Below, piece after piece: positions 1 through 19,072 of a stretch of 19,072 nucleotides of DNA (within the stretch, counting starts at the first letter, position 1; each line of letters begins with the position of its first letter). The translations under genes and the position numbers were made by a program. The stretch lies in the IMG/VR virus record IMGVR_UViG_2663762908_000007; one strand, written 5' to 3'. The DNA is from a virus. Lineage: Duplodnaviria; Heunggongvirae; Uroviricota; Caudoviricetes. The notes under the pieces are model-generated. The model searched no databases and was not told the DNA's origin. It was given only the letters and a program-made list of their open reading frames with translations.

Positions 1-351
1 TTAATCCCACTCAATCCAGTTGTAGACGATACGAAGTGACGGGCGCACAGCGGCAGTCACATCTTCGGTACTAAAGTCGATTGCATCACTGTAGATTTTG
101 CAGTCCAACATTTCAATTGTTGTAGCAGCTTTTGTCACAGCGTTAACCCCGGAAGATTTGGATTCAGGGGTAGCAGCCATCGTGATATCAACATAGTCCT
201 TCGCCGCAATGCGATCCTTGATGAACTGAAGAATATCGCCTTCGATAGTCTCCACGCACTGGACCTGGATTTCCCCAGAGTTTCGAATTGGTCCGTGCTG
301 GTTGAACTTCACACCATTCGGACCATAGTCCTCCACATCCTCGCGAGTCAT
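1..351 (-). CDS. hypothetical protein in the P1-like late/structural block (116 aa from ATG at 351-349; the ORF track starts it at an in-frame GTG at 366-364)
   Basis: Open frame ending with TAA at 3-1. The ATG at 351-349 overlaps the TGA stop of the upstream small ORF (ATGA). Same strand and tight spacing as neighbouring genes. No family recognised. Confidence 0.5.
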   Translation of the reverse strand: MTREDVEDYGPNGVKFNQHGPIRNSGEIQVQCVETIEGDILQFIKDRIAAKDYVDITMAATPESKSSGVNAVTKAATTIEMLDCKIYSDAIDFSTEDVTAAVRPSLRIVYNWIEWD

Positions 352-509
352 TTCAGGGATTTGCACGTACGAACAAGTACACTGATATCTTCATAGCCTG
401 CAAAAGTGAGCTGGAATTCAGAAGATACCAGTCGTTCGCCTTTGGCCGCGTTGGCAGTATAGCGGCCCTTAATAAATTTACGGTTTCCCTTAGTGTTATT
501 GTGCCCCAT
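348..509 (-). CDS. small ORF, 53 aa (MGHNNTKGNRKF...), stop overlaps the start of the downstream ORF
   Basis: ATG at 509-507 preceded by AAGGA with about 6 nt spacing. Its TGA stop (350-348) overlaps the ATG at 351-349, suggesting translational coupling. Below the 60-aa cutoff of the supplied track, found by hand translation. Confidence 0.3.
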   Translation of the reverse strand: MGHNNTKGNRKFIKGRYTANAAKGERLVSSEFQLTFAGYEDISVLVRTCKSLK

Positions 510-520
510 ATAAAATCCTT

Positions 521-985
521 TTACTGGAACGCCCGAACAATATCGGAGCTGTTATATATCGAAGAACCGGTCAACTGGAGGTTGACGGTGTTTTTCAGGA
601 AATGCCCATTGCTGTCCCTGGGCGCATCGAGATCGAAACTTATGTCCTGGATAGCGACATCAATGATGTTGATCCGGCGACCAATGTTTAGCGTCACACG
701 CTCCGGGATTCGACCACCAATACTGGCATCTTTAAGTTCCGGGCTAATCATCGCTGACAATGCGGCGATAGCTCCTGAAACCTCCGTGAATGGGTCAAAC
801 AAAGCGATGAAAGTTACTGGCAGCGTGAAAGTCGGCGGTGTTCCCCCTTCCCAAACCATTAAGCTGTTCCAACGGGCCACCGACGTTGTTTCAGTACCAA
901 CCTGCGCAAAACCACTGAAAGCACCAGCAACAGACCCCATGGACATACCGGTAAACGGCGCTTCCCAATTCTGGGCCATGTTCAT
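521..985 (-). CDS. hypothetical phage-type protein, 154 aa
   Basis: ORF with ATG at 985-983 and a G-rich SD-like sequence about 6-7 nt upstream. Lies in the same minus-strand block downstream of the sheath-like gene. No motif recognised. Confidence 0.5.
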   Translation of the reverse strand: MNMAQNWEAPFTGMSMGSVAGAFSGFAQVGTETTSVARWNSLMVWEGGTPPTFTLPVTFIALFDPFTEVSGAIAALSAMISPELKDASIGGRIPERVTLNIGRRINIIDVAIQDISFDLDAPRDSNGHFLKNTVNLQLTGSSIYNSSDIVRAFQ

Positions 986-1100
986 TGCTGCCCCCTGGCT
1001 GATATATCCGGTAACCTGATACTGAGAGTTCGTTAAAGTAACTTTCAGAAATGGCGATACACCGTCAGCCTGGCTGTAAACCCCATAAGGTATAGGTGCT

Positions 1101-1130
1101 ATTCAAGTTAAAGGCCGGAGTTCTCCGGCC
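1101..1130 (-). terminator. candidate intrinsic terminator/stem-loop after the acidic-protein gene
   Basis: Perfect 8-bp GC-rich inverted repeat GGCCGGAG / CTCCGGCC (1113-1120 and 1123-1130) immediately after the stop at 1138, followed on the minus strand by TTTAACTT. The U-tract is short, so strength is uncertain. Confidence 0.4.
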
Positions 1131-1137
1131 TCCTCCT

Positions 1138-1953
1138 TTAGCCAAGGCGCTTACGGCGCAGTTTCATTGACTTTTTGCGGGCAAGTTTTGCCGCGCCGGT
1201 CTGAGCTTTTCGACGCGCTTTTTTCAGCGCCGATTTTTGAGCCGCAGTCAGACGTTTTTTACTCAGGCGTTTACGGATGAGTTTGATCTCACCGTTACGA
1301 ACAACCTTCTTAAATGCTTCAGTCAGCATTTCATCAGAAGTGCCAGCAACAACAAACGCCGCTTCCAGTTCATCACGGTCGTCGCTATCTAAACCAGCGA
1401 TAGAGGCACCAACATCAGCAGCTGCGTCGTCGTCTTCATCGTCAGCCAGTGCTTCGATCAGGTCATCATCTACACCGCATGCTGCGAGGAAGTCAGCAAC
1501 ATTTGCCCATGCTTCGTTATAGGCATCGTCCTGTTCTTCTGTAACTTCGGAGTCGTCGTCATCAGAGATACCAGCGATAGCCTGAACGAAACCATCAAGG
1601 GAGTCGAAAGTCAGATCACCGCTATCAGCCCAGGCGAAAACGGCGTCGGCCGCATCACTCAACGCATTTTGCATAGCACTTCGATTTGCAGCTTCCAGAA
1701 TCATCTGGTGCGCCTGTTCGACGGTCCATTCTTTACCGTCTTTCCCTTCCAGGATTTGCTCAGGAGCCGGGGCAGATGGAACGTTATCGTTAGTCTGTGC
1801 CGCCGGTTCCGGATTATTATTAATAACCGGATCTGTTGGCGGTTCGGCGCTTGCTCGGGCAGACTCCATCAGCTGCACAGGATCAGAGCTCAAAGCGAAA
1901 CGAGACAGTCCATTCCCCAAAAATGCCCCGGATTGAAAAAAGTTTTTGCTCAT
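1138..1953 (-). CDS. charge-bipolar protein, 271 aa: strongly acidic D/E-rich core with a very basic K/R-rich C-terminal tail of about 50 aa
   Basis: ORF with ATG at 1953-1951 and SD AAGGGA about 7 nt upstream, 9 bp after the stop of the sheath-like gene (operon-like). Composition read directly from the translation (DDDDSEVTEEQDD, DDEDDDAAAD, then KLIRKRLSKKRLTAAQKSALKKARRKAQTGAAKLARKKSMKLRRKRLG). Confidence 0.6.
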   Translation of the reverse strand: MSKNFFQSGAFLGNGLSRFALSSDPVQLMESARASAEPPTDPVINNNPEPAAQTNDNVPSAPAPEQILEGKDGKEWTVEQAHQMILEAANRSAMQNALSDAADAVFAWADSGDLTFDSLDGFVQAIAGISDDDDSEVTEEQDDAYNEAWANVADFLAACGVDDDLIEALADDEDDDAAADVGASIAGLDSDDRDELEAAFVVAGTSDEMLTEAFKKVVRNGEIKLIRKRLSKKRLTAAQKSALKKARRKAQTGAAKLARKKSMKLRRKRLG

Positions 1954-1962
1954 TGTATTCCC

Positions 1963-3552
1963 TTACTTAATAAGCAGCGGTACGCCCTGGATACGACGGG
2001 CTACGCCAGTCGGGCAGCAGGCCCAGACTACTTCCCATTTATCGAATTCCGCCTGCGTAACTTTCAGCACATACGGTTCTGTACCGTCAGCATCAGGATC
2101 ACGAGGAGCCACCAGAGCGCCGGAGGCGACAAAGCGATCTAAAAGTTTGGTCATCCCTTTAGTCAGGCCAGCCGCAGTAATACCGTCCGGGCTATGCTTC
2201 ATCTGTCGGGCTAACTGGACAAAGAAACGGCTGATTGCATTCATCAGGGATGGGACGTGCTGGAAGTGCAGATAGTTATCCTGCGTGCAGCAAGTTAAAG
2301 CATCGTCGATGATCATCTGGCCAGAGGTGCCAACAGATACTTTATTGAGACGGCCCTTGACCATTGCTTCTTCGTCCGGGGTATCTTCCGGATACAGCGG
2401 TTGAATTGACGCACGAGCAATGACGGCACGTTCTTCACCAGCCGGTGAGTAATGCCAACCGCCGACATCAGAGTTTTTCTTGACGCCACGAGCTTTCACC
2501 GCATACGCCACGCCAGACAGACCAAAGACCACACGGGATTGGGTCCATTTGTCTTTGCAGGAGAACGGGTAGTGATAGACAGAACAGCTTACATAATCGG
2601 TACCAAGTAAACCGGTATCCTCAACAGCTGGTAGTGCTTCTGCGTACGTTAATGTCGGTTTGACATCAAAGAAGCCATCAATCAGGCGATCTGCACAGAT
2701 TTTACCTAATGCGGTGATAGCCGCATTGTCATAGCAGCCCAGGCCAAGAACAGCGGTGTACATGTACGGCGCATTGTTCAGAACTTTCACCGCACGCAGG
2801 TACGTAGCGGTTGAGATTTTCGACTGATCGCCGTTGGTACCGCCAGTGAACGCCAACGATTTTTTGTTTGTTACTTTCGCTGTCGAAATCAGCTCTTCAT
2901 TAACAACCGCGCGCAAATATTTAGAACGGGCTTCCAGAGCCGTAGGCAGATAACACAAGCGGCCCATGTCATCTTTCGCTTCTTCCGCCAAAGACACAGT
3001 GTGTGTCTCCAGGGTCGTTACCACGCCGAGCGAAGTCGTCTGGGGCAGTTTTAAGAGGAAGCGTTCATTACCCGCGCTGTCCGCTGTTGCCGTTTCGATG
3101 GTTAACTCACGGGTAGGTGAAATACACGGATCACCATCATCAACGTAGATAGCAAAGGCTTCGCCACTATCAAGTTCAATTTCAGAACCGTATGGCAACG
3201 CACTGTAAGCCGGTTCGCCTGATTCATCGAACATAATAATCGGGAACTTCGCATCATCCGGAACAGCGCGAACAACGTAACCAGACGTTTGCTGAATAGC
3301 TTCGTATACATGGCGAATTGGTTCGAACTGTGAGCCGGAAGACGGCTTCAGCGGTTCGCCGAGAACATCTTCGTAATTGGACTCAGTAACCGCAAGAACA
3401 GTAAACGGCTTGCCACGCGCAAATACGCCAATACCAGCCCACAAGCTGCTATTTAATGCAACACCGGTAGATAACGTCGCATCGGCATTGATCGGGCTAA
3501 CCGCGACGCCGGATGCATTACCTAATGACTGTTGAATTGAATATTGAGACAT
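1963..3552 (-). CDS. phage structural protein, 529 aa, possibly contractile tail sheath (P1 gp22-like)
   Basis: Long ORF with SD AGGGA upstream of the ATG at 3552. The size (about 58 kDa) and a W-x-x-S-P-A-G segment (GGWHYSPAGEE) resemble the conserved W-K-A-P-A-N/G region of myovirus sheath proteins. In P1 the head and tail genes 21-22-23 lie next to par. Assignment is from memory, not a search. Confidence 0.55.
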   Translation of the reverse strand: MSQYSIQQSLGNASGVAVSPINADATLSTGVALNSSLWAGIGVFARGKPFTVLAVTESNYEDVLGEPLKPSSGSQFEPIRHVYEAIQQTSGYVVRAVPDDAKFPIIMFDESGEPAYSALPYGSEIELDSGEAFAIYVDDGDPCISPTRELTIETATADSAGNERFLLKLPQTTSLGVVTTLETHTVSLAEEAKDDMGRLCYLPTALEARSKYLRAVVNEELISTAKVTNKKSLAFTGGTNGDQSKISTATYLRAVKVLNNAPYMYTAVLGLGCYDNAAITALGKICADRLIDGFFDVKPTLTYAEALPAVEDTGLLGTDYVSCSVYHYPFSCKDKWTQSRVVFGLSGVAYAVKARGVKKNSDVGGWHYSPAGEERAVIARASIQPLYPEDTPDEEAMVKGRLNKVSVGTSGQMIIDDALTCCTQDNYLHFQHVPSLMNAISRFFVQLARQMKHSPDGITAAGLTKGMTKLLDRFVASGALVAPRDPDADGTEPYVLKVTQAEFDKWEVVWACCPTGVARRIQGVPLLIK

Positions 3553-3567
3553 AACTTTCCCTGTTAT

Positions 3568-3586
3568 GCGCCCCGCACGGGGGCGC
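3568..3586 (-). other. intergenic GC-rich stem-loop between the 205-aa ORF and the sheath-like gene
   Basis: GCGCCCC-gcacg-GGGGCGC, a 7-bp perfect stem, 26 bp after the stop at 3613 and just upstream of the RBS of the 529-aa gene. No clear U-tract, so it may be a processing or attenuation element rather than a terminator. Confidence 0.35.
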
Positions 3587-3612
3587 TATGTTAAACGGAG
3601 AACTTCCCCTGA

Positions 3613-4230
3613 TTACTCAGAGTCACCGGCATCAATCGTGTCGCCGCTTATGAAGTTAAGCCCGCCTTTTTTGGCCATTGTCAGCGTTACACGAGTGAAG
3701 TAATCAGCGCCGTTGCGTGGGTGCATATCGTTGATAGCCGAACCCCACAGCGTGCTACGGTTGACCAGCGCCGGAGTGGTCGGATGCTGGAACGGGATGG
3801 CCGGGACAGCATCACCAGTCACGAAGCCTGCTTTACCCGGATTTTCATCACGGACGTAGCACAGCACATCCATCGAGCTGAACTGAATGTTCTCAGTCGT
3901 TAAGTTCTTACAAATACCAGCAGGTACTTCGTACACTTTCACGTTACCGAACAGGGTACCGATGTAGTGAACATACGGAGTCTGGATATAGTCTTCGGCT
4001 GGCTGGAAGAAATCCTTCGGCAACTGTTTGAAGAAAGATGCTGCATCAGCACCAGCAAACATCCCCATCGCACCAGAAGATTTAACGCGCTCAATAATGT
4101 CGCGATATACAGTCTGGAATTTGCCACGAATGATGGTTGCCCATACATCAAAGGACTGGTTAACCGGCAGAGCGATGTCAAAGGTGTCGGTCGCAAGAGT
4201 GCGCCAGATCATGATGCGAAGACGCAGCAT
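3613..4230 (-). CDS. 205-aa ORF, probably the C-terminal part of a major head protein (P1 gp23-like); in the same frame as the upstream 360-aa ORF, separated only by a TAA
   Basis: ATG at 4230-4228 has AGGA only 1 nt upstream, a poor RBS. The frame is continuous with ORF 4237-5319 except for the TAA at 4239-4237 (...EYLSH * QD MLRLR...). Confidence 0.5.
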   Translation of the reverse strand: MLRLRIMIWRTLATDTFDIALPVNQSFDVWATIIRGKFQTVYRDIIERVKSSGAMGMFAGADAASFFKQLPKDFFQPAEDYIQTPYVHYIGTLFGNVKVYEVPAGICKNLTTENIQFSSMDVLCYVRDENPGKAGFVTGDAVPAIPFQHPTTPALVNRSTLWGSAINDMHPRNGADYFTRVTLTMAKKGGLNFISGDTIDAGDSE

Positions 4231-4236
4231 ATCCTG

Positions 4237-5319
4237 TTAATGAGACAGGTATTCCTTCAGGGTGCGGAACTGTAGGGAACCCAGGTCTAGACCAAATTCA
4301 CGCTGTGCTTCATACGCCGCCTGTACCGTGTGCTCAGCCGCGATAACGAACTGACTTGGGAACAGGGTGTATTTCTTCATTTCGTGGTTGATCAGCGGGA
4401 TCAGCTCAGGAGCGGCTTCAATATTGATTTCCGTCTCAATTGCGATCTCAGTGCCTTTATCCGGCGCTTTGGAGAACGACAGGGCAATCTGACCAATGTT
4501 GTAGTTCAGAGAGCAGGTAACAGTGATTTGCTCACCAGCAGCATTAGTAAACGAGTGAAGTAGGCTGCCGGAACCGTTATCAACAACAGACTTAATACGG
4601 TTAACGTAGATGTTAGTACGACCTTTTCGGATTGGCACATTCTGGCCTTCGAAGTCTTCCATCTTGAAGGTTGCGGTTTTGCTGGTGCCATCGGAGCTTG
4701 CCACCAGCACATAGCGGCGACGTAACTGGCTGTACACACCGACGGATTGCATGTCCAGAACATCACCAGCAGCATAAGAACCAAAAGAGGAACCTGCCAC
4801 GTTAAAGACTTCATAGATGTCGGACTGGTCACGCGTAACCGGAATGAAGGTACACGCATCAGCGGTAGCTGCCCCCAACTGAACAGGCAGGATCATCGCG
4901 AGGAATAAAGGCAGACGCATAACACCGTCAGAAACGCTCATCATCTCTGCTGCGACGGATTCCAGCATCGCTTTATTAGTGGCATCCATGCTATTGCGGG
5001 TGGACTCAATCAGGCAGTTTTCCAGCGTCTGGTGGCAGGAGGTCAGAATTTCCGAACGCGGCATAGATTTATGTGCTGCGGCGTAGTCAGCCAGTGCACT
5101 TGCCCACGCTGTAGCGATTTGAGCGGTGGCATTATCAGAGATACCCGCAAAAATCGGGTCTTTACGTGCAGCTTCAAGGATAGATGCGGCACGCGCGGCA
5201 TCATCTTTAATGAATTGGTTATCAGTACCGAACTGCGCAGTGCTTGCCCAGCCAAGCACAGCTTTAGAGCGTTTTGCGATATCTGCAATACGATTCTGGT
5301 ATTCGCGTAAGTTACTCAA
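4237..5319 (-). CDS. 360-aa ORF, probably the N-terminal part of a major head protein (P1 gp23-like) with an Ala-rich helical N-terminal region
   Basis: TTG start at 5319-5317 with SD AAGGAAGAG about 5 nt upstream. It is the first gene downstream of parS, where P1 carries gene 23. Combined with ORF 3613-4230 it gives about 568 codons, matching a roughly 62 kDa head precursor. Confidence 0.55.
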   Translation of the reverse strand: MSNLREYQNRIADIAKRSKAVLGWASTAQFGTDNQFIKDDAARAASILEAARKDPIFAGISDNATAQIATAWASALADYAAAHKSMPRSEILTSCHQTLENCLIESTRNSMDATNKAMLESVAAEMMSVSDGVMRLPLFLAMILPVQLGAATADACTFIPVTRDQSDIYEVFNVAGSSFGSYAAGDVLDMQSVGVYSQLRRRYVLVASSDGTSKTATFKMEDFEGQNVPIRKGRTNIYVNRIKSVVDNGSGSLLHSFTNAAGEQITVTCSLNYNIGQIALSFSKAPDKGTEIAIETEINIEAAPELIPLINHEMKKYTLFPSQFVIAAEHTVQAAYEAQREFGLDLGSLQFRTLKEYLSH

Positions 5320-5344
5320 TTTACTCTTCCTTAAACATAAGGCA

Positions 5345-5530
5345 CTTGTGTGAATCCCTTTTCGGAAGAGATTTTATTGAAAGTCACTTGTTGACTTTCT
5401 CGCGAAAAGTAATTTTTTAAATTTTTTGTGCGGGGAAGTGGACGGTGAATGCAGGCGTTAAATCGTGGGAATTTCAGTCTGAAATTCTCCTAAAAAACAC
5501 ATGCAAATCATAATGTTAGCAATGAAATTG
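5345..5530. promoter_or_regulatory. parS: candidate parS centromere (ParB binding site) downstream of parB
   Basis: Located where P1 parS lies, directly after parB. Contains the heptamer palindrome GAATTTCAG-t-CTGAAATTC (5469-5487), further TGAAAT/GTGAAT-like heptamers (5350, 5446, 5523), an AT-rich tract (5411-5428) that could be the IHF site, and a second palindrome GAAAGTCA-cttgt-TGACTTTC (5380-5400). Confidence 0.45.
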
Positions 5531-5583
5531 GTGCAGGACATTTTAGGAAGGGGAGGGGCTAACACCACCTCCCACCAGCGGGA

Positions 5584-6549
5584 TTATTCCCCAGCAGACA
5601 TTTTCCCAATGATTTTTTTTATTGCTTCGTCAATTTCAGTTTGCACTTCAGACGGGAGTCTAGAGAACTCGTAGGCGACAACCCGTTTTTTCGGATCGGA
5701 CTTCTTTCGAGCATATTGGCGACGGTCAGAGAAGTCTCGCAGCTTCTCAACCACCACAGATTTAACCGGCGCGGGCTTCAGGCTTTTGCTTTCCGCTTGG
5801 AAGATAGCCAGTATCTTCGCTTTATCCTCTTGCGCGCCCTCAGTCTCTGCAATTCGTTCGCGCACCGTATCAACCAGCTCTTCAATAGGCACGCTTTTAG
5901 CGTTGGCATCCTCGGAGATCTGGAGCAGTAACTGGTAATCTGGCAGGGCGAGATCGCTGGCAACAGGGAAGACAGCAATCATCTCATCCGGCACCGCTGC
6001 CGCCTGGAACGCGCGCGTAACTTTAGCCTTTGAAATGTTCTCAGCGCGGGCGATCTCTTCTTTGGTCATGCTCTTACCATACATAACCTCGAAGCGTTTA
6101 CCCAGTTCGCGCAGGGTGTGTTCGCGGGCTGTCTGGATATCAATGGCCAGCTGGCGTGCATCCGCCAGGCTGATCTCATCTTTCGTCACCAGAATCTCAA
6201 ATTTCGTTTCATTGAAGATACACGCAGCGCGGCGACGTGATCCGTCCAATACCTCAATGCGCTCCCCAACCATACGACCAATAGCCGGGAAGAACTGTTG
6301 CAATTTAATGGTGCGGGAAATATCGCTTACCGACTCAGGGGTGAGCAGAGACTGATCGCGGCCGTTAACTGCCGGGTCAACGAACGTGCGCGACTCAATC
6401 TCACCACTCAGCACAACGGTAAGCAAAAATTTAGCCTGGCGGCCAGATTTTAGGGTAAAGGTTTTGGTGCCTTCACTGCCTTCAAGCATGCGAGCAAACT
6501 CGGAGCTATTCTTGCCCAGCACTCGTCCACGGGAAACTATTTTTTTCAT
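5584..6549 (-). CDS. parB: partition protein ParB (type Ia, P1 family), 321 aa
   Basis: The translation carries the ParB signature EVLDGSRRR and an HTH region, and aligns by eye with P1 ParB but is clearly divergent. It overlaps parA by 4 bp (ATGA). Confidence 0.9.
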   Translation of the reverse strand: MKKIVSRGRVLGKNSSEFARMLEGSEGTKTFTLKSGRQAKFLLTVVLSGEIESRTFVDPAVNGRDQSLLTPESVSDISRTIKLQQFFPAIGRMVGERIEVLDGSRRRAACIFNETKFEILVTKDEISLADARQLAIDIQTAREHTLRELGKRFEVMYGKSMTKEEIARAENISKAKVTRAFQAAAVPDEMIAVFPVASDLALPDYQLLLQISEDANAKSVPIEELVDTVRERIAETEGAQEDKAKILAIFQAESKSLKPAPVKSVVVEKLRDFSDRRQYARKKSDPKKRVVAYEFSRLPSEVQTEIDEAIKKIIGKMSAGE

Positions 6550-7757
6550 GCCGCCTCACCCCTAACAAACTCAATTCGATCAAACACAGCCTTAGTGAAA
6601 CGCTCGGCCTCGGTTCGTGCCTTCTTCAGCGCCTCTGCACTGCCTGGATACGATTGCGGGTTGGCACTGATTACGGTGTCGAAAGACTCGCCGCATCGCT
6701 CAAATCCATCCAGACGAGGCAGAGAAGAGTCCAGAATGTTGCTGGCGTAAACCTCACGCGCAAGGCTGTGTGATGTCTCGTGATCGCGCTTGCCGGTCAT
6801 CTTCGACATAAAACCAATGCTGGCGCTTAAACGCGGTTCTACGCCTTCCTCCTCCAGTTGCTCCAGCATTTCTGGCAGACGGGTGAGATATTTCAGTGTT
6901 GAGTGGAAGTCAACCTGGGCTGGTGGGGTAGGGGTAAGCAGCAAATCGCTGGCCGCCAGACCGTTGAGCAGGAACGGATCCAGGTGTGGGCCGGTATCAA
7001 TAAAGATAAAGTCATAATCATCCGCAACACGATCAATGATATTGCGTCGAAGGATTTCGTACTGATTTTGTCCGGGAAGATGCTCTTCAACCAGCTCTTT
7101 CCATTGGCTGGCAACAAAGCCATCGTCGATAGAGGCTGGAATCACGTCTACGCCAGGAACGATGGTCGGACGAATCACCTCTTTGCGTAGCGTCTCCGCG
7201 TCCAGGTCGTTCAGCATCGCCTGCGCGGCGGTTTCCAGGATGGAACCAATACTGTGAGTATGGTCGAGGAACATTGTGCTGGATGCCTGAGGGTCAAGGT
7301 CAATTACCAGAATGCGCAGATCGTGACGCAGTAAATCCTGATGCACACGCAGAGCGTGCGCCAACGTGACTGTGGAAACCGTTTTGGATACGCCACCCTT
7401 CAGGTTTACGACAAAAATAACGTAAGGCGATTTGTGAATGTCGCGATATTTTGGGATCTTACGGTGGGCATAGATATCAATGACGTTCTGGATGGTCAGC
7501 GCGTACTGTTCAACGTTACCGACCTGTTTCTTGTTGAACTGGTACCCATTATCTTCCATCTCTTTGATGGCCTGCTCCACAATGCGGCGGCTCAGCTTCG
7601 GCAACTTTGCCACAGCGTTACGAGTGAACGTCTGATAATACTCGGTCTGATTGAACTCTTTGCGCTGCTCTTCAATATCCTGACTCATGGCCTTAAGTAA
7701 TGCGCTTGCACGAAGAGCTATGGTGCCGACACCGCCGTAATCGCGTTTCATCATCAT
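6546..7757 (-). CDS. parA: partition ATPase ParA (type Ia, with N-terminal regulatory extension), 403 aa
   Basis: Deviant Walker A NLKGGVSKTVST, and the motifs ILVIDLDPQ and RLDGFERCGESFDTVISANP, typical of the P1 ParA family. Sits upstream of parB. Confidence 0.92.
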   Translation of the reverse strand: MMMKRDYGGVGTIALRASALLKAMSQDIEEQRKEFNQTEYYQTFTRNAVAKLPKLSRRIVEQAIKEMEDNGYQFNKKQVGNVEQYALTIQNVIDIYAHRKIPKYRDIHKSPYVIFVVNLKGGVSKTVSTVTLAHALRVHQDLLRHDLRILVIDLDPQASSTMFLDHTHSIGSILETAAQAMLNDLDAETLRKEVIRPTIVPGVDVIPASIDDGFVASQWKELVEEHLPGQNQYEILRRNIIDRVADDYDFIFIDTGPHLDPFLLNGLAASDLLLTPTPPAQVDFHSTLKYLTRLPEMLEQLEEEGVEPRLSASIGFMSKMTGKRDHETSHSLAREVYASNILDSSLPRLDGFERCGESFDTVISANPQSYPGSAEALKKARTEAERFTKAVFDRIEFVRGEAA

Positions 7758-7866
7758 CTCCTTATCATTTCGTATGAGTGAATTGTACGTTTGATTCTGC
7801 TACGTGCAACTTTCTTTGATTCGTGCGTCAATTATTGCACGTAAAGAAATGGCGATGAGGCTATTA
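7758..7866 (-). promoter_or_regulatory. parAB promoter/operator region (inferred)
   Basis: Intergenic region upstream of parA with the inverted repeat ACGTGCAA (7802-7809) / TTGCACGT (7835-7842). Type Ia ParA proteins autoregulate at an operator overlapping their promoter. Confidence 0.4.
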
Positions 7867-8119
7867 GATGTGTGCTGGAGGGATGATGCAGGACCAGAAT
7901 GTGCGATAGAGGGAAGTCGCATTGAATTATGTGCTGTGGAGGGATCGCTGGTATCAAATATGTGTGCTGGAGGGAAAGGCAGAGAATTACATGTGCACTG
8001 GAGGGAAAAACGGATGGACAGATGTGTGCTGGAGGGAAAGTCTGGGCAAACTGCGGGGCGTCCCCCTCCAGCGCACATCAAAAACAGGAAATTGGACAAG
8101 CCTTCCCTCCAGCACACAC
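7867..8119. repeat. incA: incA-like iteron array downstream of repA (about 8 copies of the P1-type 19-bp iteron, 6 in one orientation and 2 inverted)
   Basis: Copies of GATGTGTGCTGGAGGGAAA or close variants at 7867, 7898 (degenerate), 7928, 7960, 7991 and 8021, and inverted copies (CCCTCCAGC[A/G]CACAT) at 8061 and 8101. The last abuts the repA stop codon. Confidence 0.85.
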
Positions 8120-8980
8120 TTATTCTGGGAGTTTCAGCTTTGGATTGCGAGAATGGACGATTACAAAACTTTCCCGGCCTTTCTTCTCAATTGAACAGTC
8201 GAGATAGCCGATTGTTTTAAGCTGTTCTATCGCTTTCTTAATGATACGGTTTTGCTCGCCAACAGCTGACTGCAAAGCCAGGCGCTCACGGATTCGGGCG
8301 AAAGATAGCGGCAACGGATTCTGCGGAAGGCTTTCGATGAAAGTGTAAATGGCTTGTGCAGCTTCTTTCTTCGGAAGGGCACGCAAGGCGTGGTGTTGCA
8401 ACAGAACGCGATAATCAAGCTGGAACAGCTCCCACAGCTTCGAATCAGCCTCCAGTTCTATCAGATCAAGGTCAGCATCAAAACGCCCGACCTTCAGCAG
8501 ACCAGTCTGATAGCCGCCTTTAGCATCTTTTCCGCGCTTAAAAGCGATACCCTTGTTACGCAAGCGTCCAAGTGATTCATGAATGGTTAAACGCAGTTTC
8601 GCATCCAGACGTTTTGAGGGGAAACCACAGGCTTTAGCGAATTCCTGAAACGATAACTGGATGGTGTTTGAGGACAAGCCGTATTTGCTGAACGCGTAGA
8701 TGACACCGATCCACGTTTTGAAATCAGTATCCATATCGAGTCGAGGACCGGTGATTTTAATATCATCGTAACCCTCGGCTTTAGCTATCTCCAGCTGGGA
8801 AAACGCTTTGGTGGCATCAATCTCTTTACTTTCTCCTTTGCTCTTTGATGGCTTCGGAACGAATACCCCCAAGCGCATCAACGCTACAGGCTGCACAGTG
8901 TTGTTTGAATTAACTGTTAGTTCTTTTGCCTTACTTTCAATGTCTGCGTAAAGAATATCGGATATAAATGATTGATTCAT
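8120..8980 (-). CDS. repA: iteron-binding replication initiator RepA (P1 R-replicon type), 286 aa
   Basis: An ORF of the P1 RepA length, flanked upstream by five direct iterons and downstream by the iteron array, which is the diagnostic incC-repA-incA arrangement. Confidence 0.92.
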   Translation of the reverse strand: MNQSFISDILYADIESKAKELTVNSNNTVQPVALMRLGVFVPKPSKSKGESKEIDATKAFSQLEIAKAEGYDDIKITGPRLDMDTDFKTWIGVIYAFSKYGLSSNTIQLSFQEFAKACGFPSKRLDAKLRLTIHESLGRLRNKGIAFKRGKDAKGGYQTGLLKVGRFDADLDLIELEADSKLWELFQLDYRVLLQHHALRALPKKEAAQAIYTFIESLPQNPLPLSFARIRERLALQSAVGEQNRIIKKAIEQLKTIGYLDCSIEKKGRESFVIVHSRNPKLKLPE

Positions 8981-9036
8981 ATTACTTTTTCCGAATTATG
9001 TGGATAGTTTTTATAAGTGATGATAACTACCCAGGC

Positions 9037-9140
9037 TTTCCCGTCAGCACACATCCTATATCCCGCCAGCACACATTAGCAACCCGTCAGCACACATTTT
9101 TATCCCTCCAGCACACATCGGTTTCCCTCCAGCACACATC
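9037..9140. repeat. incC: incC-like origin iterons (5 direct copies, about 21-bp spacing) containing the repA promoter region
   Basis: CC[C/G][T/C]CAGCACACAT copies at 9037, 9061, 9081, 9101 and 9122, all in the same orientation, immediately upstream of the repA start. Confidence 0.85.
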
Positions 9141-9178
9141 GCGATACACTTCTAAGCCAGACGTGGCGCGGCCTGCAA

Positions 9179-9257
9179 CGATCAGGGATCTATATGGATC
9201 TAATTGGGATCTGTATGGACCTAATTATTGGATCTACTCAGTGGATAATGTGGATAA
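9179..9257. other. oriR core elements: cluster of five GATC (Dam) sites plus two tandem DnaA boxes
   Basis: GATC at 9180, 9187, 9197, 9208 and 9231 within GGATCT-type heptamer repeats. TGTGGATAA (9249-9257) is a perfect DnaA box and AGTGGATAA (9240-9248) has one mismatch. A further TGTGGATAg lies at 8999-9007 between incC and repA. This matches the known P1 oriR architecture. Confidence 0.7.
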
Positions 9258-9260
9258 GTG

Positions 9261-9284
9261 AAAAACCGGCCAACAAAGCCGGTT
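9261..9284 (-). terminator. intrinsic terminator after the truncated gene, insulating oriR
   Basis: On the minus strand AACCGGC-tttgttg-GCCGGTT followed by TTT, a 7-bp stem with a U-run, 15 bp after the stop at 9301-9299. Confidence 0.5.
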
Positions 9285-9298
9285 GGAAGGAAGCTGTA

Positions 9299-9658
9299 TT
9301 ATTCTATGCTTTCGATGAGAAGACCATGTTCATAACATTTAAGCTCATCGCCTTCGTACAGGAATTGGTATCCAATACCACCATCTTCATGGACATTAGG
9401 GAATAACTCATAACTCACTGAAGAGCAAATCACACCAATACAGCGATCAACGCCTTCTCGTTCTTCAGTGCTGAAAAAATCCTCTTCAGTAAGAACATGA
9501 GTACATTGCTCATCAGCATAGGTCGGAAATACATGCTCAATGCAATCCGGGTGTTTTAAACCAAGCTGATCGGCAAGCTCGAAAGCACGACGGTATTGTT
9601 CAGATCCTGGCTTGCCAACAGTGATTTGCTCAATTTTGTAGATTGAAGTCGCTTTGTT
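9299..9658 (-). pseudogene. 5'-truncated ORF (119 codons, no start) interrupted by the IS911-like element
   Basis: Frame open from the IS boundary at 9658 to the TAA at 9301-9299 (...VGKPGSEQYRRAFELADQLGLKHPDCIEHVFPTYADEQC...YEHGLLIESIE). No initiation codon is present because the frame runs into the IS left end at 9659. Absent from the supplied track. Confidence 0.5.
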
Positions 9659-9976
9659 TGAAGTGGCACACTGAATTTGGCCACCTGAACAGAGGTGATA
9701 TGCTCACCTCAGAACAACACAGGTGCTCCAATGAAAAAAAGAAATTTCAGCGCAGAGTTTAAACGCGAATCCGCTCAACTGGTTGTTGACCAGAAATATA
9801 CGGTGGCAGATGCCGCCAAAGCTATGGATGTTGGCCTTTCCACAGTGACAAGATGGGTCAAACAACTGCGTGATGAGCGTCAGGGCAAAACACCAAAAGC
9901 CTCTCCGATAACACCAGAACAAATCGAAATACGTGAGCTGAGGAAAAAGCTACAACGCATTGAAATGGAGAATGAA
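9659..9976 (+). mobile_element. IS911-like (IS3 family) left end: terminal inverted repeat plus the 5' part of orfA
   Basis: Starts with TGAAGTGGCACACTGAATTTGG, the IS3-family terminal TG...CA structure and the IS911 end as I recall it. orfA ([21 protein letters not shown]...) follows at 9731. Identity to IS911 ends at 9976. Confidence 0.8.
9731..9976 (+). CDS. IS3-family transposase OrfA (IS911 InsN-like), 3' end replaced by foreign sequence
   Basis: The translation [82 protein letters not shown] is an HTH plus leucine-zipper OrfA. The track ORF begins 12 codons early at 9695, and its tail ([13 protein letters not shown]) is not OrfA. Confidence 0.75.
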
Positions 9977-10070
9977 TCTACAGCGGCTTTTTTTTTAATA
10001 TGTCCCGTTCGTCGGTAACCCGTTTCAGCTCTTTCTGGAGACGGCGGATCTCGGCCTGAGCATCTGACTG
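9977..10070 (-). mobile_element. fragment of a second, different IS3-family orfA in inverted orientation (contig end)
   Basis: The reverse complement translates to [30 protein letters not shown], the leucine-zipper region of another IS3-family OrfA, joined head-to-head to the IS911 orfA at a shared ATATTAAAAAAAG-like motif. Confidence 0.5.
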
Positions 10071-10099
10071 NNNNNNNNNNTTTCGGCCCCGGTTCTCTT

Positions 10100-10726
10100 T
10101 TATTTCTGCTTCGTTAACGTGTCATAACTGGTCATCAAATTACGATAATCAGGAATGTGGTTAGAGAACAACGTCGCCAGTCCTTCAATATCATTACGCC
10201 AGTCGCGATGCAGCTCGCACGCCACGCCGAACCATGTCATCAATTGCGCACCAGCTTGCGACAAGCGATCCCATGCCGAATGCCGGGTAATTTCATTAAA
10301 GGTCCCTGACGCGTCAGTCACGACAAAGACGTCAAACCCTTCTTCAATGGCTGAAAGCGCCGGGAATGCCACGCAAACTTCGGTTACCACACCGGCAATA
10401 ATTAACTGTTTTTTACCTGTCGCTTTGACAGCTTTTACAAAATCTTCGTTATCCCAGGCGTTAATATTTCCCGGGCGAGCAATGTAAGGTGTATCGGGGA
10501 ATTGTGCTTTCAGTTCTGGAACTAATGGGCCGTTAGGACCGGTTTCAAAACTGGTGGTAAGAATAGTTGGTAAGTTGAAATACTTAGCCAGGTCACCCAG
10601 CGCCAGCACGTTATTTTTAAACTTATCGGGTTCGATATCCCGTACAAGGGAAAGTAAACCAGCCTGGTGATCAACAAGCAAAACGGCAGCATCATTTTTA
10701 TCAAGACGAACATACGGTTTGGTCAT
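10100..10726 (-). CDS. ycaC: isochorismatase-family hydrolase YcaC, 208 aa
   Basis: The translation matches E. coli YcaC as I recall it (MTKPYVRLDKNDAAVLLVDHQAGL...), including the cysteine of the catalytic triad in the VTEVCV region. Confidence 0.9.
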   Translation of the reverse strand: MTKPYVRLDKNDAAVLLVDHQAGLLSLVRDIEPDKFKNNVLALGDLAKYFNLPTILTTSFETGPNGPLVPELKAQFPDTPYIARPGNINAWDNEDFVKAVKATGKKQLIIAGVVTEVCVAFPALSAIEEGFDVFVVTDASGTFNEITRHSAWDRLSQAGAQLMTWFGVACELHRDWRNDIEGLATLFSNHIPDYRNLMTSYDTLTKQK

Positions 10727-11039
10727 CCTCTTCTCCTTTCGAGAGTCAGTGGTACGTCTGAAATCGATCAGACGCGATGCATTGCTCTGAAAGCATAGAC
10801 GGGAAATATGAGTTTGCTGTGACCATGAAATTTTTCGACTGAACGAAGCGTATGAAATTTGTGTTAGTTCAATAAAAACAATCAGATGAGACTAATCATC
10901 TCTTCAGCATTAGCGTTATGAATGAGTAATATAAATCGATAATACCGCCGCTGGGATATCGCGTATTTTCACCCATTGACAATGTTTTTGGCGGTGGCAT
11001 GATGCGCATGAAATTTGAACTTCCTCACGGTTTTAATTC

Positions 11040-12188
11040 ATGTCCACGTATACCCAGCCTGTCATGCTTTTGCTGTCTGGCCTGCTTTTGTTGACTCTGG
11101 CGATTGCGGTGTTAAATACACTCGTGCCGCTTTGGCTCGCCCAGGAACACATGTCCACATGGCAGGTAGGCGTTGTCAGCTCATCCTATTTTACCGGCAA
11201 CCTTGTCGGTACATTGCTGACAGGGTATGTCATTAAGCGCATTGGCTTTAACCGCAGCTATTATCTGGCCTCCTTCATTTTTGCCGCTGGCTGTGCCGGC
11301 CTTGGCCTGATGATTGGATTCTGGAGCTGGTTGGCTTGGCGTTTTGTCGCGGGCGTCGGCTGTGCCATGATTTGGGTGGTTGTTGAGAGCGCGCTGATGT
11401 GCAGTGGGACGTCACGTAACCGTGGGCGTTTGCTTGCTGCGTATATGATGGTTTATTACGTGGGAACGTTTTTAGGCCAGTTACTGGTCAGCAAAGTTTC
11501 AACCGAGCTGATGTCCGTATTGCCGTGGGTTACAGGTTTGACGTTGGCAGGGATCTTACCGCTGTTGTTTACGCGTGTGCTGAATCAGCAGGCTGAAAAC
11601 CATGATTCGACGTCAATTACGTCAATGCTAAAACTCCGTCAGGCGCGGCTTGGCGTGAATGGCTGCATTATCTCAGGAATCGTTCTGGGATCTCTATATG
11701 GCCTGATGCCGCTGTACCTCAATCACAAAGGGGTGAGCAATGCCAGCATTGGTTTCTGGATGGCGGTACTGGTCAGTGCGGGTATCCTTGGACAATGGCC
11801 GATTGGACGTCTGGCGGATAAGTTTGGTCGACTGCTGGTGTTGCGTGTTCAGGTCTTTGTCGTCATTCTCGGCAGTATCGCGATGCTTAGCCAGGCGGCG
11901 ATGGCCCCAGCGTTATTCATCCTCGGTGCCGCTGGCTTTACGCTATATCCGGTGGCGATGGCATGGGCTTGCGAGAAAGTTGAACATCATCAACTGGTGG
12001 CGATGAACCAGGCCTTACTGTTGAGCTATACTGTGGGAAGTCTGCTTGGCCCGTCATTTACCGCTATGCTAATGCAGAATTTCTCCGATAATTTATTGTT
12101 TATCATGATCGCCAGCGTATCGTTTATCTATTTGCTGATGCTGCTGCGCAACGCCGGTCATACGCCGAAACCCGTTGCTCACGTGTAA
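11040..12188 (+). CDS. ycaD: MFS transporter YcaD, 382 aa
   Basis: A 12-TM-like hydrophobic profile, matching E. coli YcaD. Divergent from ycaC as on the E. coli chromosome. Confidence 0.9.
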
Positions 12189-12397
12189 ATGAATTCAAGC
12201 AGAGTGTGAACTTACTGTTTCACACTCTGCTTTTTTGTTTCTTCTATCTGACTTGCTTTATTCCAAATTTTATTCGTTTAAAAATAAAATGTGCAGCAGG
12301 TTATAATTTTGCATTTCGCTATTTCCGCACTTCTTATTTGCCGCGCATAATCCCTCGTTTTACAGATGCCCCTTTAATTTTGGCGAAGGATTTGTCT

Positions 12398-13828
12398 ATG
12401 GCTGGGAATGTTCAGGAAAAACAGTTGCGATGGTACAACATTGCGCTGATGTCTTTTATCACTGTCTGGGGTTTTGGCAACGTTGTTAATAACTATGCCA
12501 ACCAGGGGCTGGTGGTTGTTTTTTCATGGGTGTTTATCTTTGCACTCTATTTCACACCTTATGCGCTAATTGTTGGTCAGTTAGGCTCGACCTTCAAAGA
12601 TGGGAAGGGCGGGGTCAGTACCTGGATTAAACACACGATGGGACCCGGACTGGCTTATCTCGCCGCGTGGACCTACTGGGTGGTGCATATTCCCTATCTG
12701 GCACAAAAACCCCAGGCAATTCTGATTGCGCTCGGTTGGGCGATGAAAGGCGACGGTTCGCTAATCAAAGAATATTCAGTCGTAGCGTTACAGGGGTTAA
12801 CGCTGGTGCTGTTTATCTTCTTTATGTGGGTTGCTTCACGCGGTATGAAATCGCTGAAAATCGTCGGTTCTGTGGCAGGGATTGCTATGTTTGTTATGTC
12901 GCTCCTGTATGTGGCGATGGCGGTAACCGCGCCTGCAATTACTGAAGTGCATATTGCGACCACAAACATTACCTGGGAAACGTTCATTCCTCATATCGAC
13001 TTTACCTACATTACCACTATTTCAATGCTGGTTTTCGCGGTTGGCGGAGCAGAGAAGATTTCTCCTTACGTTAATCAAACGCGCAACCCAGGAAAAGAAT
13101 TTCCAAAAGGGATGTTATGCCTGGCGGTGATGGTTGCGGTTTGTGCCATTCTGGGCTCGCTGGCGATGGGGATGATGTTTGATTCGCGTAATATCCCGGA
13201 TGACTTAATGACCAACGGTCAGTATTACGCCTTTCAGAAGCTGGGCGAGTATTACAACATGGGTAATACTTTAATGGTGATTTACGCCATTGCGAATACC
13301 CTGGGACAAGTAGCGGCGCTGGTATTCTCGATTGATGCCCCGCTTAAAGTGCTATTAGGTGATGCTGACAGCAAATATATTCCAGCCAGTTTATGTCGTA
13401 CCAACGCTTCTGGTACGCCCGTTAATGGCTATTTTCTGACCCTGGTACTGGTGGCGATTCTGATTATGCTGCCGACTCTCGGCATTGGTGATATGAACAA
13501 TCTCTATAAATGGCTGTTGAACCTTAATTCGGTAGTGATGCCGCTGCGTTATTTATGGGTATTTGTTGCATTTATTGCAGTCGTTCGCTTGGCGCAGAAA
13601 TATAAACCAGAATATGTCTTTATTCGTAATAAGCCTCTGGCAATGACCGTCGGGATTTGGTGTTTTGCCTTTACCGCCTTTGCCTGTTTGACGGGGATCT
13701 TCCCGAAAATGGAAGCCTTCACTGCAGAGTGGACCTTCCAGTTGGCGCTGAATGTTGCAACGCCGTTTGTGCTGGTAGGATTAGGACTGATATTCCCGCT
13801 GCTGGCGCGTAAAGCGAATAGTAAATAA
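12398..13828 (+). CDS. ycaM: APC-family amino-acid transporter YcaM, 476 aa
   Basis: The track ORF starts at 12206, but the conserved protein starts at the ATG at 12398 (MAGNVQEKQLRWYNIALMSF...). A polytopic membrane protein. Confidence 0.88.
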   Translation: MAGNVQEKQLRWYNIALMSFITVWGFGNVVNNYANQGLVVVFSWVFIFALYFTPYALIVGQLGSTFKDGKGGVSTWIKHTMGPGLAYLAAWTYWVVHIPYLAQKPQAILIALGWAMKGDGSLIKEYSVVALQGLTLVLFIFFMWVASRGMKSLKIVGSVAGIAMFVMSLLYVAMAVTAPAITEVHIATTNITWETFIPHIDFTYITTISMLVFAVGGAEKISPYVNQTRNPGKEFPKGMLCLAVMVAVCAILGSLAMGMMFDSRNIPDDLMTNGQYYAFQKLGEYYNMGNTLMVIYAIANTLGQVAALVFSIDAPLKVLLGDADSKYIPASLCRTNASGTPVNGYFLTLVLVAILIMLPTLGIGDMNNLYKWLLNLNSVVMPLRYLWVFVAFIAVVRLAQKYKPEYVFIRNKPLAMTVGIWCFAFTAFACLTGIFPKMEAFTAEWTFQLALNVATPFVLVGLGLIFPLLARKANSK

Positions 13829-14069
13829 TTATTGTGGTCGGTGACGCTGACTCTGGCAGATCTGACCCGTTTTTACATAATCGAGAAATGCGCGCAAGCC
13901 GCAGGACATATACTGGCGGTTTGGATAATAGATCTGGAAGCCTGGACGCTCTGTGCTCCAGTCTTCCAGTACACATTCTAAACGACCAGTATCAAGGTAC
14001 TCCTTGATCTGTTCATAGAGCAGATACCCGATACCAGCACCCATCAAAACGGCCTCCAGTTCAGCATCA
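13829..14069 (-). pseudogene. ycaN: 3' remnant (about 80 codons) of the LysR-type regulator gene ycaN, truncated at an IS1 terminus
   Basis: The translation (...LEAVLMGAGIGYLLYEQIKEYLDTGRLECVLEDWSTERPGFQIYYPNRQY...) is a LysR substrate-binding-domain C-terminus. The frame runs directly into the IS1 end at 14070. The gene neighbours ycaM in E. coli. Confidence 0.7.
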
Positions 14070-14134
14070 GGTGATGCTGCCAACTTACTGATTTAGTGTA
14101 TGATGGTGTTTTTGAGGTGCTCCAGTGGCTTCTG
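14070..14134 (+). mobile_element. IS1 terminal inverted-repeat end (contig ends inside IS1)
   Basis: GGTGATGCTGCCAACTTACTGATTTAGTGTATGATGGTGTTTTTGAGGTGCTCCAGTGGCTTCTG is the canonical IS1 terminus. Confidence 0.85.
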
Positions 14135-14144
14135 NNNNNNNNNN

Positions 14145-14277
14145 AGTCGCGGATGAATATGACCAGCCGACGTCCGATATCACGAAGGATAAATGCAGCA
14201 AATGCCTGAGCGGCTGTAAGTTTCGCAATAACGTCGGCAACTTTGGCGGCTTCCTTTCCATTAACAAACTTTCGCAG
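14145..14277 (+). CDS. L: lambdoid tail-tip protein L-like C-terminal fragment (internal to a 133-bp contig)
   Basis: The only open frame gives VADEYDQPTSDITKDKCSKCLSGCKFRNNVGNFGGFLSINKLSQ, a cysteine cluster consistent with the Fe-S-binding C-terminus of lambda gpL. Assignment is from memory only. Confidence 0.45.
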
Positions 14278-14320
14278 NNNNNNNNNNTCCTGAATGATTA
14301 AAGCAGCATAATCCCGCAAG

Positions 14321-14396
14321 GGGTCGTTAGCTCAGTTGGTAGAGCAGTTGACTTTTAATCAATTGGTCGCAGGTTCGAATCCTGCACGACCCACCA
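14321..14396 (+). tRNA. tRNA-Lys (anticodon UUU), complete with CCA
   Basis: GGGTCGTTAGCTCAGTTGGTAGAGCAGTTGACTTTTAATCAATTGGTCGCAGGTTCGAATCCTGCACGACCCACCA is identical to the E. coli tRNA-Lys(UUU) as I recall it. The anticodon loop is CTTTTAA. Confidence 0.95.
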
Positions 14397-14542
14397 GTTT
14401 TAACATCAAACTCAGATGTTAAGCGTGAAGGATAACGTTACGCCAGCAACGGCCCGTAGGGCGAGCGAAGCGAGTCATCCTGCACGAGCCACCAATTTTA
14501 AAGATTGGTTCCGAGTAGAAATCTTTCAGGTAACACCCATAT

Positions 14543-14607
14543 GGGTCGTTAGCTCAGTTGGTAGAGCAGTTGACTTTTAATCAATTGGTCGCAGGTTCGA
14601 ATCCTGC
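14543..14607 (+). tRNA. second tRNA-Lys (UUU) copy, 3' end cut by the N run
   Basis: Identical to the first copy over its first 65 nt and ends at the gap at 14608. The tandem arrangement matches the E. coli lysT-type tRNA operon. Confidence 0.85.
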
Positions 14608-14617
14608 NNNNNNNNNN

Positions 14618-14733
14618 CATCATAGATGCCGCCGTTCATCGCCATCTGCACCTGACCCTGACTATTAATATCCGCCAGCAGAGCATGTAACGTTCCCCAC
14701 GCTTCGCCATTGGCTTTTTGCCAGTACATTTTC
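14618..14733 (-). CDS. unassigned coding fragment, probably prophage-derived
   Basis: Only one of six frames is open across the whole 116-bp contig (KMYWQKANGEAWGTLHALLADINSQGQVQMAMNGGIYD). No confident family assignment. Confidence 0.3.
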
Positions 14734-14743
14734 NNNNNNNNNN

Positions 14744-14971
14744 TGACTGCTCCTGCTCACCGGTCCGGAACACCACCGTGACGCCGGATATATTGGTATT
14801 CCCCTCACTGTCCAGCACCGGCGTACTGTTCAGCAGCACGCTTTTTAATCCGTCCACCGGACCTTCAACCGGCCCTTCGCTGATGGCATCGATCACACTC
14901 AGCAGCTGCGTGGACTTCAGGTTGTCCTTCGCTTCGCGCGGGGTATGCCCCTTACTGCTGCCTTTACCCAT
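14744..14971 (-). CDS. J: lambdoid central tail fibre / host-specificity protein J, N-terminal 76 codons
   Basis: MGKGSSKGHTPREAKDNLKSTQLLSVIDAISEGPVEGPVDGLKSVLLNSTPVLDSEGNTNISGVTVVFRTGEQEQ matches the lambda J N-terminus nearly residue for residue. SD GAGGA lies upstream. Confidence 0.8.
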
Positions 14972-15249
14972 TCCTCACGCTNNNNNNNNNNTATTAACAG
15001 AGACCGTAGCCCGACGGGGAACTCCTTCTGCGAGAGTGTGCGGGAATAATCAAAAACGATGCACACCGGGTTTTTACCGCGTTTATGGTTCGCGGGTTTG
15101 TCCCTCATGCTCGCCAGTCCTGTGCGGGGGTGGAAGAAACAGGACACTTACACAGATTCTTGTGGGCACGATGCTATGCCTTTCTGGATTATCCCGATGC
15201 CATTCATGCAAGGCGTTGTATCAGACGTTCGTCAGAGCTGTCAGGCTGA

Positions 15250-15468
15250 CGGGTCCTCCCGGTGGGGTGGCCTGCCACGGGGCGGGAGCGTCGCGGGTTT
15301 TCGCTATTTATGAAAATTTTCCGGTTTAAGGCGTTTCCGTTCTTCTTCGCCGTAACTTACTGTTTTTATTTAAAACACCCCCTGAAAAGAAAGGAAACGA
15401 CAGGTGCTGAAAACAGGCCTTTTGGCCTCTGTCGTTTCCTTTCTCTGTTTTTGTCCGTGGAATGAACA
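15250..15468 (+). other. cos: lambdoid cos region (cosQ, cosN, cosB) upstream of nu1
   Basis: ACGGGGCGGGAGCGTCGCGGGTTTTCGCTATTTATGAAAATTTTCCGGTTTAAGGCGTTTCCGTTCTTCTTCG... is collinear with the lambda left end, but the 12-nt cohesive-end segment reads GGGCGGGAGCGT here versus GGGCGGCGACCT in lambda as I recall it. Confidence 0.7.
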
Positions 15469-15677
15469 ATGGAAGTCAACAAAAAGCAGCTGGCTGACAT
15501 TTTCGGTGCGAGTATCCGTACCATTCAGAACTGGCAGGAGCAGGGAATGCCCGTTCTGCGAGGCGGTGGCAAGGGTAATGAGGTGCTTTATGACTCTGCC
15601 GCCGCCATAAAATGGTATGCCGAAAGGGATGCTGAAATTGAGAACGAAAAGCTGCGCCGGGAAGTTGAAGAACTGCG
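15469..15677 (+). CDS. nu1: terminase small subunit Nu1, N-terminal fragment
   Basis: MEVNKKQLADIFGASIRTIQNWQEQGMPVLRGGGKGNEVLYDSAAAIKWYAERDAEIENEKLRREVEEL matches lambda Nu1 (winged HTH). Cut by the gap at 15678. Confidence 0.85.
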
Positions 15678-15754
15678 NNNNNNNNNNCGTTCGTGTCCGT
15701 AAAACTGGCGTAATCATGGCCCTTCGGGGCCATTTTCTCTCTGTGGAGGAGTCC

Positions 15755-16124
15755 ATGACGAAAGATGAACTGATTGCCCGTCTTCAGGTGCTGGGTGAGC
15801 AACTGAACCGTGATGTCAGCCTGACGGGGACGAAAGAAGAACTGGCACTCCGTGTGGCAGAGCTGGAAGAGGAGCTTGATGACACGGATGACGCTGCCGG
15901 TCAGGACACATCTGTCAGCCCGGAAAATGCGCTGACCGGACATGAAAATGAGGTTGTATCAGCGCAGCCGGATACCGTGATTGATACGGCTGATCTGGTC
16001 ACGGTTGTGGCACTGGTGACGCTGCATACTGATGCACTTCACGCCACGCGGGATGAGGCTGTGGCATTTGTGCTGCCGGGAACGGCGTTTCGTGTCTCTG
16101 CCGGTGTGGCAGCCGAAATGACAG
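15755..16124 (+). CDS. FI: lambdoid DNA-packaging protein FI, near-complete (3' cut by gap)
   Basis: MTKDELIARLQVLGEQLNRDVSLTGTKEELALRVAELEEELDD... matches lambda gpFI. SD GGAGGA at 15745-15750. Confidence 0.8.
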
Positions 16125-16134
16125 NNNNNNNNNN

Positions 16135-16874
16135 ATGGCACATGGCCTGTCTATAGCTAATTCCGAAGTCAGGACGTTAACCGCCGATACCGATAGCGGG
16201 AAAGATGCAGCGGCAGCACTTGCCGCGCGACTGCTGCAAGCCTCGCGCGAATCTGCCGGAAATACTTATCTTACACATAAAGGTTTCCCGGAACATATTT
16301 GCCATGAGCTGACTTCAGCTCATAAAACCGGTGGGGTGATGTTCCGCCCCGGTGATTTGATCGTCCCGCTCTATAACGCTGACGGGGAGCTGGTGAATAT
16401 TCAGCTTATCAGTGGCAATGGTAGCAAGTGTTTTCTTAAAGGAGGTCAGGTTAAGGAGGCCTATCATCTTATAGAAGGGGGCGGGAGTTCAGTAAGAAGA
16501 ATGTGGATTACGGAAGGCTACGCCACGGCGCTTACCATTCATCATCTGACTGGAGAAGCCGTCATGGTGGCATTTTCGGCGGTCAACTTTCTTTCTCTGG
16601 CCAGCGTTGCCCATAACAAGTATCCGGGGTATCAGCTAATTATTGCAGCGGACCGAGATCTGAATAGTTCAGGCCAGAACAGGGCTGAAGCTGCTGCAAA
16701 AGCGTGTCAGTGTGACATTGTGCTGCCACCGGTTTTTGGTGACTGGAATGATGCGCTTGCCCATTACGGAGAGGAATCCACCCGGAAGGCAATTCTTGAG
16801 GCTTTGAGGCCACATAACGCCAGTCCTTTCGACACGATGAGTGAAGCAGAATTCACAGCGATGAGTGTCAGCGA
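16135..16874 (+). CDS. TOPRIM-domain primase-like protein fragment (satellite-phage or integrative-element type), both ends cut by gaps
   Basis: An open frame across the entire contig with a TOPRIM-like core (MWITEGYATALTIHHLTGEAVMVAFSAVNF ... LIIAADRDLNSSGQNRAEAAAK). Lambda itself has no primase, so this likely comes from a different element. Confidence 0.5.
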
Positions 16875-16884
16875 NNNNNNNNNN

Positions 16885-17359
16885 CGAGAAATAGGTGTTC
16901 TGTTTGCCGTTATCTGTACTTGCTGCCGTGGGCGTCCTGGCTTTCGGTGCCAGCATCTGCGCCACTCCGCCCAGGATCATACTGGCCCCTGCCGCATACA
17001 TGCCCGATACAGCCGCGGCACCCAGCCAGCCCACAGGGTTCCACCATGCCACCGCAATCAGCGCCGCCCCCAGCACCACCTGAAACACACCGCCACTTTT
17101 AGCTCCCGCCAGACGCGGCACGATGTGGATCACGGCACCATTTGCCAGCGGCTCATTAAGACGGGCAGACAATTCGGTTTCACCTGCATCACGCCCGGCA
17201 ATGCGTACCTGGTACCAGCCGTCGCTCAGTTTCTGACGAAACGCCGGGTTCTGCATGGCCAGCGCCCGGATGGCTTCGGACCCCGTTTTCACTCGAAGGT
17301 CGATGCGGCGGCCAAATCGTTGTAAATCCCCGTAAAGGCAGATGCGTGCCATGCCCGGT
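16885..17359 (-). CDS. I: lambdoid tail assembly protein I fragment
   Basis: (PG)MARICLYGDLQRFGRRIDLRVKTGSEAIRALAMQNPAFRQKLSDGWYQVRIAGRDAG... matches lambda gpI. Both ends lie at gaps. Confidence 0.8.
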
Positions 17360-17369
17360 NNNNNNNNNN

Positions 17370-17550
17370 TCCGCCGATGCTGATCCCCGCATAGTCATCA
17401 TCGCAGATTTCAATAACATCACCCGGCACATGGCGAAGCCCTTCGGCACCCACGCTGAAATCCACGGTCTGCGTCTCCAGCAGCTCCGTTTTAATCAGCC
17501 ACAGCCCGGCGCGGTGTGCCTGCCCCCGGCTGGTACAGCCAAAGGCATCC
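17370..17550 (-). CDS. J: lambdoid J protein internal fragment
   Basis: DAFGCTSRGQAHRAGLWLIKTELLETQTVDFSVGAEGLRHVPGDVIEICDDDYAGISIGG matches an internal segment of lambda J. Confidence 0.75.
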
Positions 17551-17560
17551 NNNNNNNNNN

Positions 17561-17822
17561 TGTCGGCAACCTGTACCGCCTGATGCGGGGCTATGCGGAA
17601 GGTGGTTATGTGGGCGGTGCCGGAAGTCCGGCGCAGATGCGGCGGGCTGAAGGCATTAATTTTAATCAGAACAATCACGTGGTGATTCAGAACGACGGTA
17701 CGAATGGTCTGCCAGGTCCACAGATGATGAAGGCGGTGTATGACATGGCCCGCAAGGGTGCCCGTGATGAAATCCAGGCACAGATGCGCGATGGTGGTCT
17801 GTTCTCCGGAGGTGGACGATGA
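17561..17822 (+). CDS. H: lambdoid tape-measure protein H, C-terminal fragment
   Basis: ...VGNLYRLMRGYAEGGYVGGAGSPAQMRR...AVYDMARKGARDEIQAQMRDGGLFSGGGR followed by a stop that overlaps the M start (ATGA), as in lambda H-M. Confidence 0.75.
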
Positions 17823-17974
17823 AAACCTTCCGCTGGAAAGTGAAACCCGGTATGGATGTGGCTTCGGTCCCTTCTGTAAGAAAGGTGCGCTTTGGTGATG
17901 GCTATTCTCAGCGAGCGCCTGCCGGGCTGAATGCCAACCTGAAAACGTACAGCGTGACGCTTTCTGTCCCCCGT
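17819..17974 (+). CDS. M: lambdoid minor tail protein M, N-terminal fragment
   Basis: MKTFRWKVKPGMDVASVPSVRKVRFGDGYSQRAPAGLNANLKTYSVTLSVPR matches the lambda gpM N-terminus. Confidence 0.8.
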
Positions 17975-17984
17975 NNNNNNNNNN

Positions 17985-18185
17985 ACAGTTCACCGACGTG
18001 GCCACGCAGCTTGCAGGCGGGCAAAGTCCGTGGCTGATCCTGCTGCAACAGGGGGGGCAGGTGAAGGACTCCTTCGGCGGGATGATCCCCATGTTCAGGG
18101 GGCTTGCCGGTGCGATCAACCTGCCGATGGTGGGGGCCACCTCGCTGGCGGTGGCGACCGGTGCGCTGGCGTATGCCTGGTATCA
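17985..18185 (+). CDS. H: lambdoid tape-measure protein H, internal fragment
   Basis: QFTDVATQLAGGQSPWLILLQQGGQVKDSFGGMIPMFRGLAGAINLPMVGATSLAVATGALAYAWY is a tape-measure-type segment consistent with lambda H. Confidence 0.7.
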
Positions 18186-18517
18186 NNNNNNNNNNGAACA
18201 TAATTCCCCGCACGTAAGCGTAACTTTTGCGGCAAATCGTCACTTTTCAGAATCCATAAAGGTCATTGCTATTTTCTGATAGTTGCTGGGTAAACGTGAT
18301 GTTTCCATTCGCGATATAAATACGAGGTACTGCGCCATGGTGTGACTGATCACGTTAAAATATTCCGGATTGACGCTGGGAAGGGTTTCAACATGCGGCT
18401 CTGCCCCCGTTGCCTACTTTATTGTCTTTCGCGAGTTGTACCCAGGTCCCACCATCGGTATCTAACATTCCCCACATTATTACGCTTTCTGCCGAACGTG
18501 ATTTTTATAGAAATCTA

Positions 18518-19072
18518 TCAATTCATTTTTCCTGTGGCATAAAGTTTATCTTTCACATCCTGCCGAACGCGGGTCTTGTACCCCCCATTGTGAAGATCTT
18601 CATACGGAGAAAAAGAATCTTTACTCCACCCCAGCAGCACTTTATCGCCAGGCATAAAATGCACATGCAGAAAATCTTCTCCCCATTCTCTTTTGGGGAG
18701 AGGTAACGTCATATTCCGTTTCTCCAGACGCATTCCAGCATTATACTGTGTACGAGTAGTACTTAATGTCCAGATAACCTCTGCCGTATCCCCACTAACA
18801 TCACCACAACAGGTTGTTGAACCGCCACCATTTGCAAAAGCATTCGCGCCCGCCACGCCGTTAACACTGAATCCCAGTATCGGGCGGTCAATTTCACTGT
18901 GGATTTCCAGAATCACTCCACCTCTTGGTCCTCCCCATACTGCCTGTCCTATATTCCACAACACGACCAGTACCGGAACGACAATTAACGTCCGCCATAC
19001 CCAGCGCCCCCACCGGGCATAACCGCGCGTAAGCTTTTGGTCAAATTTTTCCAGTTGGGTAAATAGCCCCAT
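18518..19072 (-). CDS. hypothetical membrane-anchored protein (184 aa visible; true start may lie beyond the window edge)
   Basis: ORF begins with ATG exactly at the window end. It has a hydrophobic segment TLIVVPVLVVLWNI after a basic N-terminus, a Gly-rich region and a TTCCGD motif. No family assigned with confidence. Confidence 0.45.
   Translation of the reverse strand: MGLFTQLEKFDQKLTRGYARWGRWVWRTLIVVPVLVVLWNIGQAVWGGPRGGVILEIHSEIDRPILGFSVNGVAGANAFANGGGSTTCCGDVSGDTAEVIWTLSTTRTQYNAGMRLEKRNMTLPLPKREWGEDFLHVHFMPGDKVLLGWSKDSFSPYEDLHNGGYKTRVRQDVKDKLYATGKMN

Follow-up and report, generated by a model that had tools for sequence, protein, structure and literature searches.

The window, by which we mean the whole 19,072-nucleotide stretch of viral DNA analysed here (IMG/VR record IMGVR_UViG_2663762908_000007), carries gene 21 of bacteriophage P1 within a late structural operon on the minus strand (Table 1). 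The encoded protein, gp21, is about 96% identical to its P1 reference counterpart, with 10 residues changed. A sequence-only reading of the locus had called this open reading frame and placed it after a sheath-like frame of 529 aa in the same operon, and both observations are borne out: the gene runs for 271 codons from an ATG on the minus strand, the upstream frame matches PHROG 1036 ‘tail sheath’ (E = 4e-229, PHROG scan), and 9 nt separate the sheath stop codon from the ATG of gene 21. No promoter-like or terminator-like sites were found between gene 22 and gene 21 in a consensus scan, and the only promoter shown in the P1 record is the late promoter LP23 upstream of gene 23; by this record and the site scan, gene 21 is co-transcribed with the capsid gene from LP23. 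The strong hairpin described after the gene is real: around its 10-bp stem the whole fold has an energy of -28.6 kcal/mol (z = -4.0), a stability reached by none of 200 shuffles. The consensus scan made no terminator call at this hairpin, because its tail is UUUAACUU. In the window, gene 23 is broken by a TAA at codon 361, the start codon of pmgG is ATA, and bplB is frameshifted by a 1-nt deletion.

Table 1 Features of the gene 21 region in window coordinates; in motifs, a vertical bar marks the known or putative cut.
Feature	Position	Strand	Remarks
bplB, tail tube gene	1..509	-	encodes the real tail tube protein
pmgG, tube-linking protein	521..1102	-	T4 gp48-like; directly downstream of gene 21
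Stem-loop, GC-rich, 10 bp	1110..1133	-	in the 35-nt spacer from the gene 21 stop codon to the pmgG start codon
Gene 21 (gp21)	1138..1953	-	271 aa and stop codon, ATG start; phage P1 gene 21
Basic module, residues 213-271	1141..1317	-	59 aa, net +24, pI about 12
Motif site 5, L210-T-E212|A213	1315..1326	-	in a linker modelled as flexible, directly before the basic module
Acidic all-helical core, residues 78-205	1339..1722	-	AF2 model
Motif site 4, L165-I-E167|A168	1450..1461	-	inside a confidently modelled helix
Degenerate EF-hand-like loop SDDDDSEVTEEQ	1531..1566	-	between two helices
Motif site 3, I85-L-E87|A88	1690..1701	-	kept as hLEA in the P1-like clade
Motif site 2, I67-L-E69|G70	1744..1755	-	motif match
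Motif site 1, L28-M-E30|S31	1861..1872	-	QLME|S; matches the capsid site AMLE|S; position family-conserved
Predicted N-terminal propeptide, residues 1-30	1864..1953	-	modelled as disordered (AF2 pLDDT <50); ends at QLME|S
Gene 22, tail sheath	1963..3552	-	directly upstream of gene 21, same operon; cryo-EM (PMC10304247)
Gene 23, major capsid protein	3613..5319	-	opens the operon; contains the reference cleavage site
Capsid maturation site, M118-L-E120|S121	4957..4968	-	determined experimentally in P1 (PMC9024508)

In databases, P1 gene 21 is labelled ‘baseplate or tail tube’, a label that stems from classical amber mutants. The designation of gp21 as ‘tail tube protein’ is wrong. The AF2 model of gp21 is helical throughout except for short hairpins and does not show the beta-sandwich of tube proteins of the T4 gp19 and P1 BplB type, neither Pfam nor PHROG gave a tube match, and cryo-EM has established that the virion tube is made of BplB (PMC10304247; bioRxiv 10.1101/2025.07.21.665459), so that a tail tube identity is ruled out. 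In the RefSeq annotation it is likewise BplB, not gp21, that matches the PHROG tube family. On the literature, mature virions contain no intact gp21: the protein (ORF 56) is missing from the LC-MS/MS virion proteome (Table 1 in PMC9024508), is not mentioned in the supplement of that paper and is absent from the whole-virion cryo-EM models (PMC12810830). Gene 21 has been called ‘essential’ by CRISPRi (PMC10695390), a call that is uninformative for this gene because of polarity on pmgG and bplB. A full-text literature search, whose reach ended short of the original genetics papers, returned no amber data for P1 gene 21.

The protein is acidic as a whole (pI = 4.5) and bipolar in charge. Residues 1-60 carry a net charge of -3, residues 61-110 of -6 and residues 111-215 of -32 (24 D, 10 E and 2 K/R); residues 216-271 carry +23, with 24 of their 56 residues (43%) being K or R. 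Residues 31-212 together have a net charge of -42. The acidic centre and K/R-rich C-terminal tail noted earlier are therefore confirmed. Since the same charge split is found across 207 family members (median net charge -25 in the middle region, +21 over the final 55 residues), the bipolarity is, judging from the sequences, not due to chance. AF2 predicts helices at residues 78-111, 116-126, 139-158, 163-172, 175-186 and 190-205, with a pLDDT of 75-92 over residues 71-200, mostly 85-92, and a fold search with the core gave no significant match. The loop in the window’s gp21 fails the canonical EF-hand pattern D-x-[DN]-x-[DN]-G-x-[ILV]-x-x-x-[DE], as its positions 1 and 12 are substituted; of 148 family representatives, 40 have a strict canonical loop (DxDxDGxLxxxE) aligned with it, where 0.08 would be expected. 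A search of the gp21 profile against PDB sequences returned EF-hand-like or calcium-binding matches only, none of them significant (E about 0.5). The basic module, the best-conserved part of the gp21 family, is predicted by AF2 to form a beta-hairpin (VVRNGEIK) followed by a helix-turn-helix. A charged helical body with a small, conserved, basic C-terminal helix-turn-helix is an architecture that, as modelled, appears scaffold-like.

The sequence-only reading could assign gp21 to no known family. This holds for Pfam, where a scan of gp21 and its neighbours gave no match, and does not hold for PHROG, where gp21, as P1 gene 21, belongs to PHROG 1053 (function unknown; E = 2.8e-99 over residues 10-270). 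A profile search gathered 593 family clusters at E <= 0.001, and gene 21 is a core, position-fixed gene of the late structural operon across these relatives. Long or fused members matched PHROG 1053 only in Pfam and PHROG scans; their extra length consists of repeated motifs or a second basic module, with no fused functional domain. There is no well-studied relative to exploit, because tblastn searches of isolated phages with gp21 and with its homologue from Xanthomonas phage Rb1 found only P1-like phages, D6 and Rb1. A locus search with a P1-led alignment returned near-identical P1 loci only, and a profile search of genome contigs with an S-type alignment gave no match. Comparison of the gp21 family with P1 Pro and with the gp23 propeptide by hhalign revealed no homology, which rules out gp21 as a diverged copy of either.

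We identified five copies of a P1 capsid maturation-type motif (AMLE|S) in gp21, which is a new observation. Sites were counted with the pattern [ILMVF][ILMVFT][ED][SAG], and expectations were taken from shuffles. The motif is short and gp21 is rich in D, E, A and L, though the shuffles control for composition; against this background gp21 has 5 sites where 0.84 are expected (P = 0.0006). For the prohead protease Pro the count is 7 (1.06 expected), and for the cleaved N-terminal stretch of gp23 (125 residues) it is 3 (0.26 expected; P = 0.0014); the shuffle test showed no enrichment in sheath, PmgG, BplB, Hdf or DarB. When the E-only motif was scanned in the 71 proteins of one P1 genome, Pro, gp21 and gp23 ranked as the top three, and tail and baseplate proteins had 0-1 sites each. 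The motif marks real cleavage sites in P1 proteins, because the gp23 cut at E120|S121 was established by Edman sequencing (PMC9024508), the cryo-EM density of DarA, which carries the motif DLLE68|A69, begins at residue 70 (PMC12810830), and Hdf, reported to be unprocessed, has 0 motifs.

These sites are conserved in the family. Among 135 members, the mean is 2.93 motif sites per protein against 0.82 in shuffles; in 101 the N-terminal region contains one motif or more, and 97 have one in the 17-aa stretch before the basic module, where shuffles predict 7.6. Two sites are thus family-conserved, one N-terminal and one directly before the basic module, the latter (site 5) being the best-conserved motif site of all. 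Both fall in low-confidence segments of the AF2 model (pLDDT <50 for residues 208-224), and the model suggests that they sit in flexible, accessible segments. Cleavage at site 4 is less certain because the helix there is confidently modelled. When the residue before the cut was compared between capsid protein and gp21 of the same genome, the pairs were D/D in 28 cases, E/E in 3 (P1, L005 and L003) and A/A in 1, with 3 mismatches. Two further S-type genomes have MLLS|A in the capsid protein and LLS|A/S at all three gp21 sites. Within the S/A-type genomes, enrichment of the clade-specific motif is confined to gp21 and the N-terminus of the capsid protein, and sheath, PmgG, BplB and tape measure show none. 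The residue before the cut in gp21 therefore changes together with the capsid site between the E, D and S/A clades. At the level of motifs, gp21 resembles a protease-processed core protein in having five sites that are enriched, positioned and capsid-matching.

On balance, and with modest confidence, we favour the view that P1-like phages use gp21 inside the prohead as a core or scaffold-type protein, comparable in role to T4 gp22, and that Pro processes it. The data show the motifs, with their enrichment, conserved positions and co-variation with the capsid site, and the lack of a tube-like or DNA-mimic fold; we infer that gp21 is cleaved, that it resides in the prohead and acts as a scaffold there, and what its basic module binds. 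P1 has no identified separate scaffold (PMC9024508; PMC12810830). Against the proposal, the 120-residue cleaved capsid propeptide has been regarded as the P1 scaffold (PMC12810830). We propose that the late operon, which also specifies the capsid and sheath proteins, would yield abundant gp21 and that the protein would enter the prohead during assembly, where its conserved basic C-terminal module (hairpin and helix-turn-helix) most likely binds the inside of the capsid shell. Pro would then cut gp21 at hydrophobic-x-E|S/A/G sites, the kind it uses on the capsid protein (E120|S121) and DarA. Of the two family-conserved cuts, one would remove an N-terminal propeptide of roughly 30 residues; the other would part the polyanionic helical core (19 kDa, net -42) from the polycationic module of 59 residues (net +24). 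The fragments would leave the head or persist as small peptides, which would account for no gp21 being seen in mature virions.

Sequence and fold comparison with known scaffolds revealed no similarity to gp21, which counts against the proposal; the likeness is one of organisation. In phage T4, gp22 is the major prohead core scaffolding protein and the prohead protease is T4 gp21. T4 gp22, like P1 gp21, has about 270 aa and a highly acidic helical body; P1 gp21 is likewise proposed to be cut by the prohead protease at several hydrophobic-x-Glu sites, and hence lost, and would coexist with a capsid protein trimmed N-terminally at the same motif. Unlike T4 gp22, to which it has no detectable sequence or fold similarity, P1 gp21 ends in a conserved polycationic module, and many family members have an EF-hand-like loop as well; its gene lies among tail genes and not beside those for protease and portal, and its processing and presence in proheads are so far proposals. 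In scaffolds of the P22 gp8 type, a basic C-terminal helix-turn-helix binds the coat protein. With these gp21 shares an elongated, charged, helical form, the conserved small basic C-terminal helix-turn-helix and the absence from mature virions. However, no protease acts on the P22 scaffold, which is released whole and reused. The gp21 module, with 24 K/R in 59 residues, is also much more strongly basic and has a beta-hairpin in front, and no homology was found, the PDB-sequence profile search included. The T4 internal proteins IPI-III, which have a cleavable N-terminal sequence for capsid targeting, and P1 DarA (PMC9024508; PMC12810830) offer a third parallel, an N-terminal peptide ending in a protease site and delivery to the prohead, and in DarA the motif is the same as in gp21 (LLE68|A69). 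These proteins are accessory and persist as large virion proteins, whereas gp21 is the product of a core gene, has several internal sites and is undetected in virions.

The gene order at gene 21, by contrast, points to a tail role. Gene 21 shares the late operon with the capsid gene, with the sheath gene between them and tail genes after it. PmgG lies downstream of gp21 in 47 of 56 loci and the sheath upstream in 40 of 54, and the synteny comparison that had been suggested shows the sheath-gp21-PmgG order to be kept across very divergent relatives. In five loci the sheath gene is located elsewhere and PmgG still follows gp21, and in the D-type clade a PmgB-like gene comes after PmgG. On this evidence gp21 could be a non-virion tail-assembly factor, that is, a chaperone or initiator helper for the sheath, PmgG, tube polymerisation or the tape measure, whose acidic body shields basic surfaces and whose basic tail binds the electronegative tube lumen; we consider this unlikely, though a serious candidate. 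Tail assembly chaperones, such as lambda gpG/gpGT and P2 gpE/E+E', are encoded between the tube and tape-measure genes with a programmed frameshift, and they resemble gp21 in being acidic, helical, non-virion proteins of a tail operon. Gene 21 is outside that canonical position, with the sheath gene before it and pmgG after it, and the tape-measure gene of relatives lies 5-6 genes downstream. No minus-strand ORF of at least 50 aa overlaps the 3' end of gene 21 to provide a frameshift partner or alternative-frame extension. A tail factor is in keeping with the historical genetic label ‘baseplate or tail tube’ and with the electronegative lumen of the tube (PMC10304247), and a chaperone is compatible with absence from virions (PMC9024508). 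It leaves unexplained, however, why gp21 should carry head-protease motifs, which tail assembly chaperones do not, in common with Pro and the capsid propeptide, at conserved positions and with an E, D, S/A switch alongside the capsid site. Motif enrichment is found in 0 of about 20 P1 tail proteins, and PmgB has already been proposed as the tape-measure chaperone (PMC9024508).

A bolder form of the prohead core proposal, which we regard as quite unlikely taken as a whole, makes gp21 an electrostatic device in two parts. The polyanionic scaffold, DNA-like and calcium-binding, would fill the prohead while the polycationic module anchored it to the shell or portal; Pro would cut this tether, incoming DNA would displace the polyanion, and the 59-residue polycation, now free, would stay on the genome as a counter-ion that condenses it and would be ejected with it. 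If true, this paradigm phage would carry a packaged, DNA-bound peptide, possibly missed by trypsin-based proteomics and cryo-EM. The evidence for processing also applies to gp21 as a mere precursor of packaged internal peptides, in which the N-terminus would serve targeting to the prohead and Pro would free the 59-residue polycation as a DNA-bound counter-ion that may be ejected; T4 internal proteins and peptides and adenovirus core peptides are comparable. Such a peptide could escape detection, as trypsin leaves fragments of the basic module of 7 residues or fewer, which makes it invisible to LC-MS/MS, and cryo-EM is blind to disordered internal proteins, DarB, Ulx, DdrA and DdrB also lacking resolved density. 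The module is moreover an autonomous unit, duplicated in members P0188, P0211 and P0225. We nevertheless judge a peptide precursor improbable, as the small conserved residues G221, Q239, A255 and S262 suggest a defined protein contact over generic DNA coating, and the large conserved acidic core is left without a role.

The sequence-only reading had favoured a DNA mimic of the Ocr/ArdA type, an anti-restriction protein carried in the virion, and had named a scaffold or chaperone as the alternative. The capsid-type motifs speak for the scaffold, and structure prediction with fold search speaks against the mimic, for which we see very little chance. gp21 does resemble Ocr and ArdA in being strongly polyanionic and of phage or plasmid origin, with extreme acidity over residues 31-212; P1 packages anti-restriction Dar proteins (PMC12810830), and the motif evidence suggests that gp21 enters the head. 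Yet the fold searches matched it to neither Ocr nor ArdA nor another DNA mimic, the Pfam scan gave no match, it has a polycationic domain attached, and the predicted cuts at residues 69, 87 and 167 would break up the acidic body. Anti-defence genes are typically accessory and variable, whereas gene 21 is a position-fixed core gene of the late structural operon with 593 family clusters. gp21 is also outside the six genetically defined Dar components and the detected virion proteins (PMC9024508). Two further candidates were discarded: a second tape-measure component (Sit seems short for a 2100 A tail), for which there was nothing in support, and an RNA-binding regulator, as the basic tail is loosely like ribosomal protein S21 in composition only, with no Pfam match.

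P1 serves as a paradigm among phages and as a standard tool, and resistance genes are spread by P1-like phage-plasmids. It has been argued that, without a separate scaffold, the capsid propeptide together with DarA must serve as the P1 scaffold (PMC9024508; PMC12810830). Should gp21 prove to be a prohead core protein that is processed, it would be the scaffold-type protein now considered missing from P1; the model of P1 head assembly, including the formation of large versus small heads, would change, the ‘tail tube protein’ error propagated through GenBank would be corrected, and PHROG 1053, with about 600 sequence clusters, would gain a function. The motifs also yield a working rule for the sites chosen by the P1-type prohead protease, hydrophobic-x-E/D/S/A and then S/A/G. 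By these motifs the specificity of the protease has shifted between clades with its substrates following, and this helps to predict head-internal proteins in related phages.

Gene 21 of P1 is already known, and its product (gp21) carries database labels that are wrong or vague: the P1 reference record gives 'gp21, baseplate or tail tube', and RCS47 and SJ46 call it 'tail tube protein Gp21' or 'tail tube protein'. Mislabels are also spreading in the P1-like records MH422554.1, MH445380.1 and KU760857.1, where the capsid gene is called 'mobile element protein' or 'putative baseplate protein', the tape measure Sit 'protein inside capsid D' and gp21 'tail tube protein'. We rejected the identification of gp21 as the tail tube, as the P1 tube is built from BplB in two cryo-EM studies, with Tub and the tube-linking protein PmgG below it (PMC10304247; bioRxiv 10.1101/2025.07.21.665459). 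gp21 is missing among the proteins of the whole-virion structure (PMC12810830), and the LC-MS/MS virion proteome contains ORFs 54, 55, 57 and 58 and not ORF 56, which is gp21 (PMC9024508). The proteome is weak evidence against retained gp21 fragments, since trypsin is predicted to reduce a C-terminal basic peptide of 59 residues to fragments of at most 7 residues, and a processed acidic body to yield almost no fully tryptic peptides.

On sequence identity the window is a P1-like phage-plasmid, its bases 1-5400 being 98-99% identical to Punavirus P1 and relatives. The minus-strand operon runs 23 (major capsid protein), 22 (sheath), 21, pmgG, bplB, pmgF, and its sole late promoter in the P1 record, LP23, lies upstream of gene 23. 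The ORF upstream of gene 21, described as sheath-like in the sequence-only reading, is indeed the sheath (PHROG 1036, E = 4e-229). Gene 21 and the sheath gene are intact. Three essential neighbours of gene 21, namely 23, bplB and pmgG, carry lesions that are private to the window and absent from 80 other P1-like IMG/VR loci; gene 23 is broken by TAA into ORFs of 360 and 205 aa, and the next in-frame ATG of pmgG would give a product 39 residues shorter. Because these lesions fall in three neighbouring essential genes, the element is probably a defective prophage-plasmid, or else the sequence contains assembly errors. The hairpin noticed 3' of gene 21 is real (stem 1110-1133, z = -4.0), and it was not among the terminators called by a consensus scan. 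A Shine-Dalgarno-like AAGGAGG lies immediately 5' of the stem and partly inside it, and folding is predicted to leave about 7 nt between this region and the start codon of pmgG, an arrangement reminiscent of T4 gene 38 with its split ribosome-binding site. The hairpin may be a candidate mRNA stabiliser, attenuator or translational device.

Features of gene 21, its neighbours and its product (window positions unless gp21 residues are stated; ↓ marks the bond at which a motif would be cut)
Feature	Position	Strand	Detail
Gene 21	1138..1953	-	ORF = P1 gene 21
Gene 23 ochre codon	4237-4239, within 3613..5319	-	codon 361, GAA (P1) to TAA here
bplB 1-nt deletion	about 364-365, within bplB (..509)	-	frameshift near codon 49; ORFs 348..509 and 1..366
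pmgG start codon	1100-1102	-	ATG to ATA here
Hairpin region	1098-1142	-	stem fills most of the 35-nt spacer from gene 21 to pmgG
EF-hand-like loop	1531-1566	-	P1-type copy degenerate (SDDDDSEVTEEQ); family alignments A2 and A3
Motif LME↓S	gp21 residues 28-31		matches capsid-type site
Motif ILE↓G	gp21 residues 67-70
Motif ILE↓A	gp21 residues 85-88
Motif LIE↓A	gp21 residues 165-168
Motif LTE↓A	gp21 residues 210-213

Alignments of the gp21 family contain a recurring motif of two hydrophobic residues and an acidic residue followed by S, A or G, which occurs in one to three copies close to the N-terminus and again directly ahead of the C-terminal basic module; some homologues carry four to seven tandem copies in an extended N-terminus (about seven of VLDNA in P0203, four of MFES/LFES in P0181). 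The prohead protease of P1 (Pro, gene 4) cuts the capsid protein gp23 at E120↓S121 (AMLE↓SVAAE) according to Edman data (PMC9024508). DarA, a known Pro substrate whose cryo-EM density starts at residue 70 (PMC12810830), has the motif as DLLE68↓A69 (locus L169:5-1924), right where the density begins, which would pinpoint its previously unmapped cleavage site; Hdf, reported to be unprocessed, is without the motif. Against shuffled sequences, enrichment was found in gp21 (5 motifs, 0.84 expected, P = 0.0006), in Pro (7, 1.06 expected, reached in 0 of 5,000 shuffles) and in the N-terminal 125 aa of gp23 (3, 0.26 expected, P = 0.0014), and none in the sheath, PmgG, BplB, Hdf, DarB or DdrB. When the 71 proteins of one P1 genome were scanned for the E-only motif, Pro, gp21 and gp23 were the three most enriched, and every tail and baseplate protein had 0 or 1.

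RefSeq and PHROG 1801 list Pro itself (L168:11015-12034) as 'tail fiber protein', and it has only its N-terminal ~160 residues in common with other PHROGs. Four of its 7 putative self-cleavage motifs lie in the C-terminal half; this half might form a scaffold-like domain nested in the protease, by analogy with Mu gpI and lambda gpC. In the portal (prt, L168:9313-11022), QILE↓S occupies residues 557-560, close to the C-terminal end, so that the portal might also be trimmed.

A word-index search retrieved 82 relatives of gp21, reaching Vibrio and Mailhella, and a full HMM scan 593 family clusters (E <= 0.001). The best-conserved part is the basic module (KVVRxGKV...RLSAAQKxALKKARxKA...KRxKSMxxRKxxG), which is an autonomous unit, since P0188, P0211 and P0225 carry all of it twice. 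Family proteins average 2.93 motifs (0.82 in shuffles) with bimodal positions: 97 of 135 members have one within 17 residues before the module, against 7.6 expected, and the N-terminal region contains one in 101 of the 135. The residue type of the motif co-varies with the capsid site. The column of P1 AMLE↓S is xLD↓SA in most divergent genomes, and the gp21 homologues of those genomes have xLD↓S/A at both conserved positions. Capsid IFE↓A accompanies gp21 ILE↓A, IVE↓A and IFE↓A in L005; ILE↓G and IFE↓G accompany IFE↓S, ILE↓D, VLE↓S and VLE↓A in the Mailhella locus L003; LLA↓SV, present twice, accompanies ILA↓SM, LFA↓SV and, before the module, LLLS↓ST in the Vibrio fluvialis prophage L006; and MLLS↓A (L173) or MLLS↓S (L174) accompanies LLS↓S/A at all three positions. 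The dominant pre-cut residue in capsid and gp21 was D/D in 28 genomes, E/E in 3 and A/A in 1, with 3 mismatches. In S/A-type genomes the clade-specific motif was enriched in the capsid N-terminus and gp21 only, and not in the sheath, PmgG, BplB, tape measure or other neighbours. Such a range of sites is plausible for one protease family, as herpesvirus assemblin classically cuts after Ala with Ser next, the T4 gp21 protease recognises L/I-x-E, and the assemblin fold is common to phage prohead proteases.

In the AF2 model of gp21, residues 1-60 are disordered, residues 78-205 form a confidently modelled acidic bundle of helices (pLDDT 75-92, mostly 85-92), 208-224 are a floppy linker and 237-270 a C-terminal helix-turn-helix. 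Since the motif also occurs at validated Pro sites, shows enrichment in Pro, the capsid propeptide and gp21 alone, is fixed at two flexible positions of gp21 and tracks the clade changes of the capsid site, gp21 is likely to be a prohead protease substrate, the simplest explanation of the motif data. Prohead proteases act inside the prohead, and gp21 would therefore be a prohead-internal protein.

The main argument for a role of gp21 in tail assembly, which the old 'baseplate or tail tube' label also favours, is gene order (sheath, gp21, PmgG). The order capsid, (small ORF), sheath, gp21, PmgG recurs in 80 divergent IMG/VR loci, three distant contigs and the Xanthomonas phage isolate Rb1. Of the loci scored, 47 of 56 have PmgG directly downstream of gp21 and 40 of 54 have the sheath gene directly upstream of it; most of the exceptions are artefacts that a crude ORF caller produced in high-GC DNA. 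Upstream of gp21 in five loci is a DarB-like protein of 2,000-2,300 aa instead of the sheath, and a small extra gene (about 100-240 aa, cluster c11), absent in P1, lies between capsid and sheath in L003, L005, L006, L088-L167 and L172-L174. A tail-assembly factor accounts for this order but not for the motif data, and we consider it unlikely. Complementation group 21 might in fact map to pmgG or bplB, or amber alleles in the gene 21 ORF might be polar on these essential tail genes immediately downstream; because of polarity, the finding by CRISPRi that gene 21 is 'essential' is likewise uninformative (PMC10695390). P1 tail-defective mutants show amorphous heads, which makes head and tail defects harder to separate by EM (PMC9024508). 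The bipolar charge of the 271-aa product (pI 4.5), an acidic middle and a C-terminal tail of nearly half K/R, holds (residues 111-215 net -32; 216-271 net +23, 43% K/R) and is a family trait (across 207 homologues, the middle region has a median of -25 and the last 55 residues one of +21), and the DNA-mimic, anti-restriction function proposed from it is very improbable.

Overall, we lean towards gp21 being a prohead scaffold or core protein, a class suggested by its size, its helical body of high charge, a C-terminal domain that is small, basic and conserved, its co-expression with the capsid protein and its disappearance from virions; T4 gp22 would be its closest functional analogue. Cleavage is predicted to release a 30-residue propeptide, a 19-kDa acidic body (net -42, with possible further cuts at residues 69, 87 and 167) and a 59-residue peptide with a pI of about 12 and net +24. 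In a less probable variant, the main purpose of gp21 would be to bring this last, basic product to the packaged DNA. A loop of canonical EF-hand type (DxDxDGxLxxxE) lies between two helices of the acidic core in 40 of 148 family representatives, against 0.08 expected; it is degenerate in P1 and probably ancestral. In the literature searched, we found no proposal that gp21 is a head protein. If confirmed, gp21 would represent a new sequence family in a known role, that of a protease-processed prohead core protein, for which its polycationic module and ancestral EF-hand-like loop are unusual.

Follow-up and report, generated by a model that had tools for sequence, protein, structure and literature searches.

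A nonsense mutation in gene 23, the major capsid protein gene, of a P1-like block that probably forms part of an IncY plasmid

Results

The P1-like contig and its boundaries

We analysed a 19,072-nucleotide stretch of DNA (the window; IMG/VR record IMGVR_UViG_2663762908_000007), which carries a region that matches P1-like elements at 98-99% identity by megablast. The window is a scaffold with 13 runs of exactly 10 N (for example at 10071-10080 and 14135-14144), and positions 1-10070 are the only stretch that forms a single true contig with the gene under study. Beyond this contig, positions 10081-14134 hold the chromosomal genes ycaC-ycaD-ycaM, with a sequence that many E. coli chromosomes match at 100% identity, and positions 14145-19072 are a string of small repeat contigs that include lambda J fragments and a tRNA-Lys gene. 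Chromosomal integration of the P1 block (the longest record is 4.67 Mb) was considered and rejected, as in every public assembly different sequences adjoin the P1 contig, set apart from it by 10-N spacers. Any inference from gene neighbourhood past position 10070 would be wrong, since unrelated contigs have been joined there.

Insertion sequences bound the P1 homology at both ends. On one side an IS1 terminus is found 69 nt beyond window position 1, and homology to P1 ends approximately 27 nt before this terminus, at P1 coordinate ~53412 between bplB and pmgF. On the other side an ISEc52-like fragment of the IS3 family fills 9659-10070 and interrupts upfA at P1 coordinate 63309, leaving that gene (9299-9658) without its first 33 nt. 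All of the P1 genes described here, and the late promoter, are on the minus strand.

Between these boundaries the maintenance genes are in good order. parB (5584-6549) and parA (6546-7757) are intact and identical in length to the versions found on IncY plasmids, and repA (8120-8980) is intact and 98.9% identical to that of P1. No disabling change was found in parB, parA or repA, and the contig carries an IncY-type maintenance module consisting of repA/oriR and parAB/parS.

The late genes lie on the other side of parS. [quoted passage not shown] Gene 23 follows at 3613-5319, between gene 22 and parS and behind the Lpa-dependent late promoter LP23, the same arrangement as in P1. The original prediction had likened the gene to P1 gene 23 next to par, and parB and parA do lie beside it in the window. 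Both the -22 box and the -10 element of LP23 (5371-5389) are identical to P1, as is the ribosome-binding region of gene 23.

Not all of the essential late genes in the block are intact: gene 23 carries a nonsense codon, bplB a frameshift, and pmgG has lost its annotated start. The changes outside gene 23, the upfA truncation among them, emerged on comparing the contig with P1 and a further five or six relatives. In the bplB pseudogene (1-509) a single nucleotide is deleted between positions 364 and 365 (P1 gene position 146), shifting the frame after about residue 48. In pmgG (521-1102) the start codon annotated in P1 is changed from ATG to ATA (1102-1100), and the longest remaining ORF is 154 aa (521-985). 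In P1, pmgG is an essential tail gene, and the virion contains BplB, which resembles the T4 tail tube (PMC9024508).

The status of pmgG depends on where its translation begins. We considered whether a short pmgG is simply normal for this sublineage; the start codon is ATG in all six relatives compared and ATA is a private change, with an effect that hinges on which start is the real one. The loss is a lesion only if the ATG annotated in P1 is truly used. The remaining ORF compares with 193 aa for the annotated gene, and PGAP also calls shorter pmgG ORFs in relatives.

Gene 23 is a single reading frame interrupted by an ochre codon

Gene 23, which encodes the major capsid protein of P1, spans 568 codons plus a terminal TAA and is interrupted at codon 361. 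The upstream fragment (codons 1-360; 4237-5319) begins with TTG and encodes 360 aa ending in KEYLSH. The downstream fragment (codons 364-568; 3613-4230) is an ORF that opens at an internal methionine codon, ATG, and encodes 205 aa beginning MLRLR. The whole gap between these two same-frame ORFs consists of the TAA (4239-4237) and the sense codons CAG GAT (4236-4231), so that translation across the junction reads KEYLSH, stop, QD, MLRLR. When the sequence and translations were re-read, the ORF coordinates, shared frame, stop and two sense codons first reported for this locus all proved exact.

Alignment of the 1,707 nt of the window gene with gene 23 of P1 (NC_005856, 57067-58773) is gapless, with 13 substitutions and 99.2% nucleotide identity. 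Given this alignment, the arrangement of the two ORFs is not a chance one. The substitutions comprise eight synonymous changes, four missense changes (V56I, P89S, A93T and T522S) and one nonsense change. This last, a G to T transversion at window position 4239 that converts GAA (Glu361) to TAA (4237-4239), is the sole disruptive difference from P1. The two genes otherwise have in common their length, the TTG start, LP23, the E120|S121 processing site and their place before parS. Codon 361 is GAA in P1, OP279344, ZYB62, pNDM-M121, pINF102.6, p2EC1-3 and pCRST022. Full-length colinear homology identifies the product as a P1-type gp23, and where an uninterrupted ORF of about 565-640 codons would be expected for such a protein the frame is broken by the TAA at codon 361.

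To place the junction in a wider context we collected 81 homologues, down to 29% identity, from a search of 5.8 billion proteins and built an alignment of 27 full-length representatives, which are 543-638 aa long and span 30-94% identity. This was the check called for by the original prediction, namely whether homologues are single ORFs spanning the junction, and all 27 are, each continuing for at least 187 residues beyond it. Column 361 lies within a conserved SHExDMxRL motif and is occupied by Glu in 26 of the sequences and by Asp in the remaining one. Gene 23 coding sequences of identical length are also annotated in P1, RCS47, JL22 and several plasmids. Consistent with this, a single profile, PHROG 1014 (567 positions), covers both halves, the 5' fragment matching positions 3-372 (E = 5e-152) and the 3' fragment positions 376-567 (E = 7e-88).

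The apparent signals for a second gene have a ready explanation. The downstream "start" is the conserved Met364, and the "Shine-Dalgarno" sequence, an AGGA ending 1 nt before the ATG at 4230, is made up of the conserved Gln-Asp codons. Independent initiation at this ATG had been judged unlikely at the outset, and the unfavourable 1-nt spacing together with the coding origin of the AGGA bears this out. The option of two separate genes, which the original prediction had left standing, is refuted by the unsplit homologues and the shared profile, while its principal proposal of a P1-type head protein gene split by one in-frame TAA is upheld by the gapless alignment. On the sequence evidence, positions 3613-5319 are one P1-type gene 23 with a nonsense mutation.

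The ochre allele is real and private to one lineage

We next evaluated whether the TAA is present in the cell or was introduced during sequencing. The exact 360-aa and 205-aa fragments were found in a collection of 15 billion proteins, in 23-24 contigs (41-43 index blocks) drawn from NCBI, Logan and ENA; Logan re-assembles raw reads independently. Eleven NCBI assemblies were returned (GCA_0014129xx to GCA_0014138xx), each of which encodes both exact fragments. In a nucleotide comparison of ten loci from ten of these assemblies, window positions 1-10004 (up to 10070) were 100% identical. The contig ends differ slightly among the ten, which indicates separate de novo assemblies.

That the stop is a sequencing or assembly error, with the gene intact in the cell, is a suspicion raised by the fragmented draft character of the scaffold, with its 13 N spacers, and by the origin of the NCBI occurrences, all of which come from one WGS series. 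Against this, the same base is seen in ten loci, each from an assembly with its own contig ends, the two fragments are encoded by an eleventh assembly, they are recorded from Logan and ENA as well, and the site (CAT TAA CAG) lies outside any homopolymer. A base-call error, raised as an option when the split gene was first noticed, is thus very unlikely given the recurrence of the exact fragments across assemblies and across three sources.

All of the assemblies shown belong to the series JRRJ-JRSP, and three of them have a flank in common whose 5.6 kb are 100% identical. Given these identical flanks, the TAA-bearing strains look clonal, and the many occurrences of the allele may represent one lineage rather than independent events. 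To look beyond this series we used a 55-mer centred on the T of the mutation, designed such that every 28-nt megablast seed word must include that base. It had no match among 72,556 PLSDB plasmids or 20,395 complete E. coli records. Gene 23 itself, at 90% identity or above, is present in 776 PLSDB plasmids and in 772 of 5,426 complete E. coli genomes (775 records). None of these roughly 1,500 plasmid and E. coli records with gene 23 has the TAA allele, which is thus restricted to a single lineage.

Predicted consequence for the capsid protein

The gp23 protein of P1 is the major capsid protein of the virion and is cut between E120 and S121 to give a mature form of 448 residues (PMC9024508). 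Its fold is of the HK97 type, supplemented by an I-domain, and the first ~120 residues at the N terminus are scaffold-like (PMC12810830). In the solved P1 heads (PDB 9ukm, 9vl4) it is a single chain of 568 aa, and P1 gp23 matches the 9ukm chain with E = 0. Pfam returned no family at E <= 0.01 for gp23 or for either fragment. The cleavage site (AMLE|SVAAEMM) is present in the translation of the window gene at residues 117-127, and the early proposal of a head precursor processed by a protease agrees with the published cleavage of P1 gp23 (PMC9024508) and with this LE|SVAAEM site.

We used an AF2 model of a full-length homologue with 94% identity (mean pLDDT 70.8) for local secondary structure only, as the predicted domain arrangement is loose. 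Residue 361 falls inside a 27-residue helix (347-373) of this model, which we read as the likely spine helix. Foldseek returned the P1 head structure 9ukm as the best fold match to the model, with low TM-scores (0.33-0.42) that reflect the loose arrangement of the domains.

The 5' fragment contains the scaffold-like region (1-120) and the cleavage site; under the domain order of PMC12810830, residues 121-360 would supply the N-arm, a portion of the P-domain and also the I-domain. The 3' fragment carries the latter half of the putative spine helix together with the A-domain and what remains of the P-domain, as judged from its PHROG match and from the position of known contact residues. Those that hold the A-domains together (R405-D425, K551 and D563; bioRxiv 10.1101/2025.11.26.689930) all lie downstream of the stop: R405, D425, K551 and D563 are each encoded in the 3' fragment. 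The single-chain HK97 fold with its spine helix, A-domain and P-domain is not encoded in one piece by the TAA allele, whose stop falls within a helix of the AF2 model. Truncated gp23 should therefore fail to form capsomers, and its capsid function would be lost.

The block is colinear with an IncY resistance plasmid

The closest relative of the contig is pCRST022 (NZ_AP045782.1, 87,315 bp, E. coli); an 8980 bp comparison of the two shows 13 substitutions and is free of gaps. Colinearity with this plasmid extends over the whole window contig at 99.6-99.9% identity and includes the junction between upfA and the IS3-family fragment, and in the assembly L008 the contig runs on into Dyp-peroxidase/encapsulin genes just as pCRST022 does. 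pCRST022 also carries the bplB deletion of the window, annotated by PGAP as "frameshifted". It differs from the window in having GAA at codon 361 of gene 23 and an intact pmgG ATG, and its bplB is followed by IS421 whereas the window contig has IS1.

pCRST022 is an IncY multidrug-resistance plasmid with CTX-M-15, TEM-1, qnrS1, a class 1 integron, mph(A), mer, tet(A) and a clpK heat-resistance island. Genes of P1 origin that could be recognised in its annotation are limited to the block, hokD, a truncated repL and phd/doc. The same annotation lists no portal, terminase, tail-fibre or lysis gene, and no other phage morphogenesis gene was seen in it.

Relics of this kind are found elsewhere. The 64 kb IncFIB/IncY plasmid p2EC1-3 (NZ_CP047574.1), which carries a fimbrial operon, has an IS-flanked P1 relic running from bplB to repA in a non-phage plasmid. 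Its gene 23 is cut by an IS3-family insertion whereas that of the window is broken by a point mutation, and its IS junction beyond repA corresponds to window position 9376 rather than 9658. A similar relic block is present in pINF102.6.

Private substitutions in the late genes of the window comprise 14 synonymous and 9 missense changes. Given that they are mostly synonymous, either the relaxation of selection on the late genes is recent or the polarisation of the substitutions is coarse.

Discussion

These data allow us to propose, with a probability that we put at roughly 90%, that the gene 23 nonsense mutation lies in a P1-like leftover of about 10 kb which provides a pCRST022-related plasmid with its IncY module for replication and partition, and that the gene is decaying there unselected. 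On this account a P1-like phage-plasmid would have lost most of what made it a phage and lived on as an IncY plasmid, retaining a block (bplB-pmgG-21-22-23-parS-parB-parA-repA-oriR-upfA') bounded by IS1 and the IS3-family fragment. The late genes beside the replicon would have been carried along without selection and begun to decay. The bplB frameshift probably came first, given that pCRST022 has it too, with the gene 23 nonsense mutation and the loss of the pmgG start arising later in the TAA lineage. [quoted passage not shown]

The original prediction also offered the nonsense mutation as the event that made a phage-plasmid defective for virion formation. The nonsense mutation itself stands; its part as the cause of the defect probably does not, in view of the IS-bounded relic, its further lesions and its colinearity with pCRST022. 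We infer that the remaining phage genes are probably absent from the TAA-bearing strain, whose scaffolds are contigs joined in arbitrary order. The element was very probably no longer a phage before gene 23 mutated, and for this reason the mutation is probably not what disabled it. In the P1 amber mutant collections of Walker and Walker, head formation is reportedly abolished when a head gene carries just one nonsense codon. Those mutants are laboratory amber (TAG) derivatives of an otherwise complete phage, whereas the allele described here is a natural ochre (TAA) in a degraded relic.

We considered whether the truncated protein has been kept for a new role, for example to poison the capsid assembly of superinfecting P1-like phages, whose Lpa would activate LP23. 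Truncated gp23, with its scaffold region, N-arm and I-domain but no A-domain, might co-assemble with the capsid protein of the incoming phage as a dominant-negative poison and so make the relic a plasmid-borne anti-phage decoy. The P1-identical promoter and ribosome-binding region, and an N-terminal scaffold-like region and cleavage site that are intact, would suit such a function. However, among all the gene-23-bearing records searched, the allele occurs in a single set that looks clonal, no sign of selection for the truncated form was found, and the neighbouring late genes are plainly degenerate. We regard both the new role and the dominant-negative mechanism behind it as highly improbable.

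Readthrough of the stop, through an ochre suppressor tRNA or leaky termination, would have to yield enough full-length gp23 for a working phage. Ochre suppressors exist in E. coli, including some derived from lysT, and one might be encoded elsewhere in the genome. However, the sole tRNA in the window is a tRNA-Lys with the wild-type UUU anticodon, and TAA is generally the most efficiently terminated stop codon in E. coli. A programmed recoding event would be expected to leave the stop conserved among relatives, but the TAA-centred 55-mer had no match in PLSDB or in complete E. coli genomes and all 27 homologues have Glu or Asp at this column. Given that bplB is frameshifted in the same contig and that the closest relative is, by its annotation, without the remaining phage genes, reading through one codon would not restore a phage, and we consider this explanation extremely unlikely.

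Finally, it can hardly be entertained that the two ORFs are genuine genes, or that ribosomes terminate and then re-initiate at the ATG 6 nt downstream to give a functional split capsid protein: an ATG two codons after the stop with AGGA close by makes some coupled re-initiation conceivable, but no split homologue was seen among the 27 diverse sequences or the close relatives inspected, both signals are conserved codons of gp23 with an unfavourable spacing, and the break is predicted to fall within one helix of a single fold.

The preferred reading, a gene 23 pseudogene in a P1-derived IncY module, is an ordinary one, since both the disrupted gene and this kind of P1-derived plasmid are already well described, and no open biological question hangs on it. 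In genome annotation the two ORFs should become one entry marked as a gene 23 pseudogene, and it would be wrong to count the contig as an intact P1-like prophage or phage-plasmid. The locus provides a small but clear case of how P1-derived IncY resistance plasmids keep the late genes adjacent to their replicon while losing them mutation by mutation.

Contig structure of the window

The window is a scaffold in which 14 contigs follow one another in arbitrary order. It contains 13 N runs, each of exactly 10 N (10071-10080, 14135-14144, 14278-14287, 14608-14617, 14734-14743, 14982-14991, 15678-15687, 16125-16134, 16875-16884, 17360-17369, 17551-17560, 17975-17984 and 18186-18195). The identical P1 contig (1-10070) has ten different neighbours across ten sister NCBI assemblies. 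Gene neighbourhood across these spacers is meaningless.

The genes ycaC, ycaD and ycaM are chromosomal and lie on a contig of their own (10081-14134), which is 100% identical to many E. coli chromosomes from pig and cattle, is closed by an IS1 terminus (14069-14134) and is unrelated to the P1 block. The remainder (14145-19072) is a chain of short contigs of ~120-700 nt each, probably collapsed repeats put at the scaffold end. These include a tRNA-Lys(UUU) (14321-14396) and, on the minus strand, two pieces of a lambda-type tail tip protein J (14636-14971 and 17289-18140). Three ORFs in this region (14718-15329, 15617-16156 and 16135-17325) are likely artefacts, given that they run across N spacers and had no NCBIfam match.

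The P1 block and its closest closed relative

The 87 kb IncY plasmid pCRST022 (NZ_AP045782.1) is the nearest closed relative of the P1 block. This plasmid carries CTX-M-15, TEM-1, qnrS1, dfrA12-aadA2-sul1, mph(A), mer and tet(A), along with an encapsulin/Dyp-peroxidase pair and a heat-resistance island (clpK/sHSP20); from P1 it still has phd/doc and a truncated repL. The window shares its upfA junction (9299-10070), at which upfA, missing its first 33 nt, adjoins a fragment of an IS3-family (ISEc52-like) transposase. Past the identical junction in pCRST022 lie the genes for the Dyp-peroxidase and the encapsulin.

Two further changes lie in bplB and pmgG. In bplB (1-509, minus strand), which encodes a tail-tube-like virion protein, a 1-nt deletion between 364 and 365 shifts the frame past approximately residue 48. 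As pCRST022 has the same deletion, it is older than the nonsense mutation in gene 23, the P1 major capsid gene. The other change is at the P1-annotated start of pmgG, an essential gene of the baseplate/tail-tube junction: the window has ATA (1100-1102, minus strand) where all six relatives compared keep ATG. Its effect depends on the true start, the P1-annotated codon or an internal ATG that would give a 154-aa ORF (521-985).

Finally, parA and parB (5584-7757) and the parS region (5403-5583) are of a specificity type other than that of P1. The parA gene shares ~64% nucleotide identity with P1 and parB is hardly alignable. On either side, gene 23 and repA are 98-99% P1-like, so the partition module (parA, parB and the parS region) has been swapped as a mosaic unit.

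Follow-up and report, generated by a model that had tools for sequence, protein, structure and literature searches.

The segment at 5457-5539 on the minus strand of the window (the whole 19,072-nucleotide stretch of DNA that was analysed) is, judging by its sequence, very probably the parS centromere of a P7-type ParABS module on an IncY (P1/P7) replicon. The feature is genuine but ordinary: the P7-type parS has long been known, and the window carries a common natural variant of it. The pairing of a partition specificity of its own with a P1 replicon is likewise already known from phage P7, and the arrangement in the window is exactly that one. A previous sequence-only reading of this DNA had proposed a parS layout after parB, with heptamer repeats around a tract possibly bound by IHF, and this layout aligned with the annotated parS of P7. 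The significance of the site beyond correct annotation is small; the same module is carried by P1/P7-like phage-plasmids, or by remnants of these, in hundreds of cases from E. coli and Salmonella. The IncY typing of the replicon, however, conceals two par specificities (P1 and P7) that are relevant to the co-residence of such elements.

The repA, parA and parB genes map to the minus strand, so that the region after parB lies towards decreasing coordinates (Table 1). The site begins 45 bp past the parB stop codon, in a parA-parB operon whose ParA has an N-terminal HTH. On the minus strand, 260 bp separate the parB stop from the next gene, which starts with TTG at 5319, and this interval contains the palindrome on which the sequence-only reading was centered. 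P7 (X17529, AF503408; P1par family, P7 species) shows the same order of genes, repA-incA-parA-parB-parS-LP23-gene 23. The centromere had been assigned to positions 5345-5530; the upper part of that range does hold it, but box B1 falls outside it, and some 110 bp at its lower end (5345-5456) belong to the gene 23 promoter region.

Table 1. Features of the parS site and its surroundings in the window.
Feature	Coordinates	Strand	Sequence or length	Remarks
parS box B1 (left arm)	5534-5539	minus	GTCCTG	Place of annotated P7 boxB(1), 5 nt upstream of A1; P7 GTCCCG, P1 TCGCCA
parS box A1	5522-5528	minus	ATTTCAT	Same as annotated P7 boxA(1); invariant in 15/15 P7-type alleles
IHF core	5506-5518	minus	minus strand TAACATTATGATT, plus strand AATCATAATGTTA	Aligns with IHF sites annotated in P7 and P1
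parS box A2	5479-5485	minus	ATTTCAG	Same as annotated P7 boxA(2); one palindrome arm
parS box A3	5471-5477	minus	CTGAAAT (inverted ATTTCAG)	Same as annotated P7 boxA(3); invariant in 15/15 alleles
parS box B2	5466-5471	minus	TTCCCA	Same as annotated P7 boxB(2); 1-nt overlap with A3 as in P1 and P7; invariant in 15/15 alleles; P1 TCGCCA
parS box A4	5457-5463	minus	ATTTAAC	Place of annotated P7 boxA(4); P7 GTTTCAC, P1 ATTTCAC
Predicted late promoter LP23 of gene 23 (outside parS)	5371-5389	minus	-22 box AAGTGACTT, -10 TAAAAT	Annotated in P7 and P1 records
Gene 23	3613-5319	minus		Major capsid protein in P1 annotation
parB	5584-6549	minus	321 aa	P7-type centromere-binding protein; Pfam ParB PF08775, E = 9e-33
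parA	6546-7757	minus	403 aa	Type Ia partition ATPase with N-terminal HTH; Pfam HTH_54 + AAA_31
repA	8120-8980	minus
Isochorismatase-family gene	10100-10726
MFS transporter	11040-12188
Amino-acid permease	12206-13828

Alignment with the annotated parS of the P7 genome record AF503408 was box for box, with every spacing equal and a total of 83 bp, the same as in both the P1 and P7 parS. The four heptamers follow the P1par-family order, with A1 in the left arm and the inverted pair A2/A3, then A4, in the right arm, and the two hexamers occupy the P1par-family places next to A1 and A3. Boxes A1, A2, A3 and B2 are identical to those of P7 and a putative IHF core is in the same position, while B1 agrees at 5/6 positions and A4 at 5/7. 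The palindrome of ATTTCAG heptamers pointed out in the earlier reading was confirmed: GAATTTCAG-t-CTGAAATTC spans 5469-5487, with arms of 9 nt each (5469-5477 and 5479-5487) that are 100% complementary and 1 nt apart. A third ATTTCA heptamer, at 5523-5528, lies 43 bp start to start from the nearer palindrome arm, and this A1-to-A2 spacing is equal to that of P1 and P7.

The hexamer ATTTCA is modestly enriched in the window (28 observed, against 15 ± 3.9 expected), but this count alone is too weak for locating the site, so a composite pattern was used instead. The pattern ATTTCA-N35-39-ATTTCANNNTGAAAT had a single match in the window, at 5471-5528 on the minus strand, and was matched in 0/200 shuffles. 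For the IHF core, 12 of the 13 positions of the consensus WATCARNNNNTTR were found on the plus strand. Scanning with one mismatch is uninformative by itself (40 matches in the window, against 28 expected), and the core was retained since its match coincides with the IHF position annotated in P1 and P7.

When ParB and the site were aligned with those of P1 and P7, the closest relative was P7. The ParB of the window shares 99.4% identity with P7 ParB (X17529, AF503408; 319/321 residues), and 42.9% with P1 ParB; the description of ParA and ParB as members of the P1 family that are divergent from P1 was thus borne out. ParA differs from P7 ParA by two residues (402/404 aligned positions identical, stop included), and RepA is 100% identical to RepA of both P1 and P7, in agreement with the canonical P1 replicon recognized before. 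ParB departs from that of P7 only by K240Q and K251Q. P1 ParB has Ala and Thr at these two positions, neither of which belongs to the box-B-reading C-terminal domain; in this C-terminal part, the ParB proteins of the window and P7 are the same. The two substitutions were considered as a co-adapted change, which was rejected given the residues found in P1 and their location. Their covariation with the window-type parS is also countered by the presence of that allele elsewhere with a ParB identical to that of P7.

The parS of P1 (incB; NC_005856, 58912-58994) has the same B1-A1-IHF-A2-A3-B2-A4 architecture and all the same spacings, but its boxes are different. The sequence-only reading had noted a one-base difference between the heptamer ATTTCAG and the P1 box ATTTCAC; the A boxes ATTTCAC and ATTTCAA of P1 are replaced in the window by ATTTCAT and ATTTCAG. 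At both B positions P1 has TCGCCA, whereas the window has TTCCCA and GTCCTG. The P1 hexamer TCGCCA was not found within 3316-5717, so that the remark that no such box B was visible holds for the P1 form; the box is nevertheless present in its P7 form, because TTCCCA (5471-5466) is in the expected place, and GTCCTG (5539-5534) fills the other B position. Both hexamers fit the P7 species form of box B, with TC at hexamer positions 2-3.

The P1 and P7 par systems are reportedly species-specific, with box B as the discriminator, and the discrimination is said to reside in positions 2-3 of the hexamer. The two systems are not known to cross-complement or to show mutual partition incompatibility. 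The box B forms of the window (TTCCCA / GTCCyG, vs TCGCCA in P1), together with the P7-type ParB, would confer P7 rather than P1 partition specificity. The distinct partition specificity that had been proposed would indeed be of a non-P1 kind, but it is not new, as ParB is that of P7 at all but two residues and the site matches the AF503408 parS.

In P1, parS is built of heptamers (A boxes) and hexamers (B boxes) around an IHF site, with the HTH of ParB reading the A boxes and its dimer domain reading the B boxes (PMC5016525, PMC3597684). By analogy with the P1 and P7 systems, IHF would bind the central core of the window site and bend the DNA, and a ParB dimer would place its HTH domains on the heptamers and its C-terminal dimer domain on the hexamers, bridging both arms. 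The loaded complex could then stimulate the ParA ATPase, so that plasmid copies would be placed on both sides of the division plane. No single part should be presumed functional, since the host element appears to be a decaying phage remnant with a nonsense codon in gene 23 (see below).

A different explanation for the palindrome and its nearby repeats is that they form a promoter or operator of the downstream gene 23, with ParB binding elsewhere. The lower part of the range 5345-5530 does contain LP23 and a second palindrome, GAAAGTCA-N5-TGACTTTC at 5379-5399, which includes the LP23 -22 box and is followed by TAAAAT. These elements are 100% conserved in the window, P7 and P1, and below ~5420 the three sequences are nearly base for base alike; in P1, moreover, predicted sigma-70 promoters of gene 23 overlap parS. 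The earlier suspicion that the palindrome at 5380-5400 might be an unrelated promoter element was therefore correct, but the centromere is still inside the upper part of the range. Against the promoter or operator explanation, GAATTTCAG-t-CTGAAATTC falls exactly on the annotated P7 ParB boxes A2 and A3, and its differences between P1 and P7 parallel those of ParB, whereas the LP23 region is the same in the one as in the other. The composite parS pattern is matched nowhere else in the window, and a simple sigma-70 scan of 5250-5650 gave no promoter. It is extremely unlikely that the repeats serve gene 23 and not ParB.

The consensus scan of 5250-5650, which covered promoters and terminators and found none, speaks neither for nor against LP23, as the annotated late promoter is not of the sigma-70 type. 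Two other elements were observed around parS: a G/C-rich inverted repeat (GGGAGG...CCCTCCCC; 5553-5575, minus strand) between the parB stop and box B1, and a C-rich tract (5425-5445) after box A4. P7 has both of them, and P1 has them in part; neither was called by the terminator scan, and they are possible candidates for a transcription stop or for a limit to ParB spreading.

Within the P7-like module, divergence is greatest in the centromere itself (5457-5539, compared with L001 7012-7094). Nucleotide identity to the reference P7 is 99.3% for repA, 99.5% for parA and 99.5% for parB, vs 69.9% for the 83-bp parS, where 58/83 positions match and the 25 differences are almost all in the spacers. 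Identity to a known parS had been named in the sequence-only reading as a point against a distinct site; the site is not identical to the P7 reference parS. Three PLSDB plasmids, one of them L004 (CP088401.1), carry the window site unchanged. In this alignment, the sharp local patch of divergence suggests recombinational exchange or relaxed spacer constraint, rather than gradual divergence. An import of the spacer allele from the nearest non-P7 relatives (ParB 69%, 62% and 55% identical) was rejected, since their post-parB sequences are unrelated.

The 99-bp site matched 235 PLSDB plasmids, which fall into a window-type class (~136 records with at least 80% identity, mostly from E. coli) and a reference-P7 class (~99 records with 60-80% identity). 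Fifteen P7-type alleles were compared, for which 13 PLSDB plasmids were fetched, and IncY typing was obtained for 13/13 of the PLSDB plasmid records examined. None of the 15 alleles showed a length change. Variable columns amounted to 3/32 in boxes A1, A2, A3, B1 and B2, vs 29/44 in the spacers (Fisher p = 5e-7, a value that is only indicative because the 15 alleles are related and hand-picked), and within the IHF core neither TAA nor TGAT varied. A diverged spacer beside strictly conserved boxes and a conserved length can be regarded as a natural footprint of the requirements of ParB and IHF. Box A4 was variable at 2/7 positions among the natural alleles; in P1, mutational work is reported to have found A4 dispensable, which the variability of this box would fit.

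The change from C to T at position 5 of box B1 (GTCCTG) was present only in the window and in L004 (CP088401.1) among the 15 alleles, all other sampled P7-type alleles and both P1 boxes having C at this position; it is the one private feature of the window. The left arm could be weakened by this change, and A4 also departs from the reference. A ParB with no differences from P7 ParB accompanies both the window-type allele (L005, L006) and the reference-type allele (L015, L016), indicating that one ParB serves both, which argues for a shared specificity.

With its diverged spacer, B1 GTCCTG and A4 ATTTAAC, the window-type allele could also be a centromere with a function of its own, either a new partition-incompatibility subtype or a site with altered IHF dependence compared with the reference P7. 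Selection or a recombinational swap could explain a site so much less conserved than repA, parA and parB, and the existence of two plasmid allele classes is in line with this possibility. Limited identity 3' of parB is also on record for a P1-like plasmid with P7-type parAB, which shares only ~81% identity with P7 in that region (Venturini et al. 2019; PMC6906374). However, the boxes read by ParB (A1, A2, A3 and B2) do not differ between the two classes and keep their spacing, the IHF core is kept at all but one of its positions, and the part of the window ParB that reads box B is that of P7. Since the same ParB occurs with either allele, both would compete for one protein. With the window allele widespread among E. 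coli IncY plasmids, and with ParB proteins of one and the same sequence accompanying either allele, a new specificity is unlikely, and we consider a functionally distinct centromere very improbable; the site is better described as a P7-type parS in one of its natural alleles.

There is only a slight chance that the spacer allele, ~30% diverged and carried by about half of the P7-type IncY plasmids, is a selected or recombined variant that alters IHF dependence, the geometry of the complex or competitive strength. If it were, a hierarchy among co-resident P1/P7-like phage-plasmids, or a partial escape from their partition incompatibility, could result, and the private B1 box of the window would further weaken the left arm.

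The P1par family is very large, with ParB relatives in 4,529 PLSDB plasmids. Other enterobacterial P1par centromeres, such as those of Klebsiella/Raoultella IncFIB plasmids, have the same heptamer and hexamer layout downstream of parB, but their spacers are unrelated to those of the window and their ParB proteins are 40-69% identical. The Klebsiella plasmids with 69% ParB identity have TCACCA as box B (L017 1400-1500), whereas the Raoultella/Klebsiella IncFIB plasmids with 62% ParB identity have TTCCCA / TTCCCT (L018 1400-1485), that is, the P7 hexamer despite a divergent ParB. The presence of TTCCCA in these plasmids raises the question of a cross-reaction with the P7 par system.

Upstream of parA, the incA region (7758-8119) is shorter than in P7, the repA-parA interval being 362 bp vs 393 bp; the 31-bp difference is the length of a single iteron unit. 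The number of incA-type iterons detected was 8, vs the 9 annotated in P1 and P7, and the alignment with P7 falls to 69% around 8050-8168. Judging by the incA of P1, the loss of a control iteron could slightly raise the copy number.

Downstream of parS, gene 23 has an in-frame TAA at 4237-4239 (codon 361), where P7 and P1 have GAA (Glu). It is thereby divided into ORFs of 360 and 205 aa, with only three other protein differences from P7. The TAA reflects either a sequencing error or a mutation that has recently inactivated the gene in a decaying prophage.

The P1/P7 homology of the window ends near 9660, and genes for an isochorismatase-family protein, an MFS transporter and an amino-acid permease follow. 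The element resembles the remnant of a phage-plasmid in which the replicon and the partition module have been kept, and an intact rep/par region beside decaying phage genes fits a phage-plasmid turned into a plasmid that simply carries cargo. The best-matching E. coli plasmid, NZ_JBRBQE010000003.1, is 99.7% identical over about half of the window. In it, a rep/par module of the P7 type and a small number of phage structural genes lie among copies of IS1, IS3, IS30 and IS421 and metabolic genes, and gadC, murI, a Dyp-type peroxidase/encapsulin pair and a plasmid-borne rpoH are also found near the module.

Follow-up and report, generated by a model that had tools for sequence, protein, structure and literature searches.

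The stretch of DNA analysed here (hereafter, the window; 19,072 bases) carries an R replicon of the P1/P7 family, i.e., the replicon type that defines IncY, and, judged by sequence, all replicon features looked for were present in their expected form with the exception of the number of iterons in incA. Very probably, this IncY replicon resides on a plasmid of P7-like phage-plasmid ancestry that has lost the phage and now carries eight incA iterons as the outcome of a 31-bp deletion. The replicon itself is ordinary and already known: identical sequences are present in public databases and its replication biology is textbook knowledge.

The window comprises 14 draft contigs separated by 13 runs of 10 N and represents more than one molecule. 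The replicon is located on the largest of them, contig 1 (1-10070), beyond whose end 10 N follow; contig 2 (10081-14134) spans 4 kb, and the remaining twelve contigs measure between 116 and 877 bp each. The contigs are joined by 10-N runs, and features should not be read across the joins (10071-19072). On contig 1, homology to P1 covered positions 1-5486 (bplB, pmgG, genes 21, 22 and 23, and the edge of parS) and 7864-9658 (incA to upfA), and the gene order was that of P1 (bplB, pmgG, 21, 22, 23, parS-parB-parA, incA, repA, oriR, upfA), with 97-99% identity. A BLAST search against the whole P1 genome detected no P1-like DNA in the other contigs of the window except for an IS1 end. The predicted products of contig 2 are a YcaC-type cysteine hydrolase, an MFS transporter of the PRK03633 family and a YjeM/GadC-like amino-acid transporter, and the contig closes with an IS1 terminus (14068-14134); its appearance is that of cargo or chromosomal DNA with no relation to P1. 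Part of the short-contig stretch at 14145-18185 showed approximately 95-97% identity to lambda-like prophage tail genes (tape measure, tail proteins V, L, Z and T), with matches spanning about 12% of the query, and this stretch probably consists of repeated prophage sequence left unresolved by the assembler.

The preliminary description of this DNA had proposed a P1-type R replicon and a comparison with the P1 oriR/incA sequence. When positions 7700-9400 were compared by megablast with phage records, they showed 99.0% identity to P7 (AF503408) and 97.2% to P1 (NC_005856), and the P1 and P7 records annotate incA, repA, incC, oriR, the Dam sites and the DnaA site under the match. The assignment was thus borne out, with a RepA protein identical to that of the reference phages.

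Iterons were searched for with the consensus GATGTGTGCTGGAGGGAAA, allowing up to 3 mismatches, and 200 dinucleotide-preserving shuffles served as a control. This yielded 10 matches, all of them inside 7867-9140, against 0 expected from the 200 shuffles, and a looser core pattern added two further degenerate incA copies at 7898 and 7928. In line with the preliminary description, which had placed five direct 19-bp iterons upstream of repA, incC (9037-9140, minus strand) consists of five such copies, starting at 9037, 9059, 9080, 9101 and 9122 with a spacing of 21-22 bp. They lie on the repA strand and align base for base with the annotated P1 copies 10-14; in particular, the P1 annotation contains the degenerate copy at 9080 in identical form, as copy 12.

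The origin, oriR (9037-9278, minus strand), was delimited by alignment to the 242-bp rep_origin feature of P1, and it reaches approximately position 9278, i.e., 21 bp past the end coordinate of the preliminary description. Alignment of the origin to P1 and P7 was gapless, with a handful of substitutions. The five GATC sites and the two tandem DnaA boxes noted previously were both recovered. The former, at 9180, 9187, 9197, 9208 and 9231 (9180-9234, unstranded), are situated in the A+T-rich origin repeat region, and all five are conserved, each aligning with one of the Dam sites 1-5 annotated for P1 and P7. Five sites in 55 bp compare with 0.19 predicted from the window-wide rate (Poisson probability of five or more, about 2e-6 per 55-bp span). 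The DnaA boxes, TTATCCACT at 9240-9248 and TTATCCACA at 9249-9257, both on the minus strand, lie at the outer end of oriR, where the P1 and P7 records annotate a DnaA protein_bind feature. Since the DnaA-box pattern was not enriched across the window (11 found, 15 expected), the evidence for these boxes consists in their tandem arrangement and in the match to the annotated P1/P7 site. Another DnaA-box-like site with one mismatch, CTATCCACA (8999-9007, minus strand), lies between incC and the start of repA and has conserved counterparts in both P1 and P7. At 9264-9284 (minus strand), directly downstream of upfA, a G+C-rich hairpin precedes a run of T residues in the manner of an intrinsic terminator; this element falls within the interval annotated as oriR in P1 and adjoins the DnaA boxes.

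The repA gene (8120-8980, minus strand) is a 286-codon open reading frame encoding a 286-amino-acid Rep_3 initiator with WH1-WH2 domains. The protein is 100% identical to P1 and P7 RepA, with 0 amino-acid differences. It scored 25.7 bits against Pfam Rep3_N, above the cut-off of 22.4, and 20.5 bits against Pfam Rep3_C, slightly under the cut-off of 21.1; no NCBIfam family was matched, whereas Pfam did match. Alignment to the PrepA annotation of P1 positioned the repA promoter within incC, with a -10 element TAGGAT at 9053-9058 and a -35 element TTGCTA at 9077-9082. A generic promoter scan gave a sole match, running from 9047 to 9020, which differs from the published PrepA, and one match is below the 2.5 expected from shuffles; the promoter was therefore placed from the P1 annotation. 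Plus-strand open reading frames over incA and oriR (e.g., 7804-8220 and 8968-9261) were discarded as by-products of the iterons, their translations being iteron-encoded repeats.

Downstream of repA, incA (7867-8120, unstranded) contains eight 19-bp RepA iterons in 254 bp, compared with nine in 285 bp in P1 and P7. The preliminary description had counted about eight iterons in mixed orientation, reaching the repA stop codon, and the number is exactly eight: six on the plus strand and two on the minus strand, the last one ending at 8120. Iterons 1-6 (7867-8039, plus strand; starts at 7867, 7898, 7928, 7959, 7990 and 8021, with a spacing of 30-31 bp) are inverted relative to those of incC and identical to copies 1-6 of P7, as judged from its protein_bind features. 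Iteron 7 (8061-8079, minus strand; GATGTGCGCTGGAGGGGGA) has the incC orientation and is identical to copy 7 of both P1 and P7. The eighth (8102-8120, minus strand; AGTGTGTGCTGGAGGGAAG) is a hybrid, which combines the core of copy 9 with the outer base and flank of copy 8, and, as in P1, its end at 8120 coincides with the first base of the stop codon of repA. With eight copies found where nine were looked for, and with the stop-codon overlap retained, incA is present as a variant rather than absent.

The reduced count had been noted before, together with one degenerate copy. The number held, and its source is a deletion instead of degeneracy: relative to P7 and two P1 records, 31 bp are missing (alignment columns 356-386, gapped only in the window), and this deletion, which fuses iterons 8 and 9, is the sole structural difference from the P1/P7 replicon. 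The junction (8103-8107, unstranded) lies within TTCCC, a run common to both of these iterons. The deletion does not alter the spacing of the last iterons (40 and 41 bp), 41 bp being the distance from iteron 7 to iteron 8. A loss of precisely 31 bp would result if iterons 8 and 9, direct repeats 31 bp apart, had undergone unequal crossover or replication slippage.

As the source assembly is a fragmented draft and the deletion falls between direct repeats, the gap might alternatively reflect a collapse of neighbouring iterons during assembly, with nine copies in the true incA. We regard this as extremely improbable in view of the distribution of the junction, which was searched for with a 40-nt query across the deletion, designed so that 9-iteron alleles cannot seed a 28-mer. 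The same junction was present in 9 of 5426 complete E. coli genomes, in every case on plasmids of 35-88 kb and never on a chromosome, and in 4 plasmids of PLSDB. Furthermore, a 1541-bp replicon query (7760-9300) was 100% identical in other plasmids (CP088401, CP148376 and KY887590), and iterons 8 and 9 have only short exact runs in common, which makes a k-mer collapse unlikely. An assembly artefact was rejected on account of the recurrence of the junction across the complete-genome collection and PLSDB; the 8-iteron allele is real and rare. The repA gene was found in 358 of the 5426 complete E. coli genomes, so that the allele with eight iterons accounts for about 2.5% of its carriers (9/358).

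The same survey bears on the physical location of the replicon. It might be a silent chromosomal remnant that does not replicate autonomously: 11 of the 364 repA-matching places in complete E. coli genomes are on chromosomes, e.g., in NCTC11129, and P1 relatives integrated in chromosomes have been reported (PMC10879196). However, the 8-iteron junction was chromosomal in none of the nine complete genomes that carry it, and the closest match over the 10070 nt of contig 1 is a circular plasmid, which leaves this possibility very improbable. The NCTC11129 chromosome record (NZ_LR134222.1, 4,719,141-4,733,585) contains a 9-iteron copy of the P1/P7 replicon, adjoined by Dyp-peroxidase and formate-dehydrogenase genes, and this copy reflects either the integration of an IncY plasmid or a mis-join. 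The replicon in the window is likely to be extrachromosomal, because every public copy of the 8-iteron junction is on a plasmid (9/9 E. coli genomes; 4 in PLSDB), the physical context in the source genome being deduced from these relatives.

At lower coordinates, the replicon adjoins a par operon (5584-7757, minus strand) that comprises parA (6546-7757, minus strand; 403 amino acids, Pfam ParA HTH_54/AAA_31) and parB (5584-6549, minus strand; 321 amino acids, Pfam ParB) and that is of the P7 type rather than the P1 type. In particular, megablast of positions 5487-7863 (the parS side, parB, parA and the par promoter region) revealed no homology to P1, whereas P7 matched throughout. From the sequence type of this module, P7 and not P1 partition specificity would be expected.

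On the other side of the origin, upfA is present as a remnant (9299-9676, minus strand) with an open frame and its native start missing, and P1/P7 homology ends at 9658. From 9659 to the contig end at 10070, an IS3-family-like transposase fragment (unstranded) truncates upfA at the place after which mlp and ppfA would be expected. In the left part of contig 1, gene 23 (3613-5319, minus strand), annotated as the major capsid protein in P1 (NC_005856) and encoding a product 99% identical to the P1 protein, was observed to contain an in-frame stop at codon 362, and the baseplate gene bplB (1-509, minus strand) to be frameshifted, with a tblastn frame switch at residue 50. The nonsense codon and the frameshift could in principle be sequencing errors; a close plasmid relative from E. 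coli CH425 has an intact gene 23, and its bplB is likewise annotated as frameshifted.

These neighbouring genes are relevant to the question of whether contig 1 is part of an intact, inducible P1/P7-like prophage maintained as a plasmid. The presence of the genes from bplB to upfA in P1 order at 97-99% identity would agree with such a phage-plasmid, as would the fact that most public records with this repA are plasmids as large as P1 (90-100 kb). Yet the only phage genes in the window are bplB to gene 23 and upfA, and these bear the frameshift, the nonsense codon and the IS truncation at the point where mlp and ppfA should come next; moreover, the examined relatives with the 31-bp deletion all lack the phage, and the other contigs of the window do not match P1 beyond the IS1 end. 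We thus consider an intact phage-plasmid improbable. The preliminary description had taken the first contig for part of an autonomously replicating prophage-plasmid; the plasmid half of that view is likely to be right, given that the public 8-iteron copies are all plasmids, while the prophage half is probably wrong for this contig, in view of the decayed phage genes and the phage-less relatives; a separate P1 may nevertheless be present elsewhere in the source genome, beyond the window.

The closest relative over the entire contig is plasmid unnamed2 of E. coli CH425, which is circular and 78,339 bp long; all 10070 nt align at 99.76% identity, with only about 23 differences in total (21 mismatches, 2 small gaps). 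Gene 23 differs between the two, as it is interrupted by the stop codon only in the window copy. In a local BLAST of the CH425 plasmid against the whole P1 genome, only the contig-1 segment and IS1 matched, and its full annotation contained no phage genes beyond that segment. It carries a class 1 integron with dfrA14, as well as qnrS1, blaTEM-1, tet(A), strAB and sul2, and its other content includes IS elements, a heat-resistance locus, the fec operon and gadC.

Besides the CH425 plasmid, the 8-iteron junction was identified in pF16EC0456-1 (CP088401), pZ1323HEC0108-3 (NZ_CP148376), CP099107 and pEc9 (KY887590). Two of these are circular and typed as IncY only, namely CP088401 (51 kb, non-mobilizable) and CP148376 (88.6 kb, mobilizable), whereas pEc9 is an IncC-IncY cointegrate. 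Both pF16EC0456-1 (51 kb) and pZ1323HEC0108-3 (88.6 kb, with blaCTX-M-15) hold less P1 DNA than the CH425 plasmid. All examined carriers of the allele are IncY resistance or cargo plasmids in which P1/P7 DNA amounts to only about 5-10 kb and phage genes are otherwise lacking. Relatives possessing both the 31-bp deletion and the upfA::IS junction are 99.8-100% identical, and the upfA::IS junction was found in one piece in only three PLSDB plasmids, all of them with eight iterons; its confinement to 8-iteron plasmids indicates that the deletion and the truncation mark a single lineage. Shared cargo was observed in this lineage (the CH425 plasmid and pZ1323HEC0108-3), comprising qnrS1, blaTEM-1, tet(A), sul2, strAB and dfrA14 as well as a Dyp-peroxidase/encapsulin pair and an rpoH gene borne on the plasmid; of the two, pZ1323HEC0108-3 also has blaCTX-M-15. 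Pakistan and South Korea are the countries of isolation. Repeated decay of P1-like phage-plasmids into plain plasmids, some of them typed as IncY, has been described (PMC10879196), and E. coli commonly harbours rearranged P1-like elements that carry resistance cargo (PMC6906374).

With regard to replication, knowledge of P1, transferred here by sequence identity, predicts that RepA monomers would bind the five incC iterons in oriR, and that host DnaA at the tandem boxes, together with Dam methylation of the five GATC sites, would allow the A+T-rich repeats to open and theta replication to start. As the repA promoter lies inside incC, RepA bound there would repress its own synthesis. On the same basis, the incA iterons are expected to titrate RepA and to pair with the origin iterons through RepA (handcuffing), which would keep the copy number near one per chromosome.

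In P1, deletion of the whole incA raises the copy number of mini-P1 about eightfold. Single iterons reportedly have graded effects, a result ascribed to Pal, Mason and Chattoraj in 1986, and no quantitative data on partial incA deletions were found in the readable literature. We infer that the loss of one iteron of nine slightly weakens negative control, with a small rise in copy number. Indirect support that the 8-iteron replicon remains functional comes from two circular plasmids, of 51 kb and 88.6 kb, in which an identical copy is the only replicon that was typed. As a general principle, iterons downstream of rep genes control copy number via titration and handcuffing (PMC12361487).

The allele is confined to phage-less plasmids with an identical replicon, from isolates from South Korea, Pakistan and other sources. 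It might represent an adaptive relaxation of copy-number control that became fixed after a P7-like phage-plasmid had shed its phage genes and turned into an IncY resistance plasmid, but we hold this to be rather unlikely; were it true, selection would have acted on a raised dosage of resistance cargo or on altered incompatibility toward resident 9-iteron P1-like elements. The replicon matters mainly for annotation: it shows that contig 1 (1-10070) is an IncY plasmid backbone, and it should not be taken as a sign of an inducible P1 prophage. The lineage to which this backbone belongs elsewhere bears qnrS1, blaTEM-1, tet(A), sul2, strAB and dfrA14, and sometimes blaCTX-M-15. In addition, the 31-bp incA deletion in combination with the upfA::IS junction provides a handy sequence marker of this IncY resistance-plasmid lineage.

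Among known systems, the window element most resembles P7 (AF503408 / NC_050152), with which it has in common identical RepA, incA iterons 1-7, five Dam sites and two DnaA boxes, five incC iterons with a single base change in one copy (copy 13), and a P7-type par operon with a 403-amino-acid ParA. It differs from P7 in having eight instead of nine incA iterons, through the 31-bp deletion, in a few point substitutions in the origin spacers, and in the loss of the phage context. With P1 (NC_005856; oriR 62688-62929, incA 61487-61771), whose R replicon is the model for iteron handcuffing control, it shares the architecture, 97.2% identity from incA to upfA and the identical RepA, and its last remaining iteron carries the core of P1 copy 9. 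In contrast to P1, incA is one iteron shorter, and the par region and the parA-incA spacer are of the P7 type, without a megablast match to P1. RepFIA of the F plasmid (RepE, ori2 iterons, incC iterons) and other Rep_3 iteron replicons follow the same logic (PMC12361487), with a Rep_3 initiator, origin iterons that extend over the rep promoter and an additional, copy-controlling set of iterons downstream of rep, whereas their initiator sequence, iteron sequences and incompatibility group are different.

Follow-up and report, generated by a model that had tools for sequence, protein, structure and literature searches.

The open frame without a start codon that lies beside the replication origin in the 19,072-base window (the whole stretch of DNA that was analysed) is a truncated copy of the P1 gene upfA, and the insertion-sequence scar that cuts it very probably marks the boundary of a P1 replicon, formed by a three-step history that left a silent upfA remnant and an unaffected oriR. 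The window is a chain of 14 short-read contigs joined by 10-N spacers. Runs of exactly ten N occur in it 13 times, at 10071–10080 and at 12 later places (14135 ... 18186), and it is therefore a contig chain and not one molecule. Contig 1 (1–10070) is P1/P7-like and contains parB (5584–6549), parA (6546–7757), the incA iterons, repA (8120–8980) and oriR. The following contig (10081–14134) is chromosomal E. coli DNA encoding YcaC (ycaC; equivalog, E=1.4e-121), an MFS transporter and an amino-acid transporter, and physical linkage of the genes right of 10070 to the upfA scar cannot be read from the window. The contigs after 14145 are 116–877 bp in length, and ORFs spanning the spacers (e.g. 16135–17325) are artefacts. 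The features around the scar are as follows.

8120–8980, minus strand: repA of the P1/P7-type (IncY) replicon, a 286-residue ORF; at the corresponding position, P7, P1 and the closed plasmids all have a gene annotated as repA.
9037–9278, minus strand: oriR (incC iterons, Dam sites, DnaA boxes), with coordinates carried over from the P7 rep_origin annotation.
9240–9257, plus strand: a tandem pair of DnaA boxes, AGTGGATAA TGTGGATAA, on the outer margin of oriR, read directly, with a DnaA protein_bind feature at the same place in P7 and P1.
9264–9284, minus strand: terminator-like hairpin between upfA and oriR, with a stem of 8 pairs (5 of them G-C), a loop of 5 and a T-rich tail.
9299–9658, minus strand: remnant of upfA (P7 upf62.1), codons 12–130 plus stop, identical in 119 of 119 residues to P7 Upf62.1 residues 12–130.
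9659–9976, plus strand: IS911 nt 1–318, with the left inverted repeat at 9659–9694 and the first 82 orfA codons from 9731 (NCBIfam IS3 transposase N-terminus, E=2.6e-11).
9973–9982, plus strand: TGAATCTACA, assigned to the right end of IS30 as its terminal 10 nt; the opening 4 nt (TGAA) are also IS911 nt 315–318 (microhomology).
9983–10070, minus strand: inverted 5' part of a second IS3-family element that is not IS911 (NCBIfam IS3 transposase N-terminus, E=1.1e-17).
10071–10080, no strand: 10-N spacer, a contig boundary and not a physical link.

Translation of the minus strand at 9299–9658 gives 119 codons (NKATSIYK...LLIESIE) and a stop, in agreement with the preliminary description, which had reported a frame of this length without a start. 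Extended upstream, the frame enters the IS and reaches a stop without encountering any ATG, GTG or TTG, and the first canonical in-frame start is a GTG at 9433, whose product would be only 44 residues long. A megablast search of 9000–10070 against phage records matched P7 at 98.9% and P1 at 96.4% identity across 9000–9658, and the feature annotated at the matched region is upf62.1 in P7 and upfA in P1, in both cases a native gene of 130 codons with an ATG start. The intact gene and its uninterrupted target site, which the preliminary description had proposed to look for in P1-like genomes, are thus present in these two phages, and the refuting case that it named, a frame that has no homologue and is non-coding, fails on the complete identity to P7 Upf62.1 over all 119 residues. 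At the breakpoint, P1/P7 read ...CGCTTTGTT/GATAGTTTGC... and the window reads ...CGCTTTGTT/TGAAGTGGCACACTG... (the slash marks the junction); the divergence after CGCTTTGTT therefore places the breakpoint at 9658/9659, 33 bp past the upfA ATG.

The full-length P7 protein matches the UpfA family profile phrog_1453 (PHROG 1453) with E=1.3e-60. The window has no intact 130-codon CDS with an ATG, as codons 1–11 are missing, and the ribosome-binding site and the upstream operon are lost together with them. The native location between oriR and mlp, with transcription towards oriR, is preserved on the oriR side, and the IS scar now occupies the side facing mlp. In plasmids identical to the window, PGAP/RefSeq annotates a 125-residue hypothetical protein, WP_071596384.1 (window 9299–9676, minus strand), with an ATT start within the IS911 repeat; the call is probably an artefact of annotating a pseudogene. 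The upfA remnant itself is most likely a silent pseudogene, because promoter, ribosome-binding site and canonical start are all missing from it, and weak expression from the ATT start may occur.

The canonical IS911 left end (TGAAGTGG...) begins exactly at 9659, and P1/P7 homology is continuous through 9658, so the reported run of the 5' end of the gene into an IS911-like left repeat at 9659 was correct. The terminal repeat begins with 5'-TG, and TGAAGTGGCACACTGAATTTGGCCACCTGAACAGAGG from 9659 is the left end of the IS911 copy of Shigella phage Sf6 (IS3 family, AF547987.1), which shares the left inverted repeat (TGAAGTGGCACACTGAATTTGGCCACC...) and differs at one residue in the first 82 OrfA codons. 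Positions 9662–9976 are 96.5% identical over 315 nt to Sf6 IS911 nt 4–318, the alignment starting at nt 4 because the annotated IS911 of the Sf6 record omits the first 3 nt. Compared with the IS911 copy of NZ_JBRBQE010000003.1, all 318 nt (9659–9976) are 99.7% identical. By the usual criterion, isoforms of an insertion sequence share at least 95% nucleotide identity, and the piece in the window exceeds this level in both comparisons. Homology to the element ends with nt 318 at position 9976, just before the A6G frameshift motif (ATATTAAAAAAG), and the contig runs 94 bp past this point into non-IS911 sequence. In contrast to the full element of ~1250 nt, the window has neither a full orfA, the A6G frameshift window and orfB (DDE transposase), nor a right inverted repeat and 3-bp target duplication, and its IS911 is therefore unable to transpose. 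No right end and no other IS911 segment occur elsewhere in the window, and in identical plasmids PGAP labels the piece 'transposase, incomplete, missing C-terminus'. Thus, of the reported disruption by an IS911-like element, the part that stands is that an authentic left end of IS911 interrupts a real, conserved gene behind its codon 11; the element itself is reduced to nt 1–318 and is fused to pieces of IS30 and of another IS3-family element.

On the plasmid of strain CH425, NZ_JBRBQE010000003.1, the right end of IS30 (...GATTGAATCTACA) occurs alongside an annotated IS30. The window has no complete IS30 terminal repeat, transposase gene or 2-bp target duplication; only the final 10 nt remain, and the proposed name has a short basis, six IS30-specific nucleotides, although these coincide exactly with a junction that other genomes share. 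Read in reverse complement, the sequence from 9983 onwards corresponds to the first ~314 nt of the second IS3-family element, whose OrfA starts with MSGKRYPEEFK.... This element ends at the contig end (10070) here, and its terminal repeat (TGAATCGCCACGG) is found ~218 bp further on in the closed plasmids. It has no significant nucleotide similarity to IS911; 1,585 of the 5,426 E. coli genomes contain the element, and plasmid NZ_AP027681.1 has a full copy at about 32733–34032. An identification with the K-12 'IS911A' was rejected, as the DH1 match adjoins yagB and has no significant nucleotide similarity to IS911. The junction between the second element and IS30, ...AAAAAAAGC(C/T)G(C/T)/TGTAGATTCA..., is common to the window, where it takes the form ...AAAAAAAGCCGC/TGTAGATTCA..., E. 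coli K-12 DH1 (beside yagB) and plasmid NZ_AP027681.1. Compared with the IS3-family elements hit by IS30 in DH1 and in the CH425 plasmid, the window keeps only the last 10 nt of IS30. The overall layout of the scar is therefore upfA(codons 12–130) :: IS911(1–318) :: IS30(last 10 nt) :: inverted IS3-family element(~314–1).

Two further observations concern these elements. The A-run of the frameshift motif in the second IS3-family element is 9 nt long in the window (nine T at 9988–9996), compared to 8 in the closed relative CP088401.1 and 7 in both DH1 and NZ_AP027681.1; the differences stem either from sequencing error or from drift of the homopolymer in an element that is dead. Additionally, IS30 is found at a homologous spot in the two IS3-family elements, at nt 334/335 of IS911 and at ~nt 314 of the second element (window 9973–9987), in both cases a few bases past the A-rich frameshift motif, which may reflect a target preference of IS30.

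The same scar occurs in closed plasmids. Three complete IncY plasmids (CP088401.1, CP099107.1 and NZ_CP148376.1) contain the 1071 bp of 9000–10070 at 99.9% identity, and a 301-bp probe for the upfA/IS911 junction is fully covered in nine of the 5,426 complete E. coli genomes, in each case on a plasmid of 35–88 kb. South Korea, Tanzania and Pakistan are among the origins of the isolates that carry the junction, as are seawater and a calf. NZ_OY757951.1 was rejected as a tenth junction record, since its 90% match is in two pieces spread over ~750 bp. In total, at least ten closed plasmids replicate with the upfA::IS911 junction, and the complete arrangement upfA::IS911(1–318)::IS30(10 nt)::inverted IS3-family element is found in NZ_JBRBQE010000003.1, NZ_CP148376.1, CP088401.1, CP099107.1 and NZ_JBSTRJ010000003.1. 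Plasmids identical to the window at the scar are typed IncY, and the window itself carries a P1-type (IncY) replicon, as indicated by the 98.9% identity of 9000–9658 to the annotated P7 oriR/incC region together with the repA, parA and parB ORFs.

The closest relative is the 78-kb CH425 plasmid, in which positions 17003–27069 match the whole of contig 1 (10,070 bp) at 99.76% identity and lie between an IS421 copy and the upfA IS scar. Window position 1 (CH425 plasmid 17003) is ~160 bp past the IS421 transposase gene, and the other end of the contig is the IS scar; contig 1 is therefore probably unique DNA lying between two repeats. A frame directly left of parB (3613–5319) contains, relative to the CH425 plasmid, a nonsense codon (GAA to TAA at 4237–4239, minus strand) that splits the window ORF into pieces of 360 and 205 residues; the codon is absent from the CH425 plasmid, which is otherwise 99.8% identical over this frame. 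Going by P1 gene order, this ORF is at the position of gene 23 (major head protein), and the split is consistent with a decaying, non-inducible prophage remnant. In several closed IncY relatives, the P1 genes left of parB were removed by IS26, and identity to CP088401.1 begins only at window position 4609.

On the right of the scar, the closed relatives contain a small formate-dehydrogenase-like ORF (fdh fragment), a Dyp-type peroxidase, an encapsulin shell protein and rpoH; RefSeq annotates the scar itself as the 125-residue protein followed by two head-to-head incomplete transposase pseudogenes. The cargo beside the P1 replicon thus includes a Dyp peroxidase–encapsulin pair and an extra rpoH (CH425 plasmid 27272–41316; CP088401.1), to which the CH425 plasmid adds the heat-resistance genes hsp20, clpK, trx-GI, kefB-GI and psiE-GI, and CP088401.1 adds lactate-utilisation genes. 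Neither the 5' end of upfA nor mlp, ppfA or upfB occurs in a 47-kb stretch of the CH425 plasmid or in the window, and in the closed relatives cargo DNA has taken the place of the upfA 5' end, mlp and ppfA. A full IS911 interrupted by IS30 at nt 334/335 (13046–15517) lies on the CH425 plasmid as well, ~1.5 kb left of the P1 remnant in inverted orientation, and the IS911 right ends on this plasmid adjoin only other IS fragments, not upfA.

From the scar we infer the following order of events, including a deletion at TGAA. The scar is very probably the right-hand boundary of a ~10-kb P1/P7-like prophage-plasmid remnant, which retains tail and head genes, parB, parA, incA, repA and oriR and provides a mosaic cargo plasmid with its IncY replicon. 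In the first step, IS911 transposed into upfA 33 bp past the ATG, with its left end facing the gene body, as the junction at the exact IS end shows. In a second, separate step, IS30 had earlier inserted into the second IS3-family element just past the frameshift site, as in DH1; the junction sequence shared with other genomes demonstrates this hit. In the third step, illegitimate recombination or deletion at the 4-nt TGAA microhomology would have fused IS911, at its nt 318, with the terminal 10 nt of IS30. This event would have cost the plasmid the remainder of IS911, almost the whole of IS30 and those P1 genes that lie upstream of upfA (mlp, ppfA and beyond), and cargo (the fdh fragment, Dyp peroxidase, encapsulin, rpoH and more) would have come to lie next to the replicon. 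A single simple inversion and an intramolecular IS30 transposition were both rejected as sources of the IS911 / IS30-end / inverted IS3-family arrangement, since the orientations do not fit, and the microhomology deletion was settled on as the minimal explanation. As such, the scar is ordinary plasmid decay that is already deposited in closed E. coli plasmids.

The hairpin at 9284–9264 begins 15 nt past the upfA stop, corresponds to the terminator reported after the stop, and is native to P1/P7, as it lies within the 98.9%-identical stretch. The DnaA boxes at 9240–9257 likewise place the insertion within ~400 bp of the origin, as first noted. The proposal that the insertion affects read-through into oriR did not hold up: upfA and IS911 orfA are divergent, with orfA directed away from upfA; a promoter scan found no sigma-70-like site on the minus strand in 9659–10070, the sole match being the known repA promoter region, so that no promoter-like site faces oriR; the native terminator before oriR is intact; and the closed plasmids, at least ten of them, replicate with the junction. 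Judged from the sequence, the IS911 insertion would take away transcription towards oriR rather than add to it. Replication with the scar is expected to be normal because oriR, the DnaA boxes and the terminator are untouched, an expectation in line with the wide distribution of closed plasmids that carry this scar.

A selected regulatory consequence, either altered transcription into oriR or a functional UpfA with an altered N-terminus (the 125-residue PGAP protein), is accordingly very improbable in our view. In its favour are the distance of 400 bp between the junction and the DnaA boxes, the transcription of upfA towards oriR, the fusion ORF annotated by PGAP and the conservation of the scar in a plasmid lineage. 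However, IS911 orfA faces away from upfA, the minus strand of 9659–10070 has no promoter-like site and the native terminator is kept between upfA and oriR. Moreover, the sole start available to the fusion ORF is a non-canonical ATT without an evident ribosome-binding site, conservation within one lineage is explained by descent, and upfA is dispensable and has been broken in many different ways.

Slightly less credible still is a simple recent insertion of a complete IS911, with the contig breaking in the repeat and the right end, the 3-bp duplication and the 5' part of upfA residing on other contigs. The left junction is indeed a perfect IS-end junction, short-read contigs often end in IS copies, and the window is a contig chain; but contig 1 continues 94 bp beyond nt 318 into non-IS911 sequence, the closed plasmids show the same 1071 bp followed by cargo genes, and the window has no other IS911 piece, upfA 5' end, mlp or ppfA. 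The right end and target-site duplication, which the preliminary description suggested searching for, are absent from the window, and a synthetic reciprocal junction (IS911 right end + GTT + upfA 5' end) was covered to at least 80% in none of 20,395 E. coli records and none of 72,556 plasmids. Neither an ancestor with a complete IS911 in upfA nor a target duplication was found in the same 20,395 records and 72,556 plasmids, and a complete IS911 is effectively already refuted. An equally remote alternative, a short-read assembly (graph) artefact with no IS at this position of upfA in the real molecule, could draw on both breakpoints lying in multi-copy IS sequence and on the fragmented assembly with its 13 N spacers, but is set aside by the evidence of the contig and its closed relatives: complete plasmids from unrelated isolates and countries have the same junctions base for base, and one of them matches the entire 10,070-bp contig at 99.76%.

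UpfA has no domain match in Pfam and no match among PDB sequences, and PHROG 1453 is annotated as 'unknown function'. Structure prediction indicates a small protein with a confidently predicted fold that has no match among solved structures. An exhaustive HMMER search with UpfA found only ~15 divergent homologues of 125–147 residues, along with two long proteins, one with ankyrin repeats and one without a Pfam domain above threshold, which are uninformative on UpfA function. Across an alignment of 17 homologues, K8 and R78 are the sole invariant residues, with F110, Y112 and D115 nearly so. Zinc binding by the Cys and His residues of UpfA was rejected, as these are not conserved across the 17 homologues. 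A homologue with 51% identity, encoded in a prophage of GCA_034741995.1, is immediately preceded by genes for two holins and a glycoside hydrolase 19 endolysin together with small overlapping spanin-like ORFs, and is followed by terminase genes. Similarly, upfA of P1 follows the Rz-like mlp. By this analogy, UpfA might be associated with lysis genes, but the association is weak and gives no functional assignment.

The value of the scar lies in correct annotation, and it carries little biological weight. The frame should be annotated as a upfA pseudogene, the 'IS911' as a dead 318-bp fragment in a scar of three ISs, and the 10-N spacer as providing no link to chromosomal genes. The scar is also a convenient lineage marker for an IncY mosaic plasmid family that uses a P1 replicon remnant to carry cargo, which in relatives includes the Dyp peroxidase/encapsulin pair, rpoH and heat-resistance genes.

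Loss of upfA is recurrent. The gene was non-essential for P1 in a genome-wide CRISPRi screen (PMC10695390), and the repA–upfA interval is one of the variable regions of P1-like phage-plasmids, with a 4.2-kb blaCTX-M-55 segment interrupting upfA in JL22 (PMC9603915). In pJIE250-3, upfA is deleted (substitution), and in pSvP1 it marks a rearrangement boundary (PMC6906374). The protein database contains many UpfA variants that are cut at differing points and fused to unrelated sequence at either end, which indicates many independent disruptions. It is conceivable, but we consider it unlikely, that this repeated breakage is not neutral, with UpfA counter-selected once the phage lives as a plasmid or the stretch beside oriR being a preferred target of transposition or recombination, the IS911 junction then being one instance.

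No description of an IS911 breakpoint after upfA codon 11 was found in the literature on upfA disruptions. The events in JL22, pJIE250-3 and pSvP1 differ from that in the window in their breakpoints and in the elements concerned (IS1380/IS5 with blaCTX-M-55, ISEc84). In these phage-plasmids, as here, upfA beside oriR tolerates insertion, deletion and the gain of cargo (PMC9603915, PMC6906374), and the scar is one more case of this known pattern.

Follow-up and report, generated by a model that had tools for sequence, protein, structure and literature searches.

Thirteen 10-N spacers almost certainly string together 14 unrelated assembly fragments in a public E. coli draft record

The window, meaning the whole stretch of 19,072 nt analysed here, comprises a P1-like plasmid block, a chromosomal yca locus and 12 small segments of lambda-like, tRNA, satellite and chromosomal DNA, all parted by runs of N (Table 1). 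It corresponds to positions 1,826,855–1,845,926 of JRRP01000037.1 (NCBI GCA_001413455.1; record 3.22 Mb), to which it was identical at all 13,318 nt compared. Direct counting of the N runs revealed 13, each exactly 10 nt long and together delimiting 14 segments, in agreement with the initial annotation of the sequence, which had reported thirteen runs of identical length 10. A single fixed spacer length, as arbitrary concatenation predicts, held for 13/13 runs in the window and for 15/15 in the 27 kb of JRRP01000037.1 that were read, where the 10-N pattern goes on outside the window. Segments 1 and 14 are both cut by the window edges, and the window opens on a stop codon and closes on a start codon; the contig of segment 14 extends 197 nt past the window, and the next 10-N run lies 198 nt after the window end. 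Among the 12 small segments, all but segment 14 (cut by the window end) have at least one end inside a gene or tRNA, and the gene parts missing from these 11 are too large for a 10-nt gap. Contig ends within repeats were found at segment 1 (IS3-family orfA), segment 2 (65 nt of IS1) and segment 4 (65 nt of tRNA-Lys).

Table 1 Segments, spacers and insertion-sequence fragments in the window
Feature	Position	Strand	Length (nt)	Content
Segment 1	1–10070	−	10070	P1/P7-derived par/rep/tail block of a plasmid
IS3-family fragment	9659–10070		~410	Last part of segment 1; ORF 9695–10018 matches HTH_Tnp_1
Spacer 1	10071–10080		10	10 N; joins plasmid DNA (segment 1) to chromosome (segment 2)
Segment 2	10081–14134	mixed	4054	Chromosomal ycaC(−), ycaD(+), ycaM(+), truncated 3' part of ycaN(−)
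IS1 terminal 65 nt	14070–14134		65	Inserted in ycaN; break at segment 2 nt 3989/3990
Spacer 2	14135–14144		10	10 N
Segment 3	14145–14277	+	133	3' end of lambda L-like minor tail gene; lambda 13993–14124 at 97.7%; L37 prophage 99.2%
Spacer 3	14278–14287		10	10 N
Segment 4	14288–14607	+	320	Part of chromosomal lysT-valT tRNA array (ARAGORN and Rfam)
Spacer 4	14608–14617		10	10 N
Segment 5	14618–14733	−	116	Internal 116 nt of core chromosomal gene yigE; 100% match
Spacer 5	14734–14743		10	10 N
Segment 6	14744–14981	−	238	Start of lambda J-like tail tip gene and 10 nt upstream; lambda 15729–15495 at 95.7%
Spacer 6	14982–14991		10	10 N
Segment 7	14992–15677	+	686	Prophage right-end/left-end joint: cos region and 5' part of nu1
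Spacer 7	15678–15687		10	10 N
Segment 8	15688–16124	+	437	E-like major capsid 3' end and most of FI; lambda 7136–7574 at 93.4%
Spacer 8	16125–16134		10	10 N
Segment 9	16135–16874	+	740	Internal 740 nt of P4-like satellite primase (Toprim) gene; not lambdoid
Spacer 9	16875–16884		10	10 N
Segment 10	16885–17359	−	475	K/I-like tail assembly gene fragment; lambda 15302–14805 at 72.6%; L37 prophage 100%
Spacer 10	17360–17369		10	10 N
Segment 11	17370–17550	−	181	Internal J fragment; lambda 16982–16803 at 93.3%; L37 prophage 100%
Spacer 11	17551–17560		10	10 N
Segment 12	17561–17974	+	414	H (tape measure) 3' end and M 5' part; lambda 12843–13255 at 84.9%
Spacer 12	17975–17984		10	10 N
Segment 13	17985–18185	+	201	Internal H fragment; lambda 10763–10963 at 99.5%
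Spacer 13	18186–18195		10	10 N
Segment 14	18196–19072	−	877	Chromosomal DUF3304 gene (18518–19072) and downstream DNA

Segment 1 carries tail tube, pmgG-like, upf54.2, sheath and gene-23-like genes, followed by parS, parB, parA, incA, repA, oriR and upfA. Its nt 1–9658 showed 98.2% identity to P1 (96% of the segment length) and 97.8% to P7, and the segment was 99.8% identical to the closed plasmid of strain CH425. Segment 2 matched many E. coli chromosomes at 100% identity, and its ycaN remnant matched LysR_substrate; the earlier reading of these two segments as P1-like and as the yca locus is therefore borne out. As in the phage-plasmids P1 and P7 (Punavirus), the replication and partition module of segment 1 (parS, parB, parA, incA, repA and oriR) is present at ~98% identity, with adjacent tail/head genes and in P1 order. 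In contrast to these phage-plasmids, the ~9.7-kb block has IS elements and non-phage cargo (gadC, Dyp peroxidase, encapsulin, rpoH, sHSP20 and clpK) on its flanks in the CH425 plasmid, its closest closed relative, and in the sister contig L012, and the gene-23-like ORF of segment 1 carries a nonsense change. With these features, the block appears to be what is left of a P1-derived replicon and not a complete P1 prophage. We lean slightly towards a phage-plasmid turned plasmid, in which this module, with its decaying tail/head genes, would be the replicon of an IS-rich, non-phage stress-cargo plasmid fixed in a clone of at least nine deposited isolates. Even if segment 1 is such a remnant, the junctions in the window remain artefacts.

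Comparison with sister assemblies revealed the true continuation of segment 1. In JRRJ01000004.1 no N interrupts the onward run of the block, and colinearity with the closed CH425 plasmid extends over 12,635 nt (99.77% identity); past the end of segment 1, L012 and the CH425 plasmid run into Dyp-peroxidase and encapsulin genes, not ycaC. In eight sister assemblies the P1-like block recurred at 100% identity, bounded by 10-N runs, and, as expected of a concatenation, the neighbours of this one contig differed across the eight records: they included narJI, an integrase with fhu genes, fadL with nlpD-pcm-surE, and wzyE with nhaR. Three sister assemblies had one neighbour of the block in common, on one side. 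The ends of the contig varied by up to 66 nt among the sisters.

Eight of the small segments mapped to the lambda morphogenesis region (nu1 to J), with 73–99.5% identity to nu1/cos, E/FI, H, M, L, K/I and J. Their lambda start coordinates, in window order, were 13993(+), 15729(−), 1(+), 7136(+), 15302(−), 16982(−), 12843(+) and 10763(+), and none of the junctions between these eight pieces was compatible with a 10-nt gap. The initial annotation had assigned the same eight pieces in non-genomic order and on both strands, and all of these assignments proved correct on lambda coordinates. Segment 8 gave a profile match to Packaging_FI (E=5e-48) and segment 10 to Lambda_tail_I (E=2e-23); nt 289–686 of segment 7 correspond to lambda 1–399 at 96.2%, and its cohesive-end 12-mer is a variant, GGGCGGGAGCGT. 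Unlike the lambda region, the window holds 133–686-nt scraps, not genes, with chromosomal and P4-like pieces between them. The pieces do not make up an intact lambdoid prophage, the nu1...FI...H-M-L-K-I-J order and strands being scrambled and every gene truncated. More than one prophage may have supplied them, given that neighbouring pieces range from 96.6% to 100% in identity to the single L37 prophage.

Interspersed among the lambda scraps are non-lambdoid pieces that the initial annotation left unnamed (segments 4, 5, 9 and 14). Segment 4 contains a tRNA-Lys(UUU) gene (14321–14396), an RtT element and an incomplete further tRNA-Lys, at which the contig breaks off. The segment follows the repeat along a route that lacks colinearity with a closed genome, and two different stretches of the 13P484A array match it at 100%. 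The yigE piece (segment 5) was found in 5,307 of 5,426 genomes, at a median of one place per genome. Segment 9 matched Toprim_3 (E=1.6e-13) and was 99.3% identical to strain S21, where the sequence lies within a 2,334-nt primase gene beside psu, ogr/delta and icd-like genes. Segment 14 matched many chromosomes at 99.9%, and its locus in closed genomes lies between cyaY and lptM/dapF. Segments 5 and 14 derive from a common ~7-kb chromosomal region; in closed genome 214-4 both are on one strand, separated by 6.6 kb. The short contigs had been regarded as collapsed or diverged lambdoid repeats; this fits the J N-terminus (segment 6; median of two and maximum of seven places per closed genome) and the tRNA array, but not yigE, the P4-like primase and DUF3304. 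The contigs of these three genes are single-copy in closed genomes, so the fragmentation cannot be put down to repeats alone.

Mapping of the contigs to closed E. coli genomes, a check proposed with the initial annotation for the small ones, placed pieces of the window far apart in single genomes. In FAM21845, segments 2 and 4 lie at 1.016 Mb and 0.852 Mb, 164 kb apart; in 13P484A, segments 4 and 14 lie at 0.778 Mb and 4.127 Mb, 3.35 Mb apart, and in PCN061 their distance is 3.19 Mb. The adjoining segments 1 (plasmid) and 2 (chromosome) belong to different replicons. No colinear window pieces were found in 5,426 closed E. coli genomes (best single place, 22% of 14145–19072), in 50,697 phage records (best single place, 18%) or among the 5,000 PLSDB plasmid records scored (best place, 70%, consisting of segment 1 and the IS1 end). 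The replicons, the distances and the sister neighbours support the earlier view that the P1-like segment, the yca locus and the prophage pieces need not be linked.

Within the window, no fewer than seven of the genes called in the source record run through a spacer. Two spacer-crossing ORFs, 16669–17352(−) and 15755–16156(+), were looked up in a 153-billion-gene index, and each occurred in one contig only, namely this record, in keeping with the previous judgement that ORFs running through X residues are not real. An ORF that spans a spacer fuses two unrelated fragments through XXXX into a chimera, and a public protein collection already contains such XXXX-bearing chimeric proteins.

The window is almost certainly a string of 14 unrelated assembly fragments that a public draft record joins by spacers of a constant 10 N, the N runs being arbitrary joins; the spacers, replicons, colinearity analysis and sister records all agree with the original proposal of 14 concatenated contigs. 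It is an artefact of the assembly record, not a real chromosome piece. We infer the procedure behind the record, and the reason for the shortness of each small contig, as follows. A draft assembled from short reads of an E. coli isolate would have been deposited as a few megabase-sized WGS records, such as JRRP01000037.1, in which separate contigs were presumably strung together by a fixed 10-N spacer, with physical order and orientation disregarded. The contigs would have broken at the usual assembler break sites, namely in IS elements for segments 1 and 2, within a tandem tRNA array for segment 4, and within mosaic lambdoid prophage genes present in several copies in E. coli. Neighbourhoods across a spacer are thus biologically meaningless.

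That the N runs are genuine paired-end scaffold gaps, with 10 N as the minimum for small or negative estimates and with supported order and orientation, is very improbable. Such scaffolds likewise have N runs parting contigs within one record, and for some scaffolders 10 N is the shortest gap written; the lambdoid pieces are also grouped in one part of the record, and segments 5 and 14 are close together and co-oriented in 214-4. However, the order of segments 5 and 14 is reversed relative to their orientation, and the lambda pieces are misordered and on mixed strands, with kilobases of gene missing between neighbours. Sized, linked gaps are also at odds with the invariant 10 N in all 15 gaps read and with the best colinear coverage of only 22% in the closed genomes; the flanks are colinear with no closed relative, adjacent pieces being 164 kb to >3 Mb apart or on different replicons. 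The window junctions are absent from the sisters, in which the same contig has different neighbours and, in one, a different, N-free continuation.

Still less credible is a real, rearranged graveyard of prophage and IS fragments beside a yca locus with a P1-derived block. Degraded lambdoid remnants with scrambled genes do occur in E. coli genomes, the closed-genome match H22 has L and DNA-packaging genes within 2.3 kb, and segments 1 and 2 both terminate in IS elements; but here each breakpoint falls exactly on an N run, and the core gene yigE and an essential tRNA array would have been shattered. The window junctions were seen in 0 of 5,426 closed genomes, and the junction-specific ORFs in one record only, though at least eight sisters carry the identical P1-like block. 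The least probable reading, to a vanishing degree, is that each N run masks 10 real bases of contiguous sequence. The runs are short and equal in length, as such masking would have it, but the flanks are contiguous in no reference (segment 12 ends at lambda 13255 and segment 13 starts at 10763; segment 1 is plasmid and segment 2 chromosome), and the block ends shift between sister assemblies; this reading is already refuted by the mapping.

As a string of arbitrarily joined contigs, the record resembles N-spacer pseudo-molecules, which share the constant spacer, the chromosome, plasmid and prophage contigs in one record, the ends at IS, tRNA and prophage repeats, and the same contig beside different neighbours in sister assemblies. 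It differs from them in having been deposited as an ordinary WGS record with no warning in the sequence, and in an ordering that seems partly deterministic. Inconspicuous 10-N spacers hide a mixture of plasmid, chromosome and prophage in this 3.2-Mb public WGS record, and likewise in sister records. Defence-island scans, prophage callers and synteny or guilt-by-association analyses get false neighbourhoods from it, such as P1 repA beside ycaC or a tail gene beside a tRNA array. Before any context analysis, windows from at least JRRJ, JRRN, JRRP, JRRZ, JRSB, JRSD, JRSG, JRSK and JRSN should be divided at their N runs.

The contig order was not fully random. The eight lambdoid pieces cluster, segments 5 and 14 come from one region and three sisters share a neighbour of the P1-like block; these regularities mean that the contigs were ordered by some rule, perhaps the assembler's numbering or guidance in part by a reference.

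Each of the 13 N runs in the window was exactly 10 nt long, and the same length was found for 15 of 15 runs in the 27 kb read from the source record. The runs in the window delimited 14 segments, with the region 10071-18195 extending from the first spacer to the last. The first bases of the window are a stop codon and its last bases a start codon, both of minus-strand ORFs, indicating that it was cut at gene boundaries and that segments 1 and 14 are incomplete contigs. A search for overlaps of at least 12 nt among all segment ends in both orientations, from which the assembly graph could have been rebuilt, found none.

Five independent lines of evidence speak against physical linkage of the segments. 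Segments 2 and 4, separated by 153 bp in the window, were located at 1,015,985 and 851,894 in the closed genome of FAM21845, and segments 4 and 14, separated by 3.6 kb, were located at 777,849 and 4,126,766 in 13P484A and at 773,344 and 3,964,475 in PCN061, both also closed. Among 5,426 closed E. coli genomes and 50,697 phage records, not one was colinear with the region 14145-19072; the best single place covered 22% of it in the genomes and 18% in the phage records. Among the PLSDB plasmids scored, in a listing limited to 5,000 records, none linked segment 1 with the yca locus; coverage reached at most 70% in these records, made up of segment 1 and the IS1 end of 65 nt. A junction-spanning pattern gave no matches in either viral_contigs or genome_contigs. 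The lambda-like pieces were scrambled in order and mixed in strand, and even neighbours on the same strand were discordant, since segments 10 and 11 and segments 12 and 13 are each in reversed order and segments 7 and 8 lie 6.7 kb apart in lambda. Eleven of the 12 small segments were truncated within a gene or tRNA, a whole ORF being present only in segment 14, whose contig is interrupted by the end of the window; the missing parts are too large for 10-nt spacers. Contig ends also fell in repeats, namely an IS3-family element, IS1 (65 nt) and tRNA-Lys (65 nt). Distances in closed genomes, the lack of a colinear reference, lambda gene order, cut genes and repeat ends together indicate that the junctions are not physical, in line with the proposal of the initial annotation that the P1-like segment, the yca locus and the prophage pieces need not be linked.

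Features of the window by segment; lambda coordinates were obtained by local BLAST against lambda
Feature	Size (nt)	Window	Lambda	Strand	Content	Match or location
Segment 1	10070	1-10070			P7 tail-tube, pmgG-like, upf54.2, sheath, gene-23-like, then parS, parB, parA, incA, repA, oriR, upfA	
IS3-family fragment	~410	final part of segment 1			ORF 9695-10018	HTH_Tnp_1
Segment 2	4054	10081-14134			ycaC-ycaD-ycaM-ycaN'	chromosomal; 100% identity to many E. coli chromosomes
Segment 3	133		13993-14124	+	L 3' end	
Segment 4	320	14288-14607			tRNA-Lys(UUU), RtT element, truncated second tRNA	lysT-valT array between cpoB and nadA
Segment 5	116	14618-14733			internal part of core gene yigE	
Segment 6	238		15729-15495	-	J start	
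Segment 7	686		1-399	+	cos region and nu1; upstream of these, DNA of a prophage right end	
Segment 8	437		7136-7574	+	E end and FI	
Segment 9	740	16135-16874			internal part of P4-like satellite primase gene (Toprim domain)	
Segment 10	475		15302-14805	-	K/I	
Segment 11	181		16982-16803	-	J internal	
Segment 12	414		12843-13255	+	H end and M	
Segment 13	201		10763-10963	+	H internal	
Segment 14	877	18196-19072			DUF3304 gene	between cyaY and lptM/dapF in closed genomes

The window is therefore a concatenated draft, or pseudo-molecule, and not a real genomic feature, in contrast to a scaffold with linked, sized gaps or an intact lambdoid prophage. Spacers representing 10 masked bases were rejected, because the flanks were never 10 nt apart in any reference. 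A real graveyard of rearranged prophages was likewise rejected, because every breakpoint coincided exactly with an N run and core genes would have to be shattered. As for the shortness of the contigs, the collapsed or diverged lambdoid repeats suggested earlier may plausibly account for the prophage pieces; per closed genome, the J N-terminal piece occurred at 2 places in the median case and at no more than 7. As an explanation of all short contigs this was rejected, since four are non-lambdoid and three of these (yigE, the DUF3304 gene and the P4-like primase) have a single copy in closed genomes. Their fragmentation must have another cause, for which low coverage, strain-specific duplication or a minor variant are candidates. 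Fragmentation in the tRNA array (segment 4) is attributable to repetition of the 76-nt tRNA-Lys. Two independent contig ends, 14070-14134 and 14543-14607, run exactly 65 nt into a repeat (IS1 and tRNA-Lys, respectively), a pattern suggestive of k-mer assembly with k close to 65.

The two spacer-crossing ORFs 16669-17352(-) and 15755-16156(+) were each found in exactly one contig, JRRP01000037.1 (GCA_001413455.1; 3,221,730 bp), in which the window occupies positions 1,826,855-1,845,926, with the overlapping 13,318 nt identical. Beyond segment 14 this record continues with contigs carrying bcsE'FG and, after that, yjbEFGH, again without synteny. Of the 27 mechanical ORFs in 14044-19072 that reach 60 aa or more, 18 crossed at least one spacer, and seven genes called within the window by the source itself did so, in agreement with the earlier statement that ORFs running through X residues are not real. 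In one 227-aa product a true I-protein fragment is fused, via XXXX, to antisense sequence from the primase fragment; such XXXX-containing chimeric proteins (e.g., 227 aa and 133 aa) have entered the public protein collection, where JRRP01000037.1 is their only source. No record was found of the 396-aa spacer-crossing ORF (16135-17325), for which gene calling in the source probably set different boundaries. The biological interest of the window is low, and its value is that of a data-quality warning. A literature search on the WGS prefixes or the assembly accession found nothing relevant.

Comparison with eight sister assemblies revealed a P1-like block 100% identical to segment 1 and bounded by 10-N runs, and the DNA past the spacers differed among them (narJI; integrase and fhu genes; fadL and nlpD-pcm-surE; wzyE and usher-nhaR; others). 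In JRRJ01000004.1 the IS3 end continued without N into Dyp-peroxidase and encapsulin genes, and this record was colinear with the closed CH425 plasmid over 12,635 nt at 99.77%; window position 10070 is thus in truth followed by plasmid DNA and not by ycaC, and the window gives no evidence of linkage between P1-like DNA and the yca locus. In three of the eight sister records (L008, L011 and L015, ~14300-20600), the same contig, with a truncated usher gene, nhaR, nhaA, hok and an IS4-family transposase, followed the P1-like block after the spacer. This common neighbour implies that concatenation follows some deterministic rule. Contig order in the window was also not purely random, since lambdoid pieces were clustered and segments 5 and 14, at a distance of 6.6 kb from each other on one strand of the closed genome 214-4, came from one ~7-kb region in reversed order. 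An ordering rule exists, but it is not adjacency.

Over nt 1-9658, segment 1 was 98.2% identical to phage P1 and 97.8% identical to P7, and its nearest closed relative was a 78-kb plasmid of strain CH425 (99.8% identity), in which nt 9659-9976 of the window recur elsewhere. At position 4239 an A, versus C in CH425, is a nonsense change that splits the 568-aa gene-23-like ORF into 360-aa and 205-aa ORFs, and the 205-aa protein was found across several NCBI assemblies with megabase-sized WGS records, the eight sister assemblies among them. The tail-tube ORF, at 1-366, was likewise shorter than its 510-nt counterpart in P7. In the CH425 plasmid and one sister contig, the block has IS421/IS3/IS1 and cargo of non-phage type (gadC, Dyp peroxidase, encapsulin, rpoH, sHSP20 and clpK) on its flanks. 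It has the appearance of a decaying P1-like remnant serving as a plasmid replicon.

All gene calls of the initial annotation for the lambda-like segments were confirmed by the BLAST alignments. The lambda cohesive end GGGCGGCGACCT gave no match with up to one mismatch allowed; the 12-mer at 15280-15291 in segment 7, aligning to lambda base 1, was GGGCGGGAGCGT, differing at 4 of 12 positions, and the adjoining cosB/nu1 region was ~96% identical to lambda. GGGCGGGAGCGT is a variant cosN of one lambdoid prophage in this strain.

None of the four segments left unidentified at first (4, 5, 9 and 14) was lambdoid. Segment 4 joins the spacer preceding the last tRNA-Lys of its array to the spacer following an earlier copy, an order that, through the 76-nt tRNA-Lys repeat, was not colinear with 13P484A, where this repeat is present five times within ~1 kb; it reflects an additional repeat unit carried by this strain, or else the assembler mis-joined the contig across the repeat. 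The primase variant of segment 9 was found in only 231 of 5,426 closed genomes, and its neighbours in strain S21 were psu, ogr/delta and icd-like genes; the strain carries a P4-like satellite element. In segment 2 the chromosomal match breaks within ycaN, the final 65 nt being the IS1 end. This IS1 insertion, at 14069/14070, disrupts ycaN (LysR-family regulator) in this isolate; IS1 in ycaN was also present in the closed genomes of FAM21845 and YPE10, where the match is not colinear with segment 2.
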